Shown: one piece after another, positions 1 through 64,000 of the stretch | Layout: each line of letters begins with the position of its first letter | Position numbering within the stretch: position 1 is the first letter of the stretch | Assembly (NCBI GenBank): GCA_000503835.1 | Contig: CP006914.1 | Location: 303,341-367,340 of the forward strand | Source of the DNA: a candidate division WWE3 bacterium RAAC2_WWE3_1 | GTDB taxonomy: Bacteria; Patescibacteriota; WWE3; UBA101185; UBA10185 | DNA: 64,000 nucleotides | Direction of reading: 5' to 3' | Notes under the pieces: generated by a model | Told to the model about the DNA's origin: nothing | Databases searched by the model: none | The model's input: only the letters and a program-made list of their open reading frames with translations | Position numbers and translations under genes: made by a program

Positions 1-109
1 AGAATCGGGCACACATTAATTTAACCAAATAATGTCGCAATTTCAAAGAGATTTGATAGAATAATGGACGGAAGGTTCTGCTACGCATTTTCCTTCTTCG
101 TGGATTTTA

Positions 110-173
110 GGGCTTGTAGCTCAGTTGCCTTTTGCGGAGCAAAACTTCGCCGCAGGCGAATTCAGAGCGTTCG
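110..173 (+). pseudogene. Degenerate 5' fragment of tRNA-Val interrupted by a ~35-nt hairpin-forming insert
   Basis: Positions 110-127 (GGGCTTGTAGCTCAGTTG) are identical to the 5' end of the intact tRNA-Val at 218. A 35-nt insert at 128-162 can form two small hairpins (TTTTGC/GCAAAA and TTCGCC/GGCGAA). Positions 163-173 (CAGAGCGTTCG) match the D-arm/anticodon-stem 5' side again. The sequence after that is not tRNA-like. Confidence 0.55.
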
Positions 174-217
174 CGATAGAGTTTCGTACGTAAGTGTTTA
201 GACCTGATAGACGTTTA

Positions 218-294
218 GGGCTTGTAGCTCAGTTGGTCAGAGCGTTCGGTTTACATCCGAAAGGTCCCTGGTTCGAGCCCAGGCAGGCCCACCA
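218..294 (+). tRNA. tRNA-Val (anticodon TAC), CCA encoded
   Basis: Cloverleaf by eye: acceptor GGGCTTG/CAGGCCC (one G-U pair), D-arm AGCTCAGTTGGTCAGAGC, anticodon stem TTCGG/CCGAA with loop TTTACAT (anticodon TAC), T-arm CCTGG-TTCGAGC-CCAGG, discriminator A, then CCA. Confidence 0.85.
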
Positions 295-315
295 TTTAAG
301 GATGCTGCGAAGCAG

Positions 316-357
316 ACATCCGAAAGGTCCGTGGTTCGAGCCCAGGCAGGTCCACCA
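316..357 (+). repeat. Partial 3' copy of tRNA-Val (anticodon loop through CCA, 42 nt, 3 substitutions), 21 nt downstream of the intact gene
   Basis: ACATCCGAAAGGTCCGTGGTTCGAGCCCAGGCAGGTCCACCA compared with tRNA positions 254-294. The arrangement looks like an att-type repeat left by integration or excision at a tRNA. Confidence 0.7.
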
Positions 358-420
358 ATTTCTAAAATCAGAGTTTTCTGCAATCACAGAGGGTTCCAAT
401 CTGGTAAAATAATATTTGTT

Positions 421-1242
421 ATGGCTGATACACTTACATTAAAACCGATGAGATTACTCAGGGAAAATATATCAAAGATTGAAGTAGCTAAATACTATCT
501 TGAAATTGAATTTTCCAAGCTTTTTGAGAATGTGGGTGTTAATTTGATTAATGAAACTATTGATAACCTTACAGAAAGTAAAATCTGGGCGTTGCTTGAA
601 GCAATGTCTTTTACATATCGTCTAAATGGCGTTTTCTTTAAACTTGCTAGAGAAGGATATACATGGAATGAAGAAATTTGGAATGTTGGGGATGTATTAC
701 TTACAGGGATGGATTCAAATGTTAACAAAGTTATTTTTTCGGAAGAAGTGAAAGGGGACGCACTAAAATTCAAGAATTATCTTTTGACTTACTTTGATAC
801 TAATAAAGAAAGCGACCCTCAAAAGCTATTTTCATATAAACCCACAAATAGAGAATTGAAATACACAAAACTTATTGCTACTAGAAAAGATAACAAGATT
901 GCAATGTTGGATGGGTCTCATAGGCTAACTGAAATGTTACTTAGCGATACAAAAGAGGTACATATTTTTGTAGGTCATCCGGTTGAAGGAATTCCTGAAG
1001 AAAGCAAGAAAACTTTAATTGGTAATAGCACTTTAATATTACTTACAATTTTATATAAACAGGGAAATGAAGAAGAAAAGAAGGCAGTTTTGACTGTTGT
1101 TAAGGAAATAATTGCTAAAACCTTAGATGGAAAAGATGCAACCCAAAAATATTGGGTTGATAACATTTACAATGATGAATTCAAGAAAGTTGGTGAAAAT
1201 CTCCTAAAGGAGTGTAGTAACTCTTATTTTAAATGCAACTAA
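421..1242 (+). CDS. Hypothetical protein with ParB/Srx-like 'LDGSHRL' (DGxHR) motif
   Basis: The ORF track shows 331-1242, but an ATG at 421 (MADTLTLKPM...) lies after the tRNA fragment and a TAAAAT box sits 9 nt upstream. The internal motif KIAMLDGSHRLTEM resembles the catalytic (I/L)xDGxHR motif of ParB-like nuclease / DndB / DUF262 domains. No other recognisable domain. Confidence 0.5.
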   Translation: MADTLTLKPMRLLRENISKIEVAKYYLEIEFSKLFENVGVNLINETIDNLTESKIWALLEAMSFTYRLNGVFFKLAREGYTWNEEIWNVGDVLLTGMDSNVNKVIFSEEVKGDALKFKNYLLTYFDTNKESDPQKLFSYKPTNRELKYTKLIATRKDNKIAMLDGSHRLTEMLLSDTKEVHIFVGHPVEGIPEESKKTLIGNSTLILLTILYKQGNEEEKKAVLTVVKEIIAKTLDGKDATQKYWVDNIYNDEFKKVGENLLKECSNSYFKCN

Positions 1243-1343
1243 GAATAAATTCTGCCGGGCGCCGCAATTAAACCGTAATTATATCCGTTTTACACCTGCC
1301 GATTTTTCTACTAAAATAGCCCAAAGCAGAAAAGGAGTAGAGA

Positions 1344-1580
1344 ATGACCGAAGTCAGAAACGAGTTGTCCGCAAAAGTGTTTGCAAAGAAGTATGCTGTT
1401 TCGGAGTTCTCAGTGCCTGAGTCAGCGATTGCGGTGACAGGTATAATGCTGGTAGCCGGCGCTAAACTGGCGAAAAACTCTTACAGCGTAATGCTTAATG
1501 TCACCCACAAAAACGGTACAATAAAGTCGCACCAACTGGCAGTAGATATTAAACTCGGGAGTGTTACTCTCATCTACTAG
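1344..1580 (+). CDS. Small hypothetical protein (78 aa)
   Basis: Good SD (AAAAGGAGtagagaATG). No recognisable motif. Confidence 0.45.
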   Translation: MTEVRNELSAKVFAKKYAVSEFSVPESAIAVTGIMLVAGAKLAKNSYSVMLNVTHKNGTIKSHQLAVDIKLGSVTLIY

Positions 1581-1665
1581 CCCATCCACGGTAACTGTAA
1601 CTTGACTTTTCAACATCCTATATATACTATAGGGCAAGACCAACAGAGACACGGGAGGAGGAGAC

Positions 1666-1896
1666 ATGAGATACAAATTTCATTGGGAAACCTGGGCGTC
1701 ATTTTTAATGGCTGCAGCCCTATACCCGCTGATATACATCCTGATAGCAGGGCGCGAACACGTTTTCGCAGTCGGGTTGTTCGGCTCTTTTCTTCTTATA
1801 TCCGGAGTTATATGGGCAATCAAGAAATATCCGTATCCCGCGATGTTTTGCTTTACGGGAGTACTTTTAGCAGCAGCCCTTTTGGTTTTTCCCTAA
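1666..1896 (+). CDS. Small membrane protein (76 aa, 2 predicted TM helices)
   Basis: Strong SD GGGAGGAGGAGacATG. Two hydrophobic helices. Confidence 0.5.
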   Translation: MRYKFHWETWASFLMAAALYPLIYILIAGREHVFAVGLFGSFLLISGVIWAIKKYPYPAMFCFTGVLLAAALLVFP

Positions 1897-1978
1897 CGCG
1901 TGTTGACCTGCGCCATCCCCCGATAAACTTTACTTTATGTGAAGCCAAGCGGGGGATTATGCTTCTTTTCCGCTCATT

Positions 1979-2710
1979 TTACAAATTCGGGTTAAAAGCC
2001 TCGGTGTAAATTGCGAAATCTTTTAAGCCCGCTTTATTTATGATATCAGAACAGTCGCGGATCATAGCGGTATTTCCGCACAAGTAAAAATCAGTACTAT
2101 CCGCAACAAAATCGGGCAGGCAAAATGTAACTCTGTTTGCAAAAAAGGGCGGTTTGAGTCCGTCGGTTACTCCCGACAGACATATAAAGTACTTAAATTT
2201 GGGCGACATTTCCAGGAACTTCTTGAATTTTTCTTCGAAAAAGACGTCTTCCATATCGCGTACGCCGAAAATGAGTACAACGGACTCTACAAAAGGATCT
2301 TCTAAAGCCGTGCCGAGCATAGGAATAAAAGGTGCAATGCCCGTAGAAGTAGCCACAAAGACCAGGTTTTTCCTGCCCTGTTTACGGTAAAAATACCGCC
2401 CGGAAGGGCCTATAAAGCCCGCAGACGCGCCTATTTTCAGGGAGTTGATAAAGTTAGCCCCAAGACCGGGTCGTCCCGTAATAGCCGCCAGTTCCACAAA
2501 AGGTTCGCCAACCGCGTCATTACAGATAGAGTAAGAACGGTAGGTGCCGTCAGCTACCTCAAGGTTAATAAATTGCCCGGGAATAAAAGAAAACTCCTTA
2601 ACGCCGTCAACCTTGAGCTTTAACCAGGTAACCAAAGGAGAAAGTACCTTTTTATCCACCGCAGTAGCGGTGTGCCTTGCGGGTAATACCATACCGGTAT
2701 ATGGTAACAT
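1979..2710 (-). CDS. FNR-like oxidoreductase (FAD-binding RxYS plus NAD(P)-binding module)
   Basis: Motifs RSYSICN (FAD), VFVATSTGIAPF (NAD(P) GxGxxP) and C-terminal FYLCGNTAMIRD, all typical of the ferredoxin-NADP reductase / PDR family. Paralogue of the C-terminal domain of the ACD fusion at 12650-13349. The true start may be the internal Met at 2692. Confidence 0.7.
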   Translation of the reverse strand: MLPYTGMVLPARHTATAVDKKVLSPLVTWLKLKVDGVKEFSFIPGQFINLEVADGTYRSYSICNDAVGEPFVELAAITGRPGLGANFINSLKIGASAGFIGPSGRYFYRKQGRKNLVFVATSTGIAPFIPMLGTALEDPFVESVVLIFGVRDMEDVFFEEKFKKFLEMSPKFKYFICLSGVTDGLKPPFFANRVTFCLPDFVADSTDFYLCGNTAMIRDCSDIINKAGLKDFAIYTEAFNPNL

Positions 2711-2716
2711 AGGTTC

Positions 2717-3166
2717 ATGACCTTCTCAGCAAAAAGAAAAATAGTCCTTATATTGTCGCTCATTTTCGCACTTGCCGCGGGTTTTATTCTTATGGTAAAA
2801 GTGTCTTCACCAAAGTTTAATTACGAAATTAAAACGTCCGTTATAGATAACGCCGAACAAATTCCCTTAAAAATCACGCCCCAAAAAGATTCCATTACAT
2901 TTGAAACAAAGTTTTACGACCTAAAGGGTAATTTTGAAACTGCGCAAATGAAGAGAAAATTAAAATTTCAACCGTCCTTTCCATTTTTAATTGTTGATCC
3001 TAACATCACAGTGGTTTTAAGAGACGCTGAGTTTACCGAAGAGGAAACTTATGTTTATTACGAAATTTTCGGAGCGATAAGCAATTTAAATCCTGGTGAG
3101 TACAAGTTAACAATGGTCGACGGGTTCGGAAATTTAATTGACGAAACTTTTGTTGAAATAAAATGA
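2717..3166 (+). CDS. Membrane-anchored hypothetical protein (149 aa)
   Basis: N-terminal signal-anchor (KRKIVLILSLIFALAAGFILMV). Overlaps the next gene by 4 nt (ATGA), suggesting an operon. Confidence 0.5.
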   Translation: MTFSAKRKIVLILSLIFALAAGFILMVKVSSPKFNYEIKTSVIDNAEQIPLKITPQKDSITFETKFYDLKGNFETAQMKRKLKFQPSFPFLIVDPNITVVLRDAEFTEEETYVYYEIFGAISNLNPGEYKLTMVDGFGNLIDETFVEIK

Positions 3167-3981
3167 GCGAACACGGTAAAAAGGTCGGTTTGGCTTTGGG
3201 CAGCGGAGGCTGGCGGGGTTTAGCCCACATCGGGGTCATTAAAGTCCTCGAAAAGAACGGAATTTCCATTGATTACATAACAGGTTCAAGTGTCGGAGCA
3301 TTGGTCGGCGGTTTGTATGCTTATTACGGAAATATCGTAGAACTTGAGAATATTGTTCAAAGTATCGGGTACCTCGACATGTTTCACGCCTTGTCGGATC
3401 CTAAGGCAGAGCTGGGACTTATAAAAGGAAACAAGTTCGTGGCTTTTCTGGAAGGTTATTTAAAGGGAGCAAAAATCGAAGACCTGAAAATACCTTTTAA
3501 AGCCGCGACAACAGATATTTTGACCGGAGAAACCGTATATCTTGATAAGGGCAATTTAGCTACGGCAATAAGAGCCAGCATTTCCGTACCGTTGGTTTTG
3601 GCACCGGTTGATATCGACGGAAAAAAGCTGGTGGACGGAGGAAACTCAACACCCGTACCTACGGAAGAAGTCAGAAGAATGGGAGCGGACGTTGTGATCG
3701 GAGTTAACCTGTACGGAAACATTTTTCCTCTGACTGCAGCTGTGGAAGGTGAGAAGAAATTGGGCGCACGCGAAGTATTTAGTCTCTCTTATCAAATACT
3801 GTTAAACCAAATGGCTAAAGGGAATTTGAAACACGCGGACATTGCTTTGAACCCCAAGATACCCGAGAGGAGCTTTAACCTCTTTAAGTTTGTAAAAGAA
3901 AAAGGCACGGTTTTGGTTGGGGAGGAAGCGATGGATGGGGAGATGGGGGTTTTGAGGGGGTTGTTGGACTCTCAAAGGTGA
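3163..3981 (+). CDS. Patatin-like phospholipase
   Basis: Oxyanion/Gly-rich GLALGSGGWRG, nucleophile elbow GSSVG (GxSxG), and the family's Asp-containing DGG motif (LVDGGNST). Confidence 0.8.
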   Translation: MSEHGKKVGLALGSGGWRGLAHIGVIKVLEKNGISIDYITGSSVGALVGGLYAYYGNIVELENIVQSIGYLDMFHALSDPKAELGLIKGNKFVAFLEGYLKGAKIEDLKIPFKAATTDILTGETVYLDKGNLATAIRASISVPLVLAPVDIDGKKLVDGGNSTPVPTEEVRRMGADVVIGVNLYGNIFPLTAAVEGEKKLGAREVFSLSYQILLNQMAKGNLKHADIALNPKIPERSFNLFKFVKEKGTVLVGEEAMDGEMGVLRGLLDSQR

Positions 3982-4032
3982 GCCGAAAAGGTAGGATAAG
4001 AAGCTTTAGGTGCTGGTTTGAGTACCGTCAAG

Positions 4033-4041
4033 TGCTATAAT
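4033..4041 (+). promoter_or_regulatory. Extended -10 promoter element (TGCTATAAT) upstream of tRNA-Gln
   Basis: Perfect TGnTATAAT 24 nt upstream of the tRNA 5' end. Conserved in the duplicated copy at 8321-8329. Confidence 0.5.
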
Positions 4042-4064
4042 TTCTTGTGTTTGAGCGCGACTAA

Positions 4065-4138
4065 TGGGGGATCGTCTAACGGTAGGACTGCGGGTTTTGG
4101 TCCCGCCTATTGGGGTTCGAATCCCTATCCCCCAGCCA
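4065..4138 (+). tRNA. tRNA-Gln (anticodon TTG), U1:A72, discriminator G, CCA encoded
   Basis: Acceptor TGGGGGA/TCCCCCA, anticodon stem GCGGG/CCCGC with loop TTTTGGT (anticodon TTG), T-arm TGGGG-TTCGAAT-CCCTA. Closely resembles bacterial tRNA-Gln. Confidence 0.8.
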
Positions 4139-4194
4139 GCGTTTTTGTTGTCATAGCGCCACTTACACAAGCAAATTATTTCGCAATTAAGATA

Positions 4195-5109
4195 ATGTAT
4201 AATTTTCGTATGGCTGATATAGGACAAACTAATGTCACGCTTGTTCAAACTGAAACTGCAGACAAACTTGTTCTAAACGGTATTTTGTCTATACCTAATA
4301 AGAATTCTAAGAACATAGTTCTTCATATACACGGCACTTCCGGAAGTTTTTATTGGAACAGTTTCTACAGCTATTTATCTAAAATGAGCGTTGACCTAGG
4401 ATTAACCTTTCTCGCAACAAACAATAGGGGATCCGGAGTTTATGAAGTAGAAAAAGGAACTGTTTATCATGGAGCTAGTTTGGAGAAATTTGAAGATTGC
4501 CTGTTAGACATAGACGCCTGGATTGAATTCTGCCTAAGCAAAGGGTACACAAATATTATTCTTGAGGGTCACAGTTTTGGTACTGAGAAAAGTGTTTATT
4601 ACCTCGTAAAAGGTAAGTACAAGGATAAGATTAAGGCAGTTATTCTTCTGGGATTTTCTGACACAGTTGGTACGCAACGAAGTTACGAAAAGAAAATTGG
4701 TAAAAATTATTTTGAGGAAGCTAATAAACTGGTAGGAGAAAACAGGGGTGAGTATTTACTCGCAGATTTAGGAGCATTGTGTGGGGAACTTCCCATAAGT
4801 GCACAAACTTATCTTAACTATTTTTCTGAAAACTCCGCGTGCTCTATGGCACTTCCATTAAGAAATGGGCGCGATTTAAAGTATTTTCAAAAGATAACAG
4901 TTCCAATTTTGGGGGTGATTGGTGATAAAGATGATGGGGAATACACAATAATCCCCATTAACGATGCTATCAAACTTCTTAATTCAGAAAATATACATGC
5001 GGAAGCGTATAAAATAAAGGACTGCAATCACGGTTTCGACGGTAAAGAGGTCGAATTAGCTAAAATTGTTGAAACATTCCTTACTCAAAAGATCTTAACA
5101 CTTGAATAA
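4195..5109 (+). CDS. Alpha/beta-hydrolase fold protein (GHSFG nucleophile elbow)
   Basis: The ORF-track start at 4018 runs through the tRNA. A realistic start is ATG 4195 or 4210 (MADIGQ...), with a GATAAT box immediately upstream suggesting a leaderless transcript. Motifs HGTSGSF and GHSFGT. Confidence 0.6.
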   Translation: MYNFRMADIGQTNVTLVQTETADKLVLNGILSIPNKNSKNIVLHIHGTSGSFYWNSFYSYLSKMSVDLGLTFLATNNRGSGVYEVEKGTVYHGASLEKFEDCLLDIDAWIEFCLSKGYTNIILEGHSFGTEKSVYYLVKGKYKDKIKAVILLGFSDTVGTQRSYEKKIGKNYFEEANKLVGENRGEYLLADLGALCGELPISAQTYLNYFSENSACSMALPLRNGRDLKYFQKITVPILGVIGDKDDGEYTIIPINDAIKLLNSENIHAEAYKIKDCNHGFDGKEVELAKIVETFLTQKILTLE

Positions 5110-5418
5110 AGAACATCTAACTAATTCCCATGCCCCCAGCCAATGATACGATATTCGAATCAGATCCTTTGTCATGTTATCATTTTATTAATAAGTCGAT
5201 TTTTGGAAGTGTTCGAGAAATTCCTTGAGTTTTGCCGCGGGTTGTCTGAGGAAAACCCCGCCTTTGTCCGTCATAACAACATCATTCCGGAGAATAATTT
5301 CGTCTATATCCAGATAGATCTTCACACCGTCATTATATACATGCAAAAAATTACAGGCTACTCAACAAACCCCACCACCCCTTCTGTACGATCTTACCAA
5401 TATTACCTTATTACAAAG

Positions 5419-5446
5419 TTGCGGGGTGCCAAATATCTGCTAGTAT
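5419..5446 (+). promoter_or_regulatory. Putative sigma70-like promoter (TTGCGG, 16 nt spacer, TAGTAT) upstream of the precursor-peptide ORF
   Basis: Hexamers with canonical spacing about 50 nt upstream of the ATG at 5498. Weak, by-eye call. Confidence 0.25.
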
Positions 5447-5497
5447 ATCGTCATAACCCTTACAGGGTACCCCCAATACATAGAAAGGAGACAGGTA

Positions 5498-5638
5498 ATG
5501 AAATCCAAGCGCAAGCCCGTAAAAGTAGTACCTTTTGGCGCCAAGTATTTGAAAAAAGTTGCGATGGCAAACAAACGCAGCTCTTCAAATACAAACACCG
5601 GAACCGGCACCTCTCAACCCGACGCCGACCACGATTAA
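5498..5638 (+). CDS. Candidate graspetide (microviridin-like RiPP) precursor peptide, 46 aa
   Basis: Not in the ORF track (too short). SD AAAGGAGA sits 7 nt before the ATG. Translation is MKSKRKPVKVVPFGAKYLKKVAMANKRSSSNTNTGTGTSQPDADHD. The leader carries PFGAKYL, matching the PFFARFL leader helix of microviridin precursors. The C-terminal core is rich in Thr/Ser and Asp (candidate omega-ester donors and acceptors). It lies 100 nt upstream of an ATP-grasp ligase. Confidence 0.6.
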   Translation: MKSKRKPVKVVPFGAKYLKKVAMANKRSSSNTNTGTGTSQPDADHD

Positions 5639-5739
5639 GTTTTAAGGTCTCGTCGTTTTATAGTCAGGTTGAGTATGACTAAGGTGATGGCTACTTAAAC
5701 AGAGCAGTCATCACCTTTTTACCTAAGGAGGCAGTTTCA

Positions 5740-6690
5740 ATGAAGGTTTTGGTAATTACTACGAAACCGGACGCTCATGTGAAAATGGTAGCAAGACACT
5801 TGCCAGAATGGGAATTCCTAATTTTTGATCCGTTTAAATTCCCGTACAGACAGGGTATTACCTACCTATTTGAGAACGGAAAGATGGAGATCACACTAGA
5901 CAAGAAGAACTTGTCAGACGCAGATGTAGTGTGGTTTAGAAAACCCAATTACATCAAGTCTACAAAATTTCCTGTCTGTGAGAATCTCCAGGAATTTGCT
6001 TGGAACAGCTACAAAAGGTCTATAACTTGGCTATATGACCTTCTGCCGAACAGCTTCTGGGTTTCCAGACCTAGCAATATTATCAAAGGTGGAAACAAGT
6101 TGTACCAGATGCAGTTAGCTACAAATCTCGGGTTCAACGTTCCGGACACTTTGGTAACAAACAGCACGGCTGAGGCTGAAAGATTTAGGTCCCGTCTCAG
6201 AGATATTGTTACCAAATCCTTGCACAACGAGTTTGTGGATGACGGTGGGGAACTTTACGCCGTGTACACAACTCGGTTACCTGCTGAGGAGAAGATTGAT
6301 TTTTCAGGACTAGCTATCTCACCTGCAATCTTCCAGCAGATGATAGTCGGGGCTGATATCAGAGTTACCGTTATCGGAAGCAAGATATTTGCCACAGAAA
6401 TAAGCAAAAAGGGCAGTTTGCAAGGTGAAATAGATTGGAGACTCGGGGTCGCCGATAGCAGGAAACTTAAGTATTTTCCGACAACCTTGCCGGAGAATCT
6501 TAATGAGTTGTGTCTTGCTCTAGTGAGACAAATGGGTCTCGAATACGGTGCAATAGACCTGATGAGAGATTACAAAGGTAAATATTGGTTTTTGGAAATC
6601 AATCCAAATGGTCAGTGGGGTTTTGTTGAATTACAAACAGGACAACAACTGTCTTTGGCCATAGCTGATTTATTCAGAAACCAAGTATAA
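5740..6690 (+). CDS. ATP-grasp ligase, microviridin MdnC/MvdD-like (graspetide maturase)
   Basis: Strong SD TAAGGAGG. N-terminal pre-ATP-grasp region (VLVITTKPDAHV...DADVVWFRKP) laid out as in MdnC. C-terminal ATP-grasp motifs (AIDLMRDYKGKYWFLEINPNGQW). Confidence 0.65.
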   Translation: MKVLVITTKPDAHVKMVARHLPEWEFLIFDPFKFPYRQGITYLFENGKMEITLDKKNLSDADVVWFRKPNYIKSTKFPVCENLQEFAWNSYKRSITWLYDLLPNSFWVSRPSNIIKGGNKLYQMQLATNLGFNVPDTLVTNSTAEAERFRSRLRDIVTKSLHNEFVDDGGELYAVYTTRLPAEEKIDFSGLAISPAIFQQMIVGADIRVTVIGSKIFATEISKKGSLQGEIDWRLGVADSRKLKYFPTTLPENLNELCLALVRQMGLEYGAIDLMRDYKGKYWFLEINPNGQWGFVELQTGQQLSLAIADLFRNQV

Positions 6691-6696
6691 AATAAA

Positions 6697-6726
6697 AGAG
6701 GTGACCCCCACCACCTCTTTTTAATT
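6697..6726 (+). terminator. Rho-independent terminator after the ATP-grasp gene
   Basis: AAAGAGGTG-ACCCCCAC-CACCTCTTT hairpin followed by TTTAATTT. Confidence 0.5.
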
Positions 6727-6730
6727 TATT

Positions 6731-7234
6731 ATGAAATATTCAAAAATAGCTAAACAAATAAACGAGTTTGCTAAAAACGATCAGTTACTGAGGAATAGGA
6801 TATTTTCTAAACCTAGTATTAGCGAAGAAGATAAAAAAGCACTTGAGGATTTTGACAAAAATTCATCAGATTTTATAAAAAGTATAGTAAGTGAAATCTG
6901 TCTTCCGACAATAACGAAAGTCGGCAAAAAGGCGTCCTATAACTCATGGCTTCTAGTTCAACACTCTCGAGATTTAAAGTTTCAAAAATCATACTTAGGA
7001 TTATTAAAACAAAATGAAAAAGATATTAATCCTGCAAATATCGCGTACCTGGAAGACCGGGTTCTAATGTACGGGGGTAAACCTCAAATTTATGGGACAC
7101 AGTTTGTTCTGAACAAAAAGACCGGAAAGATGGTGCCGTACACTATTTGGGATGCTGCTAACGTCAATGAAAGACGTTCTAAATATAATCTAGGAAAGCT
7201 GGAGGAGCACATAAAAACTTTTTATTCTAATTAA
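6731..7234 (+). CDS. Hypothetical protein (167 aa), island cargo
   Basis: No recognisable motifs. Lies between the ATP-grasp and methyltransferase genes. Confidence 0.45.
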   Translation: MKYSKIAKQINEFAKNDQLLRNRIFSKPSISEEDKKALEDFDKNSSDFIKSIVSEICLPTITKVGKKASYNSWLLVQHSRDLKFQKSYLGLLKQNEKDINPANIAYLEDRVLMYGGKPQIYGTQFVLNKKTGKMVPYTIWDAANVNERRSKYNLGKLEEHIKTFYSN

Positions 7235-7348
7235 CTCATTACCGTCTCAGTCACATTTCAGGGAACAAAATGGTTCTACACTCGTGTGCGCACATTACCC
7301 AAAAACTAATCTACCCAACAATACAACTACCAGTGTATTATTAAACTT

Positions 7349-8110
7349 ATGCATTCAAAAAACGTTGAGGACGCTGTAACCACAATTAGGTACGAGGAAA
7401 AAGGTTTGCCGCCGGAAGGAGAACCCTCCGTCCCCTGGATTTTAAAAGAACTAGATCCCGGCGCGATAGCAAGCAGGACACTGGTTAAATCCTTTAATTT
7501 AGCCAACGAAGATTTGATACACAATGTTCAAAGACACGAAGCGGAAAGAGGAAGATTATTTTCAGATATTTACGAGCAGATGTTAACGAAACACGGACTT
7601 TCACTCAAAGATTCAAAAGTTTTAGAAGTAGGGGCAGGCCCCGGAGCTGTGTGTTTAGGTTTTCAGGAAGTAGGCGCTAAAGTCGTTAGTTTAGACATTT
7701 GGGACGGTAGGGTTTTTTACAATGACGAGGTTCCTTTTGTAATCGGAGACGGTACCGCTTTACCATTTACCGACAATAGTTTTAATTACCTCTCTTTGAC
7801 TTCGGTGTTACACCACCTACCAATAGAGTATAGAAAAACAATGCTGGAAGAAGCACTAAGGGTTGCGGACACAGTACTTATTCAGGAAGATTGTCTCACA
7901 AGCCCTATTACCAATATTGCTATGAAATTAGTAGACGACGGGGTAAGCGGAGAAGTAGGTACGCATCAAGCTGAATCTCACATGACAAAGGAAGGCTGGC
8001 TTAAATATTTCGAAGATGCAGACTTAAAAGTGTTAGAGACCGTAGACTATCATCCCAAATGGTTGGGTGTGGGTATTGAAAAGGCATTTTTCGTAATATC
8101 CCGCTCTTGA
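7349..8110 (+). CDS. Class I SAM-dependent methyltransferase (Methyltransf_11-like)
   Basis: Motif I VLEVGAGPGAV, acidic-residue beta2 end (VVSLDIWD), motif II/III around VADTVLIQE. Confidence 0.65.
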   Translation: MHSKNVEDAVTTIRYEEKGLPPEGEPSVPWILKELDPGAIASRTLVKSFNLANEDLIHNVQRHEAERGRLFSDIYEQMLTKHGLSLKDSKVLEVGAGPGAVCLGFQEVGAKVVSLDIWDGRVFYNDEVPFVIGDGTALPFTDNSFNYLSLTSVLHHLPIEYRKTMLEEALRVADTVLIQEDCLTSPITNIAMKLVDDGVSGEVGTHQAESHMTKEGWLKYFEDADLKVLETVDYHPKWLGVGIEKAFFVISRS

Positions 8111-8267
8111 ATTCTCCGCAATGTTGCGCTTAATCCGAAAATACCGGAACGTAGCTTTAACCTCTTTAAGAATTTTGTAAAAGAAAAAGCACGATGTTGG
8201 TAGGGGAGGATGCGATGGAGGGGAAGGTGGGGGTTTTGAGGGGGTTGCTTACACCTGAAGGTTGAGT

Positions 8268-8282
8268 GGGGGGGGGGGGGGG
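8268..8282. repeat. Homopolymeric G15 tract
   Basis: 15 consecutive G inside the right-hand repeat copy. The left copy has GGTGAGCCGAAAAGG at the equivalent position. Confidence 0.9.
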
Positions 8283-8350
8283 AGTAGAGAGCGTTTAGTG
8301 CTGATTTGAGCTGCTTCAGGTGCTATAATTTCTTGTGTTTATCCGACTAG

Positions 8351-8425
8351 TGGGGGATTGTCTAAAGCGTTAGGGCTGCGGGTTTTGGTCCCGCCTATTG
8401 GGGTTCGAATCCCTATCCCTAGCCA
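8351..8425 (+). pseudogene. Pseudo-tRNA-Gln (TTG): altered D-arm and 1-nt deletion in the 3' acceptor strand
   Basis: TGGGGGATTGTCTAAAGCGTTAGGGCTGCGGGTTTTGGTCCCGCCTATTGGGGTTCGAATCCCTATCCCTAGCCA. Anticodon arm and T-arm are identical to the 4065 copy. The acceptor 3' strand TCCCTAG cannot fully pair with TGGGGGA. Confidence 0.6.
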
Positions 8426-8493
8426 TTTATCAATTTCCTTTAATAGGGCTTGTAATTTGCCGTTACTATATATATATTTCCTTATTGGTAAGT

Positions 8494-8967
8494 ATGCAAT
8501 CTCAAATTCTTGAAAAACTAAAAAAGGAGCTTGGTAAAGATATCGAAAACGAATCACAAGTGGTATATATCCTTTCGCTGATAAGAAAGCTTCTGGAGAT
8601 TGAAAAACTTAAATCTCGGTATCCTATTTTGAATTTCTATTGTAATTGGACGCTTCACTCTGAGATGACTGATACTGAAGGCAAGTTTGTAAATAATATG
8701 CTAAGAAAATTCATCGAAAAACCAGAAGAAAAGTATAAATTAAGTTTTCATCTTCAGTTCTTGGAACAATTCAAGACGTTCTTAACTAAGAAAAATATCA
8801 CTATACCCACAAAAGACAATTTAGAGAAGTTTAGATATCAGCTTCAAAAGATAATATCTAATACTCCGATATTTGTTAAGACGGGTACCAAATATAAAGT
8901 GGAATTTAATGAACCGCAAAATAAAGGTGAAAGCGGGTTATACATTACAACCATTATTGATCCTTAA
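8494..8967 (+). CDS. Hypothetical protein (157 aa)
   Basis: The ORF-track start at 8398 runs through the pseudo-tRNA. The first ATG after it is 8494 (MQSQILEKL...). No known motif. Confidence 0.45.
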   Translation: MQSQILEKLKKELGKDIENESQVVYILSLIRKLLEIEKLKSRYPILNFYCNWTLHSEMTDTEGKFVNNMLRKFIEKPEEKYKLSFHLQFLEQFKTFLTKKNITIPTKDNLEKFRYQLQKIISNTPIFVKTGTKYKVEFNEPQNKGESGLYITTIIDP

Positions 8968-9111
8968 CGGTGTTATAGGGATAAGAAGGCCCGTAATCGC
9001 ACGATGCATCACATAAAAATCACTGTCGGGATCGATCGCAGGAGAGGTGGGACCTATAATCAGTGCCCTCGCTAAATTGAACATCTTCCTCAACTCTGTT
9101 AAATTAAAGGT

Positions 9112-9660
9112 ATGAAAACACCAACCATGGATCTTATAGAAGAGCACGGCGGAATTATGCTGATGCTAAGTGTTATGAAAAAAGTGACTGATAAACTTAA
9201 GGCCGGGGAAGAGGTGAAAAAAGAACACCTCGACAAGATTCTCGAGTTTCTCACAAATTTTGCCGACAAATGTCACCACGGAAAAGAGGAGGACATGCTT
9301 TTCCCGGAGTTATTTAAGAATCCATCAAATCAAGGGTTGGTCGCCGAGCTTATAGACGAGCACACGACCGCTCGTGGTTACATAAAGAGCATAGCAAAGG
9401 CTATGGAAAACTACTCACCCGGAAACTCTGAGGCCTCAACTATCGCCGAAAATATGGAAAAATATATTCAGCTTTTAACCGAGCACATTGGAAAAGAAAA
9501 TAGTGATTTATTTCCCACTGCAAACAACGAGCTTTCTGAAGAAACGCAGGAACAAATGGAGGAACAGTTCGAAAAGTTTGAACACGATGTTATTGGCGAG
9601 GGAAAGCATGAAGAGTACCACGGATGGCTTGAGGAACTGAAAAAAGTGTATTTGAACTAA
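9112..9660 (+). CDS. Hemerythrin-like (HHE cation-binding) domain protein
   Basis: Repeated H...HxxxE motifs (EEHGG; CHHGKEED; DEHTT; EHIGKEN). Confidence 0.55.
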   Translation: MKTPTMDLIEEHGGIMLMLSVMKKVTDKLKAGEEVKKEHLDKILEFLTNFADKCHHGKEEDMLFPELFKNPSNQGLVAELIDEHTTARGYIKSIAKAMENYSPGNSEASTIAENMEKYIQLLTEHIGKENSDLFPTANNELSEETQEQMEEQFEKFEHDVIGEGKHEEYHGWLEELKKVYLN

Positions 9661-9671
9661 TAGAGACTAAA

Positions 9672-10430
9672 TTACCTACAGGTCCAACCACCGTCGACCG
9701 GTAATATTATCCCCGTAACATATTTAGCCGCGTCTGAAGCAAGATAAACCGCTGCACCTGCAATATCATCCGGCTCTCCTGCGTATCCTAATGGTGTGTT
9801 TGCCTTAACCATGGCGTTGAAACCTTCATCTTCCAAAACGTCTTTGGTCATATTTGTCTTGATAAAGCCCGGTGCTATTGCGTTAACTCTTATACTTAGT
9901 GAAGCTAAATCCTGTGCAGCAGCACGGGTCATGTTGGACACCCCACCTTTGGCAGAACTGTACGCAATAGTTCCAGATAACCCGACAATTCCCAGTATCG
10001 ACGTCATATTTATGATGGAGCCTTTGGTATTTGTGGCTTTCATCGCGTTTCCGGCGGCTCTAACCCCGTAAAACACTCCCGACAAGTTCACGGCGATAAC
10101 TTTAGCCCAGTCCGCGTCAGTACAATCCAGTGCACTGCCGAGAGCACCGATACCGGCGTTATTTACCATAATGTCTAGTTTTCCGTACTTTTCTACAACC
10201 GTCCCTACTAATTGATTTACTTCTTCTGATTTGGAAACATCACATTTTGTAAATGAGGCTTTATCACCTAATCCTTCGATAACTTTTGCTCCCGCATCGT
10301 TTATGTCTGAGAAAACTACTGTCGCGCCTTCCTGAAGATAAAGTTTAGCTATTGCCAAACCAATTCCGCTGGACGCACCTGTTACTATTGCGATTTTATT
10401 TTGAAGTTTCATAGATACAAATGATAACAC
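9672..10430 (-). CDS. Short-chain dehydrogenase/reductase (FabG-like)
   Basis: TGASSGIGLAIA Rossmann motif, NNAG, catalytic YSSAKGG (YxxxK). Confidence 0.85.
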   Translation of the reverse strand: MLSFVSMKLQNKIAIVTGASSGIGLAIAKLYLQEGATVVFSDINDAGAKVIEGLGDKASFTKCDVSKSEEVNQLVGTVVEKYGKLDIMVNNAGIGALGSALDCTDADWAKVIAVNLSGVFYGVRAAGNAMKATNTKGSIINMTSILGIVGLSGTIAYSSAKGGVSNMTRAAAQDLASLSIRVNAIAPGFIKTNMTKDVLEDEGFNAMVKANTPLGYAGEPDDIAGAAVYLASDAAKYVTGIILPVDGGWTCR

Positions 10431-10481
10431 ATAAAAATGAGCAGGATTGACGATTTCCCTAATAATGCCTAGACTAAACTA

Positions 10482-13349
10482 ATGCCCAAGAACCTCGTTG
10501 CCCTTTTTTCACCAAAATCAATCGTTGTCATTGGGGCTTCCACATCGCCCGAAAAGGTAGGCGCGGTAATTTTAAAAAACATTGTTGAATCGGAATATAA
10601 AGGCAAAGTTTTCGCGGTTAATCCCAACACAGACGCGATAGGCCAAATAAAATGCTATAAAACCGTTTTAGATCTCCCGGAAATTCCCGATTTAGCAATA
10701 ATTTCTATTCCCGCTGCTTTAGTTCTGCCCACAATACAACAAATCATTGAAAAGGGCATTAAGAACGTGGTGACGCTGACAGCCGGGTTTAAAGAAACCG
10801 GTCACGATGGAGCGGAGCTCGAAAAACAGCTGGAGGATTTATGCACGAAGAACGAAATTAATATGCTCGGACCTAACTGTCTGGGGTTTGTTAATAATCT
10901 AGTCTCTCTTAACGCTACGTTCGCAAAAGTTCCCGCGACCCCCGGTAAATTAAGATTTATTTCACAGTCGGGTGCCCTTGCCACAAGTCTTTTCGATTGG
11001 TTTTCTTTAGTTAACGTGGGGTTTTCCGAATTTATTACAATGGGAAACAAAACAGTAATAAATGAGAACGATGTTTTGGAATATTTTATAAGCAAAGACC
11101 AGGCTCCGATTTCAACTTTGGCCGACGACGTAACGGGAAAAATCGAACCGGTCGGAATGTATCTTGAATCTATTTCCGACGGCCGGCAATTTTTAAAATT
11201 AACAAAACAAATTGCCAAGAACGATCCTATTTTTATTATTAAACCCGGAAAAACTGCGGCGGCAAAAACTGCAATGCAGTCGCACACCGGAGCAATAGCA
11301 GGAGCCGACGATATTTTGGACGTCGCACTCAAACAGTCGGGAGTTTACAGATGTGCTTCTCTCGAAGAATTTTTCGACCTTTCTAAAGCATTTGCCTGGA
11401 ATGAAATTCCCAAAGGTCCTAGAGTTGCCATTATTTCTAACGCCGGAGGTCCGGGAGTAATAAGTGCGGATGCCGTAATAGAAGAAGGTTTGGAAATCGC
11501 TCAGTTCGACGACGAAACAAAAAAGAAATTATCAGAAGTATTACCGAGATCGGCAAGCTTTCTAGACCCGGTAGACGTTCTCGGAGACGCCCTCGCAGAC
11601 CGCTTTTCTGACGCTGCTGAAATTGTCCTTCAAACCGACAAATGTGACTCCCTGCTGGTTATTCTGACACCCCAAATGATGACCCAGATAGAAAAGACGG
11701 CCGAAGTAATTGGTGAGGTTTCAAAAAAGTACCATATCCCCGTCTTCTGTTCCTTCATAGGAGGAAGCGTGGTATCGGCAGGAGAAACAGCGCTTAACAA
11801 CCTCAAAGTGCCGTCCTACATGTTTCCTGAAAGAGCGATAGCGGTCATCGGAGCAATGTGGAAATTCAAGAGTCAGCAGGAAGAAATTTTGAGGGAAATT
11901 GTGGACAAAGGCGTCCTTAACAAACAAATACTCCCTGAGAAGTGCTCCAAAATTTTACAGAAGGCCGTAAGCGCGGGACAGAAAGCTTTAGACAATCTTG
12001 ATGCAGACAGCATAATTTCCCTTTCGGGAATACAAACTCCGGGAACAAAGATTGCGGTAAATCTCAAAGACGCGGCTAAATTTGCAAAAGATATCGGGTA
12101 CCCTGTTGTTTTAAAACTTTCATCGCCCGGGCTTTTACACAAAAAACATTTCGGCGGAGTTATTTTAGATATAAGAAACGAGGATCAACTTGAAAACGGT
12201 TGGAGCACTCTTGAAAGAAAATCCGAAAATCTCGACGCGGAGATAAAAGCGCACGTCAATTTTCAGATCCAAAAAGAAATTCCGAGCGGGGCAGAAGTTT
12301 TTGTGGGAATTAAAAGAGATCCCACATTCGGACCGGTATTATTGTTCGGCGCCGGAGGTTCGCTGGTAGAACTTATATCTGATAGAAACCTTCATCTTCT
12401 TCCTATGGACACGATAAGCATTCAGGAATTAGTTAAAGATTCCAAAATTTACTCTGTTCTTAAAGGTACAGAAAATGAGCCTCCTTACGCATTAGACAAG
12501 CTTTATAAACTGATATTCGACCTGCAAAAGCTATATGAAGCAGCACAGGAAATCCAGGAAATAGAAATAAATCCCGTGATAGTAACCACAAACGATGTCT
12601 GGGCGGTAGATACAAAAGTAATCTTAGAAGCAGGCAAAGCTAAACCCGCAGGCCCGAAGTTCAAAGTTGCTAAAACCTTGAAAACAGAGGTACTAGCTGG
12701 AAAGATTCACTATTTTGAATTCGAAGCGGACGAACCTCTGATATTAAAGCCCGGGCAGTATATAAGCGTAAAGGTGTCCTCAACGAGAATTAACTGTTAT
12801 TCTGTGGCCGGACAGACCGCTCCAAATAAATTTAATCTTCTTGTCGATTCATCCCCCGGAGGGCCCGGCTCAAAATTCTTCGAGGCTTTAAAAGAAGGGG
12901 ATGTGATTACATATCTCGGACCTTTCGGTACGTTCACATTAAAACCCGATGATGGAGCAGATTCAATATTATTTATGGCAACAGGTTCGGGTTTGGCTCC
13001 ACTAAAATTAATGTTTGAACATCTACTCAAAGTAGAAAAGACGAAAAAGAACATCGTGCTGTACCTGGGATTAAATAATTGCGAGGACGTGTTTATGGAA
13101 GAGTACTTTGAATCGCTATCCAAAGAATTTCCGAATTTTAAATATAATATCGCTGTGTGCAACAAGAGCACCAAATGGAAAGGCGCGACGGGATTTATTA
13201 CTCCTTTGGTGAAAAAAGACTTCCCCGATGCAGGCAAATGTTCCGCATATCTCTGCGGAAATAAGTTTATGATAAAAGATGTTGCAAAAGTTCTGACCGA
13301 TGCCGGGTGCCCGACTGACAGAATTTATTTCGAAAAATATGATGCCTAA
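10482..13349 (+). CDS. ADP-forming acetyl-CoA synthetase (alpha-beta fusion) with C-terminal FNR-like FAD/NAD(P) reductase domain
   Basis: N-terminal CoA-binding (SIVVIGAS), succinyl-CoA-ligase-like and ATP-grasp regions (GYPVVLKLSSPGLLHKKHFGGV). C-terminal ~250 aa carry RINCYSVAG (FAD RxYS), MATGSGLAPL (NAD(P)-binding) and YLCGNKFMIKD, an FNR-family module. Total length 955 aa. Confidence 0.75.
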   Translation: MPKNLVALFSPKSIVVIGASTSPEKVGAVILKNIVESEYKGKVFAVNPNTDAIGQIKCYKTVLDLPEIPDLAIISIPAALVLPTIQQIIEKGIKNVVTLTAGFKETGHDGAELEKQLEDLCTKNEINMLGPNCLGFVNNLVSLNATFAKVPATPGKLRFISQSGALATSLFDWFSLVNVGFSEFITMGNKTVINENDVLEYFISKDQAPISTLADDVTGKIEPVGMYLESISDGRQFLKLTKQIAKNDPIFIIKPGKTAAAKTAMQSHTGAIAGADDILDVALKQSGVYRCASLEEFFDLSKAFAWNEIPKGPRVAIISNAGGPGVISADAVIEEGLEIAQFDDETKKKLSEVLPRSASFLDPVDVLGDALADRFSDAAEIVLQTDKCDSLLVILTPQMMTQIEKTAEVIGEVSKKYHIPVFCSFIGGSVVSAGETALNNLKVPSYMFPERAIAVIGAMWKFKSQQEEILREIVDKGVLNKQILPEKCSKILQKAVSAGQKALDNLDADSIISLSGIQTPGTKIAVNLKDAAKFAKDIGYPVVLKLSSPGLLHKKHFGGVILDIRNEDQLENGWSTLERKSENLDAEIKAHVNFQIQKEIPSGAEVFVGIKRDPTFGPVLLFGAGGSLVELISDRNLHLLPMDTISIQELVKDSKIYSVLKGTENEPPYALDKLYKLIFDLQKLYEAAQEIQEIEINPVIVTTNDVWAVDTKVILEAGKAKPAGPKFKVAKTLKTEVLAGKIHYFEFEADEPLILKPGQYISVKVSSTRINCYSVAGQTAPNKFNLLVDSSPGGPGSKFFEALKEGDVITYLGPFGTFTLKPDDGADSILFMATGSGLAPLKLMFEHLLKVEKTKKNIVLYLGLNNCEDVFMEEYFESLSKEFPNFKYNIAVCNKSTKWKGATGFITPLVKKDFPDAGKCSAYLCGNKFMIKDVAKVLTDAGCPTDRIYFEKYDA

Positions 13350-15087
13350 AGTAGATAACAGACAGGAAATATTATCGGTAAAAATAGGCGCGGAGGCAGG
13401 GCAGGGCGTCAAATCGGCCGGTCTGATGCTCGCTAAACTCGCTATACGCTCGGGATACCATATCTATAGTCAAATTGAATACCCCTCACTTATAAAGGGA
13501 GGACACAATGTTATTCAGGTAAATATTTCCAAAAATGAAGTTACGGCACCAAGAAAAGTTAACGACATTCTCATAGCTCTTAATCAGGACACCATAAACA
13601 AGCACATTACGGAATTCTCGAAAGATTCAGGATTAATTTTTGATTCTGAAGTTAAGGTAGATACTTCGAAAGTTCCTTCAAACGTCGCTCTAATTGGGCT
13701 GCCCCTATCAAAAATCTCCAGGGAAACGGGGAACTCCGCTTTGTTAATTAACACCGTCGCTTTGGGAGCCGTCACCGCAGTTCTCGGCGGAAATATTGTT
13801 ATTTTGAACGAATTAATAGCGGAAGAATTCGGAAGTAAGGGCGAGGAAATAGTAAAAGTAAATGTGTCGGCGGCAGAGCAAGGGTTTAAACACATCACGG
13901 AAAATTACAAAAAGTATTTAAGGGCGTTTCTGAGTCCTTCTGATTCGGTCAGTAATTTTGTTCCTTACATGGCTGTCGACGGAAATGAAAGTGTCGCATT
14001 GGGAGCAATCTCAGCCGGGCTTCAGTTCGCGGCGATCTACCCAATGTCTCCTATTTCAAACATTTTGGCAGTACTTGCCGAAAACCAGGAAAAGTTCGGA
14101 TACATATATAAACAGCCCGAGGACGAAATTTCAGCAATAAACATGTCTATTGGGGCATCCTACGCCGGAGCAAGAGCTATGACAGCTACCTCAGGCGGTG
14201 GTTTCTCTCTAATGACCGAAGGTTACGGTCTGGCAGGAATGACCGAAACACCGCTGGTGATAGTAGAAGGCATGCGCCCGGGACCGGCCACCGGACTTCC
14301 GACCTGGAGCGACCAGGGTGACCTGCAGATGATCTTAAATGCCCACCAGGGCGATTTTCCAAGAATAATCCTCGCCGCAGGAGATGCGAAAGAGGCATTT
14401 GAACTTACCATGCAGGCCTTTAACCTGGCCGATAAATACCAGACACCCGTCGTCCTTATTATTGATAAAAACATCTGCGAAAACGCTCAAAGTTTCCCTT
14501 TGTACGATCTTGCCGGCTATAAGGTAGACCGCGGCAAATTCTCAACAAATAGAGTAGAGAATTACAAAAGATACGAACTTAACCCCGAAGGCATTTCGCA
14601 AAGAACTGTTCCGGGCGCCGGAAACTTTTTTGTCGCAAATTCCGACGAACACGACGAGGAAGGTTACTCGACGGAAGATGCAGAAATCAGAAGCAAAATG
14701 ATGGAAAAAAGAATGAACAAACTGAAAATCTGCAAAGAACAGGACATGCAAAAACCTCAAATGTTTGGTCCGGAAAATGCTGACGTAACCATTGTTTCGT
14801 GGGGAAGCAATAAAGGAACAATACTTCAGGCATTAAAAGAACTCGACAATGTTAACTACGTGCACATAAGCTGGCTCAGCCCATTCCCGTCAGAAACTTT
14901 ATCGGAAATGTTATCGAAATCTAAATATATTTTAAATGTTGAATGTAATTACACCGGGCAGATGGCAAAACTAATACGCGAAAATACTCAAATAAAAATT
15001 GACGAAAACTTTTTAAAGTACGACGGAAGACAAATTTACCCGGAAGAAATTATCGACGCCGTTAACAAGATAAGGAGTAAAAAATGA
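13339..15087 (+). CDS. 2-oxoacid:ferredoxin oxidoreductase alpha subunit (gamma-alpha fused type)
   Basis: ATGATG start overlaps the stop of the upstream gene. N-terminal gamma-like region (GQGVKSAGLMLAKLA), then a PorA-like core. The track start at 13300 lacks a start context. Confidence 0.8.
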   Translation: MMPKVDNRQEILSVKIGAEAGQGVKSAGLMLAKLAIRSGYHIYSQIEYPSLIKGGHNVIQVNISKNEVTAPRKVNDILIALNQDTINKHITEFSKDSGLIFDSEVKVDTSKVPSNVALIGLPLSKISRETGNSALLINTVALGAVTAVLGGNIVILNELIAEEFGSKGEEIVKVNVSAAEQGFKHITENYKKYLRAFLSPSDSVSNFVPYMAVDGNESVALGAISAGLQFAAIYPMSPISNILAVLAENQEKFGYIYKQPEDEISAINMSIGASYAGARAMTATSGGGFSLMTEGYGLAGMTETPLVIVEGMRPGPATGLPTWSDQGDLQMILNAHQGDFPRIILAAGDAKEAFELTMQAFNLADKYQTPVVLIIDKNICENAQSFPLYDLAGYKVDRGKFSTNRVENYKRYELNPEGISQRTVPGAGNFFVANSDEHDEEGYSTEDAEIRSKMMEKRMNKLKICKEQDMQKPQMFGPENADVTIVSWGSNKGTILQALKELDNVNYVHISWLSPFPSETLSEMLSKSKYILNVECNYTGQMAKLIRENTQIKIDENFLKYDGRQIYPEEIIDAVNKIRSKK

Positions 15088-15941
15088 CAAAAATGAGTGA
15101 TTTACAAACACTGCACTTTCCGAACTGGTGTCCCGGTTGCGGCGATCTGAATATTTGGGGTGCTTTCAAAAACGCGGCAGTTAAGGAAGGGTGGGACAGT
15201 TCCAATACCTCCATTGTTGCCGGAATCGGTTGTCACGGCCACATCGTTAACTTCGTTAAACTAAACTCATTTGAAGGCCTGCATGGAAGGGCTCTGCCCG
15301 TAGCGAGCGGAGTTAAAATGGTCAACAACCGTCTTAACACTTTTGTTTTTACAGGAGACGGGGATTGTTTCGGAGAGGGGGGAAATCATTTTATTCATAC
15401 CTGCAGAAGAAATCACGATCTTACGATTCTGATACACGACAACGCGTTATATTCTTTGACGACGGGGCAAACATCGCCTTTAACAGCTCACGGGTTTAAA
15501 ACAAAATCGACGCCGCAGGGAAATCCGGACGAGCCGTTCAACCCGTTAACATTGGCAATAATTTCAGGAGCTACGTTTGTGGCTCGCGCATATTCGGGGG
15601 ATATGCCGAAATTAGCAGAATTAATTATTGAGGCGAATAAACACAAGGGACTTGCGGTGATTGATATTCTTCAACCCTGCGTAACGTTCAATAAAGTTTG
15701 CACACACGGGTTCTATCAGGAAAACACGTACTACCTTGAAGAAAATTACGACCCTTCGGACAAAAATAAAGCTTTAGAGAGAGCCTCGGAGTTCGGTGAC
15801 AAAAAAATACCGCTCGGAATATTTTATAAAACGAACAGACCTTCTTATGAAGATCAAATCTTGCAAATCAAAGAAAAACCTCTGACAGAAATACCCGTGG
15901 AAAGATCCTCAGCGATAGAACTTTTCAAAAAATATACCTAA
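15084..15941 (+). CDS. 2-oxoacid:ferredoxin oxidoreductase beta subunit (TPP-binding)
   Basis: CPGCGD Cys motif, TPP-binding GDGD...N region. 4-nt overlap with the alpha subunit. Confidence 0.8.
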   Translation: MTKMSDLQTLHFPNWCPGCGDLNIWGAFKNAAVKEGWDSSNTSIVAGIGCHGHIVNFVKLNSFEGLHGRALPVASGVKMVNNRLNTFVFTGDGDCFGEGGNHFIHTCRRNHDLTILIHDNALYSLTTGQTSPLTAHGFKTKSTPQGNPDEPFNPLTLAIISGATFVARAYSGDMPKLAELIIEANKHKGLAVIDILQPCVTFNKVCTHGFYQENTYYLEENYDPSDKNKALERASEFGDKKIPLGIFYKTNRPSYEDQILQIKEKPLTEIPVERSSAIELFKKYT

Positions 15942-15979
15942 TAGTTGCCTAACCGCGAAAAATTCTTTACCATAATCTA

Positions 15980-16225
15980 ATGGAAGATAAAGAAATTCAA
16001 ATAGGAAAATATAAGGTAAAGGTAATAAGAAAGGACTGCATTGGCGCAGCCTCCTGTGTTGCGGTTTCTTCGTCTGTATTTAAGTTGGACGGAGAAAATA
16101 AAGCTGTATTTGTGGATGGGGCGGCTGACGATGCGGACAACATACTGATGGCTGCACAATCCTGCCCTACCAAAGCTATTGTCGTTACAGATACCGAAAG
16201 TGGTAAGCAGGTTTGGCCTGAATAA
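15980..16225 (+). CDS. Small single-cluster ferredoxin (Pyrococcus-type; Ala at the second ligand position suggests [3Fe-4S])
   Basis: 81 aa, CIGAASC ... SCP cysteine pattern. Confidence 0.6.
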   Translation: MEDKEIQIGKYKVKVIRKDCIGAASCVAVSSSVFKLDGENKAVFVDGAADDADNILMAAQSCPTKAIVVTDTESGKQVWPE

Positions 16226-17139
16226 TGTCTAATACAACTAAGGGTATTTACATTTCATTGACTACAGCAGTTATTTCAGGTGTCTCTATTTTTGTAAATA
16301 AATTTGCCGTCGACACCATTAAACCCGCGCTGTATTTTACTTCCGTTAAAAATGTTGCTGTGGCGCTTTTAATTATCGCCATAATATTGGCTACCGGAGA
16401 ATGGAAGAAAATCGTCACACTTACCAAAAAAGAGCTCAAATATTTGCTTTTGATCGGGTTAATCGGAGGTTCACTTCCTTTCTATCTTTATTTCACGGGT
16501 CTGTCACAAACACCTGCGGTTAATGCGGCAATCATTCACAAAACGCTGGTATTCTGGGTTATGCTTATGGCCATTCCTTTTTTAAAAGAAAAGGTTACCA
16601 AGTGGCAAATTTTGGGCGTTTTAATGTTGTTCGCCGGAAACGTGTTTGTCGGCGGCTTCAAAGGCTTTAAATTTTCCCAGGGAGAATTAATGCTTTTGAT
16701 TGCGACGGTTTTGTGGGCAGTTGAAAACATCATTGCTAAAAAAGTTTTAACCACGGTTTCACCCAATATCGTAGCCGCGTTCAGGATGGGGCTGGGCTCC
16801 GTTGTACTTATGTCTGCGACAGTATTAACGATTCCGCAGATATTACAAAAAAGCTTATCGTTAAATAGCGGGCAGTTTTTCTTTATCGGACTTACCGTAC
16901 TATTTTTACTTGCATACACAACAACATGGTATAGAGCACTTAAAAATGCTCCGGCTGTCGTTGTAACCTCTGTCCTGGTTTCTTCTACGTTAATTACGAA
17001 CGTGCTGTCGGCAGTGTTTGTTACACACAGCTGGAATGCGGTGCTGACGGTTCAGGCTGTGTTGATAGTTGCAGGACTAGTGCTATTTTCGAAAAGTACA
17101 ACAACCCGACCCAGTACCGTCACCCTCACTACACTATAG
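16225..17139 (+). CDS. DMT-superfamily (EamA-like) transporter, 10 TM
   Basis: Two-repeat hydrophobic architecture typical of EamA. Confidence 0.5.
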   Translation: MSNTTKGIYISLTTAVISGVSIFVNKFAVDTIKPALYFTSVKNVAVALLIIAIILATGEWKKIVTLTKKELKYLLLIGLIGGSLPFYLYFTGLSQTPAVNAAIIHKTLVFWVMLMAIPFLKEKVTKWQILGVLMLFAGNVFVGGFKGFKFSQGELMLLIATVLWAVENIIAKKVLTTVSPNIVAAFRMGLGSVVLMSATVLTIPQILQKSLSLNSGQFFFIGLTVLFLLAYTTTWYRALKNAPAVVVTSVLVSSTLITNVLSAVFVTHSWNAVLTVQAVLIVAGLVLFSKSTTTRPSTVTLTTL

Positions 17140-17230
17140 GTTGACGCACTAGACAGATAGTTTATAATTTACCGTATTCAATCTAAACAACTGCAATAAA
17201 TCAATTGCTGTTAACCAAGAAGGAGGAGAG

Positions 17231-17566
17231 ATGGCTGAGTACGAGACACTACTGGTAATGATCGATAAACGCGGTGGCAGCAGGTACAGGACATACAACG
17301 TAAGACAACGTATCTGCGACTCAGGTCTGGAGATCTTCGATTTTCCCTTGGACAGGGTCGCACTCAGGGATAGTCACCTCGGGTGTATTGGATACGACCT
17401 GATCAAAAAACTCAATGACATTGACGGCATCGAGGGGGTAGTTATTAGACCATACAGCCTGTGCGTTGAACGGAATATTGTTTATAGCTGGGCAGACATC
17501 GAAAATGATATTCTGTTTACAATTGAAGCAGCTGTAAAAAAACCGGTAGAAATAAAAAGGAGATGA
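17231..17566 (+). CDS. Hypothetical protein (111 aa)
   Basis: Strong SD AAGGAGGAGAG. No recognisable motif. Confidence 0.45.
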   Translation: MAEYETLLVMIDKRGGSRYRTYNVRQRICDSGLEIFDFPLDRVALRDSHLGCIGYDLIKKLNDIDGIEGVVIRPYSLCVERNIVYSWADIENDILFTIEAAVKKPVEIKRR

Positions 17567-17575
17567 GCACGTAAA

Positions 17576-17620
17576 AGGCCGGGATTTTTCAAAAAAAACC
17601 CGGCTTTTCTTTTCTTCCCT
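17576..17620. terminator. Bidirectional terminator hairpin between convergent genes
   Basis: GGCCGGG ... CCCGGCC stem with a T-rich tail on the plus strand and an A-rich tail on the other side. Confidence 0.4.
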
Positions 17621-18206
17621 AACTAACAGTTTTCAAAACTTCATTCGTCCAATAAGTTATCTTTTTTATTTCCTCTTCGTTTAGAATTTTCACAATCTGC
17701 TTCCAGTGAACCGCAACTGTGTCTCCAACTTCTATATCAGTAACAAACCCTTCAACAAAAGGAAACGTCTCTTTAATAAGAGTGCGTTTATACACACCTT
17801 TTACTTTTTTCAAAGAATTTAAACTTACCACCACCGTCTTTTTGTTTACTTTTTCAACTTTCCCCCAGCGGATCATGCAGTTGTTAATTGACTCCAGATT
17901 ATAAGGAACAGAGCCGCTTGCCCTTCCTACGCCGACGTGCAAAACCTGAAATAAGTGGGTGGGGATAAACTTTTTCGGCTTTTCGGTCTTAAGCTCGTCG
18001 ACGAACCATTCAGGAACACCCTGCTTTGTAAAAAAATTCAAGAGAACAGGATAATCTTTATTCTTGGCCTTTAACAGCGTATCGTTGCCCAGCCAGTAGC
18101 TCTCAACGACCCTATATGAAAATTTTTGCAATCCGGTGATTTTCGACAGCGTTCTCAAATACGGGTGCAAAACAATAAAATGCTTAAATTCTTCTTCGAC
18201 TCCCAC
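17619..18206 (-). CDS. Hypothetical protein (195 aa) adjacent to the hydrogenase genes
   Basis: ORF with no recognisable motif. Confidence 0.4.
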   Translation of the reverse strand: MGVEEEFKHFIVLHPYLRTLSKITGLQKFSYRVVESYWLGNDTLLKAKNKDYPVLLNFFTKQGVPEWFVDELKTEKPKKFIPTHLFQVLHVGVGRASGSVPYNLESINNCMIRWGKVEKVNKKTVVVSLNSLKKVKGVYKRTLIKETFPFVEGFVTDIEVGDTVAVHWKQIVKILNEEEIKKITYWTNEVLKTVS

Positions 18207-18363
18207 ACACTTTCCACTTATAACGCACGCCTTAAACTTCTCGGGCGCAGAATCCTTACCACAATAGCCTAATGAGTTCGGGGGAAGCGTAAATCTTGAG
18301 TTTAATTGAAGTGCCTTTTTGTCTATACAGGCATTTTAGAGCAAACCTGTTGTAAAATAAAGG

Positions 18364-18765
18364 TTGCCTATGAAAGTTTATGTATTCGGAAATAAAGATT
18401 TGGGGTTGGACAACAAAGCTTTTGCCGCGCAAAAAAAGTTGGGTACTATATTCCCTCAAATTGAATTCGTAGAGGTTAAGCTTAATGCGGACTTACCTTT
18501 CGAGCACGACGAACAGGTTTATATTATGGACACGGTCGAAGGAATTGAAGAGCCGGTTTTAATAGAGGATTTGGATAAACTTATTAACACAAATTCAGTT
18601 TCTGTACACGACTTTGACCTGGGGTTTCAACTGAAATATCTGAAGAAGCTGGGAAAGCTCGGTAATGTTACAATAATAGGACTGCCGATGGGAAAAAAGA
18701 CAGATTACTTGCGTATCCAGTCAATTTTCAAAAAGTTGGTAGCGCAGGACATGCAGGGATCGTAA
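18364..18765 (+). CDS. [NiFe]-hydrogenase maturation endopeptidase (HycI/HybD family)
   Basis: VYVFGNKDLGLD (compare VxGxGN..GDDG), IMDTV, H-D...L and IIGLPMG segments laid out as in HycI. The 3' end overlaps the convergent large-subunit gene by ~60 nt. Confidence 0.55.
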   Translation: MPMKVYVFGNKDLGLDNKAFAAQKKLGTIFPQIEFVEVKLNADLPFEHDEQVYIMDTVEGIEEPVLIEDLDKLINTNSVSVHDFDLGFQLKYLKKLGKLGNVTIIGLPMGKKTDYLRIQSIFKKLVAQDMQGS

Positions 18766-20006
18766 GCTCTGATTATTTTTTCAGCTTCAACCCTAAGAAC
18801 ATTTTCCGGCTTATCGAGGTTTGCACCAAAGTATTTTCTCAGGTCCTTTTCTATATTTATCTGGTTCTGTGAGGTAGGGACAATAACATCGTAATCCTCG
18901 ATCATACCTTTATCGTTTACCCTGGCCATGTGGTACAAAGTTCCTCTCGGAGCCTCTACGACTCCCACCCCCACACCTGCTTTTTTCGGCGTCTTGACGG
19001 GTTTTTCGTCGACTATCTTTATAGTTTTTAAAACGTCAAGGGCGTCGTCCACACATTGAAGAATTTCTATGGCCTGAGCCAAATTGTTGTGGTGAACGTT
19101 TTTGGACGGGAAAATGCTCAAGTATTGTTCGACATCAGCTTTTGTTCTCGGGTTAAGTAAGTCTTTATTAAAGTTCAATCTCGCCAATGCACCCACTAAA
19201 TAATTATCATGCTGGTCAGAAAAAACGTAACCCTCGGATTGGGAGTATGGTACGACAACGGATTTAAGAAAGTCGTGAAAATTACTTTCGGTAATTGCCT
19301 TACCGTCGGAATTTGTAATTTCACCTTCGATAAAATCAAAACTCTTGCCGTTTCTTAAACACAAAAAGTCGGCGTCACTAAACAACTCTTGTTTGTAATC
19401 AAAGAAAGTTTTAATTCCTCTCAGAACCTGGGGTCTTATTTTTTCCAATCTTTCTATTAGAGCCGGGAACTTTGCCGGATCCGGAGTTTTCAAAAATCCC
19501 CCGACGGTAGGGTAGGGAGCGTGAATAGCAGCCCCAATTATTACGTCGCTAATGTCGGTACCAAGCTTTTTGATATCAAACGAGTCGTGTAACAAAATAT
19601 GTCCGGAATCGTCATGGTCGTCGGGTATGTCCAGGATAGAATCAATTCCTAAAACATCGGGTAAAACAAAGAAATAAAGATGCAGAGCATGGTCGCGTAT
19701 CATAAGACCGTCGTAGGCGACCCTCCGTAACAAGCGTGTTTGTTCTGTCAAAACAATGTCCTGTGATTTTTCTATCGCCTCGAGAGACGCAAAAAGATGG
19801 GCGACCGAGCACGTTCCGCATATCCTCGATAAAAACGACGGTGACGCGACGTACGGCTTTCCGAGCACAGCCTCCGTATAAAACCTGCGGTAATCTTTGA
19901 TAATAAATTTAAGATTAGTTACTTTGTCATTTTCAACAGTAACTTCAACGCCGGCCGTCCCTTCTATTTTGGTAATATTTTCAATCGTTATGTTTCCGCT
20001 ATGCAT
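18705..20006 (-). CDS. [NiFe]-hydrogenase large subunit (group 3/4-like, 433 aa)
   Basis: N-terminal RICGTCSVAH (RxCGxCxxxH) and C-terminal DPCMSCATN (DPCxxCxx[H/R]) Ni-Fe ligand motifs. Confidence 0.8.
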   Translation of the reverse strand: MHSGNITIENITKIEGTAGVEVTVENDKVTNLKFIIKDYRRFYTEAVLGKPYVASPSFLSRICGTCSVAHLFASLEAIEKSQDIVLTEQTRLLRRVAYDGLMIRDHALHLYFFVLPDVLGIDSILDIPDDHDDSGHILLHDSFDIKKLGTDISDVIIGAAIHAPYPTVGGFLKTPDPAKFPALIERLEKIRPQVLRGIKTFFDYKQELFSDADFLCLRNGKSFDFIEGEITNSDGKAITESNFHDFLKSVVVPYSQSEGYVFSDQHDNYLVGALARLNFNKDLLNPRTKADVEQYLSIFPSKNVHHNNLAQAIEILQCVDDALDVLKTIKIVDEKPVKTPKKAGVGVGVVEAPRGTLYHMARVNDKGMIEDYDVIVPTSQNQINIEKDLRKYFGANLDKPENVLRVEAEKIIRAYDPCMSCATNFLKIDWIRK

Positions 20007-20523
20007 TTTCGATTATTTTAAATAATTTTAAGTACTTCCAGAGAGCGGTCTTGAAAGCTTCGGCGTTCATGGGACAGCCGTCAACTTTATCGTCAACCTT
20101 GATTACGTCCTCAAGTTTTTTAACTTTGGCTGCGTAATCAAAATGTTCCATGTACCATTTGGTTTTAAAACTCATATTTTCAGGGACAAACATGTTTCTG
20201 CTTGCCGAAGGAAGTCCGTTGCAGGCACACGCACCTATTGCCACCACATACTTTGAGTTGTTGCGGATTTTTGTAACTTCTGTGGCCTGTTTTTCTGAAG
20301 AAATTGCACCTTCGATAAAAGCTACGTCCAGATTTTCGATGGAATTGTTTGTTTTTAAGGCTTTTAAGTGCCTGAACTCAACAAGAGTTTTCCATTCGGC
20401 GAAGTGATCGTTCAAAAGCTCGGTAAACAAAATCGTGCTGTCTTCACTACAGGTAAAAGAAAACCAGCCTACAACAAGTTTCTTTATTTTGTCGGGTTGG
20501 GTAGAAACATAGGCAGTATCCAT
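19999..20523 (-). CDS. [NiFe]-hydrogenase small subunit (NuoB-like, proximal cluster only)
   Basis: 174 aa. Cys in TCSED, GACACNG and GCP motifs. 8-nt overlap with the large-subunit gene. Confidence 0.6.
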   Translation of the reverse strand: MDTAYVSTQPDKIKKLVVGWFSFTCSEDSTILFTELLNDHFAEWKTLVEFRHLKALKTNNSIENLDVAFIEGAISSEKQATEVTKIRNNSKYVVAIGACACNGLPSASRNMFVPENMSFKTKWYMEHFDYAAKVKKLEDVIKVDDKVDGCPMNAEAFKTALWKYLKLFKIIENA

Positions 20524-20544
20524 ATTATGTATAATAACAGATAG

Positions 20545-20745
20545 ATGTGTTTAGCAATACCGGGCATTGTAAAAGAAATACAAGGTGAAAAGCTGGTCAT
20601 CGAGTATCCTACCGAAACCAGGCAAGCTCTTGCCGGAGGTATGCCTCTAAAAGTAGGGGACTACGTGATGATACAAATGGGTATTGCCATAAAAATTGTT
20701 ACTAAAAAAGAGGCAGAGGTATCGTGGAAGGCGTGGAGGTCTTAA
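20545..20745 (+). CDS. hypC: Hydrogenase maturation factor HypC/HupF
   Basis: Canonical N-terminus MCLAIPGIV, 66 aa. Confidence 0.8.
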   Translation: MCLAIPGIVKEIQGEKLVIEYPTETRQALAGGMPLKVGDYVMIQMGIAIKIVTKKEAEVSWKAWRS

Positions 20746-20751
20746 TCCAAA

Positions 20752-21003
20752 ATGGATGAACTAGCCCGGCGGATAGAAAAAATAGAACAGAGGAACAAAT
20801 TAGTAGAAACCGACAAAGCTTGGGAAACAAGCAAAACAAGGCGGTTGTTAATTGCACTGTTTACGTATTTATCGATTTTTTTGTACTTTCTGGTCATTGG
20901 CGTTGATAAACCTTTTTTAAACGCAATTGTTCCTACGGTAGGCTTCCTACTTTCCACTATCTCATTACCTTTTGTAAGAAAGATTTGGGAAAAGTACAGG
21001 TAA
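20752..21003 (+). CDS. Small membrane protein (83 aa, 2 TM)
   Basis: ORF with hydrophobic helices. Follows hypC. Confidence 0.4.
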   Translation: MDELARRIEKIEQRNKLVETDKAWETSKTRRLLIALFTYLSIFLYFLVIGVDKPFLNAIVPTVGFLLSTISLPFVRKIWEKYR

Positions 21004-21073
21004 TCCGCAAACAATTAAGTTCAAATGTATCCCAAGAATGTTCTGACTTGCTATACTTAATCCAGTTTAAGCT

Positions 21074-23524
21074 ATGAAAAACTACCGATTCCTCACAGAA
21101 GAAAAAGGACTATCAAACGCAGAGGTAACTCAAAGACAAAAACAATACGGCCTTAACATACTTCCCGAAAAAGCTCCCCCGGGTAAGTTTTACCTGTTTT
21201 TAGCACAGCTTAAAAGCCCGTTGGTATACGTTTTGCTCGCGTCCTCACTGGTTACATTTGCGCTTGGTGAAATCGCGAACGCTTTTATAATTCTCCTCGC
21301 GGTCATTATTAATACGGTATTGGGATTTATACAGGAGTACAAAACATCGAACGCCCTGGCCGCTTTAAAAAAATTTATCTCCGACGAAACAACCGTAATC
21401 CGTGACGGAAACCGGGTACTAATCGATTCTTCTCAAATCGTACCTGGCGACATTATAGTTTTGAGCCAGGGAGATAAAATTCCGGCAGACGGAGAAATAC
21501 TATCCTCTAACCGGCTGCATGTTAATGAGTCTATATTAACGGGAGAGAGCGCCGCAGTTGAAAAAAGTAATGACGACGGGCTTTTTATGGGAACCACCGT
21601 AGTTTCAGGACAAGCCGCTATCCAGATAGAAGCCACAGGCACTGCAACGAAGATGGGAAAAATCGCCGAGAAAATACAGGAAGAAAAAGAGGTTACTCCA
21701 CTTCAAAAACAATTAAAATCATTCAGCACCCAGCTTTTGTACGTAATAGGACTTCTCGTCGTTGTCGTATTTGTTGTCGGACTTATACATAAATTCAGCC
21801 TCGTAGAAATATTTACAACTTCAGTGGCCTTAGCCGTTTCAAGTATTCCCGAAGGCCTTTTAGTTTCATTAACAGTTGTACTTGCTGTAGGAATGCAAAA
21901 GATTTTAAAACGAAAAGGCCTGGTAAGAAAATTGGCGGCGGCCGAAACTTTGGGCGGTGTCACGGTTATTTGTGTGGATAAAACAGGGACTTTAACCGAG
22001 GGACATATGGAAGTCGTTGATTTCATAGGAAACGAGAAAGAATTAGCAGTTCAGTCTTTACTGGCAAACGATTTAGACGACCCGATTGTGATATCGGCAT
22101 ACGAATGGGGAAAGAAAATAATGGGAGATCCCGCACCGGGTCTTCCGAGAATTGACAGCATACCATTCTCATCCGAGGACCGCTTTTCTCTTTGTCTGAA
22201 TAAATGGAACGCTGAAAAAAACATAATATTTGTGAACGGCGCCCCTGAAATACTCCTTCGATGGACAACCTTATCCGATAAAGAAAAAGAAGAAATAGTC
22301 TTGTCCATAGATAATTTTACAAAACAAGGAAAACGGGTAATAGGATTTGCCAGAAAAGAAGTACCTATAGAAAAGGTTGCTTTAGACGCTTCGGACGCAA
22401 TGAGTGACTTATCCTGGGCAGGCTTGCTGGTGTTTTCCGACCCCGTGAGAATGGGAGTTAAGGAAGCCCTGGAACAAGCCAGAATTGCCGGAATAAAAAT
22501 AATGGTTATAACGGGAGATTACGCAAATACATCTGAGTTTGTTCTATCGGAACTGGAAGTAGCGGTATCAAAAGACGAGATAATGACCGGGGACCGACTT
22601 GCTGTACTTTCAGCTGAAGAATTGTCACACCGGGTAAAAAATATAAGACTATTCGCAAGAACAACACCGGATCAAAAACTTTTAATAGTGGGGGCTCTCA
22701 AAAACAACGGAGAAATCGTGGCTATGATAGGGGACGGTGTTAACGACGCACCGGCTTTGCACAAATCAGATATCGGAGTTGTTGTCGGAGAGGCTTCAGA
22801 CGTTGCAAAAGAATCTGCTGATCTCGTCTTACTCGATTCTAATTTTTCAACTATTATTGCCGCGGTAGAAGAGGGCAGAGTTATGTTTGAAAACATAAGG
22901 AAAATTATCCTTTATCTGTTATGCGATGCCTTCGGTGAAATAATCGTAGTCCTCGGTGGAATAATGCTGGGCGTCCCTTTGCCTCTTACAGCCGTTCAGA
23001 TACTTTGGATCAATCTGGTTTCCGACGGATTCCCCAATCTTGCACTGACAGTAGACCCGAAAAGAAAAGACATTATGTATGAAGTTCCGCGTCCGGCTAA
23101 GGAACTCCTCGTCAATACTAAAATGGTTATATTGATTTCATTTGTGAGCCTACTCGTGGGTCTTATAGCACTTGGTTCCTTCGTATACATCTATAATTCG
23201 ACGGGTGACGTAGTTTTAGCAAGATCATTTACATTTATAACGATCGGTCTGAACTCCCTGATTTATGTCTTTGCCGTAAGAGAACCCAAAAAACCCTTTT
23301 GGAACAATCACATGTTCAACAATAAGTACTTGGTTGCTGCTGTGATTGGAGGATTAGCACTTCAATTCCTTCCCTTTTCTACGGGCGCATCAAGACAGTT
23401 TTTCGGGTTGAGTGAACTCGGAATAAAACACTGGGTGCTCGCCCTGAATTTCTCACTTATAATGTTCTTCGTTATCGAAGTATTTAAGAAGGTGACCAAC
23501 CGCGGGGGTTTCAGCCGGTTATAA
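21074..23524 (+). CDS. P-type ATPase, P2-type cation (Ca2+/Mg2+-like) transporter
   Basis: PEGLLVSL (TM4 PEGL), ICVDKTGTLT phosphorylation motif, GDGVNDAPAL hinge. Confidence 0.85.
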   Translation: MKNYRFLTEEKGLSNAEVTQRQKQYGLNILPEKAPPGKFYLFLAQLKSPLVYVLLASSLVTFALGEIANAFIILLAVIINTVLGFIQEYKTSNALAALKKFISDETTVIRDGNRVLIDSSQIVPGDIIVLSQGDKIPADGEILSSNRLHVNESILTGESAAVEKSNDDGLFMGTTVVSGQAAIQIEATGTATKMGKIAEKIQEEKEVTPLQKQLKSFSTQLLYVIGLLVVVVFVVGLIHKFSLVEIFTTSVALAVSSIPEGLLVSLTVVLAVGMQKILKRKGLVRKLAAAETLGGVTVICVDKTGTLTEGHMEVVDFIGNEKELAVQSLLANDLDDPIVISAYEWGKKIMGDPAPGLPRIDSIPFSSEDRFSLCLNKWNAEKNIIFVNGAPEILLRWTTLSDKEKEEIVLSIDNFTKQGKRVIGFARKEVPIEKVALDASDAMSDLSWAGLLVFSDPVRMGVKEALEQARIAGIKIMVITGDYANTSEFVLSELEVAVSKDEIMTGDRLAVLSAEELSHRVKNIRLFARTTPDQKLLIVGALKNNGEIVAMIGDGVNDAPALHKSDIGVVVGEASDVAKESADLVLLDSNFSTIIAAVEEGRVMFENIRKIILYLLCDAFGEIIVVLGGIMLGVPLPLTAVQILWINLVSDGFPNLALTVDPKRKDIMYEVPRPAKELLVNTKMVILISFVSLLVGLIALGSFVYIYNSTGDVVLARSFTFITIGLNSLIYVFAVREPKKPFWNNHMFNNKYLVAAVIGGLALQFLPFSTGASRQFFGLSELGIKHWVLALNFSLIMFFVIEVFKKVTNRGGFSRL

Positions 23525-23530
23525 AACACA

Positions 23531-24388
23531 ATGCTTACACCAATTCTTGCTACAATATCCTCCTTCGTAGATCAGCTTGGCTCGGCGGTAATTAAGAAAA
23601 CCGAAAATGATGTTTACTATCCCGCATCAATATGGGGAGCGGCACTTGTCTCAACGGCAAGCGGCTCGGTGATAATATTCGCCTATGTTCTGTTAAAAAG
23701 TAATTTATATCTGGACCCGGCTAAAATATGGTTGTTTTTTCCCAGAATAGGCCTTGAGATCTTTCAAATCTACGTAACATTTACAGCCCTAAAGATATCC
23801 GATTTAAGCAGTTACAATTTCCTGAGAGTGTTTTCAATAATATTCGTTATTATTTTCGAATTCCTTTTTCTGAATACATTACTGACTCCCCTAAAATACC
23901 TGGGAATATTGACCGTGTTCCTTTCAATTCTTATCGTTTTCCGACACGGGGTAAAAAATATTGCGGGGTGGGGGTTTTTGCTGGCATCTGCGGTTAACGG
24001 TGGTTTGCTGATGGCCTTGACTAAATATCAGTTCTCTTTCAACGATGCCTATTTAAATGAAGCGATAGTCCGTATATTTCTCATTGTGCTGCTTGCCGGT
24101 TTCGTTCTGTTTAATTTTAAAGGGACGCCCGTCAATCCTGCTCCCCCGTTCCTAAAACATAATAAAACTCTTTGGTTGCTTATTCCGATTAGAGCGGTGG
24201 TAGGAATTTTAAACCTGGTAGCTTTAAACTTGGGGGCTGCAGCCGTCTACACCACGGCCGACAGAGCAGGCTCTGTTTTATCCGGAGTGGCGCTGGGACA
24301 TTCGATGTTCAATGAAAAGTCTTTAGTGGAAAAATTGTTTATAGCCTCAGGGATTACCACCGGGCTGGTACTTCTTATTTTAGGCTAA
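23531..24388 (+). CDS. Polytopic membrane protein (DMT-like)
   Basis: ~9-10 hydrophobic helices. No catalytic motif. Confidence 0.4.
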   Translation: MLTPILATISSFVDQLGSAVIKKTENDVYYPASIWGAALVSTASGSVIIFAYVLLKSNLYLDPAKIWLFFPRIGLEIFQIYVTFTALKISDLSSYNFLRVFSIIFVIIFEFLFLNTLLTPLKYLGILTVFLSILIVFRHGVKNIAGWGFLLASAVNGGLLMALTKYQFSFNDAYLNEAIVRIFLIVLLAGFVLFNFKGTPVNPAPPFLKHNKTLWLLIPIRAVVGILNLVALNLGAAAVYTTADRAGSVLSGVALGHSMFNEKSLVEKLFIASGITTGLVLLILG

Positions 24389-24432
24389 AAAGACAACTTA
24401 AGCCGCATCACAATGCTTTTCCATCAACTGTT

Positions 24433-26661
24433 TCAGACCGATAAAAGCTCTTTCTCGGACCTTTTCAGCAGTACAGCATTTGTAGCAACAATTATAGAAG
24501 AAGCTGACATCAGCAGCGCAGAAAATTCCGGACGTAAAGTAATTCCATAGCTGGTATATAGAACACCTGCAGCGACAGGGATTGCCAATACATTGTATAC
24601 GCTGGCCCAGACCAGATTTTGCTTCATTTTTCTGACCGTAGCTTTGCTGAGTCTGATCGCATTTAATATATCCCACGGGTCCGACCTCATCAGAACGATG
24701 TCGGCGGTTTCAATAGCTACGTCTGTTCCGGCACCGATGGCAATACCTATGTCGGCCTGAGCTAAAGCGGGAGCATCGTTTACACCGTCGCCCACCATTG
24801 CCACAAACTTTCCTTCGCTTTGCAATTGTTTTACATATTTAGCTTTATCTTCGGGCAGTACCTCCGAAAAAACCCGGTCAATTCCGAGGTTTTTGCCGAT
24901 AGTTTCGGCAGTTTTTTTGTTATCCCCCGTTATCATGGCTACTTCCAGTCCCAAGTCTTTCATACTTTTTATAGCTCTCCCGGCTGTCGGTTTTACGGTA
25001 TCCGCTGCCGCGGCTATCCCCGCCACGTTACCGTCTATCGCGAGTATCATCAGTGTCTTACCTTCGTTCAAAAGTCTGTTTATATCCGCCTCAAGAGGAG
25101 AAATATCGACATTTCTGTCGCGCATTAACTTTATAGTCCCGACAAGTATACTTTTACCTTCCACTACAGCCTCTACGCCGTGACCGGAAATATTATTAAA
25201 GTTTCGGATATCTTCAGGAATAGCAATGCTTCTTTTTTTCACCTCTTCCAGTACGGCGAGGCTTAAAGGATGGCCTGATTTCGCTTCGGCGGCACTTGTC
25301 AGTCTCAGTACTTCGTTTTCCTCGTTGCCTTTATTGGCAACAACGTCCGTAATTACCGGTTTTCCTTCCGTGAGCGTACCTGTTTTATCCAGTACAACCA
25401 CCTGAATTTTCGAGGCTTGTTCCAGGGTAGTTGCGTTCTTGATAAGAATATTGTGCTTGGCTCCGATACCGGTTCCGACGGCGACTGCTGTCGGTGTCGC
25501 AAGCCCCAATGCATCGGGGCAGGCTATTACTATAGCGGACACGGCAAAGGTTAATGCAAAAAGCAGAGTCTGTCCTGCCGCAAAATACCAATAACCGAAG
25601 GTCACAACTCCTGCTCCTACAGCTAACAGCACTAAATATTGGGCGGCCTTGTCGGCTATTCTCTGACCGGGAGCCTTCGAATTTTGCGCGACCTCGACCA
25701 GTTTTACTATCTGAGCAAGAGCCGTGTCACTTCCTACTTTGGTGGCTTTAAATTGAAGGGAGCCCGATTGGTTGATTGAACCTCCTATTACGGTGTCACC
25801 GATCTTTTTTGACACCGGAATCGACTCTCCCGTGACGAGAGATTCGTCGATCGCTGTCTCGCCCTGTATAACTTCACCATCGACAGGCACCTTGTCCCCG
25901 GGTTTAAGGATAATTACGTCCCCGACGGTTACTTCTGCTGTCGGCACCAATATCTCTTTTCCGTCCCTTATGACCCTCGCCTGCGGGGGAACCAAATCAA
26001 ATAAAGCCCGTAATGCCTCCGAGGTGCCTCTTCGGGATTTCATTTCCATCCAGTGACCAAAAAGCACAAAAGTGACCAAAAGAGCCGCGGCTTCAAAGAA
26101 AGTCTCTCCGCCGACAAACAGGGTAATAACAACACTAAAGAGGTAAGCGGCAAAAACACCGGTGGCGATCAGAACCATCATGTTAAGGGTTTTGCTTTTT
26201 AAAGCTTGGTAGGCACCGATTGGAAAAATAGAACCAAACTTAAACACCACGGGGGTTGTTAAAAGAAATAATAACCAGTTGTGGGGTATAGGAGTCGGCA
26301 ATCTTATTCCTAAAAAGTCAGTAAAAACCGGGGAATAAAGGAAAATGGGAATAGAAAAAATCAGTGACCACAGGAAACGGTTACGCATGTCTTTTTCCAT
26401 AAAGGCCGCCATACTAGGATCGGTCATTGCTTTTTCGTGGTCTTCGTGGCTCATTTTGCTCATGTCGTGCCCGTTGTTGCCCGCGCCGCCCGTGTCATGC
26501 TTCCCATGGCTATTGTTCATGTCATGGCCGTTATGTTCCATACCGGCCATCCCGCGACCATCTTGTTTCTGCATGTTGCTGTGGTCGTGCCCTGCCCCCA
26601 AATGCTCCGCCTCCGAATGCTCTGTCCCTGAATGCTTCATTTTAGAATGATCCATGTTCAT
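24433..26661 (-). CDS. P1B-type heavy-metal ATPase with His/Met-rich N-terminal extension and atypical CPD transmembrane motif
   Basis: DKTGTLT, GDGVNDAPAL and a ~90-aa N-terminus rich in His/Met (HSEAEH, GHDMNNSHGKHD). The TM6 motif reads IACPDALG; codons TGC CCC GAT were verified on the DNA. Confidence 0.8.
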   Translation of the reverse strand: MNMDHSKMKHSGTEHSEAEHLGAGHDHSNMQKQDGRGMAGMEHNGHDMNNSHGKHDTGGAGNNGHDMSKMSHEDHEKAMTDPSMAAFMEKDMRNRFLWSLIFSIPIFLYSPVFTDFLGIRLPTPIPHNWLLFLLTTPVVFKFGSIFPIGAYQALKSKTLNMMVLIATGVFAAYLFSVVITLFVGGETFFEAAALLVTFVLFGHWMEMKSRRGTSEALRALFDLVPPQARVIRDGKEILVPTAEVTVGDVIILKPGDKVPVDGEVIQGETAIDESLVTGESIPVSKKIGDTVIGGSINQSGSLQFKATKVGSDTALAQIVKLVEVAQNSKAPGQRIADKAAQYLVLLAVGAGVVTFGYWYFAAGQTLLFALTFAVSAIVIACPDALGLATPTAVAVGTGIGAKHNILIKNATTLEQASKIQVVVLDKTGTLTEGKPVITDVVANKGNEENEVLRLTSAAEAKSGHPLSLAVLEEVKKRSIAIPEDIRNFNNISGHGVEAVVEGKSILVGTIKLMRDRNVDISPLEADINRLLNEGKTLMILAIDGNVAGIAAAADTVKPTAGRAIKSMKDLGLEVAMITGDNKKTAETIGKNLGIDRVFSEVLPEDKAKYVKQLQSEGKFVAMVGDGVNDAPALAQADIGIAIGAGTDVAIETADIVLMRSDPWDILNAIRLSKATVRKMKQNLVWASVYNVLAIPVAAGVLYTSYGITLRPEFSALLMSASSIIVATNAVLLKRSEKELLSV

Positions 26662-26688
26662 TTAGTCTCCTTATGATAGAAATAAACC

Positions 26689-26701
26689 TAATATTGTATA
26701 T
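26689..26701. promoter_or_regulatory. Inverted repeat TGTATATAATACA overlapping a TATAAT box in the divergent intergenic region of the metal genes
   Basis: 5-bp arms TGTAT/ATACA around a central ATA. Lies between divergently transcribed metal-resistance genes and is a candidate operator/-10. Confidence 0.3.
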
Positions 26702-26810
26702 AATACATTGATAGCAACAAATATGATACACTTAACGGTCGTGATCCGTGTATTATTTACTGCCTAACCCATCCGAAGATGTCACAGGCACTTTAAGTAT
26801 AAGGTAGATA

Positions 26811-28253
26811 ATGTCTAAAAAAATCAGAACAATCGAACATTCCGCCCGTAAAAGCGTACACAAAAGTAAAATAGTGCCCATCAAAGGCATGCATTGCCGT
26901 TCCTGTGAAATCTTAATCGAAGATGAACTCCTAAAGGTACCCGGGGTTCATAAAGTTAACGTGAGCGAGAAAAAAGGAACCGCACACATATTCTATGACG
27001 GGGAAGTGGCCGACGAACATATTGAAAAAGCTGTGTACGACTGCGGTTATAGTATAGGTAAGGACTCTAAAAGCTGGGTCTCAAAAAACCCCGTAGATTA
27101 CGAGGATTTGATCAAAGCCGGTATTGCTCTGGCTTTTGTCTACTTTATTGCAAAAGGATTAGGATTTTTTAATATTTCTTTTGGCTCGACGAACGATCTT
27201 ACGAGTCTTTCCGTTGTCTTTTTGGTGGGACTCACCGCGGGTCTTTCTACATGCATGGCCTTGGTGGGAGGATTGGTTCTGGGAGTTTCCGCAAGATTCT
27301 CGGAGAAACACCCTTACGCAAATTCATTGCAAAAGTTTAAACCTCATCTTGTATTCAACGCGGGAAGAATCTTTTTCTTTGTGGTACTCGGGGGTTTAAT
27401 CGGATATTTCGGCTCTTTTTTACAGCTGGGACCTTCTTCAGTGGGTTTTTTAACTATTCTCGTAGGAATTGTGATGTTGCTGCTTGGCCTGCAAACAATC
27501 GGGATATTTCCATGGTTCGAAAGAATAAAGTTTACTTTGCCGAAAGGTCTTTATAAGCTGGCCGGGATCAATACTCAGAAAAAGGAAAAATACAGTAACG
27601 GGAGCTCTTTTGTTCTCGGCGGTCTGACTTTCTTTCTACCCTGCGGATTTACGCAGGCTATGCAACTTTACGCAATCTCCAGCGGCAGTATACTAACAGG
27701 AGCTTTAACGATGGGCGTTTTTGCGTTGGGTACAGCTCCCGGGCTTTTGAGCGTCGGCGGACTGACCGCCTTGATAAAAGGCGCGTTCGCCAAACCGTTC
27801 TTCAAGTTTGTCGGTCTGATGGTTATGGGCTTGTCCGTATTTAATATTTCAAACGGACTAAATCTTGCGGGAGTGACTCTTCCTGTATTTGGCGCCGTAA
27901 AAACTGTTTCCGCCACTCCGACGCCTGCCATATACGATCCTAACGTAACGCTGGAAAACGGTGTGCAGGTCGTGAGGATGGCACAAAATTACAACGGATA
28001 CTCACCACGGGCGTTTACCATACAAAAAGGAGTGCCTGTAAAATGGGTTATAACGTCCACAAATTCAAACTCTTGTGCGGCAAGTATTTTTTCTGCACAG
28101 CTTGGAATTAGACAATATCTGAAGCTAGGTGAAAATATTATTGAATTTACACCCACGGATACAGGAAGTATTAAATTTTCCTGCAGTATGGGAATGTACG
28201 TCGGCTCGTTTAACGTGGTTGACGCATCGGTCGCCGGTTCAAAGAACCGCTAG
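26811..28253 (+). CDS. HMA-domain membrane protein (DsbD_2/TauE-like core) with C-terminal cupredoxin-like periplasmic domain
   Basis: N-terminal GMHCRSCE heavy-metal-associated motif, ~8 TM helices, then a C-terminal ~120-aa soluble domain ending FSCSMGMYVGSF (Cys/Met metal site). Confidence 0.55.
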   Translation: MSKKIRTIEHSARKSVHKSKIVPIKGMHCRSCEILIEDELLKVPGVHKVNVSEKKGTAHIFYDGEVADEHIEKAVYDCGYSIGKDSKSWVSKNPVDYEDLIKAGIALAFVYFIAKGLGFFNISFGSTNDLTSLSVVFLVGLTAGLSTCMALVGGLVLGVSARFSEKHPYANSLQKFKPHLVFNAGRIFFFVVLGGLIGYFGSFLQLGPSSVGFLTILVGIVMLLLGLQTIGIFPWFERIKFTLPKGLYKLAGINTQKKEKYSNGSSFVLGGLTFFLPCGFTQAMQLYAISSGSILTGALTMGVFALGTAPGLLSVGGLTALIKGAFAKPFFKFVGLMVMGLSVFNISNGLNLAGVTLPVFGAVKTVSATPTPAIYDPNVTLENGVQVVRMAQNYNGYSPRAFTIQKGVPVKWVITSTNSNSCAASIFSAQLGIRQYLKLGENIIEFTPTDTGSIKFSCSMGMYVGSFNVVDASVAGSKNR

Positions 28254-28275
28254 TGCCGGAGATGGAAAAATAATT

Positions 28276-28491
28276 ATGAACTATAAAATACAGCTGGAAA
28301 ATTTGCACTGCAATTCCTGCAAGAAAATTGCAGAAAAAAGACTCGGAAAAATAGAAGGAGTTACGTCCGTTGAAGTAACTATGGAAGATCAGACTGCGCT
28401 TGTACATACCGAACAACCTTTAAGTCTGTTGCAGACAGAGGACGCTCTGAAGGATACCGACTATAAAGTTACGGCTTTTACCGAGATCTAA
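28276..28491 (+). CDS. copZ: Copper chaperone CopZ-like (single HMA domain)
   Basis: Start at ATG 28276 ([17 protein letters not shown]), giving 71 aa. The ORF-track start at 28129 includes untranslatable upstream sequence. Confidence 0.7.
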
Positions 28492-28492
28492 T

Positions 28493-31231
28493 ATGCAAAA
28501 GTTATTAAAACTAAAAATTGAAGGAATGCATTGCGCTTCCTGCGAAACTCTAATAAGGGATGAGCTGAGTGAACTCAAAGGCGTAAGCGACATAAAAGTT
28601 GACGCAAACCTGGGGGAGGGAAGTGTGTTGCTTGAGACCGACACCAATAGCATAGCTGACGTTTTGTCTGCGGTAGAAAAAGCCGGTTACAAAGCTGTGG
28701 CGGATGAGTCCGCCCGGGAAGCTGTGAAAAGTGATTCCGCTGTAATAGAACCGTCCGGCATACAACCCGCAACCGCTGCCACCAACCTGACATCAACTGC
28801 GGAACGTCCGAAAGGAATAAACAGAATTTCACTGGACATAGAAGGCATGCACTGTTCCTCATGCGCCGCGATAATCGAGAAATCCTTAAGCAAGGTCGAT
28901 GGAGTTAAAGATGCTAATGTGAATTTTGCCGCCGAGAAAGCAAGCGTGGTGATGGACGAATCGGTGGCTGATAAAAATTTACTATTAAAAGCCGTAGAAA
29001 AAGCCGGTTATAAGGCTTCAGTGTCCCAACAAAACCAGTCGGACAGTGATAAAGAAAAACAACAAAATCATATAAAAGTTATGTTCGACAAATTTCTGAT
29101 TAGCCTTGCTCTGAGTATCCCCATGATCTATTTCATGATGTTCGATTTTTTTGTAAATTTTCCCGGACGTGCGATGTTGTTGCCTTATGTTGGAATAATA
29201 TCTTTCATACTTACAACCCCGGTTCAGTTCATCATAGGAAAAGGTTTCTATAAAGGAATGTTCTCAGCCCTCAGAATGAAGACTTTTAACATGGACAGTT
29301 TGATAGCTATCGGTACGTCGGTCGCATATTTTTATAGTGTCATTAACTTCACAGCTTACTATCTGGCGACAAAATCCATAATAGGTGTGGGTGGAGTAAA
29401 GATTCCCGAACTATACTTTGAAACCGCTGCCTTTTTGATAACGTTTGTTATCTTAGGTAAATGGCTTGAGGCAAAAGCTAAAGGAAGGACGTCGGACGCC
29501 ATAAAAAAACTTATGGGTCTGCAGGCCAAAACGGCCAGAGTTGTCCGAAACGGGTTCACGGAGGATATTCCTACGGGTCAAGTCGTGGTTGGTGATATTG
29601 TTGTGGTCAGGCCGGGAGAAAAAGTCCCTGTTGACGGTGAAGTGGTAAAAGGCTCGTCTGCCGTCGATGAATCGATGATTACGGGAGAAAGCCTGCCCGT
29701 CGAAAAACGTGAGGGTGATACGGTCGTAGGAGGAACAATAAATAAAACGGGGAGTTTTGAATTTAAGGCTACGCGTGTCGGTTCCGAAACTACACTTTCT
29801 CAAATAATACGTTTAGTTGAGGATGCGCAGGGGTCGAAAGCACCAATTCAGGCAGTAGCCGATAAAATTTCGGCCGTTTTCGTTCCGACGGTTCTTATAC
29901 TGGCCGTTGTAACATTTGTAGTCTGGTACTTCATGCTCGATGCGACCTTATCTTTTTCCCTAATGGCGTTCACATCAGTAATTGTTATCGCGTGTCCGTG
30001 CGCACTGGGACTCGCCACACCTACATCAATTATGGTCGGAACAGGCAAGGGGGCTGAGAACGGCATACTCGTTAAGGGAGGGGAGCCTCTGGAATCTGCC
30101 GTTAAGATAAAAATTATTGTTTTCGATAAGACCGGAACGATCACAAAAGGTAAACCCGAGGTAACCGACACAATAAGTTTTGATTCACTAAATGAAAGGG
30201 ACCTCTTACAAATCGCCGCAAGTCTGGAAAAACAATCGGAACATCCTCTAGCCGAGGCTATATATACCCACGCACAGGATGAAGGCCTAAGCTTTAGCGA
30301 GGTTTCAGCTTTTAAAGCTATTCCGGGGCACGGCGTTGAAGGAACGATAGCCGGCACGACCTACTATTTCGGCAACAGAAAACTAATTAATGACGTACTA
30401 AACCTCCCCACATCTCTGATAGAACCGCAACTTTCCGGGCTGGAAGAACAGGGCAAGACTGCGATGATTCTTGCCACAAAAGGCTCGGTTCTCGGAACAG
30501 TGGCGGTGGCCGATACTGTTAAAGACACATCAAAAGAAGCTGTGGACAGATTAAAAAAGCTCGGTATCGAGGTTTACATGATAACCGGCGATAACGAACG
30601 AACCGCCAGGGCAATTGCGGCACAGGTAGGAATCATAAATGTTCTCGCTGAAGTTTTGCCCGAAGATAAAGCGAATGAAGTTAAAAAACTACAGATGACC
30701 GGGAAAAAAGTAGCGATGGTAGGTGATGGAATTAACGACGCCCCGGCACTTGCCCAGGCAAATTTAGGAATAGCCATGGGTTCAGGTACGGACGTTGCCA
30801 TGGAAGCTGGGGGAATAGTAATAATAAGAAACGATCTGAGGGATGTTGTTAATGCGATCGACCTGTCTAAAGCAACCGTAGGTAAAATTAAACAGAACAT
30901 GTTCTTTGCCCTGTTCTACAATGTGATAGGAATTCCGATAGCCGCACGTGTATTTATCAGCCTAGGATTAGTTCTAAAACCCGAGCTTGCGGGTCTTGCA
31001 ATGGCATTAAGTTCCATCTCGGTCGTTACTAACTCATTGACCCTGCGCGGATACAAACCCGGAAAACGAAACTGGATCTCGACACTAGCTCCGATAATAA
31101 TGATTGCCCTATTTACGGGGCTATTCTTTGAATTTGCAAAGTTCAGTTCTTCTATGGCGAAACCCGCCGAGGGCGCGAACGGCATGAAGCAGTTAGACGT
31201 ACCGTCCGCCGAAATGCAGAGCGGCCGCTAG
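28493..31231 (+). CDS. copA: Cu(I)-translocating P1B-1 ATPase CopA with two N-terminal HMA domains
   Basis: GMHCASCE and [13 protein letters not shown] motif ([12 protein letters not shown]), [17 protein letters not shown]. Confidence 0.9.
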
Positions 31232-31276
31232 CTTTTGCAGAGTCAGGCGGGGTGGGTATGGTGATACAATAAAGAC

Positions 31277-31594
31277 ATGCTAAACAAGTTCTCAGCACCG
31301 TTTCTGGCTTTTTTACAGGCAAGTGCTTTGGTGACCTACCTAATTCTAATTTCCTTCTTTTTTAACTTCGTAACCCCGTTGTTTAATAACAAAACCGGCG
31401 AATTTTATGCGCCGATAATAATGCTTCTTCTATTCGTATTCTCCGCGCTTATTTCCGGAATGATGATACTCGGAAGGGCAGGAGTACTTTTTTGGGAAAA
31501 GAAATACAAAGAATCTTTCACATTATTAGGGTGGACAACTGTCTGGGGATTTTTTTACTTTGTTATGATGTTGTACCTTCTGCAATTTAAGTAA
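31277..31594 (+). CDS. Small membrane protein (105 aa)
   Basis: 3 hydrophobic helices. Confidence 0.4.
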   Translation: MLNKFSAPFLAFLQASALVTYLILISFFFNFVTPLFNNKTGEFYAPIIMLLLFVFSALISGMMILGRAGVLFWEKKYKESFTLLGWTTVWGFFYFVMMLYLLQFK

Positions 31595-31697
31595 ACCGGA
31601 TAAAAAACAATCCGCGTTGCTTTACTTTTCCGGAAATTTTTATAATACTATAAGTATAGTGAATATAAATATTCATGAAGTTTAGTTAGTAGTATTG

Positions 31698-31725
31698 AAT
31701 CCGCTTTAATGCGGATTTTTTTTAT
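31698..31725 (+). terminator. Rho-independent terminator
   Basis: AATCCGC-TTTAAT-GCGGATT followed by TTTTTTT. Confidence 0.6.
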
Positions 31726-31755
31726 TTATTTCTTGGATTGGGAGGTGAATAGGTT

Positions 31756-32775
31756 ATGAAGAAATTATTGTTTTTTGTAGTTACATTTATCGCCGTTTTC
31801 GCTGTGAGCGTACACCCAGCAGTAGCAGCGAAGCCTTTAGATAACTGCCATTACGTGGTAGACGGTAATATACCTTATCCCGCAGGACACACCCTAGCCG
31901 ACGATTACATAACAACCGGATACGATATTTTTGGGTACAACTACCAAGCTCATGTATTCAACGGTACTTACGCGAATGCGTATCTTGGTAGATCTGGTTT
32001 TCCTCCTTATACAGGAGAAGATGAATCTTATCTTCTTGCGAATCCTACAGCAAAAACCACGTGGATGTGGCCCTTCAGAAATGTGAACCTGCAAATGAAA
32101 TGGAACGACGCTTGGCTAGCTAACAAGGACTGTGGACCCGACGGTACACTTGATCGACCCGACCCAGTGTTAGGTTCCGGTGCTTGGTTAACTAATCACG
32201 CAACGGGTACTTATACCAGCTCAACAGACTATAGATGGGATATTTCTGGTACCTGGCTACTTGATTTTGCCGGAGGTACTGATAACAGAGAATTCCGTAG
32301 CTTAGTTCAAGATGTTGATGGTAATGTAACAGGAGAATTTTGGTGGCTAAATGGAGCCAACTTTGAGTATGGCGGAACGTTGGAAGGTACTTTAGTGGAT
32401 GATACTTTAACCCTACATTACGTAAGACCTGCTCCTTATACGTATTTTGGAGATTTTGTGGGTACTGTAGGTGTTGATGAAATAACCGCTGGCTCCTTTA
32501 GTGATAGTGATGGTAATGACTTACTTTGGACAGCAACCGGAGCATCGCAGCAAGTCTATGATACCTGTACAGTCAGCGATTTTGTGAAAATAATCGCTCC
32601 TCCATTAGATGCTAAAGTATTTGGTAGTAAGTGGTACACAGTTGACAATGCTGAGATCGGCCCTGTTATTTGGGGTGATTTTGCTATTATTCAGGAAATA
32701 GCGAGCGATCCTTGTGGAGAGTATGGGGTTATTGACTATATGAGCCCTTTAAGAAAAGGTCTTGGTAATTGGTAA
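31756..32775 (+). CDS. Secreted hypothetical protein (339 aa, Sec signal peptide, Trp/Gly/Tyr-rich)
   Basis: SD GGGAGGTGA. Signal peptide MKKLLFFVVTFIAVFAVSVHPAVAA. Confidence 0.55.
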   Translation: MKKLLFFVVTFIAVFAVSVHPAVAAKPLDNCHYVVDGNIPYPAGHTLADDYITTGYDIFGYNYQAHVFNGTYANAYLGRSGFPPYTGEDESYLLANPTAKTTWMWPFRNVNLQMKWNDAWLANKDCGPDGTLDRPDPVLGSGAWLTNHATGTYTSSTDYRWDISGTWLLDFAGGTDNREFRSLVQDVDGNVTGEFWWLNGANFEYGGTLEGTLVDDTLTLHYVRPAPYTYFGDFVGTVGVDEITAGSFSDSDGNDLLWTATGASQQVYDTCTVSDFVKIIAPPLDAKVFGSKWYTVDNAEIGPVIWGDFAIIQEIASDPCGEYGVIDYMSPLRKGLGNW

Positions 32776-32927
32776 TAGTTTTTAGGAAACAAGTGATAAC
32801 AGCAACCCATCGGAAACGGTGGGTTGTTTGTATTATTTTATTAACAAGCGTTAAATAAGTTCCCACTAGTCACCGTACTGCTGCTAAGTAATCTACGCCA
32901 CTTGACGTTATATGTACATTTTTGTAG

Positions 32928-33449
32928 TTGTTAAATTTGAAAAAGAATGTTTCTGGAAAAGATATTGTTATTGAAACGATGCCCTTTCCAAACGAACTTA
33001 AGGCATGGTGTTATGCACACACTGAATTTTTGGCGGTTTTAAAAAATGTATATTTAGCAAAATTCATCTCTCTTAATGCAATCGCGACCTCGTACCCAAC
33101 ACAATCCCCACAGGACCAGGTTATCGGTGTTTATACACACGACTGTATTAGAAAAAACCCTATATTTAAACAAGACTTTATCGTAAATAAGGAATTTACC
33201 CTATATACTATAAATAAAAACGGAAATAACAGTAAATATGTCAAAGATATTAGTAGGTTTTATCAAAAAAATGGTACCACCGGTGATTGTGTAAATAGCC
33301 ACCATTTAACACTAGATCAATTACCGGAAGAATTAAGACCTAGGGGAATACATGCGATTGATCTGGCAAATAAAATAGTCGCAAAAGGCACTGTAAGAAA
33401 AACCTCAAAGAAATTAATAGAGATAAAAAAGAATCCCACAACGATGTAA
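32928..33449 (+). CDS. Hypothetical protein (173 aa)
   Basis: ORF only. The start is uncertain. Confidence 0.35.
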   Translation: MLNLKKNVSGKDIVIETMPFPNELKAWCYAHTEFLAVLKNVYLAKFISLNAIATSYPTQSPQDQVIGVYTHDCIRKNPIFKQDFIVNKEFTLYTINKNGNNSKYVKDISRFYQKNGTTGDCVNSHHLTLDQLPEELRPRGIHAIDLANKIVAKGTVRKTSKKLIEIKKNPTTM

Positions 33450-33520
33450 TAGAATTAAAATAATGTTTTAGAAAGACAACTACCAATAACAAGCCTATAA
33501 TTAATACAACAGAGAAGGGA

Positions 33521-33742
33521 GTGAACATGCTCACGTTACAATGGCGGATAGTTTACGAGAAAGAGTGCGGGGATATGGGAGAAGACTGTTTAGAAGTGAC
33601 GGATCGTGATTTCAACATGGTTTTCTCTGCATACTCGCAGAAGTTGAAAGAACTTTCCGCTAAAACAATCGTTGTAAGTGAATTTTTGGGAGCAAAAGAA
33701 ACAGAGAGCGCTGTTGCTAATGAGCCGGTTTACAGCACATAG
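33521..33742 (+). CDS. Small hypothetical protein (~72 aa)
   Basis: SD GAGAAGGGAG upstream. Confidence 0.4.
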   Translation: MNMLTLQWRIVYEKECGDMGEDCLEVTDRDFNMVFSAYSQKLKELSAKTIVVSEFLGAKETESAVANEPVYST

Positions 33743-33744
33743 CA

Positions 33745-33785
33745 CGAAAAACCACCTTTAATTAAGTCAAAAGGTGGTTTTTTCT
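33745..33785. terminator. Bidirectional terminator hairpin
   Basis: AAAACCACCTTT ... AAAGGTGGTTTT stem (12 bp) between convergent genes. Confidence 0.55.
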
Positions 33786-33797
33786 TTATATACTCGC

Positions 33798-34046
33798 TTA
33801 ACCGCGAATGAGTCGTCCTAAGGCAATTAGGACAACTGCTCCGATTATGGCAACGAAGAAGCTATAGAGATTAAATCCCGTAACTCCTGACTGTCCGAGC
33901 ATGTTCATGAGGTAACCTCCGACGACAGCCCCGACTACTCCCAAAAGTATGTCTAGCAACGTCCCCTGATTACGGTCTGTTTTCATCAGAATAGACGCGA
34001 TCCATCCCGCTAAACCTCCGAAAATTATCCAAAGTAAAATACCCAT
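33798..34046 (-). CDS. GlsB/YeaQ/YmgE-family small membrane protein (transglycosylase-associated)
   Basis: MGILLWIIFGGLAGWIASILM..., typical of the family, 82 aa. Confidence 0.6.
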   Translation of the reverse strand: MGILLWIIFGGLAGWIASILMKTDRNQGTLLDILLGVVGAVVGGYLMNMLGQSGVTGFNLYSFFVAIIGAVVLIALGRLIRG

Positions 34047-34124
34047 ATTCTTTCACCACCTTAGATTTACAAATTTATATATGTTACGTCTGATTGTTTT
34101 TCTTCAAGTCAGACCGATGCTTTA

Positions 34125-34373
34125 TTATTGCGCCGGTGTTGTGGGTGTCGTTTCTACCTTTATAGTGTCGGGTAGAACTACCTGAGGTGCTGGAACGTTC
34201 ACTTGAAGCGGTCCCATATTTTTAATGGCCGGAATTCCAAAATACAAAACTATTCCCAGAAATACCACAATTATTACTGCGCCAAGAAAAAATCCTGTAC
34301 CGCTGCTGTCTTCTCTTTCTATAACCGGAACTGTAGCTCCCTGCGGAGCCTGATTATTTACTACTGTCGTCAT
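34125..34373 (-). CDS. Small membrane protein (82 aa)
   Basis: One TM helix, proline-rich C-terminus. Confidence 0.4.
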   Translation of the reverse strand: MTTVVNNQAPQGATVPVIEREDSSGTGFFLGAVIIVVFLGIVLYFGIPAIKNMGPLQVNVPAPQVVLPDTIKVETTPTTPAQ

Positions 34374-34443
34374 ATGTCTTTCACCTCATTCTTACTTACA
34401 AATTGTTACCACTCGTCCCGTATACCCTGACTATGTGTTTTAG

Positions 34444-34629
34444 TTAATGATTAAAATCTACTTCGATATCGGCCTTTTTGATTATAGTTTCTTTGGGAAG
34501 ATAGTTGATCAGGGCTTTCTCAACAAGCGTGGTCAAAGTCAAATCTTCTAAGATAGCCTGGGCTCTTGCAAATTTAACTAGCGAGGGTCTGATAAAAAGT
34601 GTGATTCGTTGTAGATCTTTAGTTGTCAT
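34444..34629 (-). CDS. Ribbon-helix-helix (CopG/antitoxin-like) DNA-binding protein, 61 aa
   Basis: N-terminal beta-strand RITLFIRPSL followed by two predicted helices. No adjacent toxin partner. Confidence 0.4.
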   Translation of the reverse strand: MTTKDLQRITLFIRPSLVKFARAQAILEDLTLTTLVEKALINYLPKETIIKKADIEVDFNH

Positions 34630-34760
34630 ACTTCATACACTACACCTAGTTGTATTGGTTGTCAATGTTTTATTTGATAATTACGCCAAAAATACCAATT
34701 ATTAAGAAGCCTTAGTTTGAAAGATAAAAAAACTTCTAAAGATTAACCAGTTGCCGAATC

Positions 34761-35090
34761 TTATCTTAAAAACGAATTATCCTGTATAAACTTTTCCTGA
34801 CATCCGCGTGCACACAAATCGTTTTCCTTGCTAGTGCTACACGCACTAATACAGTTATTTAACGGTCTGAGCTTATCATCAAGGGTAGGGTCGACAAACA
34901 CAGCTATTACCGAAAAGTAAATAATTCCCAGTAATATGGGCAGGGCGGTGAGCGCCAGTTTTACCCGAAGTTTCCATTTAGGCCAGAACCACATGACTAT
35001 TATTCCAAGCGGGTAGAAAAATAGAAGAAGAAAAACTGTTACTTTATGAGCCTGTGTCGTTTCTTTTTTCTGAGTCGGTTTTGGTTCCAT
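34761..35090 (-). CDS. Membrane protein with Cys-rich C-terminal tail (109 aa)
   Basis: Two TM helices, CISACS...CARGCQEKF. Confidence 0.4.
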   Translation of the reverse strand: MEPKPTQKKETTQAHKVTVFLLLFFYPLGIIVMWFWPKWKLRVKLALTALPILLGIIYFSVIAVFVDPTLDDKLRPLNNCISACSTSKENDLCARGCQEKFIQDNSFLR

Positions 35091-35169
35091 GTTTAAAGTA
35101 TACTCACAAATAGTCTAATAAACTTACCCGATCCGAATGTACCACGCCGACAAAAAATATTAAACAAAC

Positions 35170-35415
35170 TCACTCCATCAAATCCTTTTTCTTCTCCTCG
35201 AACTCATTCTTGTCGATCTCGCCCTTTGCGTATCTTTCTTTGAGTATCTCGAGGGGTGTTTTACTTTTTGGACCGTCGTTTCGGTTATCCCTCTCAGACC
35301 TAAAAATAACCCGCACAACCTCAATGCCTCCGATGATCAGAAGGATCCAAAAAAGCAACATAAAGACCCACCCGAAAATGCCCCAATCCATCATGTTATA
35401 AAATCCGTACATCAT
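35170..35415 (-). CDS. SHOCT-domain membrane protein
   Basis: C-terminal LEILKERYAKGEIDKNEFEEKKKDL matches the SHOCT short C-terminal domain. N-terminal TM helix. Confidence 0.55.
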   Translation of the reverse strand: MMYGFYNMMDWGIFGWVFMLLFWILLIIGGIEVVRVIFRSERDNRNDGPKSKTPLEILKERYAKGEIDKNEFEEKKKDLME

Positions 35416-35495
35416 TCAGCTCACCTCCTTAAACTAATTTAAATTTAATACAAAACGTTCCAAACAACAACCGGTCTGAAACCGTTTCATAAATC

Positions 35496-36593
35496 TCAAA
35501 GTTTCTCCTTGTAAAACTCGACTGTCCTTTGCATCGCAATATCGTAGTAAGGAAATACAATGTTGTGTCCCCCGCCTTCGTATTCATAAACAGAATAATC
35601 TTTGCCTGCATTTTTTAGAACCTCTTCAAGATCTCTGGTGTAACCGATGTTTACAACGTTGTCATCGATGGCGTGGTGGATTTGCAATGCTCCGGATAAA
35701 TATTTTATGTTTTTTGTCAAAGATATAGCCGACCAAAAATCGTTTGAAAAATCAATCTTATCCGGCTCCGTTTTTATCTTTTGCACCTCGGCGGAAATTT
35801 CTCTGTTCTGCTCCTGTCTTCCTTCCCGCGTTTCGTAAGGTTTATGAACATAACTATTATCGCTTATTCCGTATTTTGCGAAATCTGCATAACTATAAAC
35901 TGCCCCTGCCCAAATTACTCCGGCCTTTATACCCTCAGAGACCAGCATTGACCTTAATACAACATTTCCACCCATGCTATGACCCCACATCCCTATCTTC
36001 TCAGCATTTATTACATCATATTTTTGCAGACTTTTTACCGCACTAACAGCGTCAATGGTGTAAGCCGAAGAAAAATACGAACCCGACGGATCGCCCTCCG
36101 ACCTCCCGTTCCCGCGAAAATCTATTTTAAACACCACGAACCCGTTTTTTGCCAGATAATCAACATAAGAAGCGTAGTTCTGTGTAGTGACATATTGGGT
36201 CGGGGGAATATACCCGTGATTAAAAACTATCGCGGGAAAGCCTTTATCCGGTGGGGTTTCTTTAGGAACTGTCAGCAAACCATAAACCTTATTTCCTTCA
36301 CTAGCGTAACTGGCTATGTATCTTTTGTAATTTGAACCGTCAGTCAGTTCTTCTTCTATAACAGGGGCGTCCGACTCTATTTTCTGAAATCTGAGATATC
36401 CGATACCGATGGGGGAGGGGTATATTTTATTTTCTTCAAAGCTTTTTGCGGCATTGATAAATGAAGGGACGGTGCCGGCCGCCTCCCGGTGAATATTCCT
36501 GAACCATAAAAAATACATAAGAAATATGGCGGCGGAGAATAAAAAGAGAAGGGCAATAATTTTTTTCATGTTCCGGAGCAAACATGCTAACAT
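35496..36593 (-). CDS. Secreted/anchored alpha/beta hydrolase (S9/dienelactone-hydrolase-like)
   Basis: Nucleophile elbow GHSMGG, N-terminal signal anchor. Confidence 0.6.
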   Translation of the reverse strand: MLACLLRNMKKIIALLFLFSAAIFLMYFLWFRNIHREAAGTVPSFINAAKSFEENKIYPSPIGIGYLRFQKIESDAPVIEEELTDGSNYKRYIASYASEGNKVYGLLTVPKETPPDKGFPAIVFNHGYIPPTQYVTTQNYASYVDYLAKNGFVVFKIDFRGNGRSEGDPSGSYFSSAYTIDAVSAVKSLQKYDVINAEKIGMWGHSMGGNVVLRSMLVSEGIKAGVIWAGAVYSYADFAKYGISDNSYVHKPYETREGRQEQNREISAEVQKIKTEPDKIDFSNDFWSAISLTKNIKYLSGALQIHHAIDDNVVNIGYTRDLEEVLKNAGKDYSVYEYEGGGHNIVFPYYDIAMQRTVEFYKEKL

Positions 36594-36661
36594 AATTTTT
36601 TGAAAAAGAAAAAGCTCCGGTTATGGACATGAACACCGGAGCTTCTAAAACACTTTCCTTT

Positions 36662-37369
36662 TCATTGACTTAGCTTTGCTTCAAGAGCGGGCAAAAAATA
36701 TTGCTCGAAGTAGAGATTACCGGGGTCAGTTTTACCTGAACCTTCCACCTCGTAGTGCCCAATGACGTTCTCGATCGGAATATCATACGTTTCCATGAGG
36801 GAAACTACCAGATCGATTGTCTGAGCCGTAATAATTTCGATGGACCGGACCATTTCGGGACCCGCATTACCGGTTATCATGTAGTTGTACGTCCGGCCGG
36901 CCATTTCGATTTGAATCGAGTGCTTGTCGTAGTCATACCCGGCACCCCTGCACTGGATTACTCCGGTGCGGTACATGGGCAAAAACTGACCAACGCCGTC
37001 CAAACCTACCCCGAAATGAGTTGAACGCCCGCCACTATTCCGTCCCGCCAGCCCGTTCCACGTGGTTGTTGAAACCCATCTTTCAGGTGTATTCCCGGAC
37101 TGATCGTCCGTATGGATAACAATGGTATCCGGAACAACCACCTTGTTTACATACGCAGTCTTGGGTAAAACTTTGTAGTAATCCCCGAAACAGATTTCCT
37201 CCGAGCCGGTTCGGCAGGGCTCCGGGGCGTAAACGGGAGCAGAGGTAGGTAAGCGGACTGCGGTAAAACCCCGCTCCTGTTCATACCCGTCAAACTGCGC
37301 TACTACGCCGCTACTCGACGCCATAACCGTTAAAAGAACAACTAACGAAACGATCAGTGTCTTGAACAT
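36662..37369 (-). CDS. N-acetylmuramoyl-L-alanine amidase, Amidase_2/PGRP family, secreted
   Basis: Signal peptide. C-terminal IGHYEVEGSGKTDPG block typical of zinc Amidase_2. Confidence 0.55.
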   Translation of the reverse strand: MFKTLIVSLVVLLTVMASSSGVVAQFDGYEQERGFTAVRLPTSAPVYAPEPCRTGSEEICFGDYYKVLPKTAYVNKVVVPDTIVIHTDDQSGNTPERWVSTTTWNGLAGRNSGGRSTHFGVGLDGVGQFLPMYRTGVIQCRGAGYDYDKHSIQIEMAGRTYNYMITGNAGPEMVRSIEIITAQTIDLVVSLMETYDIPIENVIGHYEVEGSGKTDPGNLYFEQYFLPALEAKLSQ

Positions 37370-37510
37370 ATCTTCCTCCCCATTCTCCGATTCAAGATTT
37401 TTAGTATCTCATAGTATATCAATAATACTAATGCGGGCAAGGGTTTTCTAAATCATAGTTTCGGGGTGACACCACGTAAAATACAAAACTTTTTCATGTA
37501 TAATCTAAGT

Positions 37511-38179
37511 ATGAAAATAGTAAAAATTCTTATAATAGTTTTCCTGGCAATTTCACTTCCCATAGGTGCATATTTCGGGTATAAGACCCTGAAAAAAACC
37601 ACCGTACCTTCGGATGGCGGCGCAAATCTCACGGAAGTAACCGAAAAAAAAGCACAGGATGAAGAAAGTATTTTCTCCGGCAAAATTGCCGACCTAATCG
37701 GCTTAGGAAAATCGCTAAAATGTACTTACACTATGAACGAACAGGAAGGAACCGCAGGTACCGGTACTATCTATGTTTCAGGAACTAAAATGAGAGGCGA
37801 CACTACTATCACTATGGAAAACAGTGCAAATATAGACAGCCATTTCATCTCTGCTAATAATGTAATGTATACATGGACCTCGGCTTCGCCTCAGGGGTAT
37901 AAGATTGCAGTAGACCAGGAAACAATCAACGATACCTCTCCTTCCGAGATACCCGATGAGGCTAAAGCCCTTCAGGAAAAGCTGGATTATAAATGTCTTC
38001 CCTGGCTCCCCGATCAATCACTATTTGAACTTCCCGCAAACGTAGAATTTGTCGATTTCTCTGAATTAACCAAAAACTCCGGAGAACCCGGAGATTCGGG
38101 TAACATGTGCGCATTATGCGGTATGATGCAGACCGAAGAAGAGAAGACCAAATGTCTGTCCAACTTCAACTGCGAATAG
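37511..38179 (+). CDS. Secreted hypothetical protein with C-terminal Cys cluster
   Basis: Signal peptide MKIVKILIIVFLAISLPIGA. An upstream in-frame ATG at 37496 sits inside a TGTATAAT -10-like box, so the second ATG is preferred. Confidence 0.45.
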   Translation: MKIVKILIIVFLAISLPIGAYFGYKTLKKTTVPSDGGANLTEVTEKKAQDEESIFSGKIADLIGLGKSLKCTYTMNEQEGTAGTGTIYVSGTKMRGDTTITMENSANIDSHFISANNVMYTWTSASPQGYKIAVDQETINDTSPSEIPDEAKALQEKLDYKCLPWLPDQSLFELPANVEFVDFSELTKNSGEPGDSGNMCALCGMMQTEEEKTKCLSNFNCE

Positions 38180-38193
38180 TCCTGTAAACAATA

Positions 38194-39801
38194 ATGAAAT
38201 TATTGAAAAGATCCGGGGCGTTCATAAAAAAGCACGTTTGTATTGTTGCCTTTTCGGTAGTTTACCTCGCACTCTCTTTCCTTCTTTATAAAGACTTCGG
38301 TGCAACGTACGACGAAAAGGTCGAGTACGATGCAGGAAAATATTTTTCAGCCTACCTGTCTACTCCCACGACCCTAGAGAACACCGACAAACTTATTAAC
38401 AATAGATCCGAGAACATCAAATACTATCATCAGCTACCCCTGTTCAGCACTTATTCCAGGGTCTATCCCGCCCTCCTGAACATTCTGAACCCATCATTTT
38501 ACTTCGAGTGGTTCCATCTGCAAAATCTTATCCTAGGACTTTTTCTTTTCATTTTTTCCTACGCGATACTTTATTTAATATATGGGGACGGTTCGAGGGC
38601 AGTGGTAGGGCCGATCCTTCTGTTTCTCACCCCCGTTGTTACCGGCCACATACCGGCAAACCCGAAGGATATTCCATTCGCGACTATTTTTCTTTTCGGC
38701 ATATTTCTTATTTCATATTTCCTAAAAAACCCTAAGAGCAAGTCCGTCGAAATTCTTATGCTTGGCGTAGTTTTCGGTATCGCCCAAAGTACAAGAGTGG
38801 TAGGATTTTCCCTTTTTGCTACGTACTTTCTGCTAAGCCTGTTTCAGACTGTATCCAAAAAGGAGAGGGTAGCGGAAACTCTTTTAAATTCCACGATCAT
38901 ATTGATGCTCTCGTTTTTTATCTGGGTGCTGAGCGTACCTTTTCTGGGTGCTAATTTTTTAGCTAATCTTATATATATAGTCACGGAGACGGCGGGGTTT
39001 CAAACATGGAATCACGAGATACTTTATATGGGTAAATTCCTTTCAAAGGAAGAAAGGCCCTGGCATTATCTTCCCGTTCTTCTTTCGATACAAATTCCCT
39101 TAACCATTCTATTTTCCCTCGCTTCCGGCGTATTTCTCGTGATCAGAAAAAAGCTCCGATATAACATTTCACACCCGGTCTTTGTGATAACAACAATTGT
39201 CCTTATCAATTTTATTATTTATTTTGCTCTCCGGCCGGTAATCTACAACGGCATCAGACATTTTCTGTACCTTGCGGTTTCTTTGGTAGTTCTTGCGTCT
39301 TTCTTTTTAATTGATCTATACGACAGCCTAAAGAGAGAACATAAATTTATTTTATGGGGCGCCGTTTCAGCGTATTTATTATTTACGCTAATAAGAATGC
39401 TCCGCCTCCATCCCTACGAATACGTTTACTATAACGAATTTATAGGAGGGTTAAGGGGAGCCAACAAAAAATTTGAACTGGACTATTGGGGAGCGGCCTA
39501 CAAAGAATCGGCACTGCGTGTACTTGGTGTTGTTAAGCAGAACAGCATTAAAGATCTGAAAGTTTACGCTTGCGATAATCAATTCGCGGTAGTTTATTAC
39601 TCCCAGTTCCAATATGAACTTGTCGGAAGGTCGCGCGATGCCGACATAATAATCTGCGACACATTCAAAGAACAGCTAAGAGAAAAAACCGAGGACGCCG
39701 CTTACCAAACCACATTCCCCGTAGTGTTCGAAATAAAGAGAGAGGGAACTCCTATTCACGTCGTACGCGCAAGGCAGAGATTTAGCGTCTTATTCGACTA
39801 A
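38194..39801 (+). CDS. Polytopic membrane protein, probable GT-C-fold glycosyltransferase (535 aa)
   Basis: ~12 TM helices with a long loop, similar in architecture to the GT-C array at 55.7-63.5 kb. Confidence 0.35.
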   Translation: MKLLKRSGAFIKKHVCIVAFSVVYLALSFLLYKDFGATYDEKVEYDAGKYFSAYLSTPTTLENTDKLINNRSENIKYYHQLPLFSTYSRVYPALLNILNPSFYFEWFHLQNLILGLFLFIFSYAILYLIYGDGSRAVVGPILLFLTPVVTGHIPANPKDIPFATIFLFGIFLISYFLKNPKSKSVEILMLGVVFGIAQSTRVVGFSLFATYFLLSLFQTVSKKERVAETLLNSTIILMLSFFIWVLSVPFLGANFLANLIYIVTETAGFQTWNHEILYMGKFLSKEERPWHYLPVLLSIQIPLTILFSLASGVFLVIRKKLRYNISHPVFVITTIVLINFIIYFALRPVIYNGIRHFLYLAVSLVVLASFFLIDLYDSLKREHKFILWGAVSAYLLFTLIRMLRLHPYEYVYYNEFIGGLRGANKKFELDYWGAAYKESALRVLGVVKQNSIKDLKVYACDNQFAVVYYSQFQYELVGRSRDADIIICDTFKEQLREKTEDAAYQTTFPVVFEIKREGTPIHVVRARQRFSVLFD

Positions 39802-39802
39802 A

Positions 39803-40645
39803 TTACTCGATTATTATTTGCGTACCAGCCGCAGATTCAGGGGCCTGTCCTTCGATAGACCCGGGTTCCGTTGTTCCTGTTCCTGTCGTGTCCGTCGAAG
39901 ACGGTGAAGTGTCGCCCGTTCCTTCAGCCCCGCCCACCGGTGCCGATTCTCCTGTTCCTTCGGTTCCGTCGTCAACAGGAACGGATGTGTATCCGGCCAG
40001 CAGTTTTGAAACCCAGCCCAATAAGCTGAATTGACTTTCACTTGCCTTTATCACGGAGATTATCTTTTCTCTCTCAGCGTTCAGAAGATCTAAATTGGCC
40101 TGTATTGTTTCGTCCCCGCCTTCTGAAGTAAGTTTTTCAACCGTACTGGTCAGTTTCCTTATCGTATTGGTGTTCTTAGCCAACGTACTTCTCAGCTGAC
40201 CGAGGTTTTTATAATCGGTGCCGATAAGAAAGATCTTCCATTTAGGCTCGTTGACAACTTCTTCGATGGCTTCTGCCGTCTCGTCAGTCGTCTCTTCCTG
40301 CTCCTCGGCTATCGAGGTAAGTTCTTCGCCGACTTCGTCATTGCCTCCGGCTTCCTCGGTCTCGGCGACTCTTTTGATTTCTTTCACAACTTTTCCGACC
40401 ACCTTTTTATGTTCAACTGCCGCAGTTTCCGCAAAAACATCAATGTCATTTTTCACTGATCTTGAGTTTTTTACGGCTCCGGTGTTCTTTTCGGTCTTCT
40501 TACCCTGTACCTGAGGCGTTTCACCCGTACCGGCCGGTCTGTTGGTTATTAGATAAGAACCTCCTGCTATTAAAGCAAAAATGGCTATCAAAATAGGTAG
40601 ATGGATAGAATAAAGCGTATGAGTCTTTTTGAAATTATTAGGCAT
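39803..40645 (-). CDS. Membrane-anchored protein with acidic coiled region and Thr/Gly/Glu-rich low-complexity C-terminus
   Basis: Start taken at Met 40645 (MPNNFKKTHTLYSIHLPILIAIFALIAGG). The longer ORF to 40753 lacks an SD. The C-terminus has TEGTGESAPVGGAEGTGDTSPSSTDTTGTGTTEP repeats. Confidence 0.45.
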   Translation of the reverse strand: MPNNFKKTHTLYSIHLPILIAIFALIAGGSYLITNRPAGTGETPQVQGKKTEKNTGAVKNSRSVKNDIDVFAETAAVEHKKVVGKVVKEIKRVAETEEAGGNDEVGEELTSIAEEQEETTDETAEAIEEVVNEPKWKIFLIGTDYKNLGQLRSTLAKNTNTIRKLTSTVEKLTSEGGDETIQANLDLLNAEREKIISVIKASESQFSLLGWVSKLLAGYTSVPVDDGTEGTGESAPVGGAEGTGDTSPSSTDTTGTGTTEPGSIEGQAPESAAGTQIIIE

Positions 40646-40817
40646 GGATAAATTGTACATCGAAAAGTCCGCAAGGTTCAATGGCGGAAAATGCCCTGCC
40701 GGCATAAAAAGGGAAAGCAGCCCGTGGATATAACGGGCTGCTCGTCTGAACAAGTAAGACCGGATAACCGGAAATTACCTGAGGCCTTCAAAACAAACCG
40801 CTTTAGTCACATGGAAA

Positions 40818-41438
40818 TTAGTTCTGATAGAACCTGAACTGGGCTAATTTCATGCCGTTGTTATCGTAGCTCCAGAAATAATCCTGAAGTGCGGGATCAA
40901 ACAACGGATACCTTTCTTCAACCCCATCTCCATCGAGATCTACATACACATACAGAAGTTGTGAGGTTACGTTAGTAAAAGAGCTTTTGCCCTTTTCTCT
41001 AACCATTACAACATTCGATGTCGAGCAGTACTCAACATTGTCTATATATGCGCACGGGGTCGTGGTGGATGTACCACCCGGTTTACCTAAAGCTCTCGCC
41101 CAAACAGTGTAAGCAGTCACACCGTCATTATCAGGGTCCGGATTAGGTAAGCTGAACACAGCTCCATTACCGTCGGTACCGTTCGCGTCTAAAACCGCAA
41201 AATCGGTTCCGGGCAAAAGGTTCACCTTTATCTTCCCATACAACGGAACAAATATCCTGTGTCCGCTGCCGGAATCCATAAATGCGGTTTTGTCCTTGGA
41301 AACACCGATAATGTTTAGGTTATAATGAGCACCGCTGGGTGCGCCATTACCGGTAATTGCCGAGGTTTTGGCCCTTACTGTAAACAGTAAGCCAATAACC
41401 ACAGTCGTTAAAACCATTGATATTATGGCTTTCTTCAT
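40818..41438 (-). CDS. Secreted hypothetical protein
   Basis: Start at Met 41438 preceded by GGGGTGAG SD. Signal peptide MKKAIISMVLTTVVIGLLFTVRA. Confidence 0.5.
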   Translation of the reverse strand: MKKAIISMVLTTVVIGLLFTVRAKTSAITGNGAPSGAHYNLNIIGVSKDKTAFMDSGSGHRIFVPLYGKIKVNLLPGTDFAVLDANGTDGNGAVFSLPNPDPDNDGVTAYTVWARALGKPGGTSTTTPCAYIDNVEYCSTSNVVMVREKGKSSFTNVTSQLLYVYVDLDGDGVEERYPLFDPALQDYFWSYDNNGMKLAQFRFYQN

Positions 41439-41685
41439 GTTACTCACCCCCTTCTTACTTTTTAAGTTGCTACATCTCGCAGCAAGTAGTTGGTAAGATA
41501 GGGAAGGCTTCACTTAAATTAATATTTAAGCTCCCATTTAAGCCTTTTCGGCAGGATTCGTCGAAACACTAGATAGTACAATATAGGGTGGTTTTAGTCA
41601 AACCGATCGAGTCGTATTGCATAAATAAAAATTCGGCGTATTATATTGATAATTATCTATTTATTTAATTCGGATAAGGATATTT

Positions 41686-42162
41686 ATGGAACCCCAAAAA
41701 CCAAAAAATCAAGGATTTCCGTATTTACCACTCTTATTAATTTTAGGTGGAGTAGGGATTTATTTCCTGCTTAACAGACCCTCAACGAAAAATCCTGTAA
41801 CAGAAAACACATCTACTTCGCAGGTCAGACCGGTAATCGAAGAAGAAGAACCCGAACCAAGTGCAAACCAAGTGAACCCGGTGCAGAACGAAGTAAGAGC
41901 AACAGTTGAAGGCAGTCCATTTAAATTCTCGCCAAACACAATATCTGCGAAAGTCGGCGACAAAATTATAGTTACGTTCAAAAACATGGAAGGAACCCAT
42001 GATTTCGTCATCGACGAATTTAACGTTGCAACAAAAATGACCAAGACAGGAGAAACCGACACAGTCGAATTCATCGCGGACAAAGCAGGGGTGTTCGAGT
42101 ATTACTGCTCGGTAGGCGAACACAGAAAAATGGGAATGGTCGGCACACTAACTGTAGAATAA
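41686..42162 (+). CDS. Membrane-anchored cupredoxin (type-1 copper protein, plastocyanin/azurin-like)
   Basis: N-terminal TM helix. Copper ligand pattern GTHDF ... YCSVGEHRKMGM (His, Cys, His, Met). Confidence 0.65.
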   Translation: MEPQKPKNQGFPYLPLLLILGGVGIYFLLNRPSTKNPVTENTSTSQVRPVIEEEEPEPSANQVNPVQNEVRATVEGSPFKFSPNTISAKVGDKIIVTFKNMEGTHDFVIDEFNVATKMTKTGETDTVEFIADKAGVFEYYCSVGEHRKMGMVGTLTVE

Positions 42163-42169
42163 TGTACAG

Positions 42170-42838
42170 ATGAACAAAGAGGTCAGAAGGTTCGTATATC
42201 TTGAGGCTATGTTGCTCTGGGCGTATGCATACCTGGGGCTTTGGCCGTTCGACTCTCTTCCTCAGCCGTCGAGATATGCCTTCCTGGCCGTAATATTTCT
42301 ATATTCCACCCTTATGGTCAGTCCCCTCACCATAGTTTTTCCTAACATACCCTATAAATTGACGTTTTTAAGAGCCAGAAAGGCCTTGGGCATCTCCTCG
42401 TTCTTTTTCGCTCTTACCCATGCCCTGACAGCGTTTAGGGATAGCCTGGGAGGTTTCCAGGGAATTGTCTTGTTTAGCTTAAGAGAGCTCCTGCCATATA
42501 TTATAGGAGCTTCCGCACTTCTGATTTTGACCGCGATGGCAGCAACCTCTCCGCCTTCTATGGTGAATCGGCTGGGAAGATACTGGAAGCGACTTCATAG
42601 ATTTGTGTACCTTGCCGGCGTATTGATACTGGTCCACGTAGCTATGGTTCCTAAGTCTATAAAACTACCGATTGTTTTAAATTATCTTATTTTTGCAATG
42701 GTGGGATTTCTAATCGTGTTAGAACTTATAAGATTCAACAGATTTCTAAGCATAAAATATAAGTTTCTTGAAAATAAACGGTTTTGGCCTCTGCTCTCAT
42801 TCGCAATCCTTTACCTAATTTATATTTTGTCGTATTAA
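42170..42838 (+). CDS. Ferric-reductase-like / YedZ (MsrQ)-like di-heme-b transmembrane protein
   Basis: 6 TM helices with His pairs in the helices (FFFALTHALTAF, LILVHVAMV). Confidence 0.45.
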   Translation: MNKEVRRFVYLEAMLLWAYAYLGLWPFDSLPQPSRYAFLAVIFLYSTLMVSPLTIVFPNIPYKLTFLRARKALGISSFFFALTHALTAFRDSLGGFQGIVLFSLRELLPYIIGASALLILTAMAATSPPSMVNRLGRYWKRLHRFVYLAGVLILVHVAMVPKSIKLPIVLNYLIFAMVGFLIVLELIRFNRFLSIKYKFLENKRFWPLLSFAILYLIYILSY

Positions 42839-42867
42839 CATTACCGAGCCTGCCTTATACTGAAAGT

Positions 42868-43419
42868 GTGAAAAAGTTAAAAAGATTCAAATTTAAAAAA
42901 CTTTCGTATCTTCTCTTTTATGTTTTTCTGGTTTCCGGTTTAGGCATTGTGCTGAATCAAAGTCTTAAACAACTTCCCGGGATCCTTTCCTCCACAAGCA
43001 ACGACCTGTCCGGGAATAACGAAGAACGGATAATACTATCAGAAGTCATGGACGGGGACACTATCAAAGTAATTATCGGAAATACCCGGCAAAACGTCCG
43101 CTTAATAGGCCTCAATGCTCCGGAAACAAAAGACTGCATGGGAGATTGGAGCAGGATAGAGCTGGAAAAATTGCTTGAAGGACAGACAATTTTATTAGAA
43201 AACGATTCAACACAAGGTGACGTGGATAAATACGGTAGGTTTTTGCGTTACGTCCGCACGGCCGGCGGGATAAACATCAACGAAAAACTCATACGAATAG
43301 GCGCAGCAAAAGAATATACATACGACAAAGATTACAAATATAAAGAGCTGTTCGTTGACGCACAAAACACCGCAAAAAAGGATAAGCTCGGGGTTTGGGG
43401 GGCTCCCTGCAACCGGTAA
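42868..43419 (+). CDS. Secreted thermonuclease (SNase-like)
   Basis: GTG start assumed (VKKLKRFKFKKLSYLLFYVFLVSGLG signal anchor). SNase motifs DGDTIKV, VRLIGLNAPE, RFLRYV. Confidence 0.6.
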   Translation: MKKLKRFKFKKLSYLLFYVFLVSGLGIVLNQSLKQLPGILSSTSNDLSGNNEERIILSEVMDGDTIKVIIGNTRQNVRLIGLNAPETKDCMGDWSRIELEKLLEGQTILLENDSTQGDVDKYGRFLRYVRTAGGININEKLIRIGAAKEYTYDKDYKYKELFVDAQNTAKKDKLGVWGAPCNR

Positions 43420-43422
43420 AAA

Positions 43423-44841
43423 TCAGTTTACGTTAAAAATATACAACGAGTTAGTGTTTCCCGGATCCTGCCACCTTTTACCGTGCACTACTATGATGTT
43501 CTCGCCCTTGGAAAGGATTCCTCTCTTTAGCAGAATGTGGGCGATCTCGGTAACATCCACCAACCCGTGTTCCGGAAAATCAATCATGTTGGGAAGGACA
43601 CCGTACGATAGCCCCAATTTTTTCAGAGTGTCCAGATTTTGAGTTAAAGCAATTATCGGTATCTCAGGTCGGAAGGAAGAAAATATACGCGCGGTTTTTC
43701 CGGTCTCGGTGGCTACCAGTATTTTTGAAAGGGAACGTCCGTTGTCGGATTTAATAATATCTACGGCCGCCTTTACTATACTGAAAGTGCGGTCTTCCGA
43801 AAATTCCAAGGCAGCCGGTACGCGTAATGCTTTTTCGTTGAAACTCACGATCTTGTGCATAAACCGCACGGATTCAACGGGATATTTTCCTATAGCCGTT
43901 TCTCCCGATAACATCACGGCGTCCGTCCCGTCACGCACCGCGTTCGAGATATCCGAAACTTCAGCTCGGGTAGGGGAGGGGTTCGTCGTCATAGACTCGA
44001 GCATTTGTGTTGCTACAATAACGGGTTTGGCCGAAGCCCGGCATTTTTCTATAATCCTTTTCTGATAGTAAGTGATTTTTTCAAGAGATACCTCCACTCC
44101 GAGGTCGCCGCGCGCCACCATAATCCCGTCACTTTTCCCGACAATAAGGTCGAGGTCATCTATGCCTTCCTGAGTTTCAATTTTGGAAATAATACCCGCC
44201 TTCGACCCGTTATCCAGCAAAAATTCCGACAAATTTTCAACATCTTTGTGGTTCCTGACAAAAGACAGAGCAAAAAAATCCGGAGACATTTTTATGAGCT
44301 CTTTAATAACTTCTTTCTCCTGAGGATTTATAGTTGGAACCGATATTTTTTTATTTGTAAAAGAAACGCCTTTTCCGGTTTTTAGTACCCCCGTCTCTGC
44401 GGCCTTCAGAAAGAGTCCTTTTTCGGACCTTTCTGCCCTAAGTTCAATCTTTCCGTCGTCCACGACCAAAACATCTCCGTCATCTATAAGACCGGGTATT
44501 TCGTCAGGGCTTAAAAGGATATCTTTTTCGCCGCTGCACTCCGAATTGACGACACAAACCCTCAACAAATCATTTTTTTTCAGCTTTATCTCGCTTGCGG
44601 ACGGAATAGATACGACACACTCAGGTCCCCGGATATCGATTATTATTCCGGTGCTTATACCGAGCTTCTCACTTACCTCCCGTACCTTTTTTATATGCCT
44701 GACGTGCCAGGCCATATCTGCGTGCTTAAGGTTGAAACGGAACAAGTTGACACCGGAGGTAATAAGCTCCTTTATAACTTTTTCGTCACTACTTGAAGGC
44801 CCGAGGGTGGCAATGATTTTTGTAAATTTTCCTGAGTGCAT
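43423..44841 (-). CDS. pyk: Pyruvate kinase
   Basis: KIIATLGPSS, NLKHADMAWH, MLSGETAIGKYPVESV. Confidence 0.9.
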   Translation of the reverse strand: MHSGKFTKIIATLGPSSSDEKVIKELITSGVNLFRFNLKHADMAWHVRHIKKVREVSEKLGISTGIIIDIRGPECVVSIPSASEIKLKKNDLLRVCVVNSECSGEKDILLSPDEIPGLIDDGDVLVVDDGKIELRAERSEKGLFLKAAETGVLKTGKGVSFTNKKISVPTINPQEKEVIKELIKMSPDFFALSFVRNHKDVENLSEFLLDNGSKAGIISKIETQEGIDDLDLIVGKSDGIMVARGDLGVEVSLEKITYYQKRIIEKCRASAKPVIVATQMLESMTTNPSPTRAEVSDISNAVRDGTDAVMLSGETAIGKYPVESVRFMHKIVSFNEKALRVPAALEFSEDRTFSIVKAAVDIIKSDNGRSLSKILVATETGKTARIFSSFRPEIPIIALTQNLDTLKKLGLSYGVLPNMIDFPEHGLVDVTEIAHILLKRGILSKGENIIVVHGKRWQDPGNTNSLYIFNVN

Positions 44842-44850
44842 CCGGGCAGT

Positions 44851-45186
44851 TTAATCGACAACTCTATTGAGAAAGGAATTTATCAGGGAGACGACAATGC
44901 TGAATAAGATGGCCGTCCAGATGCTGGCAATCTGAAACCCCGGAACGATCGTCGCGGTCAGAATAACGATAAAGGCACTTATGAAAAAAGTAAAAATACC
45001 GAAGGTCAGGACATTTATAGGAAGGGTCAAAAGTATAAGTATCGGTTTTACGAAAAGGTTCAGGGTGCCCAGCACAATAGCAACAATGACAGCCGTAACC
45101 ATATCTTCCACTACGACGCCGGGAATAATGCGGGAGGCAATGAATATCGCTAACGTGGCTATAGCAAGTTTAAGCAGTAGTTTCAT
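44851..45186 (-). CDS. YvlD/DUF360 (phage-holin-4 superfamily) small membrane protein
   Basis: 4 TM helices, 111 aa, N-terminal MKLLLKLAIATLAIFIA. Confidence 0.5.
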   Translation of the reverse strand: MKLLLKLAIATLAIFIASRIIPGVVVEDMVTAVIVAIVLGTLNLFVKPILILLTLPINVLTFGIFTFFISAFIVILTATIVPGFQIASIWTAILFSIVVSLINSFLNRVVD

Positions 45187-45261
45187 ATCTTTAATTATAC
45201 TTACTTAATAGGTGTTGTAAAACGTCTTCCTCCGTCCGCCATGCGCCTGTATACTATAAGC

Positions 45262-46437
45262 ATGGAATTTCCGAAAGATTTTATATGGGGCACAGCAATG
45301 TCCGCTCATCAAACCGAAGGTAACAACACAAACAGTGACTGGTGGAAATGGGAAGTAGAAAAAGACGGAAGAAGAGATCTACCCCTGGAGGCTTCGGGAC
45401 CGGCCTGCGATTCATACAACAGATACGCCGAAGATTTTGAGCTGTGCAAACAATTAAACTCCAACGCGGTACGACTAAGCATTGAGTGGGCGCGGATAGA
45501 ACCCAGAAAGGGCATGTACGACAATAAAGCACTGGAACACTATAAAAAGGTATTAAAGACCGCGAAAGAAAAGGGTTTAAAAACTTTTGTAACTTTCCAT
45601 CACTTTACAAATCCTATCTGGTTATCCGAAATGGGCGGTTGGCTTAACTTTAAGACGCCCGAATTATTTTCCGATTTCGCGGAAAAGAGCGCCGAATACC
45701 TCGGGGAATTCTGCGACGCAATTATTACCATTAACGAACCTCAGGTGTATGCCTCAATGTCTTACATTGTCGGAACGTGGCCTCCGAATAAAAAAAGTTT
45801 ACTTATGTCAGGAATAGTTCAAATAAATATGATGCGTGCTCACAACAGAGCTTACAAAAAAATAAAAGAGGTATATAAAAAACCCGTCGGCATAGTTAAA
45901 AATATTTCCTGGTGTGAGTATTCGTCTTACACGGTGTTCGACAAACTATTAGCGAAAATATTGTTCTTTTTCAACAGCGATTTCTTTTTAAAACCGGTCT
46001 CAAAGAATTCGGATTTTATAGGACTCAATTATTATTTTACCAACAGGGTCGTAAAACTCAGAATCCGCAATCCCGATAATCCCGTGAACGATCTGGGTTG
46101 GTGGATAAATTACGACGGTCTTTATAAAGTCTTGATGAGTCTGAAAAAATACAACCTTCCCATTTATATAACTGAGAACGGATTGGCGGACAGCCACGAC
46201 AGGCAAAGAACTGATTTTATCAAAAAAATGCTGACTCAGGTGCACACCGCACTTTCCCGCGGCGTAAAAATTAAAGGTTACTTTTACTGGTCTCTGCTGG
46301 ACAATTATGAATGGCACCATGGTTTTTGGCCCAGATTCGGACTGGTTGAGATAGACCGCACAAATGGACTGAAACGTATGCCCAGAAAATCCTTTTATGA
46401 TTACGCCGAAATATGTAAGAATGGAATAGTGAAGTAA
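45262..46437 (+). CDS. GH1 beta-glucosidase
   Basis: FPKDFIWGTA N-terminus (start taken at MEFPKDF), acid/base ITINEPQ, nucleophile YITENG. Confidence 0.85.
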   Translation: MEFPKDFIWGTAMSAHQTEGNNTNSDWWKWEVEKDGRRDLPLEASGPACDSYNRYAEDFELCKQLNSNAVRLSIEWARIEPRKGMYDNKALEHYKKVLKTAKEKGLKTFVTFHHFTNPIWLSEMGGWLNFKTPELFSDFAEKSAEYLGEFCDAIITINEPQVYASMSYIVGTWPPNKKSLLMSGIVQINMMRAHNRAYKKIKEVYKKPVGIVKNISWCEYSSYTVFDKLLAKILFFFNSDFFLKPVSKNSDFIGLNYYFTNRVVKLRIRNPDNPVNDLGWWINYDGLYKVLMSLKKYNLPIYITENGLADSHDRQRTDFIKKMLTQVHTALSRGVKIKGYFYWSLLDNYEWHHGFWPRFGLVEIDRTNGLKRMPRKSFYDYAEICKNGIVK

Positions 46438-46441
46438 GAAT

Positions 46442-47524
46442 ATGTTCCGCAGACAAACTGCCCTTCAAAAACAGGCGTCAAAAGCTTGGGAATACATAAG
46501 AAAACTTTTCGGATTAACTTTAACCCGCATCGTTCTGGTAATACTTATAGTATTGATAGCGTTTCCATTCGTACTTTTTTATTTTCTTAAACCGGAGTCG
46601 GAAAACGACAATCGATATGGTGTTACTTTTTCAAACAAATACGCGTCTCAAATAGGACTTGACTGGAAGGACGCCTATATAAAAGTACTTGATGACCTGG
46701 GCGCCAGAAACTTAAGATTAGTTGCTTACTGGGACGACATAGAAGTCACGCCTCAAAACTATAATTATAAAGATATAAAATGGCAGTTGGAACAGGCCGA
46801 AAAAAGAAATGCCAATGTGATTCTGGCGGTCGGCAGAAAAGTTCCGAGGTACCCGGAGTGCTTTGAACCAAGCTGGTGGAGAGGAATGAGCAGTGAAGAT
46901 GAAAGAAACAAAGAACTTTTTGAGTACGTGATCAGAACGGTCATGGAACTTCAAAGCTATAATTCCGTGAAAATGTGGCAGGTCGAAAACGAGCCTTTTT
47001 TTCCCTTCGGAGAATGTCTCCCCGTGAAAAAAGCTACCGTGGAGCAGGAAGTACAGTTGGTGCGTGCGCTCGACGAAAGACCCATCCTCATCCAGGATAG
47101 CGGTGAGGGCGGTTTTTGGTTTCCCAGCTACCAGATGGCCGATTACCTTGGAATATCAATGTACAGAAAAATCTGGTACGATTTTTGGGGCACTCTGACA
47201 AAAAGCGCCTTCTATTTTCAGTACCCCCTGTCCCATTGGTCGTACGGAGTTCGCGCCCGAATGACGGGTGTCCCAATTGAAAGGATAATTGTCACCGAGC
47301 TTCAGGCTGAACCCTGGGGACCGGCAATAAATTCCAAACTTTCCAATGAAGAAAAAAATCAGACCATGTCCGTCACCGACTTTTTATCCACTATTACGTA
47401 TGCCCAGAAAAGCGGTTTTCGCGATCTTTACTTTTGGGGAGCAGAGTGGTGGCTTTGGGAAAAAGAACAGAACGCGACACCTACTTACTGGGATATGGCA
47501 AAAGCCCTTTTTAGACAAAAATAG
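46442..47524 (+). CDS. Membrane-anchored GH-A clan (GH5-like) glycoside hydrolase
   Basis: N-terminal TM. WQVENEPFF (NEP acid/base) and IVTELQAEPWG (nucleophile Glu) in TIM-barrel spacing. Confidence 0.55.
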   Translation: MFRRQTALQKQASKAWEYIRKLFGLTLTRIVLVILIVLIAFPFVLFYFLKPESENDNRYGVTFSNKYASQIGLDWKDAYIKVLDDLGARNLRLVAYWDDIEVTPQNYNYKDIKWQLEQAEKRNANVILAVGRKVPRYPECFEPSWWRGMSSEDERNKELFEYVIRTVMELQSYNSVKMWQVENEPFFPFGECLPVKKATVEQEVQLVRALDERPILIQDSGEGGFWFPSYQMADYLGISMYRKIWYDFWGTLTKSAFYFQYPLSHWSYGVRARMTGVPIERIIVTELQAEPWGPAINSKLSNEEKNQTMSVTDFLSTITYAQKSGFRDLYFWGAEWWLWEKEQNATPTYWDMAKALFRQK

Positions 47525-47528
47525 TAGG

Positions 47529-48344
47529 TTACACGGAGGTCAAAATCTGCTTTGTGAGTACGAATCCTCCGTAAACACCGGCGTCATCCAATGTTAACGA
47601 TCTCGCTATAGATACGGGAGCTTTAAGAAATTCGGAGAAAAGCTCGTATTCGAGCGCCATACTTCCTCCGATAATAAAAATGTCGCACTTCCATGTCATG
47701 TGTATTTTACTTAGTCCGAGGTTTATATATTCGGCATATTTTGACCATACGGTTTTATCTGAGCAGTTCTGGGGTTTTATGTTGAATAGAGCCTCGAAGG
47801 AATGACCTGACGTATATGCTTCGAAACAACCGGCATGTTTGCACCCCGGCGATACGCGTCCCCCTTCTACTATTATTGTGTGCCCCGGCTCATCGCTTAT
47901 ATATTGGAACGATCCCGAACCGTTTTTTATTACCAAGGCGCCGCCTGTACCGGTACCGAACGTCAGATATCCTACACGCTGAAAACCCTTACCTGCGCCC
48001 AAAACAGCTTCCCCGATAGCACCCAAAGTAGCATCATTCTCAACAAAAGAGTTAGTTAAGAACCTCTCATCCAGCAGAACGGAGAATGGTTTTCCATTCG
48101 CATCCTTGTAGTTGGGGAGAGTAACAAAACTTCCCGTCTGCCTGTCAACGATACCGGGAACGCCAAAACAAACGAAAGCCGGTTCCTTTTCCGCTGTAAG
48201 CTCTTTAATTCCGGAGGATATTATTTGCTTTTGAGTAACAGGGTTTTTGTTGGTGTAAAACCTTTTTACTTTCAAAAGGGTACTCAGATCTTCGGAAGAG
48301 GCTATTCGGGTTTTTGTGCCACCCATGTCTACAGATATATACAT
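47529..48344 (-). CDS. ROK-family glucokinase
   Basis: ISVDMGGTKTRIA, GAIGEAVLGAGKG, zinc motif GCKHAGCFE. Confidence 0.85.
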   Translation of the reverse strand: MYISVDMGGTKTRIASSEDLSTLLKVKRFYTNKNPVTQKQIISSGIKELTAEKEPAFVCFGVPGIVDRQTGSFVTLPNYKDANGKPFSVLLDERFLTNSFVENDATLGAIGEAVLGAGKGFQRVGYLTFGTGTGGALVIKNGSGSFQYISDEPGHTIIVEGGRVSPGCKHAGCFEAYTSGHSFEALFNIKPQNCSDKTVWSKYAEYINLGLSKIHMTWKCDIFIIGGSMALEYELFSEFLKAPVSIARSLTLDDAGVYGGFVLTKQILTSV

Positions 48345-48869
48345 TTACTTATACCAGTCTTGAGGGTCTACGTTAGCCGTGACCTCACCCTGCCTGACTG
48401 TGACCTTAACAGGCTCGTGATTGGAACACGAAACATCCATTCCGCACGTAACAAACTCAGAATAGTAAGCTTTGTAGATCTGACCGGTCGCATCGGGTTG
48501 ATTGGGCACGTAGGCGTAAACATAATACTCACCCGCAGGCAGAGTCAGTCTATAACCCACTCCGTATGTAAAAGCTTTATCTTTTAGATGGTTATTACTG
48601 CAGTGAGCTCCCTGTCCCTGAACCTCGACCGCGCATACTTCCATATTTTCAGGTATAAATTCGCTGGGGTAACCCAAAGAACCGGTTATTACACCGTCGC
48701 CCCTCTCTTTTTCTATCTCTGTTATTTCCAGGGAGGTTTGTTCCTGAGGTGCTTTTTTAAATTTCACATCTTTCAGCAAAAATATAATTGCGCTCAGAAA
48801 TACCGCTATAACAACAAATACTACGAATATGCCGGTTAAAGGAAGTTTTTTTGCAGGCATATTTTCCAT
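48345..48869 (-). CDS. Membrane-anchored secreted hypothetical protein (174 aa)
   Basis: N-terminal TM. No motif recognised. Confidence 0.4.
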   Translation of the reverse strand: MENMPAKKLPLTGIFVVFVVIAVFLSAIIFLLKDVKFKKAPQEQTSLEITEIEKERGDGVITGSLGYPSEFIPENMEVCAVEVQGQGAHCSNNHLKDKAFTYGVGYRLTLPAGEYYVYAYVPNQPDATGQIYKAYYSEFVTCGMDVSCSNHEPVKVTVRQGEVTANVDPQDWYK

Positions 48870-48876
48870 GATTTTA

Positions 48877-50217
48877 TTATACTAGCAAAGATACCCTAGA
48901 CCAAAAAAGGGCGACTCCGTCGGATCTTGTTTCGGAATCCCGGTTGGCAGCTTTTTTAGAATAATTACGAATGATGCTTTCAAACACCCTGTTGTTCATA
49001 CACCACCATATAAAATTAGCCGCGCGTTGGGAGCCGAACGGAAGCTGAACACATCTTATAGGCCTATCCCCCGGAATTAACCTGTCTTTCAGAGCCCCGC
49101 TCAAAGTTTTCCCTGCATCCGCATAGTCCCAAAGCTGTTGTGTAATTTTTTGATTGAATATCAAACCGTGTCTCTGTAAAAAATCCAAATTGTCCCTTTC
49201 CTGTCTGCCCACCGGATTAGAAAACAAAAGAAGTGAGCCTCCGGTCATGTCGAAATCGTATAGTGCCTTAAATGATTGTTCACTCGGTTTTGTGACTTCA
49301 AATGAAATAACATTTTCTTCATAAATCTTTTCATACACGTCCACTATTTCCCGGTCGTGTTTCGAGGTGTGCAGTTCCACGTTGGGGAAAGACCTTACAT
49401 TCTGCGAAAATTGACGGGTGAACGGCGCCTCTTTACAAATAACGTGGAACCGAAAGTTAGAATATTTTGACTGAAGCTGGGGGATTAGATGGTGCAGAAA
49501 ATCCATTCCTACTGCGGCTCCCGGAACGGGCAGGCAAAAATCAATAACTTCGCGCGCATCAGCCGACATCTGCGTTTCCCGCCTCTCAAAGTCTTTACTA
49601 TTTAGTTTTTTACTTAGAGACGGGTTTATCGGATAGGGTAGCACTTCTATTTTCACTTTTTCTAAATTACTTTTTAATGCATACTCCTTTAACTCGAGCA
49701 TTGTTTTTCTGCTGGGCACAAATATCGTGTCGGCCCCGGGTACGTACCAAATATATTGGGGCGTGTCATCGGTAACCTGAACTACCAGTATTATTTTCGC
49801 GCCGGTCTTTTCTTCAATTTCTCTTTTTACTGCAGCTATCTTATGAGCTAATCCAAAATGTGTAGCGACAATTACCAGTGTTTTCGGAACATCTATCTGC
49901 TGCTCAAATATTTCTTCTATCTTCCTTCTCATTTCGTCGGAACCGGATCTTAAATACTTCCTGTAGAAAAAGGTGAATATTTTTTGAGGTCGTCCGCGTT
50001 GAAACCACTCCATCAGCCAACGTGTGACAACGTGAATACTTATAAATTTATGGATTGCTTCTATTCCTTTATCCGAAGAGCCTAAAAGTACCGTCTTTAC
50101 ACCTTTGGGGAGTCCTGCGGACAGTGAGTTGGTAACACGCAGGTGTCCCAATCCTGCAGGCGCGTACGTAAAAACCACTAAAGTTCCGGGATCGGTTAAA
50201 AAGTGTCTTGGGCTCAC
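48877..50217 (-). CDS. Putative glycosyltransferase (MGDG-synthase/UgtP-like N-terminal region)
   Basis: The N-terminal FTYAPAGLGHLRV resembles the GxGH motif of MGDG synthase/UgtP. Weak, by-eye call. Confidence 0.3.
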   Translation of the reverse strand: MSPRHFLTDPGTLVVFTYAPAGLGHLRVTNSLSAGLPKGVKTVLLGSSDKGIEAIHKFISIHVVTRWLMEWFQRGRPQKIFTFFYRKYLRSGSDEMRRKIEEIFEQQIDVPKTLVIVATHFGLAHKIAAVKREIEEKTGAKIILVVQVTDDTPQYIWYVPGADTIFVPSRKTMLELKEYALKSNLEKVKIEVLPYPINPSLSKKLNSKDFERRETQMSADAREVIDFCLPVPGAAVGMDFLHHLIPQLQSKYSNFRFHVICKEAPFTRQFSQNVRSFPNVELHTSKHDREIVDVYEKIYEENVISFEVTKPSEQSFKALYDFDMTGGSLLLFSNPVGRQERDNLDFLQRHGLIFNQKITQQLWDYADAGKTLSGALKDRLIPGDRPIRCVQLPFGSQRAANFIWWCMNNRVFESIIRNYSKKAANRDSETRSDGVALFWSRVSLLV

Positions 50218-50262
50218 ACTTAAAGTTTATTCGATTTTTAATATATTTTGTATACTTAGTTT

Positions 50263-50517
50263 ATGAAAAAGTATTGGTTCCGACCCAGAAGGCTCGGTTA
50301 CGGTTTTGCACCTATTTCGTGGGAAGGGTGGCTGGCTACCCTTGTTTTAATTATTTTGTTATTATTGTCGGCATATACAAACGGTATATGGGAAGAAGGT
50401 GTCTCATCGAAAGGCGGGATTAGATTTCTTCTGGACGTAGTAATTTTTACTTGTCTTTTTACTGCTCTGTATAAAGATAAGGTTGACGGCAGTTTGAGGT
50501 GGAGATTCTGGAAGTAA
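50263..50517 (+). CDS. Small membrane protein (84 aa)
   Basis: 2 TM helices. Confidence 0.35.
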   Translation: MKKYWFRPRRLGYGFAPISWEGWLATLVLIILLLLSAYTNGIWEEGVSSKGGIRFLLDVVIFTCLFTALYKDKVDGSLRWRFWK

Positions 50518-50547
50518 TCATCCGAACATCTCCCGAACTTTTAGGGT

Positions 50548-51258
50548 ATGAACAATAAAGCAGTATATATAGCATTACTTGTGCCTATTCTTCTTTTAGT
50601 GGGACTGGCGGTTTTCGGTTCCAAAATTCCCGAAGGACAGGTAAAAGAAGAGAAAAAGACAGAGAATGTTTTACAAAAGTTGGACACGGCGGAATCAAGC
50701 CCGTCGGGAAAAGAAAATTATCAAATTAATCCTACGGGAAACATTCAGAAGGAGCCGCCGAAAATGATTATAGATTCAACCAAAAAATATTCCGCAGTAA
50801 TGGCAACTACGGAGGGTGTTATTAAAATTGATCTTTACGCAGATAAGACCCCGATAACTGTAAATAATTTCGTCAGTCTTTCAAAAGACAGCTTCTATAA
50901 CAATGTGATATTTCACAGGGTTTTGAAAGGATTTATGATTCAGGGAGGAGACCCTGAAGGTACGGGATCGGGCGGCCCCGGCTATAGTTTCGCTGACGAA
51001 CCATTTGATGGAGAGTACACAAGAGGCACAATTGCGATGGCCAACGCCGGACCCAATACTAACGGAAGCCAGTTCTTCATAATGCATAAAGATTACCCGT
51101 TGCAAAAAAATTACGTTATTTTCGGTAAAGTAAGCGAAGGTCTGGAGGTGGTCGATAAAATAGCCGAAGCCGACGTTACGGTAAGTTCAAGCGGAGAGGC
51201 TTCAAAACCCGTGAAACCTGTTAAGATATTAAGTATAGAGATAATTGAATCGAACTAG
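50548..51258 (+). CDS. Cyclophilin-type peptidyl-prolyl cis-trans isomerase, membrane-anchored/secreted
   Basis: FHRVLKGFMIQGGDP, ANAGPNTNGSQFFI. Confidence 0.9.
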   Translation: MNNKAVYIALLVPILLLVGLAVFGSKIPEGQVKEEKKTENVLQKLDTAESSPSGKENYQINPTGNIQKEPPKMIIDSTKKYSAVMATTEGVIKIDLYADKTPITVNNFVSLSKDSFYNNVIFHRVLKGFMIQGGDPEGTGSGGPGYSFADEPFDGEYTRGTIAMANAGPNTNGSQFFIMHKDYPLQKNYVIFGKVSEGLEVVDKIAEADVTVSSSGEASKPVKPVKILSIEIIESN

Positions 51259-51270
51259 GGAGGTGATATT

Positions 51271-51648
51271 GTGGACGAAAATCAAGTCATAGAACCGACA
51301 AATAACGGTGCTCAGCCGGAAAATACAACTGCGCCGGAAGGTACGCCGGCCGATAACTCAAAAATAATGGCTATAGTGGCCTATTTTATATTTTTCCTTC
51401 CTCTCCTTACCGAATATAAAGACAACGACTTTGTTAAATATCATGTTAAGCAATCGATTATGATCCTGTTAGTGGGAGTAGGAATAGGAGTGATATCATC
51501 TATACCCTTCATAGGGTGGATAGTAGGAATGCTGGCATGGATGGCTCTCGTGGTCCTGTGGGTCATGGGAATACTTAACGCTGCTTCCGAAAAGAAACAA
51601 CCCCTGCCTTTAATAGGCAAGTATGCGGAAGAGCTTCTAAAGTTTTAA
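51271..51648 (+). CDS. DUF4870-family membrane protein
   Basis: GTG start after GGGAGGTGA. IVAYFIFFLPLL...KYHVKQSI pattern typical of DUF4870. Confidence 0.45.
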   Translation: MDENQVIEPTNNGAQPENTTAPEGTPADNSKIMAIVAYFIFFLPLLTEYKDNDFVKYHVKQSIMILLVGVGIGVISSIPFIGWIVGMLAWMALVVLWVMGILNAASEKKQPLPLIGKYAEELLKF

Positions 51649-53376
51649 ATGCTGGTATAAGGCTCCCTGTGTGAAGCCGATAGCCTCGTAGTATCCGCGC
51701 GTTCCTATTGAGGAAATTACTGAAAGCCTCTTAAAACCTGCCCCGCGGGATATATCTGAGGCTTTCTTTATTAATTCTTTTCCCAAACCTACGTGCTGGG
51801 CCCTGCCTTCTTCTCCCGTGCCTACCACAACACTCCCTCCGTAAACATGTATTTCCCTTATCACTGCAGAACCCGATATCTCCTCTACCTTCGTAGGTCT
51901 TTCGGGCAAAGAAAGTCTGAGAAAAGCGGCAAGCTCATCATCCTTCGTCACGAATTCCAGGAAATATTCCTTAGTACCGGCAGTCAGATAAGTCGTTTCT
52001 TTATAAATCAGATCTTCCCTGTCGATCTTTTTGTCTCTAATCTCCCTGGAACGTATCTCCTTTAATTTTGTCCTGTTCTTCTCGAGTTCGGCCTCAGCTA
52101 TTTGCCTGAAATTGGTTTTTTTGTTTCCGGCTACAATGTCCAACCCCGAAATATCGCGCACAACACGGGTAACGCGGCAATATCGGGGAACCGTCGGAAG
52201 AATGGTCTTAAAAATGTGCAAAAGTTCGTTCTCCGTGTAAGGTTTCCAACTGCCTGTTCCGTAGTGCTCCATAAGTTCAGTGCCCTCTACCAAAGAGCAA
52301 GGGTAGATCTTCAGCTCGTCAGGTCTGAATTTTCTATCACCGAATAATTTTGTGAAATCCCTTATGTCAGACGCCGGATCGGAACCGTACAAGTTAGGCA
52401 TCCAATGCGCGTGTATCTTGAAACCGGCTTCTCTTAATAACGAAAAGGCTTCTGCGGTTCTTGCCGCGGTATGTCCTCTCTTGTTTAGCTTCAGCACCCT
52501 GTCGTTCAGACTCTGAACACCTATCTGTACTTTTGTGGCACCCAGACGCCTCATTCTCACTATCTCGTCTTTTGTTATCTCGTCGGGCCGTGTCTCGATC
52601 ACTAATCCAGTACATTTACATAAGGCGGCAACGTTCTTTGCGTGGGAGGCGAACAGTTCTTCCCACGTGGAATCTTCACCGGCCAATTTTTTGTCATTCC
52701 TGGCCAGACCTACAACAGCATTGTACGTCCCGGTTAGGTTCACAAGCTTCTTCTCGTCATACGGAAGCTCGGTCTTAACAGTTAAGTAGGAAGAACCGGT
52801 TCCGGGCTTGAAGTTGTTCAACGCGTCAAAACATCTTTTGATAAACCACAGCTGATAAGCCTCGGGGTAAGAGGTCCATGTCCCTCCCAAAACAATTAGC
52901 TCTATTTTGCTGACCGGATGCCCTGTTTTTTCGTACGCAACAAGTCTGTTATACGTTTGGTAATACGGGTCAAATTTATTATCGTGTGCCCTCTGCGCTC
53001 CCGGCTCACTCGATAAATAACTTTTCGGCATACGTACATCACTCGGGCAAAAAATACATTTGCCGGGACACGGATACGGCTTAGTAAGAACAGTTATGGG
53101 TGTTACCCCGGACATTGTTCTTATCTTTTTCGTTTTTATATTGTCCAGGAACCGGTCCTCTTCTTTACCCGTCAGAACAAGCTTCCCGCTTCCTTTCAAT
53201 CTCTTATATTCTTCCAAAAGGGTCGTTTTAGAGTATGTATCGTCCAGACCGCGTGAATTACTAAACAGGACCTTTAGCACTTCCTTTTCATCAGCGGCTT
53301 TGGAAATATCCCTTATCATTGGTATCATCTTAGAGCTGTCGGTTTTATTTATTTGCATATTATGAATCAGGCTCAA
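51637..53376 (-). CDS. elp3: Elp3-family radical-SAM / GNAT tRNA uridine(34) modification enzyme
   Basis: Radical-SAM CPGKCIFCPSD (Cx3Cx2C), Elp3 core and C-terminal GNAT (QHVGLGKELIKKA). 579 aa. The true start may be the internal Met at 53328. Confidence 0.8.
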   Translation of the reverse strand: MSLIHNMQINKTDSSKMIPMIRDISKAADEKEVLKVLFSNSRGLDDTYSKTTLLEEYKRLKGSGKLVLTGKEEDRFLDNIKTKKIRTMSGVTPITVLTKPYPCPGKCIFCPSDVRMPKSYLSSEPGAQRAHDNKFDPYYQTYNRLVAYEKTGHPVSKIELIVLGGTWTSYPEAYQLWFIKRCFDALNNFKPGTGSSYLTVKTELPYDEKKLVNLTGTYNAVVGLARNDKKLAGEDSTWEELFASHAKNVAALCKCTGLVIETRPDEITKDEIVRMRRLGATKVQIGVQSLNDRVLKLNKRGHTAARTAEAFSLLREAGFKIHAHWMPNLYGSDPASDIRDFTKLFGDRKFRPDELKIYPCSLVEGTELMEHYGTGSWKPYTENELLHIFKTILPTVPRYCRVTRVVRDISGLDIVAGNKKTNFRQIAEAELEKNRTKLKEIRSREIRDKKIDREDLIYKETTYLTAGTKEYFLEFVTKDDELAAFLRLSLPERPTKVEEISGSAVIREIHVYGGSVVVGTGEEGRAQHVGLGKELIKKASDISRGAGFKRLSVISSIGTRGYYEAIGFTQGALYQHLKL

Positions 53377-54045
53377 ATTAATGAGATTTTAAAACTCAAC
53401 GAAGCTTTCTACGAAAAAGCCCCGTTTTCGAATACCCGCCGAAGTTACTGGAAAGGATGGGGTAGGGCGGTTGAAGTTATATCCTTCAACGATCATTCTA
53501 CCATTAACGTGCTAGATGTAGGCTGCGGTAACGGCAGGTTTCTCAGATTTCTGAAAGAACGTCTGCCCGCGTCGGGTATAAAGTATACCGGGCTTGATAA
53601 TAACGGGGGGATGCTGAAGGAAGCGCGGAGTAATTACCCCGACGGAGACTTCTTAACTGCCGACATTCTTGAAAAAATTCCGGAGGGGAAGTTCGACCTG
53701 TCCGTGTGTTTTGGCGTTACTCATCATATACCCGGGAGAGAACTCAGAGATAGGTTTTTCCACAACATTGCCGAAACGGTTAAACCCGAAGGATATCTTA
53801 TAATAACCTTCTGGAATTTCGATACAAAAAAAGCTGTGGAAAAACTGGACGGCGCTAACGATTTTCTGCTGGGCTGGGACAATACGCCGGACCTCAAAAG
53901 ATACTGCCACCTATACAGCGACGAAGAAATGACCGATATAAAAAAGGGGTTGGCGGGAAAGGGATTTAGTTTGATATCTTCGTTTACGGAAGATGCTTCC
54001 AACATTTACTTTGTTTTTCGAAAAGTTGATACAATAAGGTCATGA
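53353..54045 (+). CDS. Trm9/ALKBH8-like class I SAM methyltransferase (candidate tRNA mcm5U methyltransferase)
   Basis: YEKAPFSNTRRSYWKGW resembles the Trm9 HFSxTRxKPWP block. Motif I VLDVGCGNGRFL. Divergent from elp3. Confidence 0.5.
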   Translation: MHIMNQAQINEILKLNEAFYEKAPFSNTRRSYWKGWGRAVEVISFNDHSTINVLDVGCGNGRFLRFLKERLPASGIKYTGLDNNGGMLKEARSNYPDGDFLTADILEKIPEGKFDLSVCFGVTHHIPGRELRDRFFHNIAETVKPEGYLIITFWNFDTKKAVEKLDGANDFLLGWDNTPDLKRYCHLYSDEEMTDIKKGLAGKGFSLISSFTEDASNIYFVFRKVDTIRS

Positions 54046-54452
54046 AAGATTGCATATTTTGCAAGATTGCAAAACGTGAGATTCCTTCCGGGATAATCTA
54101 CGAAGACGAAACTCATATTTCATTTTTAGATATAAACCCCACGACCGAGGGAATGACGGTCGTCATAACAAAAAAACATCATGACAGCGATCTTTATTCC
54201 AACGACACTGCGGTTATTTGCGCGATAATGAGTGCGGCCAAAAATACCGCCGGACTTTTAAAGGAAAGGCTCGGGTGTGAAAGAGTTTTGACCGCGGTAG
54301 AAGGACTGGAAATAGACCACCTTCACGTGAAACTTTATCCCTACTACGGGAATAGGTCGGCCGCAGACACTCTTACAGAACATATAGGTCAAAAGCCCAC
54401 AAAAGAATATTTGAAAAACTTAGCAGATAGGATAGGATTTTTGAAAATTTAA
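54042..54452 (+). CDS. HIT-family hydrolase
   Basis: N-terminal CIFCKI and DHLHVKL histidine-triad-like region. Confidence 0.5.
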   Translation: MKDCIFCKIAKREIPSGIIYEDETHISFLDINPTTEGMTVVITKKHHDSDLYSNDTAVICAIMSAAKNTAGLLKERLGCERVLTAVEGLEIDHLHVKLYPYYGNRSAADTLTEHIGQKPTKEYLKNLADRIGFLKI

Positions 54453-54465
54453 CCGCCAAAATATC

Positions 54466-55098
54466 ATGACCAAACACGAACTTATAAATAAACTAAAATC
54501 CGCAGGAGTACTTAGATCTTTCACCATTGAGCAGGCCTTGTTGGAAATAGACAGATCGGACTTTGTTCTCCCCGAAGACCGCGGCGACCCCTACGCGGAC
54601 GCGGCATTATCAATAGGGTACGGTCAGACAATTTCACAGCCTTTCACCGTGGTATTCATGCTGGAACTGCTCGATGTTAATCAGGGACATAAAATTCTTG
54701 ATATCGGCACCGGCTCAGGATGGCAGGCTTCGCTCCTTGCCTTTATGTCCGGAGAAAACGGACACGTCTACACTGTAGAAATAATTCCCCGGCTAAGTGA
54801 TTATGCTAAAGAAAACGTGAGCAAGTATCCTTTGATAAGCGGCAATCTTTCTTTTTATCAGGGAAATGCCAGGGCAGGTCTTCCGGAGGTATCAAAAGAG
54901 ATAGGCGGGTTCGACAAGATAGTCGCAGCAGCCGAGGTCAGAGAGGTACCGGAAGCGTGGAAGGAACAACTAAAGATCGGGGGGATAATGGTTTTTCCTA
55001 AAGATAACGGATTATATAAAATGACCAGAAATTCAGAAACAGACTTCGACACATTATTCTTTCCGGGATTTGCGTTCGTGCCTTTCGTGGAAGATTAA
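54466..55098 (+). CDS. pcm: Protein-L-isoaspartate O-methyltransferase
   Basis: GYGQTISQP, ILDIGTGSGWQAS. Confidence 0.8.
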   Translation: MTKHELINKLKSAGVLRSFTIEQALLEIDRSDFVLPEDRGDPYADAALSIGYGQTISQPFTVVFMLELLDVNQGHKILDIGTGSGWQASLLAFMSGENGHVYTVEIIPRLSDYAKENVSKYPLISGNLSFYQGNARAGLPEVSKEIGGFDKIVAAAEVREVPEAWKEQLKIGGIMVFPKDNGLYKMTRNSETDFDTLFFPGFAFVPFVED

Positions 55099-55622
55099 TC
55101 TTCCCGTATCATTCTCGCTTCAAAAACAGTTTTCTTTTTCGAGTCACCCCAAAAGTAGAAGTATGACGCCAAAAGAACTATTCCCACACCGAGACTTATG
55201 GCAATGATTTGGTTATATCCGGTTTCAGGTACTCCTTCGGACTGAGGAGACGAGCCGGCAGTCACATTATTCGGAAGTGTCTGACCCAAATGCAAAACGA
55301 ATGAAATTTTTTCGCTACCCTGAGAAATTTCTATATTGTAATCTTTGTTTTCACCCGTAAAATCGTAAGACCATGCTCCGGATGTTACATTCACCGCGTT
55401 CGTAGTTTCTCCTACCTTTACCGAGACCTGTGAACCATCAGCTGCCGTACCCGATAATGTAGCATTAGTTGGTGTGTACCACCACTCAGAATAATTTTTA
55501 CCCGCCGTATCCAATGACCCTATTTTCGTTAAGGAAAGAGATGCTGAAAAAACGAACGTAGAAAAAGAAACGGATAAAATAGTGACGAGTAAAGTACCTT
55601 TTATTTTACCGAAGTTCCGCAT
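55095..55622 (-). CDS. Secreted protein with C-terminal TM anchor (175 aa)
   Basis: Signal peptide plus C-terminal hydrophobic helix. Confidence 0.4.
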   Translation of the reverse strand: MRNFGKIKGTLLVTILSVSFSTFVFSASLSLTKIGSLDTAGKNYSEWWYTPTNATLSGTAADGSQVSVKVGETTNAVNVTSGAWSYDFTGENKDYNIEISQGSEKISFVLHLGQTLPNNVTAGSSPQSEGVPETGYNQIIAISLGVGIVLLASYFYFWGDSKKKTVFEARMIRED

Positions 55623-55692
55623 GTCTGACCTAAAGACTAGTAGCTTTGTTTTGGAGTGTCAAGAGATTCACCGCATTAATAAACACTAGTTC

Positions 55693-57177
55693 TCAAATTC
55701 CGGCTCTCTTACACGCATATACTGCCATCGGTCTGTATAACCGGTTGCCGAAATAGTGTTCTATCTCACACCTGTCGATCTCCGGAAAAATTTTTCTGTC
55801 AAAGTCCAGGCCATAGACCACGTAATCGGCGTCTTCCACGTTCAGAGTTAATTTTCCTTTGTAATATGGTTTAAACGACTCGATATTGTTGGGTACATGT
55901 GTGGAAATGTTCCGGCCTTTTTCGTTCAGATACATCGCGGCGTTTGAGTAATATTCGCCGGAGTTCTCATAAAACCCGGCCTTCAGTACAAAAGCCTGCC
56001 CGAAAAGAGGGTTTAAGTACGCTGAGTAAACGGGGTAAAAAATTCCGGTTGCCCATATAAAAGTAACTGTTTGCAGTAACATCAATACACCTAGCCAAAC
56101 CCATCTTAATTTTGAAAAGGCGACCGACACCAAGAGTATCAGGGAAGGGAATAGGGCGACAGAATATCTATCTATCTTCTGGTCGGTCAACGTTAAAAAT
56201 AATATAAGAAATACAAAGTATATAGCTATGACTAACGTGTCCCTGTTTTTTTCTTTAAACGTTTTTAATAACGAGTAGATGCCGGCAAAAATCATAACCG
56301 GTGACAACTTAAACGCCAGTATAATAGGGTAATAAAATATTTTCTGGGGTAACGTAAATATTTCTCCTCTTATATCGGAAAATACCGCGTTAAAAATGGC
56401 GTTGTACATACTTGTAAAAACAGAAAGAGGGTCTACCCAAAGAGCAGGAAAGAACAAAAAAAATGTTACGGCAACAGATATTACATATACAAAAAAGGTT
56501 TTAAACCCACTTCTCTTTACATAAATATTGTAAATAATTAACAGAATAGAGAACGCAACACTTATAAAAACCGTCATTTTTGTTAGAAGACCCAGTCCGG
56601 CAAAAAATCCCGAAAGTAGAAGATAGTAAAGTTTCTTCTTCCTTAGAAAAAGCAGTAATAACAGTAGAGAAGTTATAGAGAAAAAGGCTTCCATAGATGA
56701 TAAGTGAAACCACCTATTTATTCCTATGAAATACGGTTCCAAAGATATTAAGAAACCAAAGGCCACAGCAGTTTTCCAACCGAAAAGCTCTCTGATAAGA
56801 TAAAGTTGCAGCACAAAGGTAAAGGCCAGGACAAGGACTAAAAACAGCTTCGACAGCCCGTGAAGACGGGGGAAGAAACCCGTGTTCTCAAGCGTCCCGA
56901 CTTCCTCTCCTTTTATTTGCTGATATTCAGACAATGCCAGTTCAGACGTTGCCCCGACCCACATTACCGTCACGCCGGGATGATATCTTTGGTAGGTCTG
57001 CTCAAAATTCTCTTCCTTTAACGCCGACAGAAAATTACCGGCTCTGCGATGCCATCTAAGCGCGTCCGAATTAGAAATGTCGTTACCCAAGCTAAAAACT
57101 CGCGGGAGCAAAAAAAGTAATAACAGGAACACCACAATAAATACAAACCTCGTCATTACCTTAGTTGACTTGTTCAA
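55693..57177 (-). CDS. GT-C-fold membrane glycosyltransferase (ArnT/PMT_2-like)
   Basis: ~12 TM helices, 494 aa. One of a paralogous array. Confidence 0.45.
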   Translation of the reverse strand: MNKSTKVMTRFVFIVVFLLLLFLLPRVFSLGNDISNSDALRWHRRAGNFLSALKEENFEQTYQRYHPGVTVMWVGATSELALSEYQQIKGEEVGTLENTGFFPRLHGLSKLFLVLVLAFTFVLQLYLIRELFGWKTAVAFGFLISLEPYFIGINRWFHLSSMEAFFSITSLLLLLLFLRKKKLYYLLLSGFFAGLGLLTKMTVFISVAFSILLIIYNIYVKRSGFKTFFVYVISVAVTFFLFFPALWVDPLSVFTSMYNAIFNAVFSDIRGEIFTLPQKIFYYPIILAFKLSPVMIFAGIYSLLKTFKEKNRDTLVIAIYFVFLILFLTLTDQKIDRYSVALFPSLILLVSVAFSKLRWVWLGVLMLLQTVTFIWATGIFYPVYSAYLNPLFGQAFVLKAGFYENSGEYYSNAAMYLNEKGRNISTHVPNNIESFKPYYKGKLTLNVEDADYVVYGLDFDRKIFPEIDRCEIEHYFGNRLYRPMAVYACKRAGI

Positions 57178-57241
57178 AAAAGTATTATCTATAGATAAAG
57201 GATATCAGACCGATTGTTAGTCCGGCAAACGGGATAAAAAA

Positions 57242-58792
57242 TTAATCGATCTTTTGATACAAATAAATATACGGTTTTACCCACAGACTTCCGGGAAACT
57301 CTATTTTCTTTACCTCTTCCGTCAAATACAGGTCACGATAAGGCTTGTTCACATCCGCGCTGTCGTATGTAAAGTCGAATACGTAGTTCCTCCTAAGATT
57401 GAGGTATTTTAATTTCCACGCGTTCGTTCCCTGTATCCTTCTCGGCTCTTTGTCGTAAGTGATGACCAACTCCTCGGACTTGTTCCAGATATACTTATTT
57501 ACCAAAATAAAATCCATCGACAACTGGTAGTTGTAGAAAACGAGGAACGCCAAAAACGGGACGATTAAAATCTTATTTACAACCTTTAAACCGCTTACAC
57601 CTAAAATAAGAAAGATGGACGCCGGAACAAGAATCACCAGATATCTGTCGTAAAAGGTCTCTGTTACGGTCATTACTCCAAGGTAGGTGATTATAAAGAC
57701 CGCCCACAACCCGCTTATTTTTTTAATCTTCAAGAGCGCGTAGGAAATAAAAACGCTTAATATTATCTTTGCCGCGGAATCCCAATGTCGGTAAAGATCA
57801 AACATGTACCTGAAATAATATTTGGTTCCGAGCACCCCGCGCGGATAAAATCCTTTTCGCTCAAATGTGTTTTCGAAATAGGGAAATTCTCCCCACGATA
57901 CTTTTGACGGTTGAAAATAATGATTTAATAAAAAATATGCGCCCGCGGCAATACCCAAAAAAATGACCCATTTTAATTTATTTTTCTCCTTAAACCCGGG
58001 CACGAGCAAAGGAAGGAGAAGGGCAGACATCAGTATAAATGAACCGTAAATCAGTGAGTAAACATAAGGTGTGTCCTTAAGATGATGAAACTGCAAACCT
58101 TTCTCCAGCATCTCCGGAGTTGCCGGAAAAACAAGCGCATAATAAATACCCAGACCTGCCAGAATTATCAAATTTAATAGAACCTGTTTCCTATCCAGTT
58201 TGAAAAAAGAGTATATAAGGGCGGAAAGGGGTAACACCAAAGCAACCTGCCGTATATTTAACGCCAGAAAAATAAATACAACGTATAACACCGTGCTTTT
58301 TCTGCTTCCCGACCCCACTGTATCTAAATAAAACAGGATCGATAAAAGCATAAAAAGAAGAAAGTAATTCTCCGTCATAAAGCCCCACACCGAATAAATA
58401 AAAAGTGGATTAAAAAACATTACGAGCGACACCGGCACAGACCAAAACCGTCCCAAATTAAAATGTTTGAGCAAAATGACAAAAAGAAAGAAAAAACACA
58501 GGACAGAAACAATAAGAGTGAGGACGGGCAGCCTTTCCAACCCAAAAACCCGTGCAAAAAGAAGCCCCATTACACCCTGAGTATAAAAGGTGGGTGCCGA
58601 CAACGGATCCAGTCTAAAGTCCAGTTTCATGAAATTTTCGACCATGCCGTAATAAACCCAATCATCGTTCTGCATGAAATCTATTTTCAAGGAAAGCGGG
58701 AGCAACAGGAAAAAAAGTGCGATAGCGGCTGCCGCGCCGAAGAAATAATTGCTATTAACAATTTTGTTCAGTAATTCTTTCTTTACATGCAT
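57242..58792 (-). CDS. GT-C-fold membrane glycosyltransferase paralogue
   Basis: Polytopic. Start trimmed to an internal Met (58792) to avoid overlap with the gene at 58806-59894; the ORF track extends it to 58939. Confidence 0.4.
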   Translation of the reverse strand: MHVKKELLNKIVNSNYFFGAAAAIALFFLLLPLSLKIDFMQNDDWVYYGMVENFMKLDFRLDPLSAPTFYTQGVMGLLFARVFGLERLPVLTLIVSVLCFFFLFVILLKHFNLGRFWSVPVSLVMFFNPLFIYSVWGFMTENYFLLFMLLSILFYLDTVGSGSRKSTVLYVVFIFLALNIRQVALVLPLSALIYSFFKLDRKQVLLNLIILAGLGIYYALVFPATPEMLEKGLQFHHLKDTPYVYSLIYGSFILMSALLLPLLVPGFKEKNKLKWVIFLGIAAGAYFLLNHYFQPSKVSWGEFPYFENTFERKGFYPRGVLGTKYYFRYMFDLYRHWDSAAKIILSVFISYALLKIKKISGLWAVFIITYLGVMTVTETFYDRYLVILVPASIFLILGVSGLKVVNKILIVPFLAFLVFYNYQLSMDFILVNKYIWNKSEELVITYDKEPRRIQGTNAWKLKYLNLRRNYVFDFTYDSADVNKPYRDLYLTEEVKKIEFPGSLWVKPYIYLYQKID

Positions 58793-58805
58793 ATGAACGC
58801 AGGTT

Positions 58806-59894
58806 TCAAAGTGGACGCCAGATGTGAAAACCTTCCTTCCAATAATATATATAGACGTAATAAAAAACCCAGTAAGAAAGAAGGGATAAATAATACAGCA
58901 GGAGTTTTCTGCCCAGCACGCCATACATTGTGATTGCATAAACAGGCATTATCCAAAGCATGTACGTGCGATTAAGTACCGGGGTGAAAAAATAAAACAA
59001 CGCCAAACACACTGCAGCCAGCAAATATTTTTCTTTTATTTTAAAGAAAAAATGCGCGATACTTGTAAAGAGCCAGGCCGACAATATAGAAGCGTACACG
59101 TAAAATTTGACGGGAATTATCCGCACAAGCTCCACTTTACCGTAATAACTTATAAACCATAAAAAGGGACGTCCCTGAACAAACCGCTCCTCATGTACAA
59201 AGACTGCTCCGTTAAGGTAAGTCATAAAATCATCCCATGATCCAAGGAAAGGAATACTTAACGCGAAACCGATCAGAGCGGAGGAGATTATGATTTTTAT
59301 CGGTTTTTGGGATCTCAAAAGAAAGAGCGGCAGTAAAACGATAGAGTAGGGCTTGGCCGCAACCGCCAGGGCAAGAAATACTCCCGCAAGAACATCGTCT
59401 TTGTCCAGATAGTAAAGAGCAAGCAACGATAAAAATACCGGCAGAGGGTCCGTATAAACATAATTATTTTTCATGTAGAAATAAGGGTTCCAGAACCAAA
59501 AGAGAAGGGCGCCCAAAAGGGCAGCATAATTTTTACGGTAAAGATATTTAACAAGTAATATGCCGACACCCACATCGGCTAACAATATGGGTATCTTGCT
59601 CAAAACATAAAAGGATACTCCGCTAAGTTTTGAGATGATATAAAAGAACGAATTTAAGTAAAGAAGCAGGGGCAGGTAAGCATACCCGTGGTTTCCCGGG
59701 TCGTCCGGATTGGAATATGATTCTACGGTCCATTTATAAGGATTCACCCCCGTTAAAATATCTTCCACAGATTTCTCGTACGCGTAGATGTCTTTTCCGA
59801 ACCCGCCGAAAAATTCAATACGCATAAACACGGCCGCCAAAAACATCGCGGCGACCACAGCTATTTTAATGAATTTTGTGAATTTATTTTTCAT
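58806..59894 (-). CDS. Polytopic membrane protein, GT-C/DUF2029-like paralogue
   Basis: 362 aa, ~9 TM. Confidence 0.4.
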   Translation of the reverse strand: MKNKFTKFIKIAVVAAMFLAAVFMRIEFFGGFGKDIYAYEKSVEDILTGVNPYKWTVESYSNPDDPGNHGYAYLPLLLYLNSFFYIISKLSGVSFYVLSKIPILLADVGVGILLVKYLYRKNYAALLGALLFWFWNPYFYMKNNYVYTDPLPVFLSLLALYYLDKDDVLAGVFLALAVAAKPYSIVLLPLFLLRSQKPIKIIISSALIGFALSIPFLGSWDDFMTYLNGAVFVHEERFVQGRPFLWFISYYGKVELVRIIPVKFYVYASILSAWLFTSIAHFFFKIKEKYLLAAVCLALFYFFTPVLNRTYMLWIMPVYAITMYGVLGRKLLLYYLSLLSYWVFYYVYIYYWKEGFHIWRPL

Positions 59895-61383
59895 CTATGC
59901 TCACTTTATATATCCTCATCGTATTTTCGCCCCGAACTTCTATTCTCTTCACCGTCTTTTTATTTTTTATCGAAGGAAAAGTGTAATCATTGACGAACGA
60001 CAGCGGTCGTTTAACACCTATGGCATAATATTCGGCTTCTTTACCGTACCTGAGAGGAAGATAAAATCCTCCTATGCTGGATTCTTCGTTCGTAACGTAA
60101 GGAATATCCGAACCGTTCCGGGAGTTCTCGCCTACAAGAAATTCGGCAGCTTCTTTCCAGCCCCGGTAGATAGGGAAGCCGATTATGTTGTTGGGAAGGC
60201 TTCTCTGAGAGTAGGGTCTGGTCTTGTAGCCCAAAATATCTTCCTGCGCCCACGGGTAATCCACCCGCGTATCTGCGAACAATAAATAATCCTGATACGC
60301 GAAAAAGGAGAAAAGGACTATTAACAAAATAACAACAGCCTTAGACAACAATCCTTTAAAAAGCTGATAAAAATACTGAGCGCCCAACGCGGCAAGCACT
60401 GCCAAAGGATAAAAAATGTTGTAAACATGAGTACCGGGTTTTATAACGAGGAATAAAAAAGCTGCTAACGACATCAAGAACCAGTAAAAATACGGGAACG
60501 CCCTTTTGGATCCGATAAGTCCCGCAAAGGCCAACGCCCCCAGCGCATAAAGGTAAATAAACGGGTTATAAAGTTCAATTTTCCCGATGTACTCTTTAAG
60601 GTTAGCCATGACGCCCTCAAAAGAAATATCGGTATATCCGACCCTTGATTTAAAATAATTAATGTTTACGGCATCAGACAAAGCTACGCTCGAGTAATTT
60701 ATAAAAAAGGGTAAAAAGACCAATAGAACGGGCAGGGACATGGCGCCTATAATAGATCTTTTTTGTTTTCCTCTCAGCGGTGCAAACAGAACATACCTAC
60801 AGAACAAAAATAATGCCGGGGGCAGAACAAAGAGCATATCCCAGTGGGACATCGCGGATAGGCTCAAAAATAAAGAGCTTAAAATAGAATTTATTATTCT
60901 GTGCTTCTCGTTTTTTAATAATGAAAGAAAATATAATCCTGAGAATGAGAAAAGCAGGTTGAGACTTTGGTATTGAACGACCCTCCCGAAAGCTACCAAC
61001 ATCCCGTTCAGACCCAGAAATAATGTCGCCACTACAGCCACAAACTGCCCTTCTAAATTTTCTATGAATTTATAGAAAAAGAACAATCCCAGAACCGAAG
61101 CCAGAAAAAAAGGAAATCGGTAGGAAAACTCGTCGAACACGTTCACGCCGAAAACACTGACCGCCTGAGCAGTCAAAAACTGCATCGGACCTTTTCTCTG
61201 AGCAAATAAAAAGTCGGCGTTTATTTCGGAGTCTTTAACAGGGGTCATGACCGTAGTTTCATCAGGAATATACTCAGAAAACCCGAGATTAATCAGACGC
61301 AAAAGTGTGAACGAAAGGAATACCGCAGTCAGCACCACAATGTTAGCGTATTTAACTATTACGGCTATATTCTTCTCAAGCAT
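59884..61383 (-). CDS. GT-C-fold glycosyltransferase (GT39/ArnT-like)
   Basis: Shares the QRKGPMQF and RFPFFLASVLG (ArnT RLPSAL-like) blocks with the paralogue at 62063-63499. Confidence 0.55.
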   Translation of the reverse strand: MLEKNIAVIVKYANIVVLTAVFLSFTLLRLINLGFSEYIPDETTVMTPVKDSEINADFLFAQRKGPMQFLTAQAVSVFGVNVFDEFSYRFPFFLASVLGLFFFYKFIENLEGQFVAVVATLFLGLNGMLVAFGRVVQYQSLNLLFSFSGLYFLSLLKNEKHRIINSILSSLFLSLSAMSHWDMLFVLPPALFLFCRYVLFAPLRGKQKRSIIGAMSLPVLLVFLPFFINYSSVALSDAVNINYFKSRVGYTDISFEGVMANLKEYIGKIELYNPFIYLYALGALAFAGLIGSKRAFPYFYWFLMSLAAFLFLVIKPGTHVYNIFYPLAVLAALGAQYFYQLFKGLLSKAVVILLIVLFSFFAYQDYLLFADTRVDYPWAQEDILGYKTRPYSQRSLPNNIIGFPIYRGWKEAAEFLVGENSRNGSDIPYVTNEESSIGGFYLPLRYGKEAEYYAIGVKRPLSFVNDYTFPSIKNKKTVKRIEVRGENTMRIYKVSIDEK

Positions 61384-61460
61384 TTATAACTAAATTCTAG
61401 CAAAAAAGAGAATTTATGATATTATATAGATACACGTAAATATATTGAAAGGAGCGCTTC

Positions 61461-62060
61461 ATGCTAAAAGATCTTCCGGAATTAAATTACACGTTCGATG
61501 CTTTGGAACCGTACATAGACGCGCAAACAATGGAGATTCATTACACAAAACACCACAAAACGTACTTAGATAAATTAATTATGGCAGTTTCCGGTACGTC
61601 ATTGGAAAACATGGAGCTGGAAGATATATTAATGTCGCCCGGCGCTATAGATGAAACCATAAAAACAGCCGTGTTGAACAACGGCGGCGGAGTATTTAAC
61701 CACAACTTTTTCTGGAAAATTATGGGGCCGCCGAATAGTAATGCTCCCGAAGGCGGGATATTAGAAAAAATCAACGAGACATTCGGTTCTTTTCAGGCTT
61801 TTAAAGAGGAGTTCAACAAAAGCGCTTTGTCACTTTTCGGAAGCGGCTGGACGTGGCTGGTGCAAGGAAAAGACGGGAAGGTCATGATAATGAACACTCA
61901 AAACCAGGTTACGCCTATATCTGAGGGTTACAGACCTATACTGGCCCTGGATATATGGGAGCACGCCTACTATCTCAAATATCAGAACAGGCGCGCAGAC
62001 TACATCTCTAACTGGTGGAACGTGGTCAATTGGAAAAATGTCAGCCAAATGCTGGCCTAA
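61461..62060 (+). CDS. sod: Fe/Mn superoxide dismutase
   Basis: HYTKHHKTY and DIWEHAYY metal-ligand motifs. SD AAAGGAGC. Confidence 0.9.
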   Translation: MLKDLPELNYTFDALEPYIDAQTMEIHYTKHHKTYLDKLIMAVSGTSLENMELEDILMSPGAIDETIKTAVLNNGGGVFNHNFFWKIMGPPNSNAPEGGILEKINETFGSFQAFKEEFNKSALSLFGSGWTWLVQGKDGKVMIMNTQNQVTPISEGYRPILALDIWEHAYYLKYQNRRADYISNWWNVVNWKNVSQMLA

Positions 62061-62062
62061 AA

Positions 62063-63499
62063 TCACTTAATAAGCTTGTAGACACGTGAAACAGGTTCGG
62101 TGCCGTTAAAGAACTCAGCTTTAAGGTTATACCTGCCGGCATTTTCCGAAAGGAAATGTTCCTTAGGATTATCAATCTCCTGGCTATCGATTACATGCAC
62201 GTAGTATTGGGGTAAAAAATTGGGACCGGGCCGCGTATAAGCAAACCCCCTCAGATAATAATCGGCGTACGAATCATTATCATTTGTAAAAACTCCGTTT
62301 ACGTCTTTCTTTTCCTCAAAATACATTCTTATCCGTTCCCACCCCCTGTTATACGGAAAACCGTATAAAAAAAGCTGATATTTTTTCTCTATTTTATTTA
62401 CGCGCAAGCCAAGAAAACTTGATTGTTTCCACGGATAACCTGTATTTAAAGAAGGAACGAAGGTAAAAAAGGAAATACCCACGTACATACAAAGTAGGGC
62501 GGTGGCCGTATAGCGCATATACTTTCCCGCTTTTGAGAGCATAACTCCGCTTAAAATTATTAAAGGGAGCAGATAGTTTTGAATATGAGTCCCCGGGTTC
62601 TTAATAATTACTTCGTAGAAAGCTAATGCCGCGATGAACCATACCTGAACTATACTTAATTTACGATCCCCCTTTGTAAAAAAGGAGAAAAGCCCGGGAA
62701 GCATAAAAATAAAGAAAACGTATAAAGGGTTGTAGACGCCGGTCGTATATAGCGAACTATTAGGTAAATATCCGCTTCCCGACATACGTCTTGATACATA
62801 ATTTAGTGTGTTGGAAGCTAAGTATCCCTTAATTATGTACGGAAGGTAGAACGGCAGTAAAAACAATACCGAAGGTAATAAAAAATATTTAATAAAAGGT
62901 ACGGCATCCTTTTTATTTCCGATATAGATTAAAATGATCGGGATCAGAAAAAATATACCGTCGTAGTGGCTGTAAACTGAAAACGACCAGAACAGTGCAG
63001 AAATAAGAAGATATATTTTCTTTTGATTTTGTTTAGATAAAAGGGTAAATAATAAAGACAGAAGCCCGAACAACATTAAAAACGACTGGTATTGAGCGGT
63101 CCGCCCGAAAGCTACGCTGAATCCGGAGAAAGCGTAGATGGTTGTCGAAAAGTATGCCGCGGTATTGCCGAATAGCTTTTTGACGACAAAATAAAAAACT
63201 ACCACCGACAGAACAGAGGCTAAAGAGAAAGGCAGACGTATCCAGGCTTCGTTGTAGCCTCCTGATATCTTTTCCATTACCCAGGTTGCAACGAACTGTA
63301 CAGGTCCCTTTCTTTGATCCAGTAAAAACTCGAAAGCCGCGACCGTCTTATCCAGATATAAGGTTTTTATTTCGTCTCCGTAATAATGAGAATACCCCAA
63401 ACCCGAAACGCGTACAGAAAAACTGGCGATAACTAAAAGAAGAAGAAATGTTTGTTCAAAGCTTAGCTTTTTAAGTAATACCCCGGGTCTAGTAAGCAT
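62063..63499 (-). CDS. GT-C-fold glycosyltransferase (GT39/ArnT-like)
   Basis: QRKGPVQF and RLPFSLASVLS blocks. 478 aa. Confidence 0.55.
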   Translation of the reverse strand: MLTRPGVLLKKLSFEQTFLLLLVIASFSVRVSGLGYSHYYGDEIKTLYLDKTVAAFEFLLDQRKGPVQFVATWVMEKISGGYNEAWIRLPFSLASVLSVVVFYFVVKKLFGNTAAYFSTTIYAFSGFSVAFGRTAQYQSFLMLFGLLSLLFTLLSKQNQKKIYLLISALFWSFSVYSHYDGIFFLIPIILIYIGNKKDAVPFIKYFLLPSVLFLLPFYLPYIIKGYLASNTLNYVSRRMSGSGYLPNSSLYTTGVYNPLYVFFIFMLPGLFSFFTKGDRKLSIVQVWFIAALAFYEVIIKNPGTHIQNYLLPLIILSGVMLSKAGKYMRYTATALLCMYVGISFFTFVPSLNTGYPWKQSSFLGLRVNKIEKKYQLFLYGFPYNRGWERIRMYFEEKKDVNGVFTNDNDSYADYYLRGFAYTRPGPNFLPQYYVHVIDSQEIDNPKEHFLSENAGRYNLKAEFFNGTEPVSRVYKLIK

Positions 63500-64000
63500 C
63501 TGATTTTACCTGAACACCCCGTTCTGCGAGAAGTCTGACGGCGTCAAGAGCGGCCATACAGCCTATCCCCGAAGCTGTTATCGCCTGTCTGTAATGATGG
63601 TCGGCAACGTCTCCCGCTGCAAAAACACCTTCTTTGGAGGTTTTTGTGTTCGAATTCACAACTATGTAGCCTTTTTCGTCTAACTCGATAAATCCCTTTA
63701 GAAATGATGTGTTGGGTTCGTGCCCTATTGCTACGAACAAACCTTTAACGTCGCTCATTTCTTTTTCCTCGCCTGTCTTATTGTTAAAGACACGCAGTCC
63801 CTCCACATTACGTTCTCCCAGCACCTCTCTAACCTCGGTGTTAAACACAAATTCTATTTTTGGATTATCTTCGGAACGTTTTTGCATTATCCTGCTGGCT
63901 TTCATATGTTCTTTGTCACCTCTTACCAAAACGTAGACCATGGAAGCAAACTTAGTTAAAAACAGACTTTCTTCCATCGCGGCGTCTCCTCCGCCCACTA
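63489..64000 (-). CDS. trxB: Thioredoxin reductase (C-terminal part; gene continues beyond the window end)
   Basis: LFVAIGHEPNT, AAGDVADHHYRQAITASGIGCMAALDA. Confidence 0.75.
   Translation of the reverse strand, partial: VGGGDAAMEESLFLTKFASMVYVLVRGDKEHMKASRIMQKRSEDNPKIEFVFNTEVREVLGERNVEGLRVFNNKTGEEKEMSDVKGLFVAIGHEPNTSFLKGFIELDEKGYIVVNSNTKTSKEGVFAAGDVADHHYRQAITASGIGCMAALDAVRLLAERGVQVKSDAY

Follow-up and report, generated by a model that had tools for sequence, protein, structure and literature searches.

The window analysed here, a 64-kb stretch of DNA from a groundwater WWE3 bacterium (candidate phyla radiation, CPR), carries two divergent copies of a segment of ~300 bp that includes the 3' end of a patatin gene and a tRNA-Gln gene. 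This direct repeat is rather likely to be the scar of a recombination between lineages and not a duplication of att sites by an integrase. The scar is genuine, although its type is an ordinary one.

The left copy (3842–4138, forward strand), delimited by repeat search and MAFFT alignment, includes the last 47 codons of an intact gene encoding a patatin-like phospholipase of 272 aa (3163–3981, forward strand; Pfam PF01734, E 1.7e-29), a spacer, a promoter-like block and a functional tRNA-Gln, and is collinear with the orthologous loci of relatives. The orphaned right copy (8117–8425, forward strand) consists of a patatin stub (8123–8266) that has one frameshift and retains its stop codon, a G-rich tract (8268–8282), the promoter-like block and a pseudo-tRNA-Gln, all in the same orientation. 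Each copy therefore carries the last ~47 codons of patatin, the 21-mer GTGCTATAATTTCTTGTGTTT and a tRNA-Gln(UUG). This 21-mer, a conserved extended -10-like block located upstream of the tRNA gene (4032–4052, forward strand) and identical at 8320–8340, is not flagged by a simple sigma-70 scan because it has no -35 match. The repeat search splits the direct repeat into four in-register blocks with a spacing of 4282–4288, and MAFFT pairs 3842–4138 with 8124–8425, the patatin homology to other lineages beginning at 8117. The two copies are homologous at about 79–81% identity (blastn E ~1e-65); within the repeat proper, 235 of the 298 aligned bases are identical (79%), with 12 gap columns, and identity amounts to 79% in the patatin stub, 72% in the intergenic part and 85% in the tRNA. 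The homology that a sequence-only reading of this DNA had described between 3841–4138 and 8123–8425 is thus confirmed, its limits being 3842–4138 and 8117/8124–8425.

The same reading regarded the right copy as decayed to a pseudo-tRNA, and this holds. The left tRNA-Gln(UUG) (4065–4138, forward strand) is called by ARAGORN, scores 54.2 bits with Rfam and has a cloverleaf as its minimum-energy fold; it is near-invariant among 13 lineage sequences (one variable base in the D-loop). The right tRNA (8351–8425, forward strand) carries a 2-nt insertion in the D-loop, three base changes within or adjacent to the D arm and a change of CCCCCA to CCCT-A in the 3' strand of the acceptor stem. Its Rfam score falls to 31.0 bits (gathering threshold, 29) and its minimum-energy fold has lost the cloverleaf; ARAGORN nonetheless calls it a tRNA-Gln. 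The right patatin frame is broken by a single 1-nt deletion.

The two-copy arrangement is genuine and does not result from mis-assembly. Indeed, it recurs in JGI 3300025011, 3300024999 and 3300025000, in GCA_000999505.1 and GCA_003525165.1 and in ERZ28564009, and the 23–24 longest contigs examined all agree with it. An assembly artefact, whether a chimeric join or a collapsed repeat, is hardly credible: an identical arrangement is found across many independent samples and assemblers, and the copies differ by 20%, so that their collapse or confusion is impossible. What can be said for such an artefact is that assemblies are interrupted or disturbed at the G-rich tract (an NN gap in L003, a contig end in L069, and variants from G9 to G15) and that the ATP-grasp region of one scaffold, L027, is chimeric or recombinant. 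The tract had been described as a G15 run that appeared in the right copy; it is present, but its length varies between assemblies (G9-10 AGGTAG in others of the same organism, with one contig beginning inside G14) and G-rich spacers occupy the same position in other lineages too.

The two copies are alleles from two lineages, whose patatin stubs, judging from their substitutions, diverged under purifying selection. Most of the differences between the stubs are synonymous: across 45 comparable codons, 11, 1 and 15 substitutions fall at codon positions 1, 2 and 3 (pN 0.146, pS 0.399). The right frame is intact but for the 1-nt deletion, with a stop codon at the homologous place. The right stub keeps an AAT codon (FKNFVKEKG) that is present in all relatives and that the left copy lacks. 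It is 86.7–87.4% identical to species L004 and only 79–81% identical to the left copy, and it groups with L004 in neighbour-joining trees (about 145 sites; bootstrap 64–87%). In its intergenic sequence, the right copy resembles L006 and the left copy more than L004, which would make the donor itself a mosaic. The left stub has the profile of the resident patatin's own end: its ratios of 3' to upstream distance (1.08–1.34) resemble those of other lineage pairs, whereas those of the right stub spread over 0.92–1.74. These data fit the earlier suggestion that the locus recombined with that of a relative; the search for a donor lineage above 87% identity, and for relatives of this species devoid of the duplication, found none. 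They also bear on a segmental duplication of the patatin 3' end and tRNA-Gln within the genome followed by neutral decay of the right copy, which is already disfavoured and very improbable. Strand and order are the same in both copies and the right one is plainly degenerating, as such a duplication would have it, and L034 displays an independent 79-nt duplication of the leader and of the 5' part of tRNA-Gln. Neutral decay, however, leads to roughly equal numbers of changes at the three codon positions, against the 11/1/15 observed (chi-square about 11.6, computed by hand). Furthermore, the ancestral AAT codon is kept in the right copy and lost from the left, L004 is a closer match to the right copy than the left copy is, and a divergence of 20% would make the duplication as old as the species split, yet it is present in no relative.

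The tRNA-Gln gene is a strong hotspot, as had been proposed. Upstream of it, the order oxidoreductase–p149–patatin–tRNA-Gln is conserved and syntenic in L004, L006 and many metagenome loci; collinearity with relatives stops at 4138, the tRNA 3' end (about 20 nt further in L034), and the gene content downstream differs in every lineage. In related WWE3 lineages, the same tRNA is followed by at least five unrelated large serine recombinases (≤45% mutual identity), a restriction-modification (Vsr/Dcm) island, nucleotidyltransferase-like genes or other cargo. L037 and L051 each carry patatin–tRNA-Gln and hemerythrin–SDR on one contig, separated by 3 and 6.7 kb, and the stretch from tRNA-Gln to hemerythrin is thus one long-lived hypervariable interval in this WWE3 clade.

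Such a position raises the question of a classical tRNA island, in which an integrase would have inserted the whole of 4139–8350 between attL and attR repeats before its gene was lost. Both copies do end at the tRNA 3' end, where serine-recombinase elements start in relatives, and the island contains a genuine short att-like repeat. This explanation is nevertheless contradicted by the repeat anatomy and is quite improbable. Repeats of att type are short, almost identical and confined to part of the tRNA; here, the repeat covers the whole tRNA and about 220 bp upstream, into the protein gene, at ~80% identity and without a recombinase, and is therefore not att-like. In addition, the stub substitutions indicate a long independent evolution under selection, and in relatives the central cargo genes and the right flank form one collinear stretch. 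The absence of an integrase, already noted by the sequence-only reading, is borne out: the genes called over the ~21 kb of L001 that surround the locus include no recombinase, and a tblastn search of the whole 64 kb with 12 serine recombinases matched only the tRNA antisense and thus gave no integrase remnant.

The short repeat concerns the hydrolase gene only. The tRNA 3' end (4120–4138, forward strand; AATCCCTAT-CCCCCAGCCA) has a counterpart at 5123–5142 on the same strand (AATTCCCATGCCCCCAGCCA), just beyond a gene encoding a DUF1749-like alpha/beta hydrolase of 299 aa (Pfam; 4210–5109, forward strand). The two arms match at 17/20 positions in a local alignment (shuffle p ~0.001), and the 10-mer CCCCCAGCCA occurs twice in 64 kb for 0.10 expected. 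In L055, an identical 17-mer lies 2.3 kb downstream of tRNA-Gln and ends a segment begun by a truncated serine recombinase gene. The hydrolase is species-specific at this position, with no homologue at the same place in relatives and a 28%-identical paralogue near tRNA-Gln in L020. It resembles what is left of an element that integrated site-specifically, with a 17–20-nt repeat of the tRNA 3' end at its close, the right arm being probably an attR-type remnant.

The next part of the interval is shared with relatives. The segment 5395–8115 (forward strand) is a collinear block 89.3% identical to species D (L024/L026/L031) over 5395–7185 and 89.9% identical to species E (L060/L061) over 5403–8115. 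It encodes, on the forward strand, a graspetide precursor (5498–5638) whose core, NTNTGTGTSQPDADHD, is identical in species D, an ATP-grasp maturase (5740–6690; TIGR04187, E 7.7e-60; PDB matches to CdnC, 2e-31, and MdnC/MdnB), a DUF6624 protein (6731–7234) and a SAM methyltransferase (7349–8110). In species D, the block matching 5395–7234 (precursor, ATP-grasp and DUF6624; 89%) lies 2–4 kb upstream of the hemerythrin–SDR–ACS genes that form the right flank of the window (hemerythrin, 9112–9660, +; SDR, 9672–10430, −; ACS-like, 10482–13349, +); in species E, collinearity includes the methyltransferase. The homology to species E ends at 8115, one or two bases ahead of the right repeat (8117), and restarts at 9074; the conserved right flank, of which 9073–13349 is the start, resumes at 9073/9074 for both species. 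The junction at 8115/8117 is sharp, just past the methyltransferase stop codon, and no convincing microhomology was found there. As the block 5395–8115 and the right flank keep a common order in species D and E and the homology breaks at 8115, the interval is a mosaic with several junctions. The view that everything between the copies is inserted cargo is thus not supported in the sense of a single insertion, the graspetide–methyltransferase block being collinear with the right flank in relatives and the hydrolase having its own att-like repeat. Between the right repeat and the flank lies a gene of 157 aa without family match (8494–8967, forward strand; hereafter 8494), species-specific at this position. 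The predicted empty site, in which patatin–tRNA-Gln would be directly followed by this gene, was found in no WWE3 relative; a 74%-identical 8494 homologue directly follows tRNA-Gln only in an unrelated contig, L020. The adjacency of tRNA-Gln and 8494 thus occurs in nature, which counts for the scenario that follows.

In the preferred reading, a related WWE3 lineage would have contributed DNA that bore an allele particular to that lineage of the segment patatin 3' end–promoter–tRNA-Gln and that joined the locus by homologous recombination on one side and by an illegitimate join at 8115/8117 on the other. This homology-facilitated illegitimate recombination (HFIR), of the 'displacement' type, would leave two lineage alleles of the same segment 4.3 kb apart; the right one would have decayed to a frameshifted stub and a pseudo-tRNA because only the left is needed to complete patatin and supply tRNA-Gln. 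Two polarities both fit the data, so that either copy may be the newcomer. The stub, tRNA-Gln, 8494, hemerythrin and following genes may have entered, anchored in the right flank, replacing the sequence after the methyltransferase; or patatin, tRNA-Gln, the hydrolase, the graspetide cluster and the methyltransferase may have entered, anchored in the left flank, pushing the resident stub, tRNA and 8494 downstream. The distance ratios weakly favour the former, a test that is uninformative if the crossover lies upstream of patatin. Several points count against this scenario: neither a donor closer than 87% nor an empty site nor a relative without the duplication was found, the junction has no convincing microhomology, the trees use about 145 sites, the donor would itself be a mosaic, decay is uneven, since the pseudo-tRNA has about six lesions in 74 nt and the stub a single frame-breaking change, and we know of no demonstration of natural transformation or HFIR in WWE3 or other CPR bacteria.

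The observed order would also be exactly that yielded by a Campbell-type insertion, an unlikely event which agrees with the earlier idea of an element that had captured host flank. A circle of ~4.3 kb (tRNA 3' part–hydrolase–graspetide cluster–methyltransferase–patatin stub–promoter–tRNA 5' part), imprecisely excised from another WWE3 lineage, would have crossed over with the resident locus within the 300 bp that both share. The crossover would most likely lie in the tRNA 3' half, the longest identical run between the copies (52 nt at 96%, including an exact 44-mer), and integrative elements use tRNA-Gln heavily in relatives. However, the genes of this 'element' sit beside hemerythrin on the chromosomes of species D and E and include no replication or recombination gene, and illegitimate circle formation must precede the homologous crossover. 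Furthermore, the repeats lack a clear chimeric pattern, and no assembly examined contains a circular or free form.

Orphaned 3' stubs arising from HFIR-type displacement have precedents in T6SS and Rhs loci (Kirchberger et al. 2017, PMC5361080), and C-terminal or effector 'displacement' in Rhs, CDI and T6SS loci is attributed to HFIR in that article, which cites Jackson et al. 2009, de Vries & Wackernagel 2002 and Prudhomme et al. 2002. As in these systems, a conserved upstream gene serves as anchor, a new 3' end and downstream genes come from a relative, the former 3' stub is orphaned further along together with the gene that follows it, the copies are divergent alleles and no recombinase takes part. 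Unlike them, the WWE3 anchor is patatin plus a tRNA gene with its promoter and not a toxin gene, a single displaced stub is present and not an array, the orphan includes a tRNA turned pseudogene, the host is a CPR bacterium not proven to undergo transformation, and the event may instead be a right-anchored replacement. With tRNA-associated islands and prophages, the locus shares its position at a tRNA 3' end used by multiple elements in relatives and the 4120–4138/5123–5142 repeat closing the hydrolase cassette; it differs from them by a long repeat that is far too long, too divergent and reaches upstream of the tRNA, by the lack of an integrase and by a cargo core syntenic with the flank in relatives. 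The cluster itself resembles the CPR graspetide (omega-ester peptide) clusters of branches 1/2 (Makarova et al. 2022, PMC8939145), in which an ATP-grasp maturase of the MvdD/MdnC/CdnC kind adjoins a small precursor. The WWE3 precursor core is likewise rich in Thr/Ser and Asp, and an uncharacterised companion protein, a UbiE-like methyltransferase and an alpha/beta hydrolase, all accessory gene types listed for CPR loci (PMC8939145), are found nearby, although here the hydrolase is parted from the cluster by the att-like repeat and is absent from species D and E.

The window derives from a candidate division WWE3 (CPR) bacterium of aquifer metagenomes, and the locus recurs at 99.9–100% identity in JGI 3300025011, 3300024999 and 3300025000 and in GCA_000999505.1, GCA_003449455.1 and GCA_003525165.1. 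All contigs examined share an identical repeat arrangement; therefore the structure is fixed in the sampled population. From left to right, the locus comprises a FAD/NAD oxidoreductase gene (minus strand), a gene for a 149-aa protein (p149), a patatin gene (3163–3981) and a predicted tRNA-Gln(UUG) gene (4065–4138), followed by genes for an alpha/beta hydrolase (4210–5109), a 46-aa peptide (5498–5638), an ATP-grasp enzyme (5740–6690), a DUF6624 protein (6731–7234) and a SAM methyltransferase (7349–8110). Beyond these lie the second repeat copy (8117–8425) and a gene encoding 157 aa without family match (8494–8967, hereafter gene 8494), then hemerythrin, SDR (minus strand), 955-aa ACS-like fusion and POR genes; the protein assignments come from Pfam. 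The fusion (10482–13349), which is kept across these WWE3 species, joins the CoA-binding, ligase and ATP-grasp_5 domains of an ADP-forming acyl-CoA synthetase to a C-terminal FAD/NAD-binding oxidoreductase module.

The homologous direct repeat first noticed in a sequence-only reading is real. Indeed, a repeat search of the window resolves it into four in-register blocks with a spacing of 4282–4288, and the repeat proper has 235 identical bases out of 298 aligned, with 12 gap columns (about 79%; blastn E-value ~1e-65). Both copies include the last ~47 patatin codons, an identical 21-mer (GTGCTATAATTTCTTGTGTTT) and tRNA-Gln; the conserved block TGCTATAAT was missed by a simple promoter scan. Mis-assembly is ruled out because the arrangement recurs in many samples and the copies are 20% divergent.

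As that reading had also proposed, the right copy has decayed. The left tRNA scores 54.2 bits with Rfam and folds as a cloverleaf, whereas the right one (8351–8425) scores 31.0 bits, for a gathering score of 29, and its minimum-energy fold is not a cloverleaf. While tRNA-Gln is near-invariant in 13 other lineage sequences (one variable D-loop base), the right copy displays a 2-nt D-loop insertion that abolishes the GG motif, three base changes within or next to the D arm, and CCCT-A instead of CCCCCA on the 3' strand of the acceptor stem; its patatin stub is frameshifted by one 1-nt deletion. Judged by its predicted structure against the conserved functional paralogue, the right tRNA-Gln is a pseudogene, a caution for annotation since both ARAGORN and Rfam report it as a second tRNA-Gln. 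The G tract (8268–8282) listed among the signs of decay does occur in the right copy, but its length depends on the assembly: it is G15 in the window versus G9–10 AGGTAG in other assemblies of the same organism, one contig starts inside it, and the GCA_003449455.1 scaffold has an NN gap there. Its homopolymer length is thus unreliable or variable among assemblies, and G-rich spacers also occupy this position in other lineages. The right copy of GCA_003449455.1 seemed to lack 186 bp, as in a polymorphism or excision product, but the loss is really this NN scaffold gap.

The differences between the two copies point to a history older than this decay. With its frameshift restored, the right stub reads VALNPKIPERSFNLFKNFVKEKxTMLVGEDAMEGKVGVLRGLLTPEG*, its stop codon being at the homologous place. 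Differences between the stubs fall on codon positions 1/2/3 as 11/1/15 (pN 0.146, pS 0.399, pN/pS ~0.37), a pattern indicative of divergence while both belonged to working genes and not of post-duplication decay. Moreover, an AAT codon kept in the right stub and in every relative is missing from the left copy, and the right stub is 86.7–87.4% identical to a WWE3 relative, RIFOXYB1_FULL_43_24 (L004), versus 79–81% to the left copy; neighbour-joining trees place it with this relative (bootstrap 64–87%). Taken together, the substitution pattern, the AAT codon and this affinity indicate that the copies are alleles of two lineages, the repeat uniting two versions of one locus. A duplication within the genome conflicts with both the substitution pattern and the affinity of the right copy. 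The initial suggestion of recombination with a relative's locus is thereby supported; a search for a donor of the right copy closer than L004 found none, and no second repeat copy was found in 28 metagenome loci and seven genome loci.

The DNA between the copies had been regarded as a single inserted cargo, a view contradicted by the collinearity of its core with the right flank of two related species. In species D (L024, L026 and L029–L031, L031 and L006 being one genome), a block matching 5395–7185 at 89.3% DNA identity, with a protein-level match extending to the DUF6624 stop codon at 7234, is located 2–4.4 kb upstream of hemerythrin-SDR-ACS-POR, with neither patatin nor tRNA-Gln beside it. 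Species E (L060 and L061) is collinear over 5403–8115, including the methyltransferase gene, at 89.9% identity; its homology ends at 8115 and restarts at 9074. Given these limits, only 4139–5394 (hydrolase) and 8116–9073 (stub, pseudo-tRNA and gene 8494) are peculiar to this genome relative to species D and E. The DNA between the copies thus reads as a mosaic, and a repeat-bracketed "island" can consist of resident and incoming pieces instead of one cargo, which calls for caution in annotation. Base composition is not decisive as a signal of foreignness: GC content is somewhat lower in the hydrolase region (0.36–0.37), DUF6624 (0.34) and gene 8494 (0.32) than in the flanks (0.39–0.47).

One near-identical locus (L027, ERZ28564009 scaffold_1093) is 100% identical to the window except over 5416–6715 (precursor and ATP-grasp, ~1.3 kb), where it carries an allele 100% identical to that of species D (L024), and so is not the 1%-divergent strain that it resembled at first. 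It is either a true inter-species gene conversion or recombinant or a metagenome assembly chimera, and was kept out of the evidence. Within species D, the gene tables of L024 and L026 hardly differ along their first ~13.5 kb, from radical SAM/SPASM to the LRR gene, with the same blastn result to 5395–7185 (89.3%); further right, L026 lacks the Rce1-like, PEMT and RNase T genes present in L024, and the two also differ in identity to the window (~77% versus 79–86%). As judged from these window comparisons and gene tables, recombination or transfer of the left block between species is suggested.

The core shared with these species includes a predicted graspetide cluster. The ATP-grasp protein is a predicted graspetide maturase, with PDB matches to CdnC (7mgv, 2e-31), an MvdD-like enzyme (9bou, 3e-30) and MdnC/MdnB (5ig8/5ig9, ~1e-26 to 1e-28), Pfam matches to RimK and, weakly, to the MvdD pre-ATP-grasp domain, and a match to TIGR04187 "ATP-grasp ribosomal peptide maturase" with an E-value of 7.7e-60 and 202.7 bits, below the curated 350-bit cut-off. 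The adjacent putative precursor ORF (46 aa), 100 nt upstream, fits the layout expected of such peptides, a leader plus a Thr/Ser- and Asp/Glu-rich core; the core NTNTGTGTSQPDADHD is invariant between two species, with four changes in the peptide upstream of it. The cluster is known biology since CPR graspetide loci have already been described in which a UbiE-like methyltransferase, SPASM enzymes and zincin peptidases, and possibly also alpha/beta hydrolases, occur with a companion protein of uncharacterised function (Makarova et al. 2022, PMC8939145).

The tRNA-Gln gene itself is a hotspot, as initially proposed. Three WWE3 relatives (L004, L005 and L006) share a collinear left flank with the window, at 78–85% identity, up to base 4138, the tRNA 3' end; downstream of it they have no match to the window, even by tblastx. 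Scanning metagenome contigs with the invariant tRNA-Gln 44-mer revealed 28 more loci, most of them carrying oxidoreductase-p149-patatin-tRNA-Gln upstream and differing content downstream. Globally, the site harbours at least nine distinct downstream contents across lineages, including at least five full-length large serine recombinases (508–586 aa, ≤45% mutual identity) and a truncated one, a Vsr/Dcm island and nucleotidyltransferase-like genes. The two flanks belong together because two loci each link both on one contig: L037 carries patatin-tRNA-Gln, two genes and then, within 3 kb, hemerythrin-SDR, and L051 carries patatin-tRNA-Gln, a serine recombinase, further genes, DUF6624 and then hemerythrin-SDR-ACS. 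The whole region between tRNA-Gln and hemerythrin is thus a single variable interval, and the one tRNA-Gln of these WWE3 is a common landing pad for many unrelated integrative elements beside a graspetide cluster.

Some of these loci display further traces of such activity. L049 (oriented) carries two different serine-recombinase genes in tandem (4613–6163 and 9238–10890) downstream of one tRNA-Gln, the second being 83% identical to the recombinase of the L006 element and having a primase after it, an arrangement that indicates stacked integrative elements. L034 (oriented) carries an independent 79-nt direct repeat (853–931 and 969–1045) that comprises the leader and the initial ~32 nt of tRNA-Gln and precedes the intact tRNA by 116 nt (score 74 versus a shuffle maximum of 28), which indicates that partial duplications at tRNA-Gln recur.

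An integrated element flanked by att sites would account for a repeat at a tRNA 3' end that is differently occupied in relatives. However, the 300-bp repeat is a poor candidate for a site-specific att duplication because it is too long, too divergent (~79% identity over the whole tRNA and 220 bp upstream), extends into the upstream gene and lacks an integrase. The reported absence of an integrase holds near the locus: no recombinase Pfam family was found on the called genes of ~21 kb of L001, from the same organism, around the locus; when 12 serine recombinases were compared with the full 64-kb window by tblastn, the tRNA antisense was the only match, and the island showed no integrase pseudogene remnant.

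A short near-identical repeat of the tRNA 3' end exists only as a separate 17–20-nt repeat around the hydrolase gene, which the sequence-only reading had not included. The tRNA 3' end AATCCCTAT-CCCCCAGCCA (4120–4138) recurs as AATTCCCATGCCCCCAGCCA at 5123–5142, directly after the hydrolase stop codon; a 10-mer of this repeat occurs twice in 64 kb versus 0.10 expected, and the local alignment beats 99.9% of shuffles. The identical 17-mer TCCCATGCCCCCAGCCA, a near-copy of the tRNA 3' end, is found on the same strand as tRNA-Gln at 5123–5142 of the window and at 4064–4080 of L055 (oriented), respectively 1.0 and 2.3 kb downstream of tRNA-Gln, and in L055 it closes a segment that opens with a truncated serine recombinase gene. 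The sequence at 5123–5142 is therefore probably what is left of an attR-type site after site-specific integration. Since L034 shares the ~17 nt that directly follow the intact tRNA (GTTTTTGTTGTCATAGC), these probably belong to the native trailer.

Gene 8494 has no family match in Pfam, PHROGs or NCBIfam, the latter two also returning nothing for the hydrolase and DUF6624 proteins. Beyond this species, it is best matched by a homologue (74% aa identity) that directly follows tRNA-Gln(UUG) on an unrelated contig (L020), ahead of genes for DUF1697, a DUF1749 hydrolase sharing 28% identity with that of the island, and a HAD hydrolase; therefore the pairing of tRNA-Gln with gene 8494 exists elsewhere. 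An empty site in which patatin-tRNA-Gln is directly followed by gene 8494, as predicted for a simple insertion, was found in no WWE3 relative, no WWE3 lineage was found with tRNA-Gln-hydrolase-graspetide cluster, and no empty site or excision variant occurred among contigs carrying the exact patatin or exact 8494 protein.

The junction at the right copy suggests how the two alleles came together. The orphan stub starts at 8117, which is 7 nt beyond the stop codon of the methyltransferase gene and 1–2 bases beyond the end of species-E homology (8115). The 3' end of a conserved flanking gene is duplicated, with one copy orphaned at an abrupt non-homologous junction. Microhomology of at most 1–2 nt is arguable at 8115–8117, and a sliding identity profile across patatin displays no clear breakpoint step near 3841. 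This anatomy fits one-ended homologous recombination combined with an illegitimate join (homology-facilitated illegitimate recombination, HFIR), a mechanism invoked for the similar orphaned 3' stubs of T6SS and Rhs "displacement" (PMC5361080).

Two polarities can be envisaged, both with the same product. In polarity (a), the right flank would have served as anchor for a donor carrying patatin stub, tRNA-Gln, gene 8494 and hemerythrin onwards; the free end of this donor would have joined just after the methyltransferase gene and replaced species-E-type content (genes of 353 and 69 aa, and RNase T). In polarity (b), the anchor would have lain within patatin or upstream of it, for a donor carrying patatin, tRNA-Gln, hydrolase, cluster and methyltransferase; the free end of this donor would have joined inside the resident patatin and pushed the resident stub, tRNA and gene 8494 downstream. 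In either case, one tRNA-Gln and one patatin end would have sufficed afterwards, and the right copy would have decayed. The ratios of 3' to upstream distances (left stub 1.08–1.34, right stub 0.92–1.74), a test that is blind if the crossover was upstream of patatin, lean slightly towards the resident patatin having the left stub as its native end, and therefore towards polarity (a). Campbell-type insertion of a circle with captured flank would yield the same structure but is less likely than HFIR, as the "element" would then consist of the ordinary chromosomal neighbours of hemerythrin.

The locus is thus best described as a scar left by recombination within a hypervariable interval linked to a tRNA. 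Of the initial interpretation, the hotspot stands and so does recombination with a relative; the single cargo insert and the att-type island fall. The scar is a new example of an already known kind and reveals no new kind of mobile element or mechanism. Its interest is modest: it is a concrete, datable footprint, and hence direct evidence, of DNA exchange between distinct WWE3 species of one aquifer community, in CPR organisms that are not yet culturable or genetically testable, and it draws attention to a site where serine-recombinase elements land unusually often.

An identical C-terminal stretch of 20 residues, WLGDRDSNPNRRDQNPQSY(R/H), is shared by at least five large serine recombinases that are otherwise unrelated. 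Their genes (in L036, L038, L039, L042, L044, L045, L049, L051, L055, L056, L057 and L059) lie on the minus strand and overlap tRNA-Gln, the tail being read from the antisense strand of the 3' half of tRNA-Gln (4079–4138 in the window); the integrase ORF therefore crosses the attachment junction, and integration would alter its C-terminus. A broader reading, tentative and rather doubtful as a whole, would be that WWE3/CPR bacteria diversify the tRNA-Gln-to-hemerythrin interval by integrase-independent "displacement" between co-occurring species, a relative's DNA being taken up through a one-sided homologous anchor and leaving gene-stub and tRNA fossils, that the same 20 codons of tRNA-Gln antisense complete at least five unrelated large serine recombinases whose C-terminus is rewritten by integration, and that the perfectly kept orphan promoter block might drive gene 8494.

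Partial self-copies also surround tRNA-Val (218–294) within 106–360 of the window: its 5' 22 nt recur at 106–127 (100% identity) and its 3' 45 nt at 316–360 (93%), and the number of partial copies varies among assemblies and relatives (L002 and L006). Here, too, a tRNA appears to bear the marks of integration or recombination.

Follow-up and report, generated by a model that had tools for sequence, protein, structure and literature searches.

Graspetide clusters of CPR bacteria were first reported in 2022 (Makarova et al., Biol Direct 17:7; PMC8939145). Every Branch 2 locus of that survey contains a cluster 23 protein, some also contain a UbiE-like methyltransferase or an alpha/beta hydrolase, and the CPR precursors of the branch carry the leader signature Phhx(1,2)h (PMC8939145). 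Most Branch 2 ligases were left without a substrate, among them fourteen 316-aa ligases from WWE3 that received no precursor, and the authors suspected that small ORFs had been missed by gene calling (PMC8939145). RODEO graspetide group 42 has as its minimal cluster a ligase and a DUF6624 protein, seen in 82% of 22 clusters from candidate phyla (Carter et al. 2026, PMC13097080), and is represented by the precursor MKKNSTPKPLILDRLRQPIEDIYKGGEKAMEGFTTHGTPNDPDSGGTD (PMC13097080).

The locus described here lies in a 64,000-nucleotide stretch of the genome of WWE3 bacterium RAAC2_WWE3_1, which we refer to as the window. It shares with Makarova Branch 2 the very same ligase (RAAC2_WWE3_1, 316 aa), a matching gene content and a Phhx(1,2)h leader, and differs in that its precursor is now identified and the reason for its having been missed, the overlapping annotation AHB40247.1, is shown. 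By gene content (ligase and DUF6624), the locus follows the RODEO group 42 pattern. The group 42 precursor resembles the 46-aa peptide of this locus in its size, basic N-terminus, P-hydrophobic motif and Thr followed by C-terminal Asp, whereas its leader reads PLILDRL rather than PFGAKYL and its core lacks the strict TxTxTxT...DxDxD alternation. Two claims of the preliminary description of this DNA are therefore withdrawn. It had spoken of a lineage not known for RiPPs, whereas CPR graspetide clusters were described in 2022 and the exact ligase, AHB40248.1, stands in Branch_2, row 1889, Table S1 of PMC8939145; and it had proposed a new graspetide class unlike known cores, whereas the Thr-Asp hairpin design is known and the pairing of ligase and DUF6624 is catalogued as group 42. 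The type of system is thus already known, and what is new is the precursor at a locus where the 2022 survey found none.

Known Thr-Asp ester graspetides are designed as hairpins, in which a Thr-rich stretch leads through a short loop into a C-terminus rich in Asp. Among them, the graspimiditides (group 13: fuscimiditide, amycolimiditide and albusimiditide) are made by TIGR04187 SAV_5884-type ligases and have RPFG as leader recognition motif, which ThfB needs. The present locus has TIGR04187 as its best-scoring ligase model, albeit with 203 bits against a curated cut-off of 350, and VPFG in its leader, which approaches the (R)PFG motif; it is like them in its core layout, where a loop joins an N-terminal stem rich in Thr/Ser to a C-terminal one rich in Asp/Glu, with nested Thr-Asp esters that are predicted here. 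It differs in its shorter precursor (46 aa, where ThfA has about 89 aa), its host (CPR against Actinomycetota), its DUF6624 partner and its lack of the PIMT-type O-methyltransferase (TIGR04188) of graspimiditides. The graspimiditide loop carries Asp-Xaa, usually Asp-Gly; the loop predicted here is S39-Q40-P41 and, having no Asp-Gly, would not be expected to form an aspartimide.

The microviridins (group 1; MdnA, MdnB, MdnC; CdnC) have the same MvdD-type pre-ATP-grasp plus ATP-grasp architecture, but employ two ligases (MdnC for esters, MdnB for the amide) where this locus has one, and their clusters usually include a GNAT protein and an ABC transporter, in place of which we find DUF6624, a methyltransferase and a hydrolase as neighbours. 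Their core, TxKxPSDx(D/E)(D/E), has no counterpart here, where Lys, Glu and the PSD motif are all missing; without a core Lys, no lactam is expected. The leaders PFFARFL and PFGAKYL have 4 of 7 positions in common, with Pro followed by hydrophobic residues. The earlier label of a microviridin-type leader is justified only as far as the generic Phhx(1,2)h signature goes, PFG being nearer to the graspimiditide RPFG, consistent with TIGR04187 as best model. In thuringinin (group 3), which Roh et al. are said to have described in 2019, three nested Thr-to-acid esters reportedly form a hairpin with the motif TxxTxxTxxxExxDxD, the innermost ring spanning a 3-residue loop. That ring is a precedent for the T38-SQP-D42 ring predicted here, although thuringinin donors are two residues apart (one here), its core is repeated in long precursors, and its leader and ligase branch are different.

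Taken together, we consider it very probable that this locus of the CPR bacterium WWE3 RAAC2_WWE3_1 is a compact cassette for a graspetide (omega-ester RiPP) and works as proposed below. Its features, all on the + strand, are:

3842-4138, +: left direct-repeat copy, with the patatin gene 3' end and an intact tRNA-Gln(UUG) at 4065-4138 (54.2 bits)
4210-5109, +: alpha/beta hydrolase, a context-specific neighbour (Pfam Abhydrolase_1/DUF1749)
5143-5682, +: 179-aa 'hypothetical protein' AHB40247.1 (exact match to the GenBank entry), judged spurious, which masks the peptide gene
5405-5497, +: conserved cassette upstream region with Shine-Dalgarno AAAGGAGA and probably a promoter (homology between two ligase contexts)
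5470-6654, +: recombination tract with the peptide and ligase cassette (window against the otherwise identical strain L163)
5498-5638, +: precursor peptide gene, 46 aa (Shine-Dalgarno, invariant motif and core positions, homologues beside diverged ligases)
5682-5721, +: stem-loop (5682-5716) then UUUUU (5717-5721) between precursor and ligase, a putative leaky terminator or attenuator (folding, relatives)
5740-6690, +: graspetide-type ATP-grasp ligase, 316 aa (profile and PDB matches; identical to AHB40248.1)
6694-6721, +: terminator-like hairpin 3' of the ligase, a 10-12 bp stem then a T-run, readable on both strands
6731-7234, +: DUF6624 protein, 167 aa (Pfam PF20329, E 1.4e-18)
7349-8110, +: UbiE-like class I SAM methyltransferase (Methyltransf_11), a neighbour specific to this context (Pfam and profile matches)
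8124-8424, +: right direct-repeat copy, with a degraded patatin 3' fragment and a decaying tRNA-Gln copy at 8351-8424 (repeat identity 78-96%)

Conserved and context-specific neighbours

The 167-aa protein and SAM methyltransferase downstream of the ligase, and the hydrolase upstream, lie where the preliminary description had put them, and they differ in how faithfully they accompany the ligase. The DUF6624 gene starts 41 nt past the ligase stop, and its co-transcription is uncertain because a terminator lies between the two. It is present in 23 of 160 related loci, each time directly adjoining the ligase, and stands beside the ligase both in the window and in a second genomic context of the ligase (context B). 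The protein corresponds to 'cluster 23' of Makarova et al., the alignment of which holds WWE3 sequences with a similar N-terminus. Its conserved residues are R21, W73, Q77, H78, D109, R110, T123 and Q124; its AF2 model has a pLDDT of 97, and no solved structural relative of the model was found. By this distribution, the DUF6624 protein is a conserved partner of this ligase clade.

The methyltransferase and the hydrolase, judged in the same way, are not conserved with the ligase: the former is found, among 169 loci, only in the window-type loci L163/L165, and the latter, among the related loci, only in L163/L165 and as one distant match in L092. They nevertheless share the strand of the cassette and lie close to it, CPR Branch 2 gene lists include UbiE-like methyltransferases and alpha/beta hydrolases (PMC8939145), and the ligase and PFG leader are nearest to the methyltransferase-associated actinobacterial group. 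These points would suit a longer pathway in which the methyltransferase methylates the cyclised peptide, while the hydrolase takes off the leader or opens an ester. If the O-methylation of graspimiditides is a guide, the methylation site in such a pathway could be, for example, an Asp or the C-terminus. We regard this pathway as unlikely. Both genes are missing in context B despite the same ligase allele, the diverged relatives have neither apart from the one distant hydrolase match, and both genes fall outside the recombination tract. The methyltransferase, whose sole matches are to Methyltransf_11/25/23 and UbiE-like models, is not of the PIMT type (no match to the RiPP model TIGR04188 at E <= 0.1), the predicted loop SQP has no Asp, and between the hydrolase and the cassette lie 388 nt that are not conserved and that context B lacks. 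The tailoring or leader-removal roles first suggested for these two enzymes are thus abandoned in favor of DUF6624 as the conserved component. The cassette holds no protease or exporter genes, and a Zn-peptidase present in context B is without a homolog in the window.

The direct repeats flank a 4.28 kb island carrying the cluster. In the right-hand copy, the patatin fragment is 57% identical over 44 aa, and the tRNA-Gln copy, whose acceptor stem is damaged, reaches only 31 bits where the gathering score is 29. To judge from this decaying tRNA copy the island looks old, so that present-day expression is not guaranteed.

Joint inheritance of peptide and ligase

The DNA of the window and of L163 is identical over 2740-5469 and about 6655-8266, and the ~116 differences between the two all fall inside 5470-6654. 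The ligase allele of L163/L165 is that of context B, and the homology between the two unrelated ligase contexts begins ~95 nt 5' of the peptide ATG. This pattern of differences indicates that peptide and ligase are inherited together and are exchanged between strains as one 1.2 kb cassette.

The association extends to diverged relatives. Among 160 related loci, a leader followed by an acidic Thr/Ser tail was found in 42 of 839 ligase-adjacent ORFs and 24 of 12,852 ORFs elsewhere, and [PV]FGxx[FLMYV] in 24 of 839 against 40 of 13,476 controls (odds ratio 9.9, p 5e-14), so that about 20 peptides beside a ligase keep this motif. Small ORFs adjacent to ligases of 33-46% identity repeat the plan of the 46-aa peptide, with (V/R)PFGxx(L/M/F) in the leader and a tail that is rich in Thr/Ser and finishes in Asp, as in L081 (MNTNNQQVVPFGVSFM...TRTHTHTGMGDSGQDSETDSD), L085 (...VPFGAQFM...TRTHSHTG...DSETDND) and L086/87 (MKKVEKKIRPFGADLVRK...TGTPPNTSTDKDS). 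The leader reads VPFG in the window peptide and RPFG in L086/87, L100 and L095; the L004 peptide gives a weak match to TIGR04186 (E 0.31). PFGxxL-type small ORFs are therefore conserved beside related ligases, which was one of the checks that the preliminary description had proposed.

For precursor-less Branch 2 loci, Makarova et al. raised the option of a substrate encoded elsewhere, and the proteins assigned to other Branch 2 loci of WWE3, ~97 aa long and named 'cluster 342', are of quite another kind (PMC8939145). Applied here, the ligase would act on such a substrate or on another ORF, and the 46-aa ORF would be a bystander. This seems to us highly improbable, given that the peptide goes with the ligase both to an unrelated place in a genome and inside the 1.2 kb tract, that the leader-plus-tail design recurs beside ligases only 33-46% identical, and that the window offers no other candidate: only 2 of its 704 small ORFs combine the leader motif with an acidic Thr/Ser tail, the 46-aa ORF and one that is obviously spurious, and no second precursor candidate was found in the 64 kb.

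The precursor gene and the ORF that masks it

The ORF at 5498-5638 encodes MKSKRKPVKVVPFGAKYLKKVAMANKRSSSNTNTGTGTSQPDADHD, is co-oriented with the ligase gene 101 nt downstream, and has a strong Shine-Dalgarno sequence 7-8 nt 5' of its ATG; it was originally described as unannotated, and it is missing from the NCBI annotation. The leader (residues 1-27) is basic, with 10 Lys/Arg and a pI of 11.4, and includes VVPFGAKYL at residues 10-18. The acidic core (residues 28-46, SSSNTNTGTGTSQPDADHD) has no Lys or Glu, as first reported, and its three Asp were also counted correctly, whereas its Thr/Ser number eight (4 Thr, 4 Ser) rather than six. The donors are T32, T34, T36, T38 and the four Ser; the acceptors are D42, D44 and D46. 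PFGAKYL, the four Thr and the three Asp are unchanged across all strain variants seen. Compared with the peptide of a 91% ligase allele, the 46-aa frame has 5 synonymous and 4 non-synonymous changes, a small within-species sample of 9 substitutions, and all four changes in the core are synonymous. Given the rarity of such ORFs in the window and their enrichment beside related ligases, we conclude that the ORF is not a chance reading frame. The peptide matches none of the curated precursor models in profile searches, and its database occurrences are confined to nameless calls from a few ENA metagenome assemblies. A promoter probably lies within 5405-5497, where a sigma-70 scan returned no site.

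The peptide was missed by annotation because GenBank calls AHB40247.1, an overlapping 179-aa ORF in another frame. That frame is long, annotated and found again in 56 contigs, so one might take AHB40247.1 for the true gene and regard the 46-aa frame inside it as incidental. The evidence makes this very improbable. A Pfam search with AHB40247.1 gave no family match, and in the part of its frame that overlaps the peptide, comparison with the 91% allele gives 1 synonymous change to 8 non-synonymous ones, as opposed to 5 to 4 when the peptide frame is read. Other strains have a 1-nt indel near 5461 that shifts the phase of the 179-aa frame, yielding 164-aa fusions (P0134-P0136) while the peptide stays intact, and in context B the N-terminal two-thirds of AHB40247.1 are gone whereas the peptide and its Shine-Dalgarno sequence persist.

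The ligase

The ligase gene, which lies about 100 nt past the peptide gene and is followed by a terminator as had been described, encodes the only ATP-grasp protein of the window, and its product is identical to AHB40248.1 of WWE3 bacterium RAAC2_WWE3_1. Over residues 3-311, it scores 202.7 bits with TIGR04187, 154.3 with MvdD, 151.7 with MvdC and 46.5 with RimK; on the full-length protein, graspetide maturase models beat RimK, LysX and glutathione synthase by 100-150 bits. Since the scores fall under the curated equivalog/subfamily cut-offs, we regard the ligase as a diverged member of the clade. Its PDB matches (2e-31 to 2e-25) are graspetide ligases without exception, namely CdnC (2e-31), 9bou (3e-30), MdnB/MdnC (about 1e-27) and AMdnB, and its N-terminal MvdD-type pre-ATP-grasp region aligns. 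By profile and structure matches, then, the enzyme is a graspetide-type ATP-grasp, grouping with the MvdC/MvdD/SAV_5884 maturases and the CdnC/MdnC/MdnB structures, not with RimK or glutathione synthetase. That it might be a RimK/glutathione-synthetase-like ligase of primary metabolism with a superficial RiPP likeness, as its GenBank name 'RimK protein' and its sole above-threshold Pfam match (the RimK ATP-grasp domain, 22.9 bits) would have it, is hardly credible given the 100-150 bit advantage of the maturase models, the exclusively graspetide structural matches and the aligned MvdD-type N-terminus. These ligase profiles and the conserved adjacent ORFs bear out the original proposal of a candidate graspetide precursor beside a graspetide-type ATP-grasp.

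Proposed mechanism

In the mechanism we propose for the cassette, the 46-aa ORF would be the ribosomal precursor, with VVPFGAKYL in its basic leader as recognition motif, and the ligase would bind this motif by analogy with the binding of PFFARFL by MdnC and the need of ThfB for RPFG. The ligase would use ATP to activate the side-chain carboxylates of the core Asp residues, which may then be esterified to Thr hydroxyls. The TxTxTxT - SQP - DxDxD layout predicts a small beta-hairpin with three nested Thr-Asp macrolactones, most likely T38-D42, T36-D44 and T34-D46, and a mass change of -54 Da, but the connectivity is ambiguous because only three Asp stand against four Thr and four Ser. The predicted 3-residue loop, with its Pro, is tight. 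DUF6624, the conserved third component, probably has the cyclised peptide as its substrate or partner.

The intergenic region between precursor and ligase folds at -28.7 kcal/mol (z -2.5). A hairpin and U-run occupy the same position in L081, L083-L087, L100, L098, L102 and L006, with unrelated stem sequences, so that position is kept and sequence is not. The hairpin and U-run probably end most transcripts past the precursor, and such putative termination or attenuation would leave more precursor mRNA than ligase mRNA.

More tentatively, the peptides with a PFG leader in WWE3 and in related CPR bacteria might form a distinct minimal graspetide subclass, with a ladder-like beta-hairpin of ~19 residues (TxTxTxT, a 3-7 residue loop and C-terminal DxDxD) that needs the structurally unprecedented DUF6624 as a new partner or tailoring enzyme, the cassette exchange reflecting diversifying selection in CPR-CPR or CPR-host conflicts. 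We consider this doubtful as a whole.

Implications

With the 46-aa precursor, the annotation artefact and the family signature in hand, the system becomes testable by co-expression and mass spectrometry. The signature itself (PFG leader, Thr-then-Asp tail, putative attenuator hairpin) is a simple recipe for finding missing precursors in related genomes, and the analysis singles out DUF6624 as a confidently folded protein without a solved relative. Genomes of CPR/Patescibacteria are tiny and little secondary metabolism is known from them, so that each biosynthetic cluster that they retain hints at the ways in which these episymbionts interact with hosts or rivals.

Locus organization and the precursor peptide

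The preliminary description of this region had reported a 46-aa ORF preceded by a Shine-Dalgarno (SD) sequence beside an ATP-grasp ligase gene, and both genes are confirmed in the sequence with the following surroundings.

Features of the locus and its flanks
3842-4138 and 8124-8424: direct repeats, each made of a patatin 3′ end plus tRNA-Gln(UUG)
4210-5109: alpha/beta hydrolase gene, upstream of the precursor
5498-5638, plus strand: precursor ORF, ATG start with AAAGGAGA ahead of it; product MKSKRKPVKVVPFGAKYLKKVAMANKRSSSNTNTGTGTSQPDADHD
5682-5716: 35-nt stem-loop followed by UUUUU, between the peptide stop codon and the ligase SD
5740-6690, plus strand: ATP-grasp ligase gene, beginning 101 nt after the precursor ORF
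6694-6721: terminator-like hairpin 3′ of the ligase gene
6731-7234, plus strand: gene for a 167-aa DUF6624 protein, the next gene after that hairpin
7349-8110: gene for a 253-aa methyltransferase, after the 167-aa protein

The full-length unmodified precursor has a calculated monoisotopic mass of 4974.592 Da and its tryptic core, SSSNTNTGTGTSQPDADHD, one of 1890.746 Da. Residues 28-46 hold four Thr, four Ser and three Asp; the earlier figure of six Thr/Ser for the core, its only numerical slip, should thus read eight. Strain variants of the peptide differ solely at S3T, M23R, S28N, S30P, N31T and P41T, and the leader motif PFGAKYL, T32/34/36/38 and D42/44/46 are constant among them. Curated precursor models (NCBIfam, Pfam) match neither the peptide nor eight relatives, save for a weak TIGR04186 match (E 0.31). 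A sigma-70 consensus scan of 5405-5497 found no promoter, and an Rfam scan of 3900-8600 picked up nothing but the two tRNAs: neither riboswitches nor known leader RNAs.

The region between precursor and ligase folds at -28.7 kcal/mol (z -2.5). A hairpin with a U-run occurs at the same position in related loci (L081, L083, L084, L085, L086/87, L100, L098, L102 and L006; z -2.5 to -5.2), and the stem sequences of these hairpins are unrelated to one another. Leaky terminators that keep precursor mRNA above ligase mRNA are common in RiPP operons, and the hairpin and U-run are probably such a terminator, which would leave precursor mRNA in excess over ligase mRNA.

Choice of reading frame

In the public 878,109-bp record of this bacterium (candidate division WWE3 bacterium RAAC2_WWE3_1) the ligase is AHB40248.1, a “RimK protein”, flanked by AHB40245/46/49/50/51. 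The 46-aa gene is hidden in this annotation because a longer ORF, 5143-5682 (AHB40247.1, a 179-aa “hypothetical protein”), overlaps it in a different frame; in a collection of 15 billion proteins the 46-aa sequence turns up solely among the unnamed gene calls of a few ENA metagenome assemblies. We compared the two frames using the allele that accompanies a 91%-identical ligase, which differs from the window by nine substitutions in the 141-nt ORF. The peptide frame makes five of these synonymous and four non-synonymous, and all four changes in the core are third-position synonymous; the 179-aa frame makes one synonymous and eight non-synonymous. Other strains have a 1-nt indel near 5461 that shifts the phase of the upstream stretch and gives them a 164-aa ORF with the intact peptide at its end (P0134-P0136), and a second genomic context of the ligase (context B) lacks the upstream two-thirds of the 179-aa ORF and keeps the SD and the peptide. 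Every line of this sequence evidence, albeit from a small sample, favours the 46-aa frame over the 179-aa frame. Pfam has no match for the 179-aa ORF, for a 52-aa ORF on the minus strand (5188-5346) or for a 98-aa ORF upstream in context B. The 52-aa ORF, which lies in the spacer between hydrolase and peptide, has a protein-like sequence (…DVVMTDKGGVFLRQPAAKLKEFLEHFQKSTY), is absent from the protein collection and may be a gene remnant.

The hydrolase, too, is annotated in two forms: several public records (e.g., KKS29663.1) give 363 aa from TTG 4018 (window 4018-5109), a reading that passes straight through the tRNA-Gln gene at 4065-4138, and the 299-aa form from 4210 (AHB40246.1) is plausibly the right one.

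The ligase is a diverged member of the graspetide clade

Aligned end to end, the ligase scores highest against TIGR04187 (SAV_5884 family, 202.7 bits), ahead of MvdD (154.3), MvdC (151.7) and grasp-with-spasm (71.6); RimK reaches 46.5 bits and glutathione synthase less than 18 bits. The NCBIfam scores lie below the curated cut-offs, which marks the protein as diverged within the clade. The solved structures that match it are exclusively graspetide ligases: CdnC (7mgv, 2e-31), 9bou (3e-30), MdnB/MdnC (5ig8/5ig9, ~1e-27), AMdnB and, more weakly, PsnB. The possibility that the enzyme groups with RimK or glutathione synthetase can therefore be set aside, since graspetide maturase models outscore both.

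Related loci and the leader motif

We fetched 80 genome and 80 metagenome loci encoding relatives of the ligase and counted as adjacent those small ORFs that share the strand of the ligase gene and lie no more than 500 nt from it. Because the strict expression PFxAx[FY]L recovered only two peptides, a near-identical copy in L001 and one microviridin-like peptide, looser criteria with controls were needed. A Pro-hydrophobic leader motif combined with a Thr/Ser-plus-Asp/Glu tail ending in an acid was present in 42 of 839 adjacent small ORFs, compared with 24 of 12,852 other small ORFs of the same loci; the motif [PV]FGxx[FLMYV] was present in 24 of 839 adjacent ORFs, compared with 40 of 13,476 controls (odds ratio 9.9, p 5e-14). 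The most telling cases are the closest diverged relatives.

Peptides adjacent to the closest diverged ligases
L081 (ligase 46% identical): MNTNNQQVVPFGVSFMQPMPVLDASAMGLTRTHTHTGMGDSGQDSETDSD
L085 (40% identical): MDEEKVVTVPFGAQFMQPMPLLDSCAMSATRTHSHTGLGSDGQDSETDND
L086/L087 (43% identical): MKKVEKKIRPFGADLVRKAPVCSPSTGSTKLRTGTPPNTSTDKDS
L084 (43% identical): MGANTLVPFIVQLLVEVPDCVGYYPKTGTATGSDQERGDNDKD

Leaders of other relatives read IPFGDQFM, RPFGADLM, TPFGLDLM and QPFGVQFA. Small ORFs of the PFxxxxL type are thus a conserved presence beside the ligases of relatives, as expected of a graspetide locus.

The survey also brought up precursors of other kinds. A Verrucomicrobiota peptide (L020 6723-6920, MDNRVPFIARFLSRRPP...), downstream of a ligase ~33% identical to that of the window, has a near-perfect microviridin-type PFFARFL leader. 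Upstream of the ligase in L023, L072, L073, L120, L124, L128, L131 and L152 lie Bacteroidota-type precursors of 95-115 aa, with MKPLIL(D/E)F at the start and two or three copies of a T(K/E)T...(E/S)DSD core unit. They are multi-core graspetide precursors from another group, one that looks known.

Peptide and ligase as a heritable cassette

One and the same ligase allele (P0001) is present in two unrelated neighbourhoods. Context A, which matches the window, runs patatin, hydrolase, peptide, ligase, DUF6624, methyltransferase. Context B has a MORC-like ATPase on the opposite strand, the 98-aa ORF and an uncalled gap holding the peptide, then the ligase, DUF6624, DUF4112, a PF04228 Zn-peptidase, and LRR and Rce1-like genes. 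DNA homology between the two begins ~95 nt upstream of the peptide ATG. Two metagenomic contigs, L163 and L165, match the window at every base over 2740-5469 and ~6655-8266, and their ~116 differences from it all fall in 5470-6654, that is, in the peptide and ligase, where they carry the context-B allele. These alignments show that recombination between loci or strains exchanged a 1.2 kb cassette, which makes a good case for a joint function of the two genes. Neither the methyltransferase nor the hydrolase belongs to the exchanged unit, and for this event the same holds for DUF6624.

DUF6624 is common to both contexts and occurs in 23 of the 160 loci, directly adjoining the ligase each time (a tblastn count was similar). 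The methyltransferase and hydrolase are confined to window-type loci, save for one distant hydrolase match, and lie outside the recombination tract, and we reject them as core pathway members. The methyltransferase is an ordinary class I enzyme (Methyltransf_11/25/23, with weak UbiE/MenG matches) that does not match the RiPP-specific PIMT model TIGR04188. The cassette encodes no protease or exporter. In context B, two further genes of L161 lie just downstream of the ligase and DUF6624, one for a PF04228 Zn-peptidase that has a membrane segment at its N-terminus (4980-5786) and one for an Rce1/CPBP-like protease (6513-6951); the window has no homolog of the former and no equivalent of the latter. 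These are candidates for leader-peptidase and immunity functions.

Genomic setting

The cluster sits in a 4.28 kb segment bracketed by the direct repeats, which have diverged (78-96% identity). The right repeat is degraded: its patatin fragment has no ORF, and its tRNA copy scores 31 bits, compared with 54 for the left, and has a damaged acceptor stem. The island contains no integrase. In related WWE3 genomes the site that follows the patatin orthologue (L171-L173, 4914-7700) holds large serine recombinases, HEPN_AbiV, Phage_CRI/RepSA-type replication proteins and Toprim primase; because of these occupants we regard the site as a mobile-element integration hotspot, and the segment holding the cluster looks like an old island. 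The degraded repeat also contains a run of ~14 G (8262-8275), of a different length in L163 (indel at 8267); this is a homopolymer that is hypervariable or else a site sensitive to assembly.

Proposed mechanism

The leader (residues 1-27) contains ten Lys/Arg and has a pI of 11.4, compared with about 4.2 for the acidic core. We propose that its VVPFGAKYL stretch would be presented to the ligase, which would activate the core Asp side chains with ATP, whereupon Thr hydroxyls would attack the activated Asp and cyclise the core. The core alternates as T32-x-T34-x-T36-x-T38, then S-Q-P, then D42-x-D44-x-D46, an arrangement that would line up the donors along a single side of the first strand and the acceptors along a single side of the second. 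Given this strict alternation, three nested esters are the most economical prediction; the accompanying loss of three H2O would bring the full-length peptide to 4920.560 Da and the tryptic core to 1836.715 Da. That the peptide is an ester-crosslinked substrate of the ligase we consider very probable; the exact connectivity T38-D42, T36-D44 and T34-D46, with T32 left over, is a tentative assignment to which we give slightly under even chances. The same scheme applied to L081 and L085 gives four donors (TxTxTxT or TxTxSxT), four acceptors (DxExDxD) and a 7-residue loop.

Comparison with known systems

Graspetide clusters of CPR bacteria form two branches of the ligase tree, for which a leader signature, Phhx(1,2)h, has been defined; a cluster 23 protein is found in every Branch 2 locus, and UbiE-like methyltransferases, alpha/beta hydrolases and zincin peptidases in some loci (Makarova et al., 2022; PMC8939145). 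Table S1 of that study places fourteen 316-aa WWE3 ligases in Branch 2, that of RAAC2_WWE3_1 among them, and leaves their precursor column empty, and its cluster 23 alignment includes WWE3 sequences resembling the N-terminus of the 6731-7234 protein. DUF6624 is frequent in graspetide groups 18, 20, 23 and 42; the last of these groups consists of 22 clusters, most of them from candidate phyla and 82% with DUF6624, and is represented by a 48-aa Komeilibacteria precursor (Carter et al., 2026; PMC13097080) with the same layout as the WWE3 peptide. The WWE3 system belongs to the CPR Branch 2, DUF6624-associated set. The 46-aa peptide appears neither in PMC8939145 and its supplement nor among the listed entries of PMC13097080. 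The ~97-aa cluster 342 proteins, proposed as precursors for 309-aa WWE3 ligases (PMC8939145), start MKSKRGSTLHKPREQRTFGYD..., reminiscent of MKSKRKPVKVVPFGAKY... here, and otherwise look like a folded small protein; their precursor status may deserve a second look.

The WWE3 core is built like those of fuscimiditide, amycolimiditide and albusimiditide, from a Thr stem, a loop and an Asp stem. Experiments have narrowed the sequence recognised in the fuscimiditide leader down to RPFG, and the likeness of the WWE3 leader to this tetrapeptide fits with TIGR04187 being the best ligase model. Mechanistically, the system comes close to a small hairpin graspetide of the graspimiditide type that lacks the aspartimide step. 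With a single ligase and neither Lys nor a PSD core, it falls outside the microviridins.

Systems of this type have already been published, as have their presence in CPR and their link with DUF6624, and the locus itself is catalogued, so what had been put forward as a new graspetide class is a refinement of a known type. What is new here is the precursor for this WWE3 sub-branch, together with the artefact of annotation behind which it was hidden; a leader family signature, PFG, that ties the sub-branch to the actinobacterial group; the conserved hairpin, a putative attenuator; and the evidence for movement and recombination of peptide and ligase as a cassette. Together they make a useful, testable refinement.

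Follow-up and report, generated by a model that had tools for sequence, protein, structure and literature searches.

The 64-kb window analysed here, the whole stretch of DNA under study, comes from a member of candidate division WWE3 and carries at positions 10482..13349 (+ strand) an uninterrupted open reading frame with an ATG start that encodes 955 amino acids plus a stop codon. The predicted protein matches a hypothetical protein (A2364_02755) of the candidate division WWE3 bacterium RIFOXYB1_FULL_43_12 at 100% identity and contains seven Pfam domains, all over their gathering cut-offs. Reading from its N-terminus, it incorporates the alpha part of an ADP-forming acyl-CoA synthetase (ACD; 10515..11870, + strand), made up of CoA_binding_2 (residues 12-138), Succ_CoA_lig (residues 154-304) and Ligase_CoA_2 (residues 315-463); a beta part formed by ATP-grasp_5 (residues 495-715, 6.6e-57; 11964..12626, + strand); a short linker (residues 716-727; 12627..12662, + strand); and a flavin- and NAD(P)H-binding domain like that of ferredoxin-NAD(P) reductase (FNR; residues 728-955; 12663..13346, + strand). 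Within the latter, FAD_binding_6 (residues 737-818; 12690-12935, + strand) scores 32.6 bits, where 21.1 is required, and NAD_binding_1 (residues 831-935; 12972-13286, + strand) scores 59 bits, where 22 is required. This annotation bears out a preliminary description of the protein as a complete ACD alpha-beta fusion with a C-terminal FNR-family region, CoA_binding_2, Succ_CoA_lig, ATP-grasp_5, FAD_binding_6 and NAD_binding_1 all being matched, except that the FNR part measures about 228-240 residues instead of ~250. The linker is poorly conserved in sequence and constrained in length, with 17-19 residues from K712 to A730 in 111 of the best 120 database relatives. In a full-length AF2 model (pTM 0.67) pLDDT falls below 50 in the linker region solely at residues 719-724, and the model does not establish a fixed docking of the FNR domain onto the ACD.

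Directly downstream, as had been described, lie the genes of a 2-oxoacid:ferredoxin oxidoreductase (OFOR) and a ferredoxin. The OFOR alpha subunit is of the fused gamma-alpha type (13339..15087, + strand; Pfam POR, POR_N and PFOR_II; TIGR03710 at 623 bits, cut-off 482.75) and is followed by the TPP-binding beta subunit (15084..15941, + strand; Pfam TPP_enzyme_C and PFO_beta_C; TIGR02177 at 320 bits, cut-off 261.9). The overlap reported between the fused gene and the start of OFOR is present, but only the longest open reading frame, from an ATG at 13300, makes it 50 nt; homology begins about 12 residues past the ATG codons at 13339 and 13342, and the gene call in one relative (L001) gives an overlap of 11 nt, so that the true start is probably ATG 13339 or 13342 and the true overlap 8-11 nt. 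The ferredoxin (15980..16225, + strand; Pfam Fer4_13 and Fer4_15) is a single-cluster protein of 81 amino acids; D. gigas FdII, P. furiosus Fd and 4id8 are among its relatives in the PDB. It has three cysteines in the pattern C-x2-A-x2-C...C-P, kept in 46 of 47 homologues at related loci, which probably bind a [3Fe-4S] cluster.

Beyond the ferredoxin lie an EamA-family transporter (16225..17139, + strand; Pfam), which is syntenic in many relatives, a DUF6390 protein (17619..18206, - strand), also a syntenic member of the island, and a 133-amino acid open reading frame (18364..18765, + strand) whose counterpart at locus L002 weakly matches the hydrogenase maturation protease HycI. The conserved order of the island runs from ACD-FNR through OFOR alpha, OFOR beta, the three-cysteine ferredoxin and EamA to, often, a two-subunit [NiFe] hydrogenase. 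On the other side an SDR oxidoreductase gene (9672..10430, - strand) is divergent from ACD-FNR, a position conserved in close WWE3 relatives, and a hemerythrin gene is found just upstream.

The minimal hydrogenase (18705-20523, - strand) was missing from the preliminary description. Its large subunit (18705..20006, - strand; Pfam NiFeSe_Hases) belongs by similarity with group 3b: both Ni-binding cysteine pairs, CGTC (...SRICGTCS...) and CMSC (...DPCMSC...), are present, and the best PDB matches are 5yxy and the alpha subunit of P. furiosus SHI, at about 1e-58, while the sulfhyd_HydA model scores 223 bits, under its equivalog cut-off. The small subunit (19999..20523, - strand; Pfam Oxidored_q6) is truncated to 174 amino acids, has four cysteines in total and matches only residues ~50-151 of the 261-amino acid SHI delta. 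Although SHI, a group 3b enzyme, has the composition alpha-delta-beta-gamma (9nez), only the alpha and the truncated delta genes are adjacent here, and neither genes for beta or gamma nor a CxxCxxCxxxC (polyferredoxin-type) open reading frame were found within the 64-kb window. The FAD/NADPH subunit of SHI, gamma, has an FNR fold too and is among the structural matches of the fused FNR domain, which is, however, not specifically related to it.

The fusion of ACD and FNR is genuine. Its architecture is common to the best 120 database relatives, drawn from NCBI, JGI, ENA and Logan assemblies, which have identities down to 54% and are all 922-990 amino acids long; the full set of Pfam domains is listed in 118 of them, the other two (P0041 and P0069) being without a FAD_binding_6 entry only, and conservation is no lower in the FNR half than in the ACD half. 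Among 64 loci, 57 carry the fusion, in independent assemblies that are mostly GTDB species genomes, and in 56 of these 57 the reading frame crosses the junction without a stop codon, the exception being L061, which failed a crude in-frame test. The same fusion, which it had been proposed to seek elsewhere, turns out to occur mainly in WWE3 and Microgenomates. With in-frame copies in dozens of independent assemblies, the artefact that the preliminary description had allowed for, two separate genes joined by a frameshift, is refuted by the lengths, domains and reading frames above, as is an artefact of assembly; either has next to no probability.

With regard to the ACD half, the five subdomains and both catalytic histidines of the NDP-forming acyl-CoA synthetase superfamily are present. 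The first, H268 (codon 11283-11285, + strand), lies in the alpha part within MQSHTGAIAG, is invariant in 120 of the 120 best relatives and belongs to an SHTGA loop that aligns with those of the ADP-forming CoA ligases 8wzu, 9y43 and 2csu; AF2 confidence is low at residues 256-273, as expected of a mobile phosphohistidine loop. The second, H553 (codon 12138-12140, + strand), lies in the beta part, is equally invariant (120/120) and aligns with the histidine of 'vvhksdvggv' in 4xyl_B, the ATP-grasp part as a whole aligning with the ACD beta subunits 1wr2 and 4xyl_B over the HK..GGV motif, in which the two positions following HK vary (here K-H). The half aligns over its full length to 8wzu at 1e-124. 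It scores 489.6 bits with the ADP-forming acetate-CoA ligase equivalog TIGR02717 (alpha), under the cut-off of 567.15, and 421.9 bits with NF045494, under 1200, and because it stays below these NCBIfam cut-offs the acyl substrate is not assigned by a model. Its closest solved relatives are ADP-forming 4-hydroxybutyrate- and 3-hydroxypropionate-CoA ligases. Taken together, residues 1-715 appear to form a catalytically competent ADP-forming acyl-CoA synthetase, most likely acting on acetyl-CoA, a specificity that rests on gene context, since an AMP-forming acetate-CoA ligase takes the place of the ACD at locus L051.

The C-terminal ~230 residues make up, to judge from sequence, a reductase of the FNR superfamily that binds FAD and NAD(P)H. 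It is closest to the reductase modules of BenC, MmoC and NqrF, which are also its PDB sequence matches. The two-domain fold, a FAD-binding beta-barrel followed by an NAD(P)-binding Rossmann domain, is confirmed by Pfam, AF2 and Foldseek, with pLDDT >90 across most of the fold, Foldseek probability 1.00 to GcoB, NqrF, cytochrome b5 reductase, Fre, BenC and SHI gamma, and TM-scores of ~0.7 to many FNR-fold structures. Three motifs had been picked out beforehand. GSGLAP (835-840) and YLCGNxxM (YLCGNKFM, 923-930) are both present, but the supposed RxYS in RINCYSVAG (769-777) is in fact R-x3-Y-S, with the arginine (R769-I-N-C-Y773-S774) four residues ahead of the tyrosine. Across the best 120 relatives the arginine occupies -4 in 94 and -2 in 25, none has it in both places, and one relative has lysine at -4, a pattern suggestive of a compensated form of the R-x-Y-S/T flavin-binding motif. 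The pyrophosphate motif GGPGS (793-797), the nicotinamide motif TGSGLAP (834-840) and a C-terminal E951-K-Y953 are also in place, and the same relatives show little or no variation at Y773-S774, G794/G796/S797, G813-P814-x-G816, T834-G835-x-G837, Y923-x-C-G926...M930 and E951 or in having an aromatic residue at 953. None of the named FNR equivalogs (plant/cyanobacterial FNR, Fpr, BenC, MmoC, NqrF, Fre) reaches its cut-off, the best being MmoC at 114 bits (cut-off 500) and BenC at 109 bits (cut-off 430), compared with 41 for PetH (cut-off 600) and 20.7 for Fpr (cut-off 390). In the NAD(P)-binding domain, the loop that follows the second strand (865-869) differs between family members, residue 865 being N, R or T, and gives no basis for choosing between NADH and NADPH.

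The genomic neighbourhood indicates which partner the FNR module keeps. Of the 53 loci that extend at least 2 kb downstream, 46 have OFOR alpha directly after the fused gene and 51 have OFOR no more than 6 kb away; of the 52 that extend at least 4 kb, 44 have a ferredoxin. In rare unfused variants a separate FNR is situated directly upstream of OFOR. At L051 and L060 an AMP-forming acetate-CoA ligase stands in place of the ACD (at L051 equivalog NF003313 scores 812.7 bits, above its cut-off of 729) and the FNR is still beside OFOR, while L055 has no ligase and the FNR nevertheless remains with OFOR. At L064, L065 and L067 a distant, sister-group stand-alone FNR adjoins the same type of ferredoxin. 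The constant neighbour of the FNR module is OFOR, usually with a ferredoxin nearby, and since not even replacement or absence of the ACD parts the two, the module's functional partner should be OFOR and ferredoxin, not the ACD.

The protein can be compared with several known systems. Among ACDs (EC 6.2.1.13) and NDP-forming acyl-CoA synthetases, it shares five subdomains, the fused alpha-beta order, the SHTGA loop and the HK..GGV histidine with the solved enzymes Ca. Korarchaeum ACD1 (4xyl), P. horikoshii PH0766/PH1789 (2csu, 1wr2) and Nitrosopumilus 4-hydroxybutyrate-CoA ligase (8wzu), at E-values of 1e-124 to 1e-81, but no solved member has the extra C-terminal FAD/NAD(P)H domain. Pat/PatZ (9it0, 9isq) likewise joins an ACD-like alpha-beta body of ~700 residues to a C-terminal catalytic domain of ~200 residues; however, in PatZ the loop carries a deletion, there is no phosphohistidine and the appended domain is GNAT, whereas here the histidine is invariant, the appendage is FNR-like and Pfam finds no GNAT domain. 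With BenC (1krh), MmoC (1tvc), NqrF (7qu3, 2r6h), GcoB (5ogx) and Fre (1qfj) the FNR half has in common the beta-barrel and Rossmann fold and the motifs Y-S, GGxGS, GPxGxF, TGxGxxP, CGxxxM and an E-K-aromatic C-terminus, and differs in being without a [2Fe-2S] ferredoxin domain, in its arginine at -4 and in the attached CoA ligase. Pyruvate:NADP+ oxidoreductase (PNO) of Euglena and Cryptosporidium is a PFOR fused to an NADPH-flavoprotein module, and the 2-oxoglutarate:NADP+ oxidoreductase of Azoarcus evansii is an NAD(P)+-linked 2-oxoacid oxidoreductase with an extra flavoprotein subunit. As proposed here, the island would resemble these in passing electrons from a TPP/FeS oxidoreductase to NAD(P)+ via a co-encoded FAD/NAD(P)H module, although, unlike in PNO, the flavoprotein is attached not to the OFOR but to the ACD, which acts next in the pathway; it belongs to a different FNR subfamily and is probably served by a separate small ferredoxin. 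Pyruvate:NADP+ oxidoreductase is named in PMC6856725. Our literature search found no paper mentioning an ACD-FNR fusion, in agreement with the earlier statement that no characterised example was known, and the protein is a real, uncharacterised variant of known fermentation enzymes.

We propose, with about an even chance of being right, that the protein is a bifunctional enzyme in which an ACD is joined to an FNR that passes electrons between ferredoxin and NAD(P)(H), tethered to the ATP-forming step. OFOR would convert a 2-oxoacid and CoA to acyl-CoA and CO2, its electrons would travel via the three-cysteine ferredoxin to the FAD of the FNR domain and on to NAD(P)+, and the ACD half would take the acyl-CoA supplied by the OFOR next door and, with ADP and Pi, release the acid and ATP. 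In this way the FNR domain and ferredoxin would make a two-subunit OFOR effectively NAD(P)+-linked, and the minimal hydrogenase could be a second outlet for ferredoxin electrons. We infer ferredoxin as the partner, a catabolic direction, acetate as the product and some benefit from tethering, be it a fixed stoichiometry or a complex with OFOR; physical coupling, the direction of electron flow and a specificity for NADH or NADPH are likewise presumptive. Published reconstructions place the same activities in separate enzymes, namely POR, ACS and ferredoxin-NADP reductase in Microgenomates (PMC7143001) and PFOR with ADP-forming ACS in WWE3 (PMC3812714), and we count these schemes in support of the proposed flow, along with the domain matches, the conserved motifs and gene order, the unfused variants, the FNR and ferredoxin gene pairs, the modelled fold and the constrained linker length. 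Against it we count that no ferredoxin lies within 6 kb in 8 of 52 loci, that the ACD half scores under the acetate-CoA ligase alpha equivalog cut-off, that the AF2 model leaves a docking of FNR onto ACD unestablished, that the closest characterised FNR relatives (BenC, MmoC, NqrF, GcoB) run in the opposite direction, from NADH via FAD to FeS, and that the 4-hydroxybutyrate- and 3-hydroxypropionate-CoA ligases work towards CoA-ester synthesis. [3Fe-4S] clusters are, moreover, often of relatively high potential, which also counts against a flow from ferredoxin to NAD(P)+.

The direction of those relatives, all of which run from NAD(P)H via FAD to FeS, would instead suit an FNR that oxidises NAD(P)H and reduces the three-cysteine ferredoxin, feeding the minimal hydrogenase so that glycolytic reductant leaves as H2 and standing in for the missing beta/gamma diaphorase of group 3b. 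The group-3b-like large subunit, the four-cysteine small subunit and the lack of a polyferredoxin-type open reading frame in the window fit this idea, as does a hydrogenase syntenic with the island in 26 of the 46 loci that have enough flanking sequence. In the other 20, however, in which no hydrogenase was seen, the FNR is kept throughout, and OFOR is close by in 51 of 53 loci; by established thermodynamics the flow from NAD(P)H through ferredoxin to H2 is unfavourable unless H2 is very low, and the FNR domain is nearer to BenC/MmoC than to hydrogenase gamma subunits (114 versus 32-56 bits). We regard this reading as unlikely, though it deserves some weight. An anabolic module, in which the ligase activates acetate or another acid, OFOR acts as a 2-oxoacid synthase by reductive carboxylation and the electrons are supplied either by NAD(P)H, through FNR and ferredoxin, or by H2, through the hydrogenase, seems improbable to us. 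It would draw on the same preference of the FNR relatives, on the AMP-forming acetate-CoA ligase, a type usually activating acetate, that can occupy the ACD's operon position, and on the CoA-ester-forming ADP-dependent ligases that are the best solved ACD relatives; but reductive carboxylation needs ~-500 mV, for which NAD(P)H (-320 mV) is, by established thermodynamics, a poor donor, and the ferredoxin, probably [3Fe-4S] from its cysteine pattern, would be so likewise. RAAC2 WWE3 and Microgenomates bacterium Ch65 have, furthermore, been reconstructed as fermenters with very limited biosynthesis (PMC3812714, PMC7143001).

The FNR module lacks an FeS domain and matches an NAD(P)H-flavin reductase model at 2e-21, and of the Foldseek matches listed it is E. 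coli Fre (1qfj) that has the highest target-length-normalised TM-score, 0.88 at an rmsd of 2.3 A. With a hemerythrin gene close by, one could think of a free-flavin or general NAD(P)H diaphorase, or of an oxygen- or iron-related protective reductase, that would have no ferredoxin as specific partner and be fused only as a gene neighbour. We hold this for quite improbable, given that FAD-holding BenC/MmoC/NqrF modules score higher (109-114 versus 76 bits), that the FNR is persistently adjacent to OFOR and that sister-group FNR and ferredoxin gene pairs exist. Slighter still are the prospects of the FNR being a redox-sensing regulatory appendage that tunes the ACD to the NAD(P)H/NAD(P)+ ratio. 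The PatZ layout (9it0, 5e-83) and the short linker of constrained length are in keeping with it, yet the unfused variants hold the FNR with OFOR even where the ACD is replaced or absent, the catalytic histidine lost in PatZ is kept and the full catalytic flavin and nicotinamide motif set is conserved.

Finally, the window encodes a second, stand-alone FNR-like protein of 243 amino acids, outside the island (1979..2710, - strand; Pfam), which had been described as the same module in a separate gene. It does have the same FAD_binding_6 and NAD_binding_1 pair, but it is on the minus strand, has 28% identity to the fused FNR domain and falls in a different clade of the family; by sequence comparison it is a distant protein of the same fold in an unrelated context, not a recent copy.

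The gene that heads the operon is an uninterrupted, ATG-started ORF (10482..13349, plus strand) encoding the 955-amino-acid protein ACD-FNR. Pfam assigns to it, in order, CoA_binding_2 (aa 12-138), Succ_CoA_lig (aa 154-304), Ligase_CoA_2 (aa 315-463), ATP-grasp_5 (aa 495-715; E 6.6e-57), FAD_binding_6 (aa 737-818; 32.6 bits against a cut-off of 21.1) and NAD_binding_1 (aa 831-935; 59 bits against a cut-off of 22). The preliminary description had proposed an ADP-forming acetyl-CoA synthetase (ACD) followed by a ferredoxin-NAD(P) reductase (FNR) module; the domain annotation, with the FNR part above the Pfam cut-offs, bears out this two-part architecture, and the sequence strings that it quoted are found in the protein.

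In candidate division WWE3 bacterium RIFOXYB1_FULL_43_12 the same protein (100% identity) is recorded as 'hypothetical protein A2364_02755', which places the window in a Candidate Phyla Radiation (CPR) genome. Among the best 120 matches listed from the NCBI, JGI, ENA and Logan assemblies (identity at least 54%; the fused proteins number at least 120 in total), every length lies between 922 and 990 aa, and 118 carry the identical set of seven Pfam domains, the other two lacking only the FAD_binding_6 entry. Since clustering at 50% identity leaves approximately three full-length representatives, the family is a compact clade. We also scanned one genome per GTDB species with an alignment spanning the junction, added three contigs from an exact-protein look-up, and retained loci whose FNR shares 40% identity or more with that of the window (n = 64; the look-up loci L002 and L003 apparently duplicate the scan loci L046 and L035, respectively). 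The fusion that the preliminary description wished to see elsewhere recurs in 57 of these 64 loci, from WWE3 and several named CPR groups, and the frameshift that it had considered is absent from 56 of the 57, whose reading frame is intact and without a stop across the junction. Frameshift or misassembly is ruled out as the origin of the fusion by these loci and by the architecture of the 120 relatives, and the chance that the fusion is an artefact is negligible. Where the names are reliable, the carriers belong to WWE3 and to Levy-, Davies-, Ames-, Woese- and Roizmanbacteria, with single cases in Uhr- and Moranbacteria. Some island MAG contigs are labelled 'uncultured Gammaproteobacteria', 'uncultured Saccharibacteria' or 'Woesearchaeota', and these labels look unreliable; the Gammaproteobacteria and 'Woesearchaeota archaeon' labels on nine contigs with a typical CPR island (L026, L032, L038, L044, L053, L054, L056, L060 and L062) are probably taxonomic mislabels or the result of mis-binning.

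Both halves of the protein look functional, judging from their conserved residues. In the ACD half, His268 (in the SHTGA loop) and His553 (in the HK..GGV motif) are invariant across the alignment of the 120 relatives, and we take them, following the general ACD literature, to be the phosphorylated residues. H268 aligns with the corresponding histidine of the ADP-forming CoA ligases 8wzu, 9y43 and 2csu, and H553 with that of the ACD beta subunits 1wr2 and 4xyl_B, whereas the PatZ acetyltransferase, whose ACD-like body is no ligase, has a deletion at the position of H268. The FNR half is conserved to the same level as the ACD half, with Y773-S774, G794/G796/S797, G813-P814-x-G816 and T834-G835-x-G837 invariant or nearly so in the 120, as are, towards the C-terminus, Y923-x-C-G926-x3-M930, E951 and an aromatic residue at 953. 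The arginine of the flavin motif (aa 769-774, nt 12786-12803) lies four residues before the invariant Tyr-Ser in 94 of the 120 sequences and two residues before it in 25, never at both positions, and the one remaining sequence has a lysine at -4. This alternation looks like a compensated variant of the motif, in which a cofactor-binding residue has been relocated, and not like a loss of the motif.

Across most of the FNR fold, pLDDT exceeds 90 in the AF2 model of residues 672-955, whose structure matches at probability 1.00 include GcoB, NqrF, cytochrome b5 reductase, Fre, BenC and the gamma subunit of P. furiosus sulfhydrogenase (SHI). By sequence the nearest relatives are the reductase modules of MmoC, BenC and NqrF, with scores far under every equivalog cut-off; the ACD half likewise scores under the cut-off for acetate-CoA ligase. 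ACD-FNR belongs to both superfamilies without reaching the level of a named equivalog in one or the other. A hydrogenase gamma subunit is not supported as the source of the fused FNR (32-56 bits, against 109-114 bits for BenC/MmoC). The linker between the halves is short, K712 and A730 being separated by a spacing of 17-19 residues in 111 of the 120 relatives, and its AF2 confidence is low for residues 719-724 only; the full-length model (pTM 0.67) does not allow docking of the FNR onto the ACD to be discerned.

The fused gene heads a conserved island. Taken in window order, an SDR gene (9672-10430, minus strand) stands before ACD-FNR, which is followed by the alpha (13339..15087, plus strand) and beta (15084..15941, plus strand) subunits of a 2-oxoacid:ferredoxin oxidoreductase (OFOR), whose alpha subunit belongs to the type with gamma and alpha fused (TIGR03710, 623 bits; cut-off 482.75), and by an 81-aa ferredoxin (15980-16225, plus strand). 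Next come EamA, a 111-aa ORF, a DUF6390 gene (minus strand), a 133-aa HycI-like ORF and the large and small subunits of a [NiFe] hydrogenase (18705-20523, minus strand). In loci with at least 2 kb of downstream sequence, OFOR alpha is immediately 3' of the fused gene in 46 of 53 and within 6 kb in 51; the ferredoxin gene is found in 44 of 52 related loci, and the hydrogenase large subunit is syntenic with the operon in 26 of 46. The earliest start of the OFOR alpha ORF is at 13300; homology and the gene call in the related locus L001 favour an ATG at 13339 or 13342, and the resulting overlap with ACD-FNR of 8-11 nt is typical of translationally coupled genes. One contig (L003:9937-11819, shared with L035) has five small genes inserted between ACD-FNR and OFOR alpha, with DUF433/DUF5615 and PIN-domain genes among them, which look like toxin-antitoxin modules.

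The SDR gene, divergent from ACD-FNR, is accompanied by a plus-strand hemerythrin gene (together 9112-10430), and the position of both is kept in the close WWE3 relatives L004, L006 and L007. With 239 bits for a cut-off of 215, the SDR scores as a member of the NCBIfam 'glucose 1-dehydrogenase' subfamily, and it comes near the model for meso-2,3-butanediol dehydrogenase (249 bits, cut-off 270); more distant SDRs (34-38% identical) lie 3' of the operon in L032, L043, L051, L057 and L060. It is a possible NAD(P)H sink.

Loci in which the FNR is unfused help to define its associations. In the Levybacteria-like L051 and L060 the place of the ACD in the operon is taken by an AMP-forming acetate-CoA ligase (L051:2471-4935 and L060:4281-6693; NF003313, 812.7 bits for a cut-off of 729, with equivalog level in L051), followed by a separate FNR of 231-235 aa that is 48-53% identical to the window's domain, and then by OFOR alpha-beta and ferredoxin. 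The ligase and OFOR alpha of L060 each appear split over two ORFs, which may be frameshifts or pseudogenes. A separate 249-aa FNR lies 5' of OFOR, with no ligase, in L055, and more distant stand-alone FNRs adjoin a ferredoxin of the same type, with OFOR absent nearby, in L064, L065 and L067. Across these variants, what stays constant for the FNR module is its association with OFOR and this ferredoxin, not with the ACD. In a crude NJ tree the FNRs of L051, L055 and L060 are nested within the fused clade, which suggests secondary fission or replacement. The strongest argument at hand for acetyl as the acyl group is the acetate specificity of the ligase that replaces the ACD, since the ACD half itself falls short of the equivalog cut-off for acetate-CoA ligase.

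The operon ferredoxin has exactly three cysteines (C-x2-A-x2-C...C-P) in 46 of 47 homologues from the window and related loci, the four-Cys form being confined to L067. Among single-cluster ferredoxins this pattern is typical of [3Fe-4S] proteins. D. gigas FdII and 4id8 are among the PDB relatives; as the presumed acceptor of OFOR, a three-Cys ferredoxin is unusual. The hydrogenase large subunit, in which both Ni-binding Cys pairs are present, is nearest to group 3b (5yxy, P. furiosus SHI alpha, about 1e-58), and the small subunit (174 aa) has four cysteines only, enough, as predicted from sequence, for the proximal cluster alone. We found no hydrogenase beta or gamma subunit genes and no polyferredoxin-type ORF in the 64-kb window, and hence the hydrogenase is, at least locally, a two-subunit enzyme lacking the beta (FeS) and gamma (FAD/NADPH) subunits that such hydrogenases usually have.

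ACD-FNR most likely behaves as an ACD plus a ferredoxin reductase. Domain identity, motif integrity, fusion and synteny are directly observed, whereas its redox partner, direction, cofactor specificity, acyl substrate and any complex with OFOR are inferred. In the NAD(P)-binding domain, the loop that follows strand two, considered as a guide to NADH versus NADPH specificity, is variable within the family at residues 865-868. In the mechanism we consider most likely, and to which we give about an even chance, OFOR would oxidise pyruvate or another 2-oxoacid to the acyl-CoA and reduce the small ferredoxin, the ACD half would convert acyl-CoA, ADP and Pi to the acid and ATP, and the ferredoxin electrons would pass through the FAD-holding FNR half to NAD(P)+, so that the whole would in effect be a 2-oxoacid:NAD(P)+ oxidoreductase, with the hydrogenase as a second electron outlet. 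The same parts could run in the opposite direction, from NAD(P)H through FAD and ferredoxin to the hydrogenase, as the nearest characterised FNR relatives all do in their NAD(P)H to FAD step and as would suit a hydrogenase with no diaphorase of its own; however, the hydrogenase is absent from many loci, and we regard this direction as unlikely. An anabolic module leading from acetate through acetyl-CoA to pyruvate would fit both the AMP-forming ligase that replaces the ACD in some loci and the CoA-ester-forming enzymes that are the closest structures to the ACD half, but it is thermodynamically disfavoured and seems improbable.

That the FNR domain is a general flavin reductase like Fre, one of its structure matches, is very improbable, and a redox-sensing regulatory role, which might be proposed by analogy with Pat, is more improbable still, being contradicted by the unfused variants. 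A further reading, which we regard as unlikely, is a self-contained supercomplex encoded by the island, in which ACD-FNR would dock on the two-subunit OFOR, acyl-CoA would be handed to the ACD active site and the electrons of OFOR would reach the tethered FAD, either straight away or through the three-Cys ferredoxin, and from there NAD(P)+, with the ferredoxin/FNR pair also serving as the missing beta/gamma diaphorase of the stripped-down group 3b hydrogenase. If true, this would be an undescribed way to build a machine from minimal parts that converts pyruvate to acetate, ATP and NAD(P)H/H2; the system would become substantially more interesting only if a physical complex of OFOR with ACD-FNR (plus hydrogenase), or direct transfer of the electrons, were demonstrated.

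The bacteria of WWE3 and Microgenomates are uncultured and their genomes very small; their fermentative redox balancing is known from gene lists only, and the four to six clonable proteins of the island offer a concrete set for its reconstitution in vitro. ACD-FNR shares its layout with Pat/PatZ but differs in chemistry, and shares its logic with the eukaryotic pyruvate:NADP+ oxidoreductase but differs in fusion partner; the NADP-linked 2-oxoglutarate oxidoreductase of Azoarcus is a further comparison system. No description of the fusion was found in the literature searched. Its public names are 'hypothetical protein', 'acetate--CoA ligase family protein' and 'acetyltransferase', and because of them automated metabolic reconstructions will miss the reductase half. 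Published reconstructions of the same fermentation scheme draw separate enzymes, PFOR and ADP-forming ACS for WWE3 (PMC3812714), and POR, ACS and ferredoxin-NADP reductase for a Microgenomates genome (PMC7143001). What is new is that two boxes of the published scheme are one polypeptide within a fixed gene cluster, at the head of which the step that forms ATP is joined to the presumed NAD(P)-linked electron port. The predicted physiology is already assumed by the field for these organisms; both the architecture and the island are on solid ground and can be cloned, and with this protein the NDP-forming acyl-CoA synthetase superfamily gains a new domain architecture, beside the Pat-type GNAT fusions.

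The preliminary description had also called the stand-alone 243-aa FNR gene (1979..2710, minus strand) the same module. In the strict sense this does not hold, as the two are 28% identical and fall in separate NJ clades, and the gene lies outside the island. The ORFs in the approximately 730 nt 3' of it (~1250-1978) are short or overlapping and none is convincing; the sole Cys-rich one (1613-1795, minus strand) has no CxxCxxCxxxC motif. An Rfam scan of the whole window at the gathering threshold returned three tRNAs only, none of them in this interval. A listed ORF (4018-5109, alpha/beta hydrolase, TTG start) encloses a tRNA (4065-4135, plus strand, 54 bits) in its 5' end, and therefore the true start of the hydrolase is further 3' than 4018. 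Elsewhere in the window, three P-type ATPases are clustered at 21074-31231, one of the cation type and two with an E1-E2 core, one of which bears two HMA domains, and the same cluster includes a 480-aa HMA, DsbD_2 and cupredoxin-like fusion protein (26811-28253).
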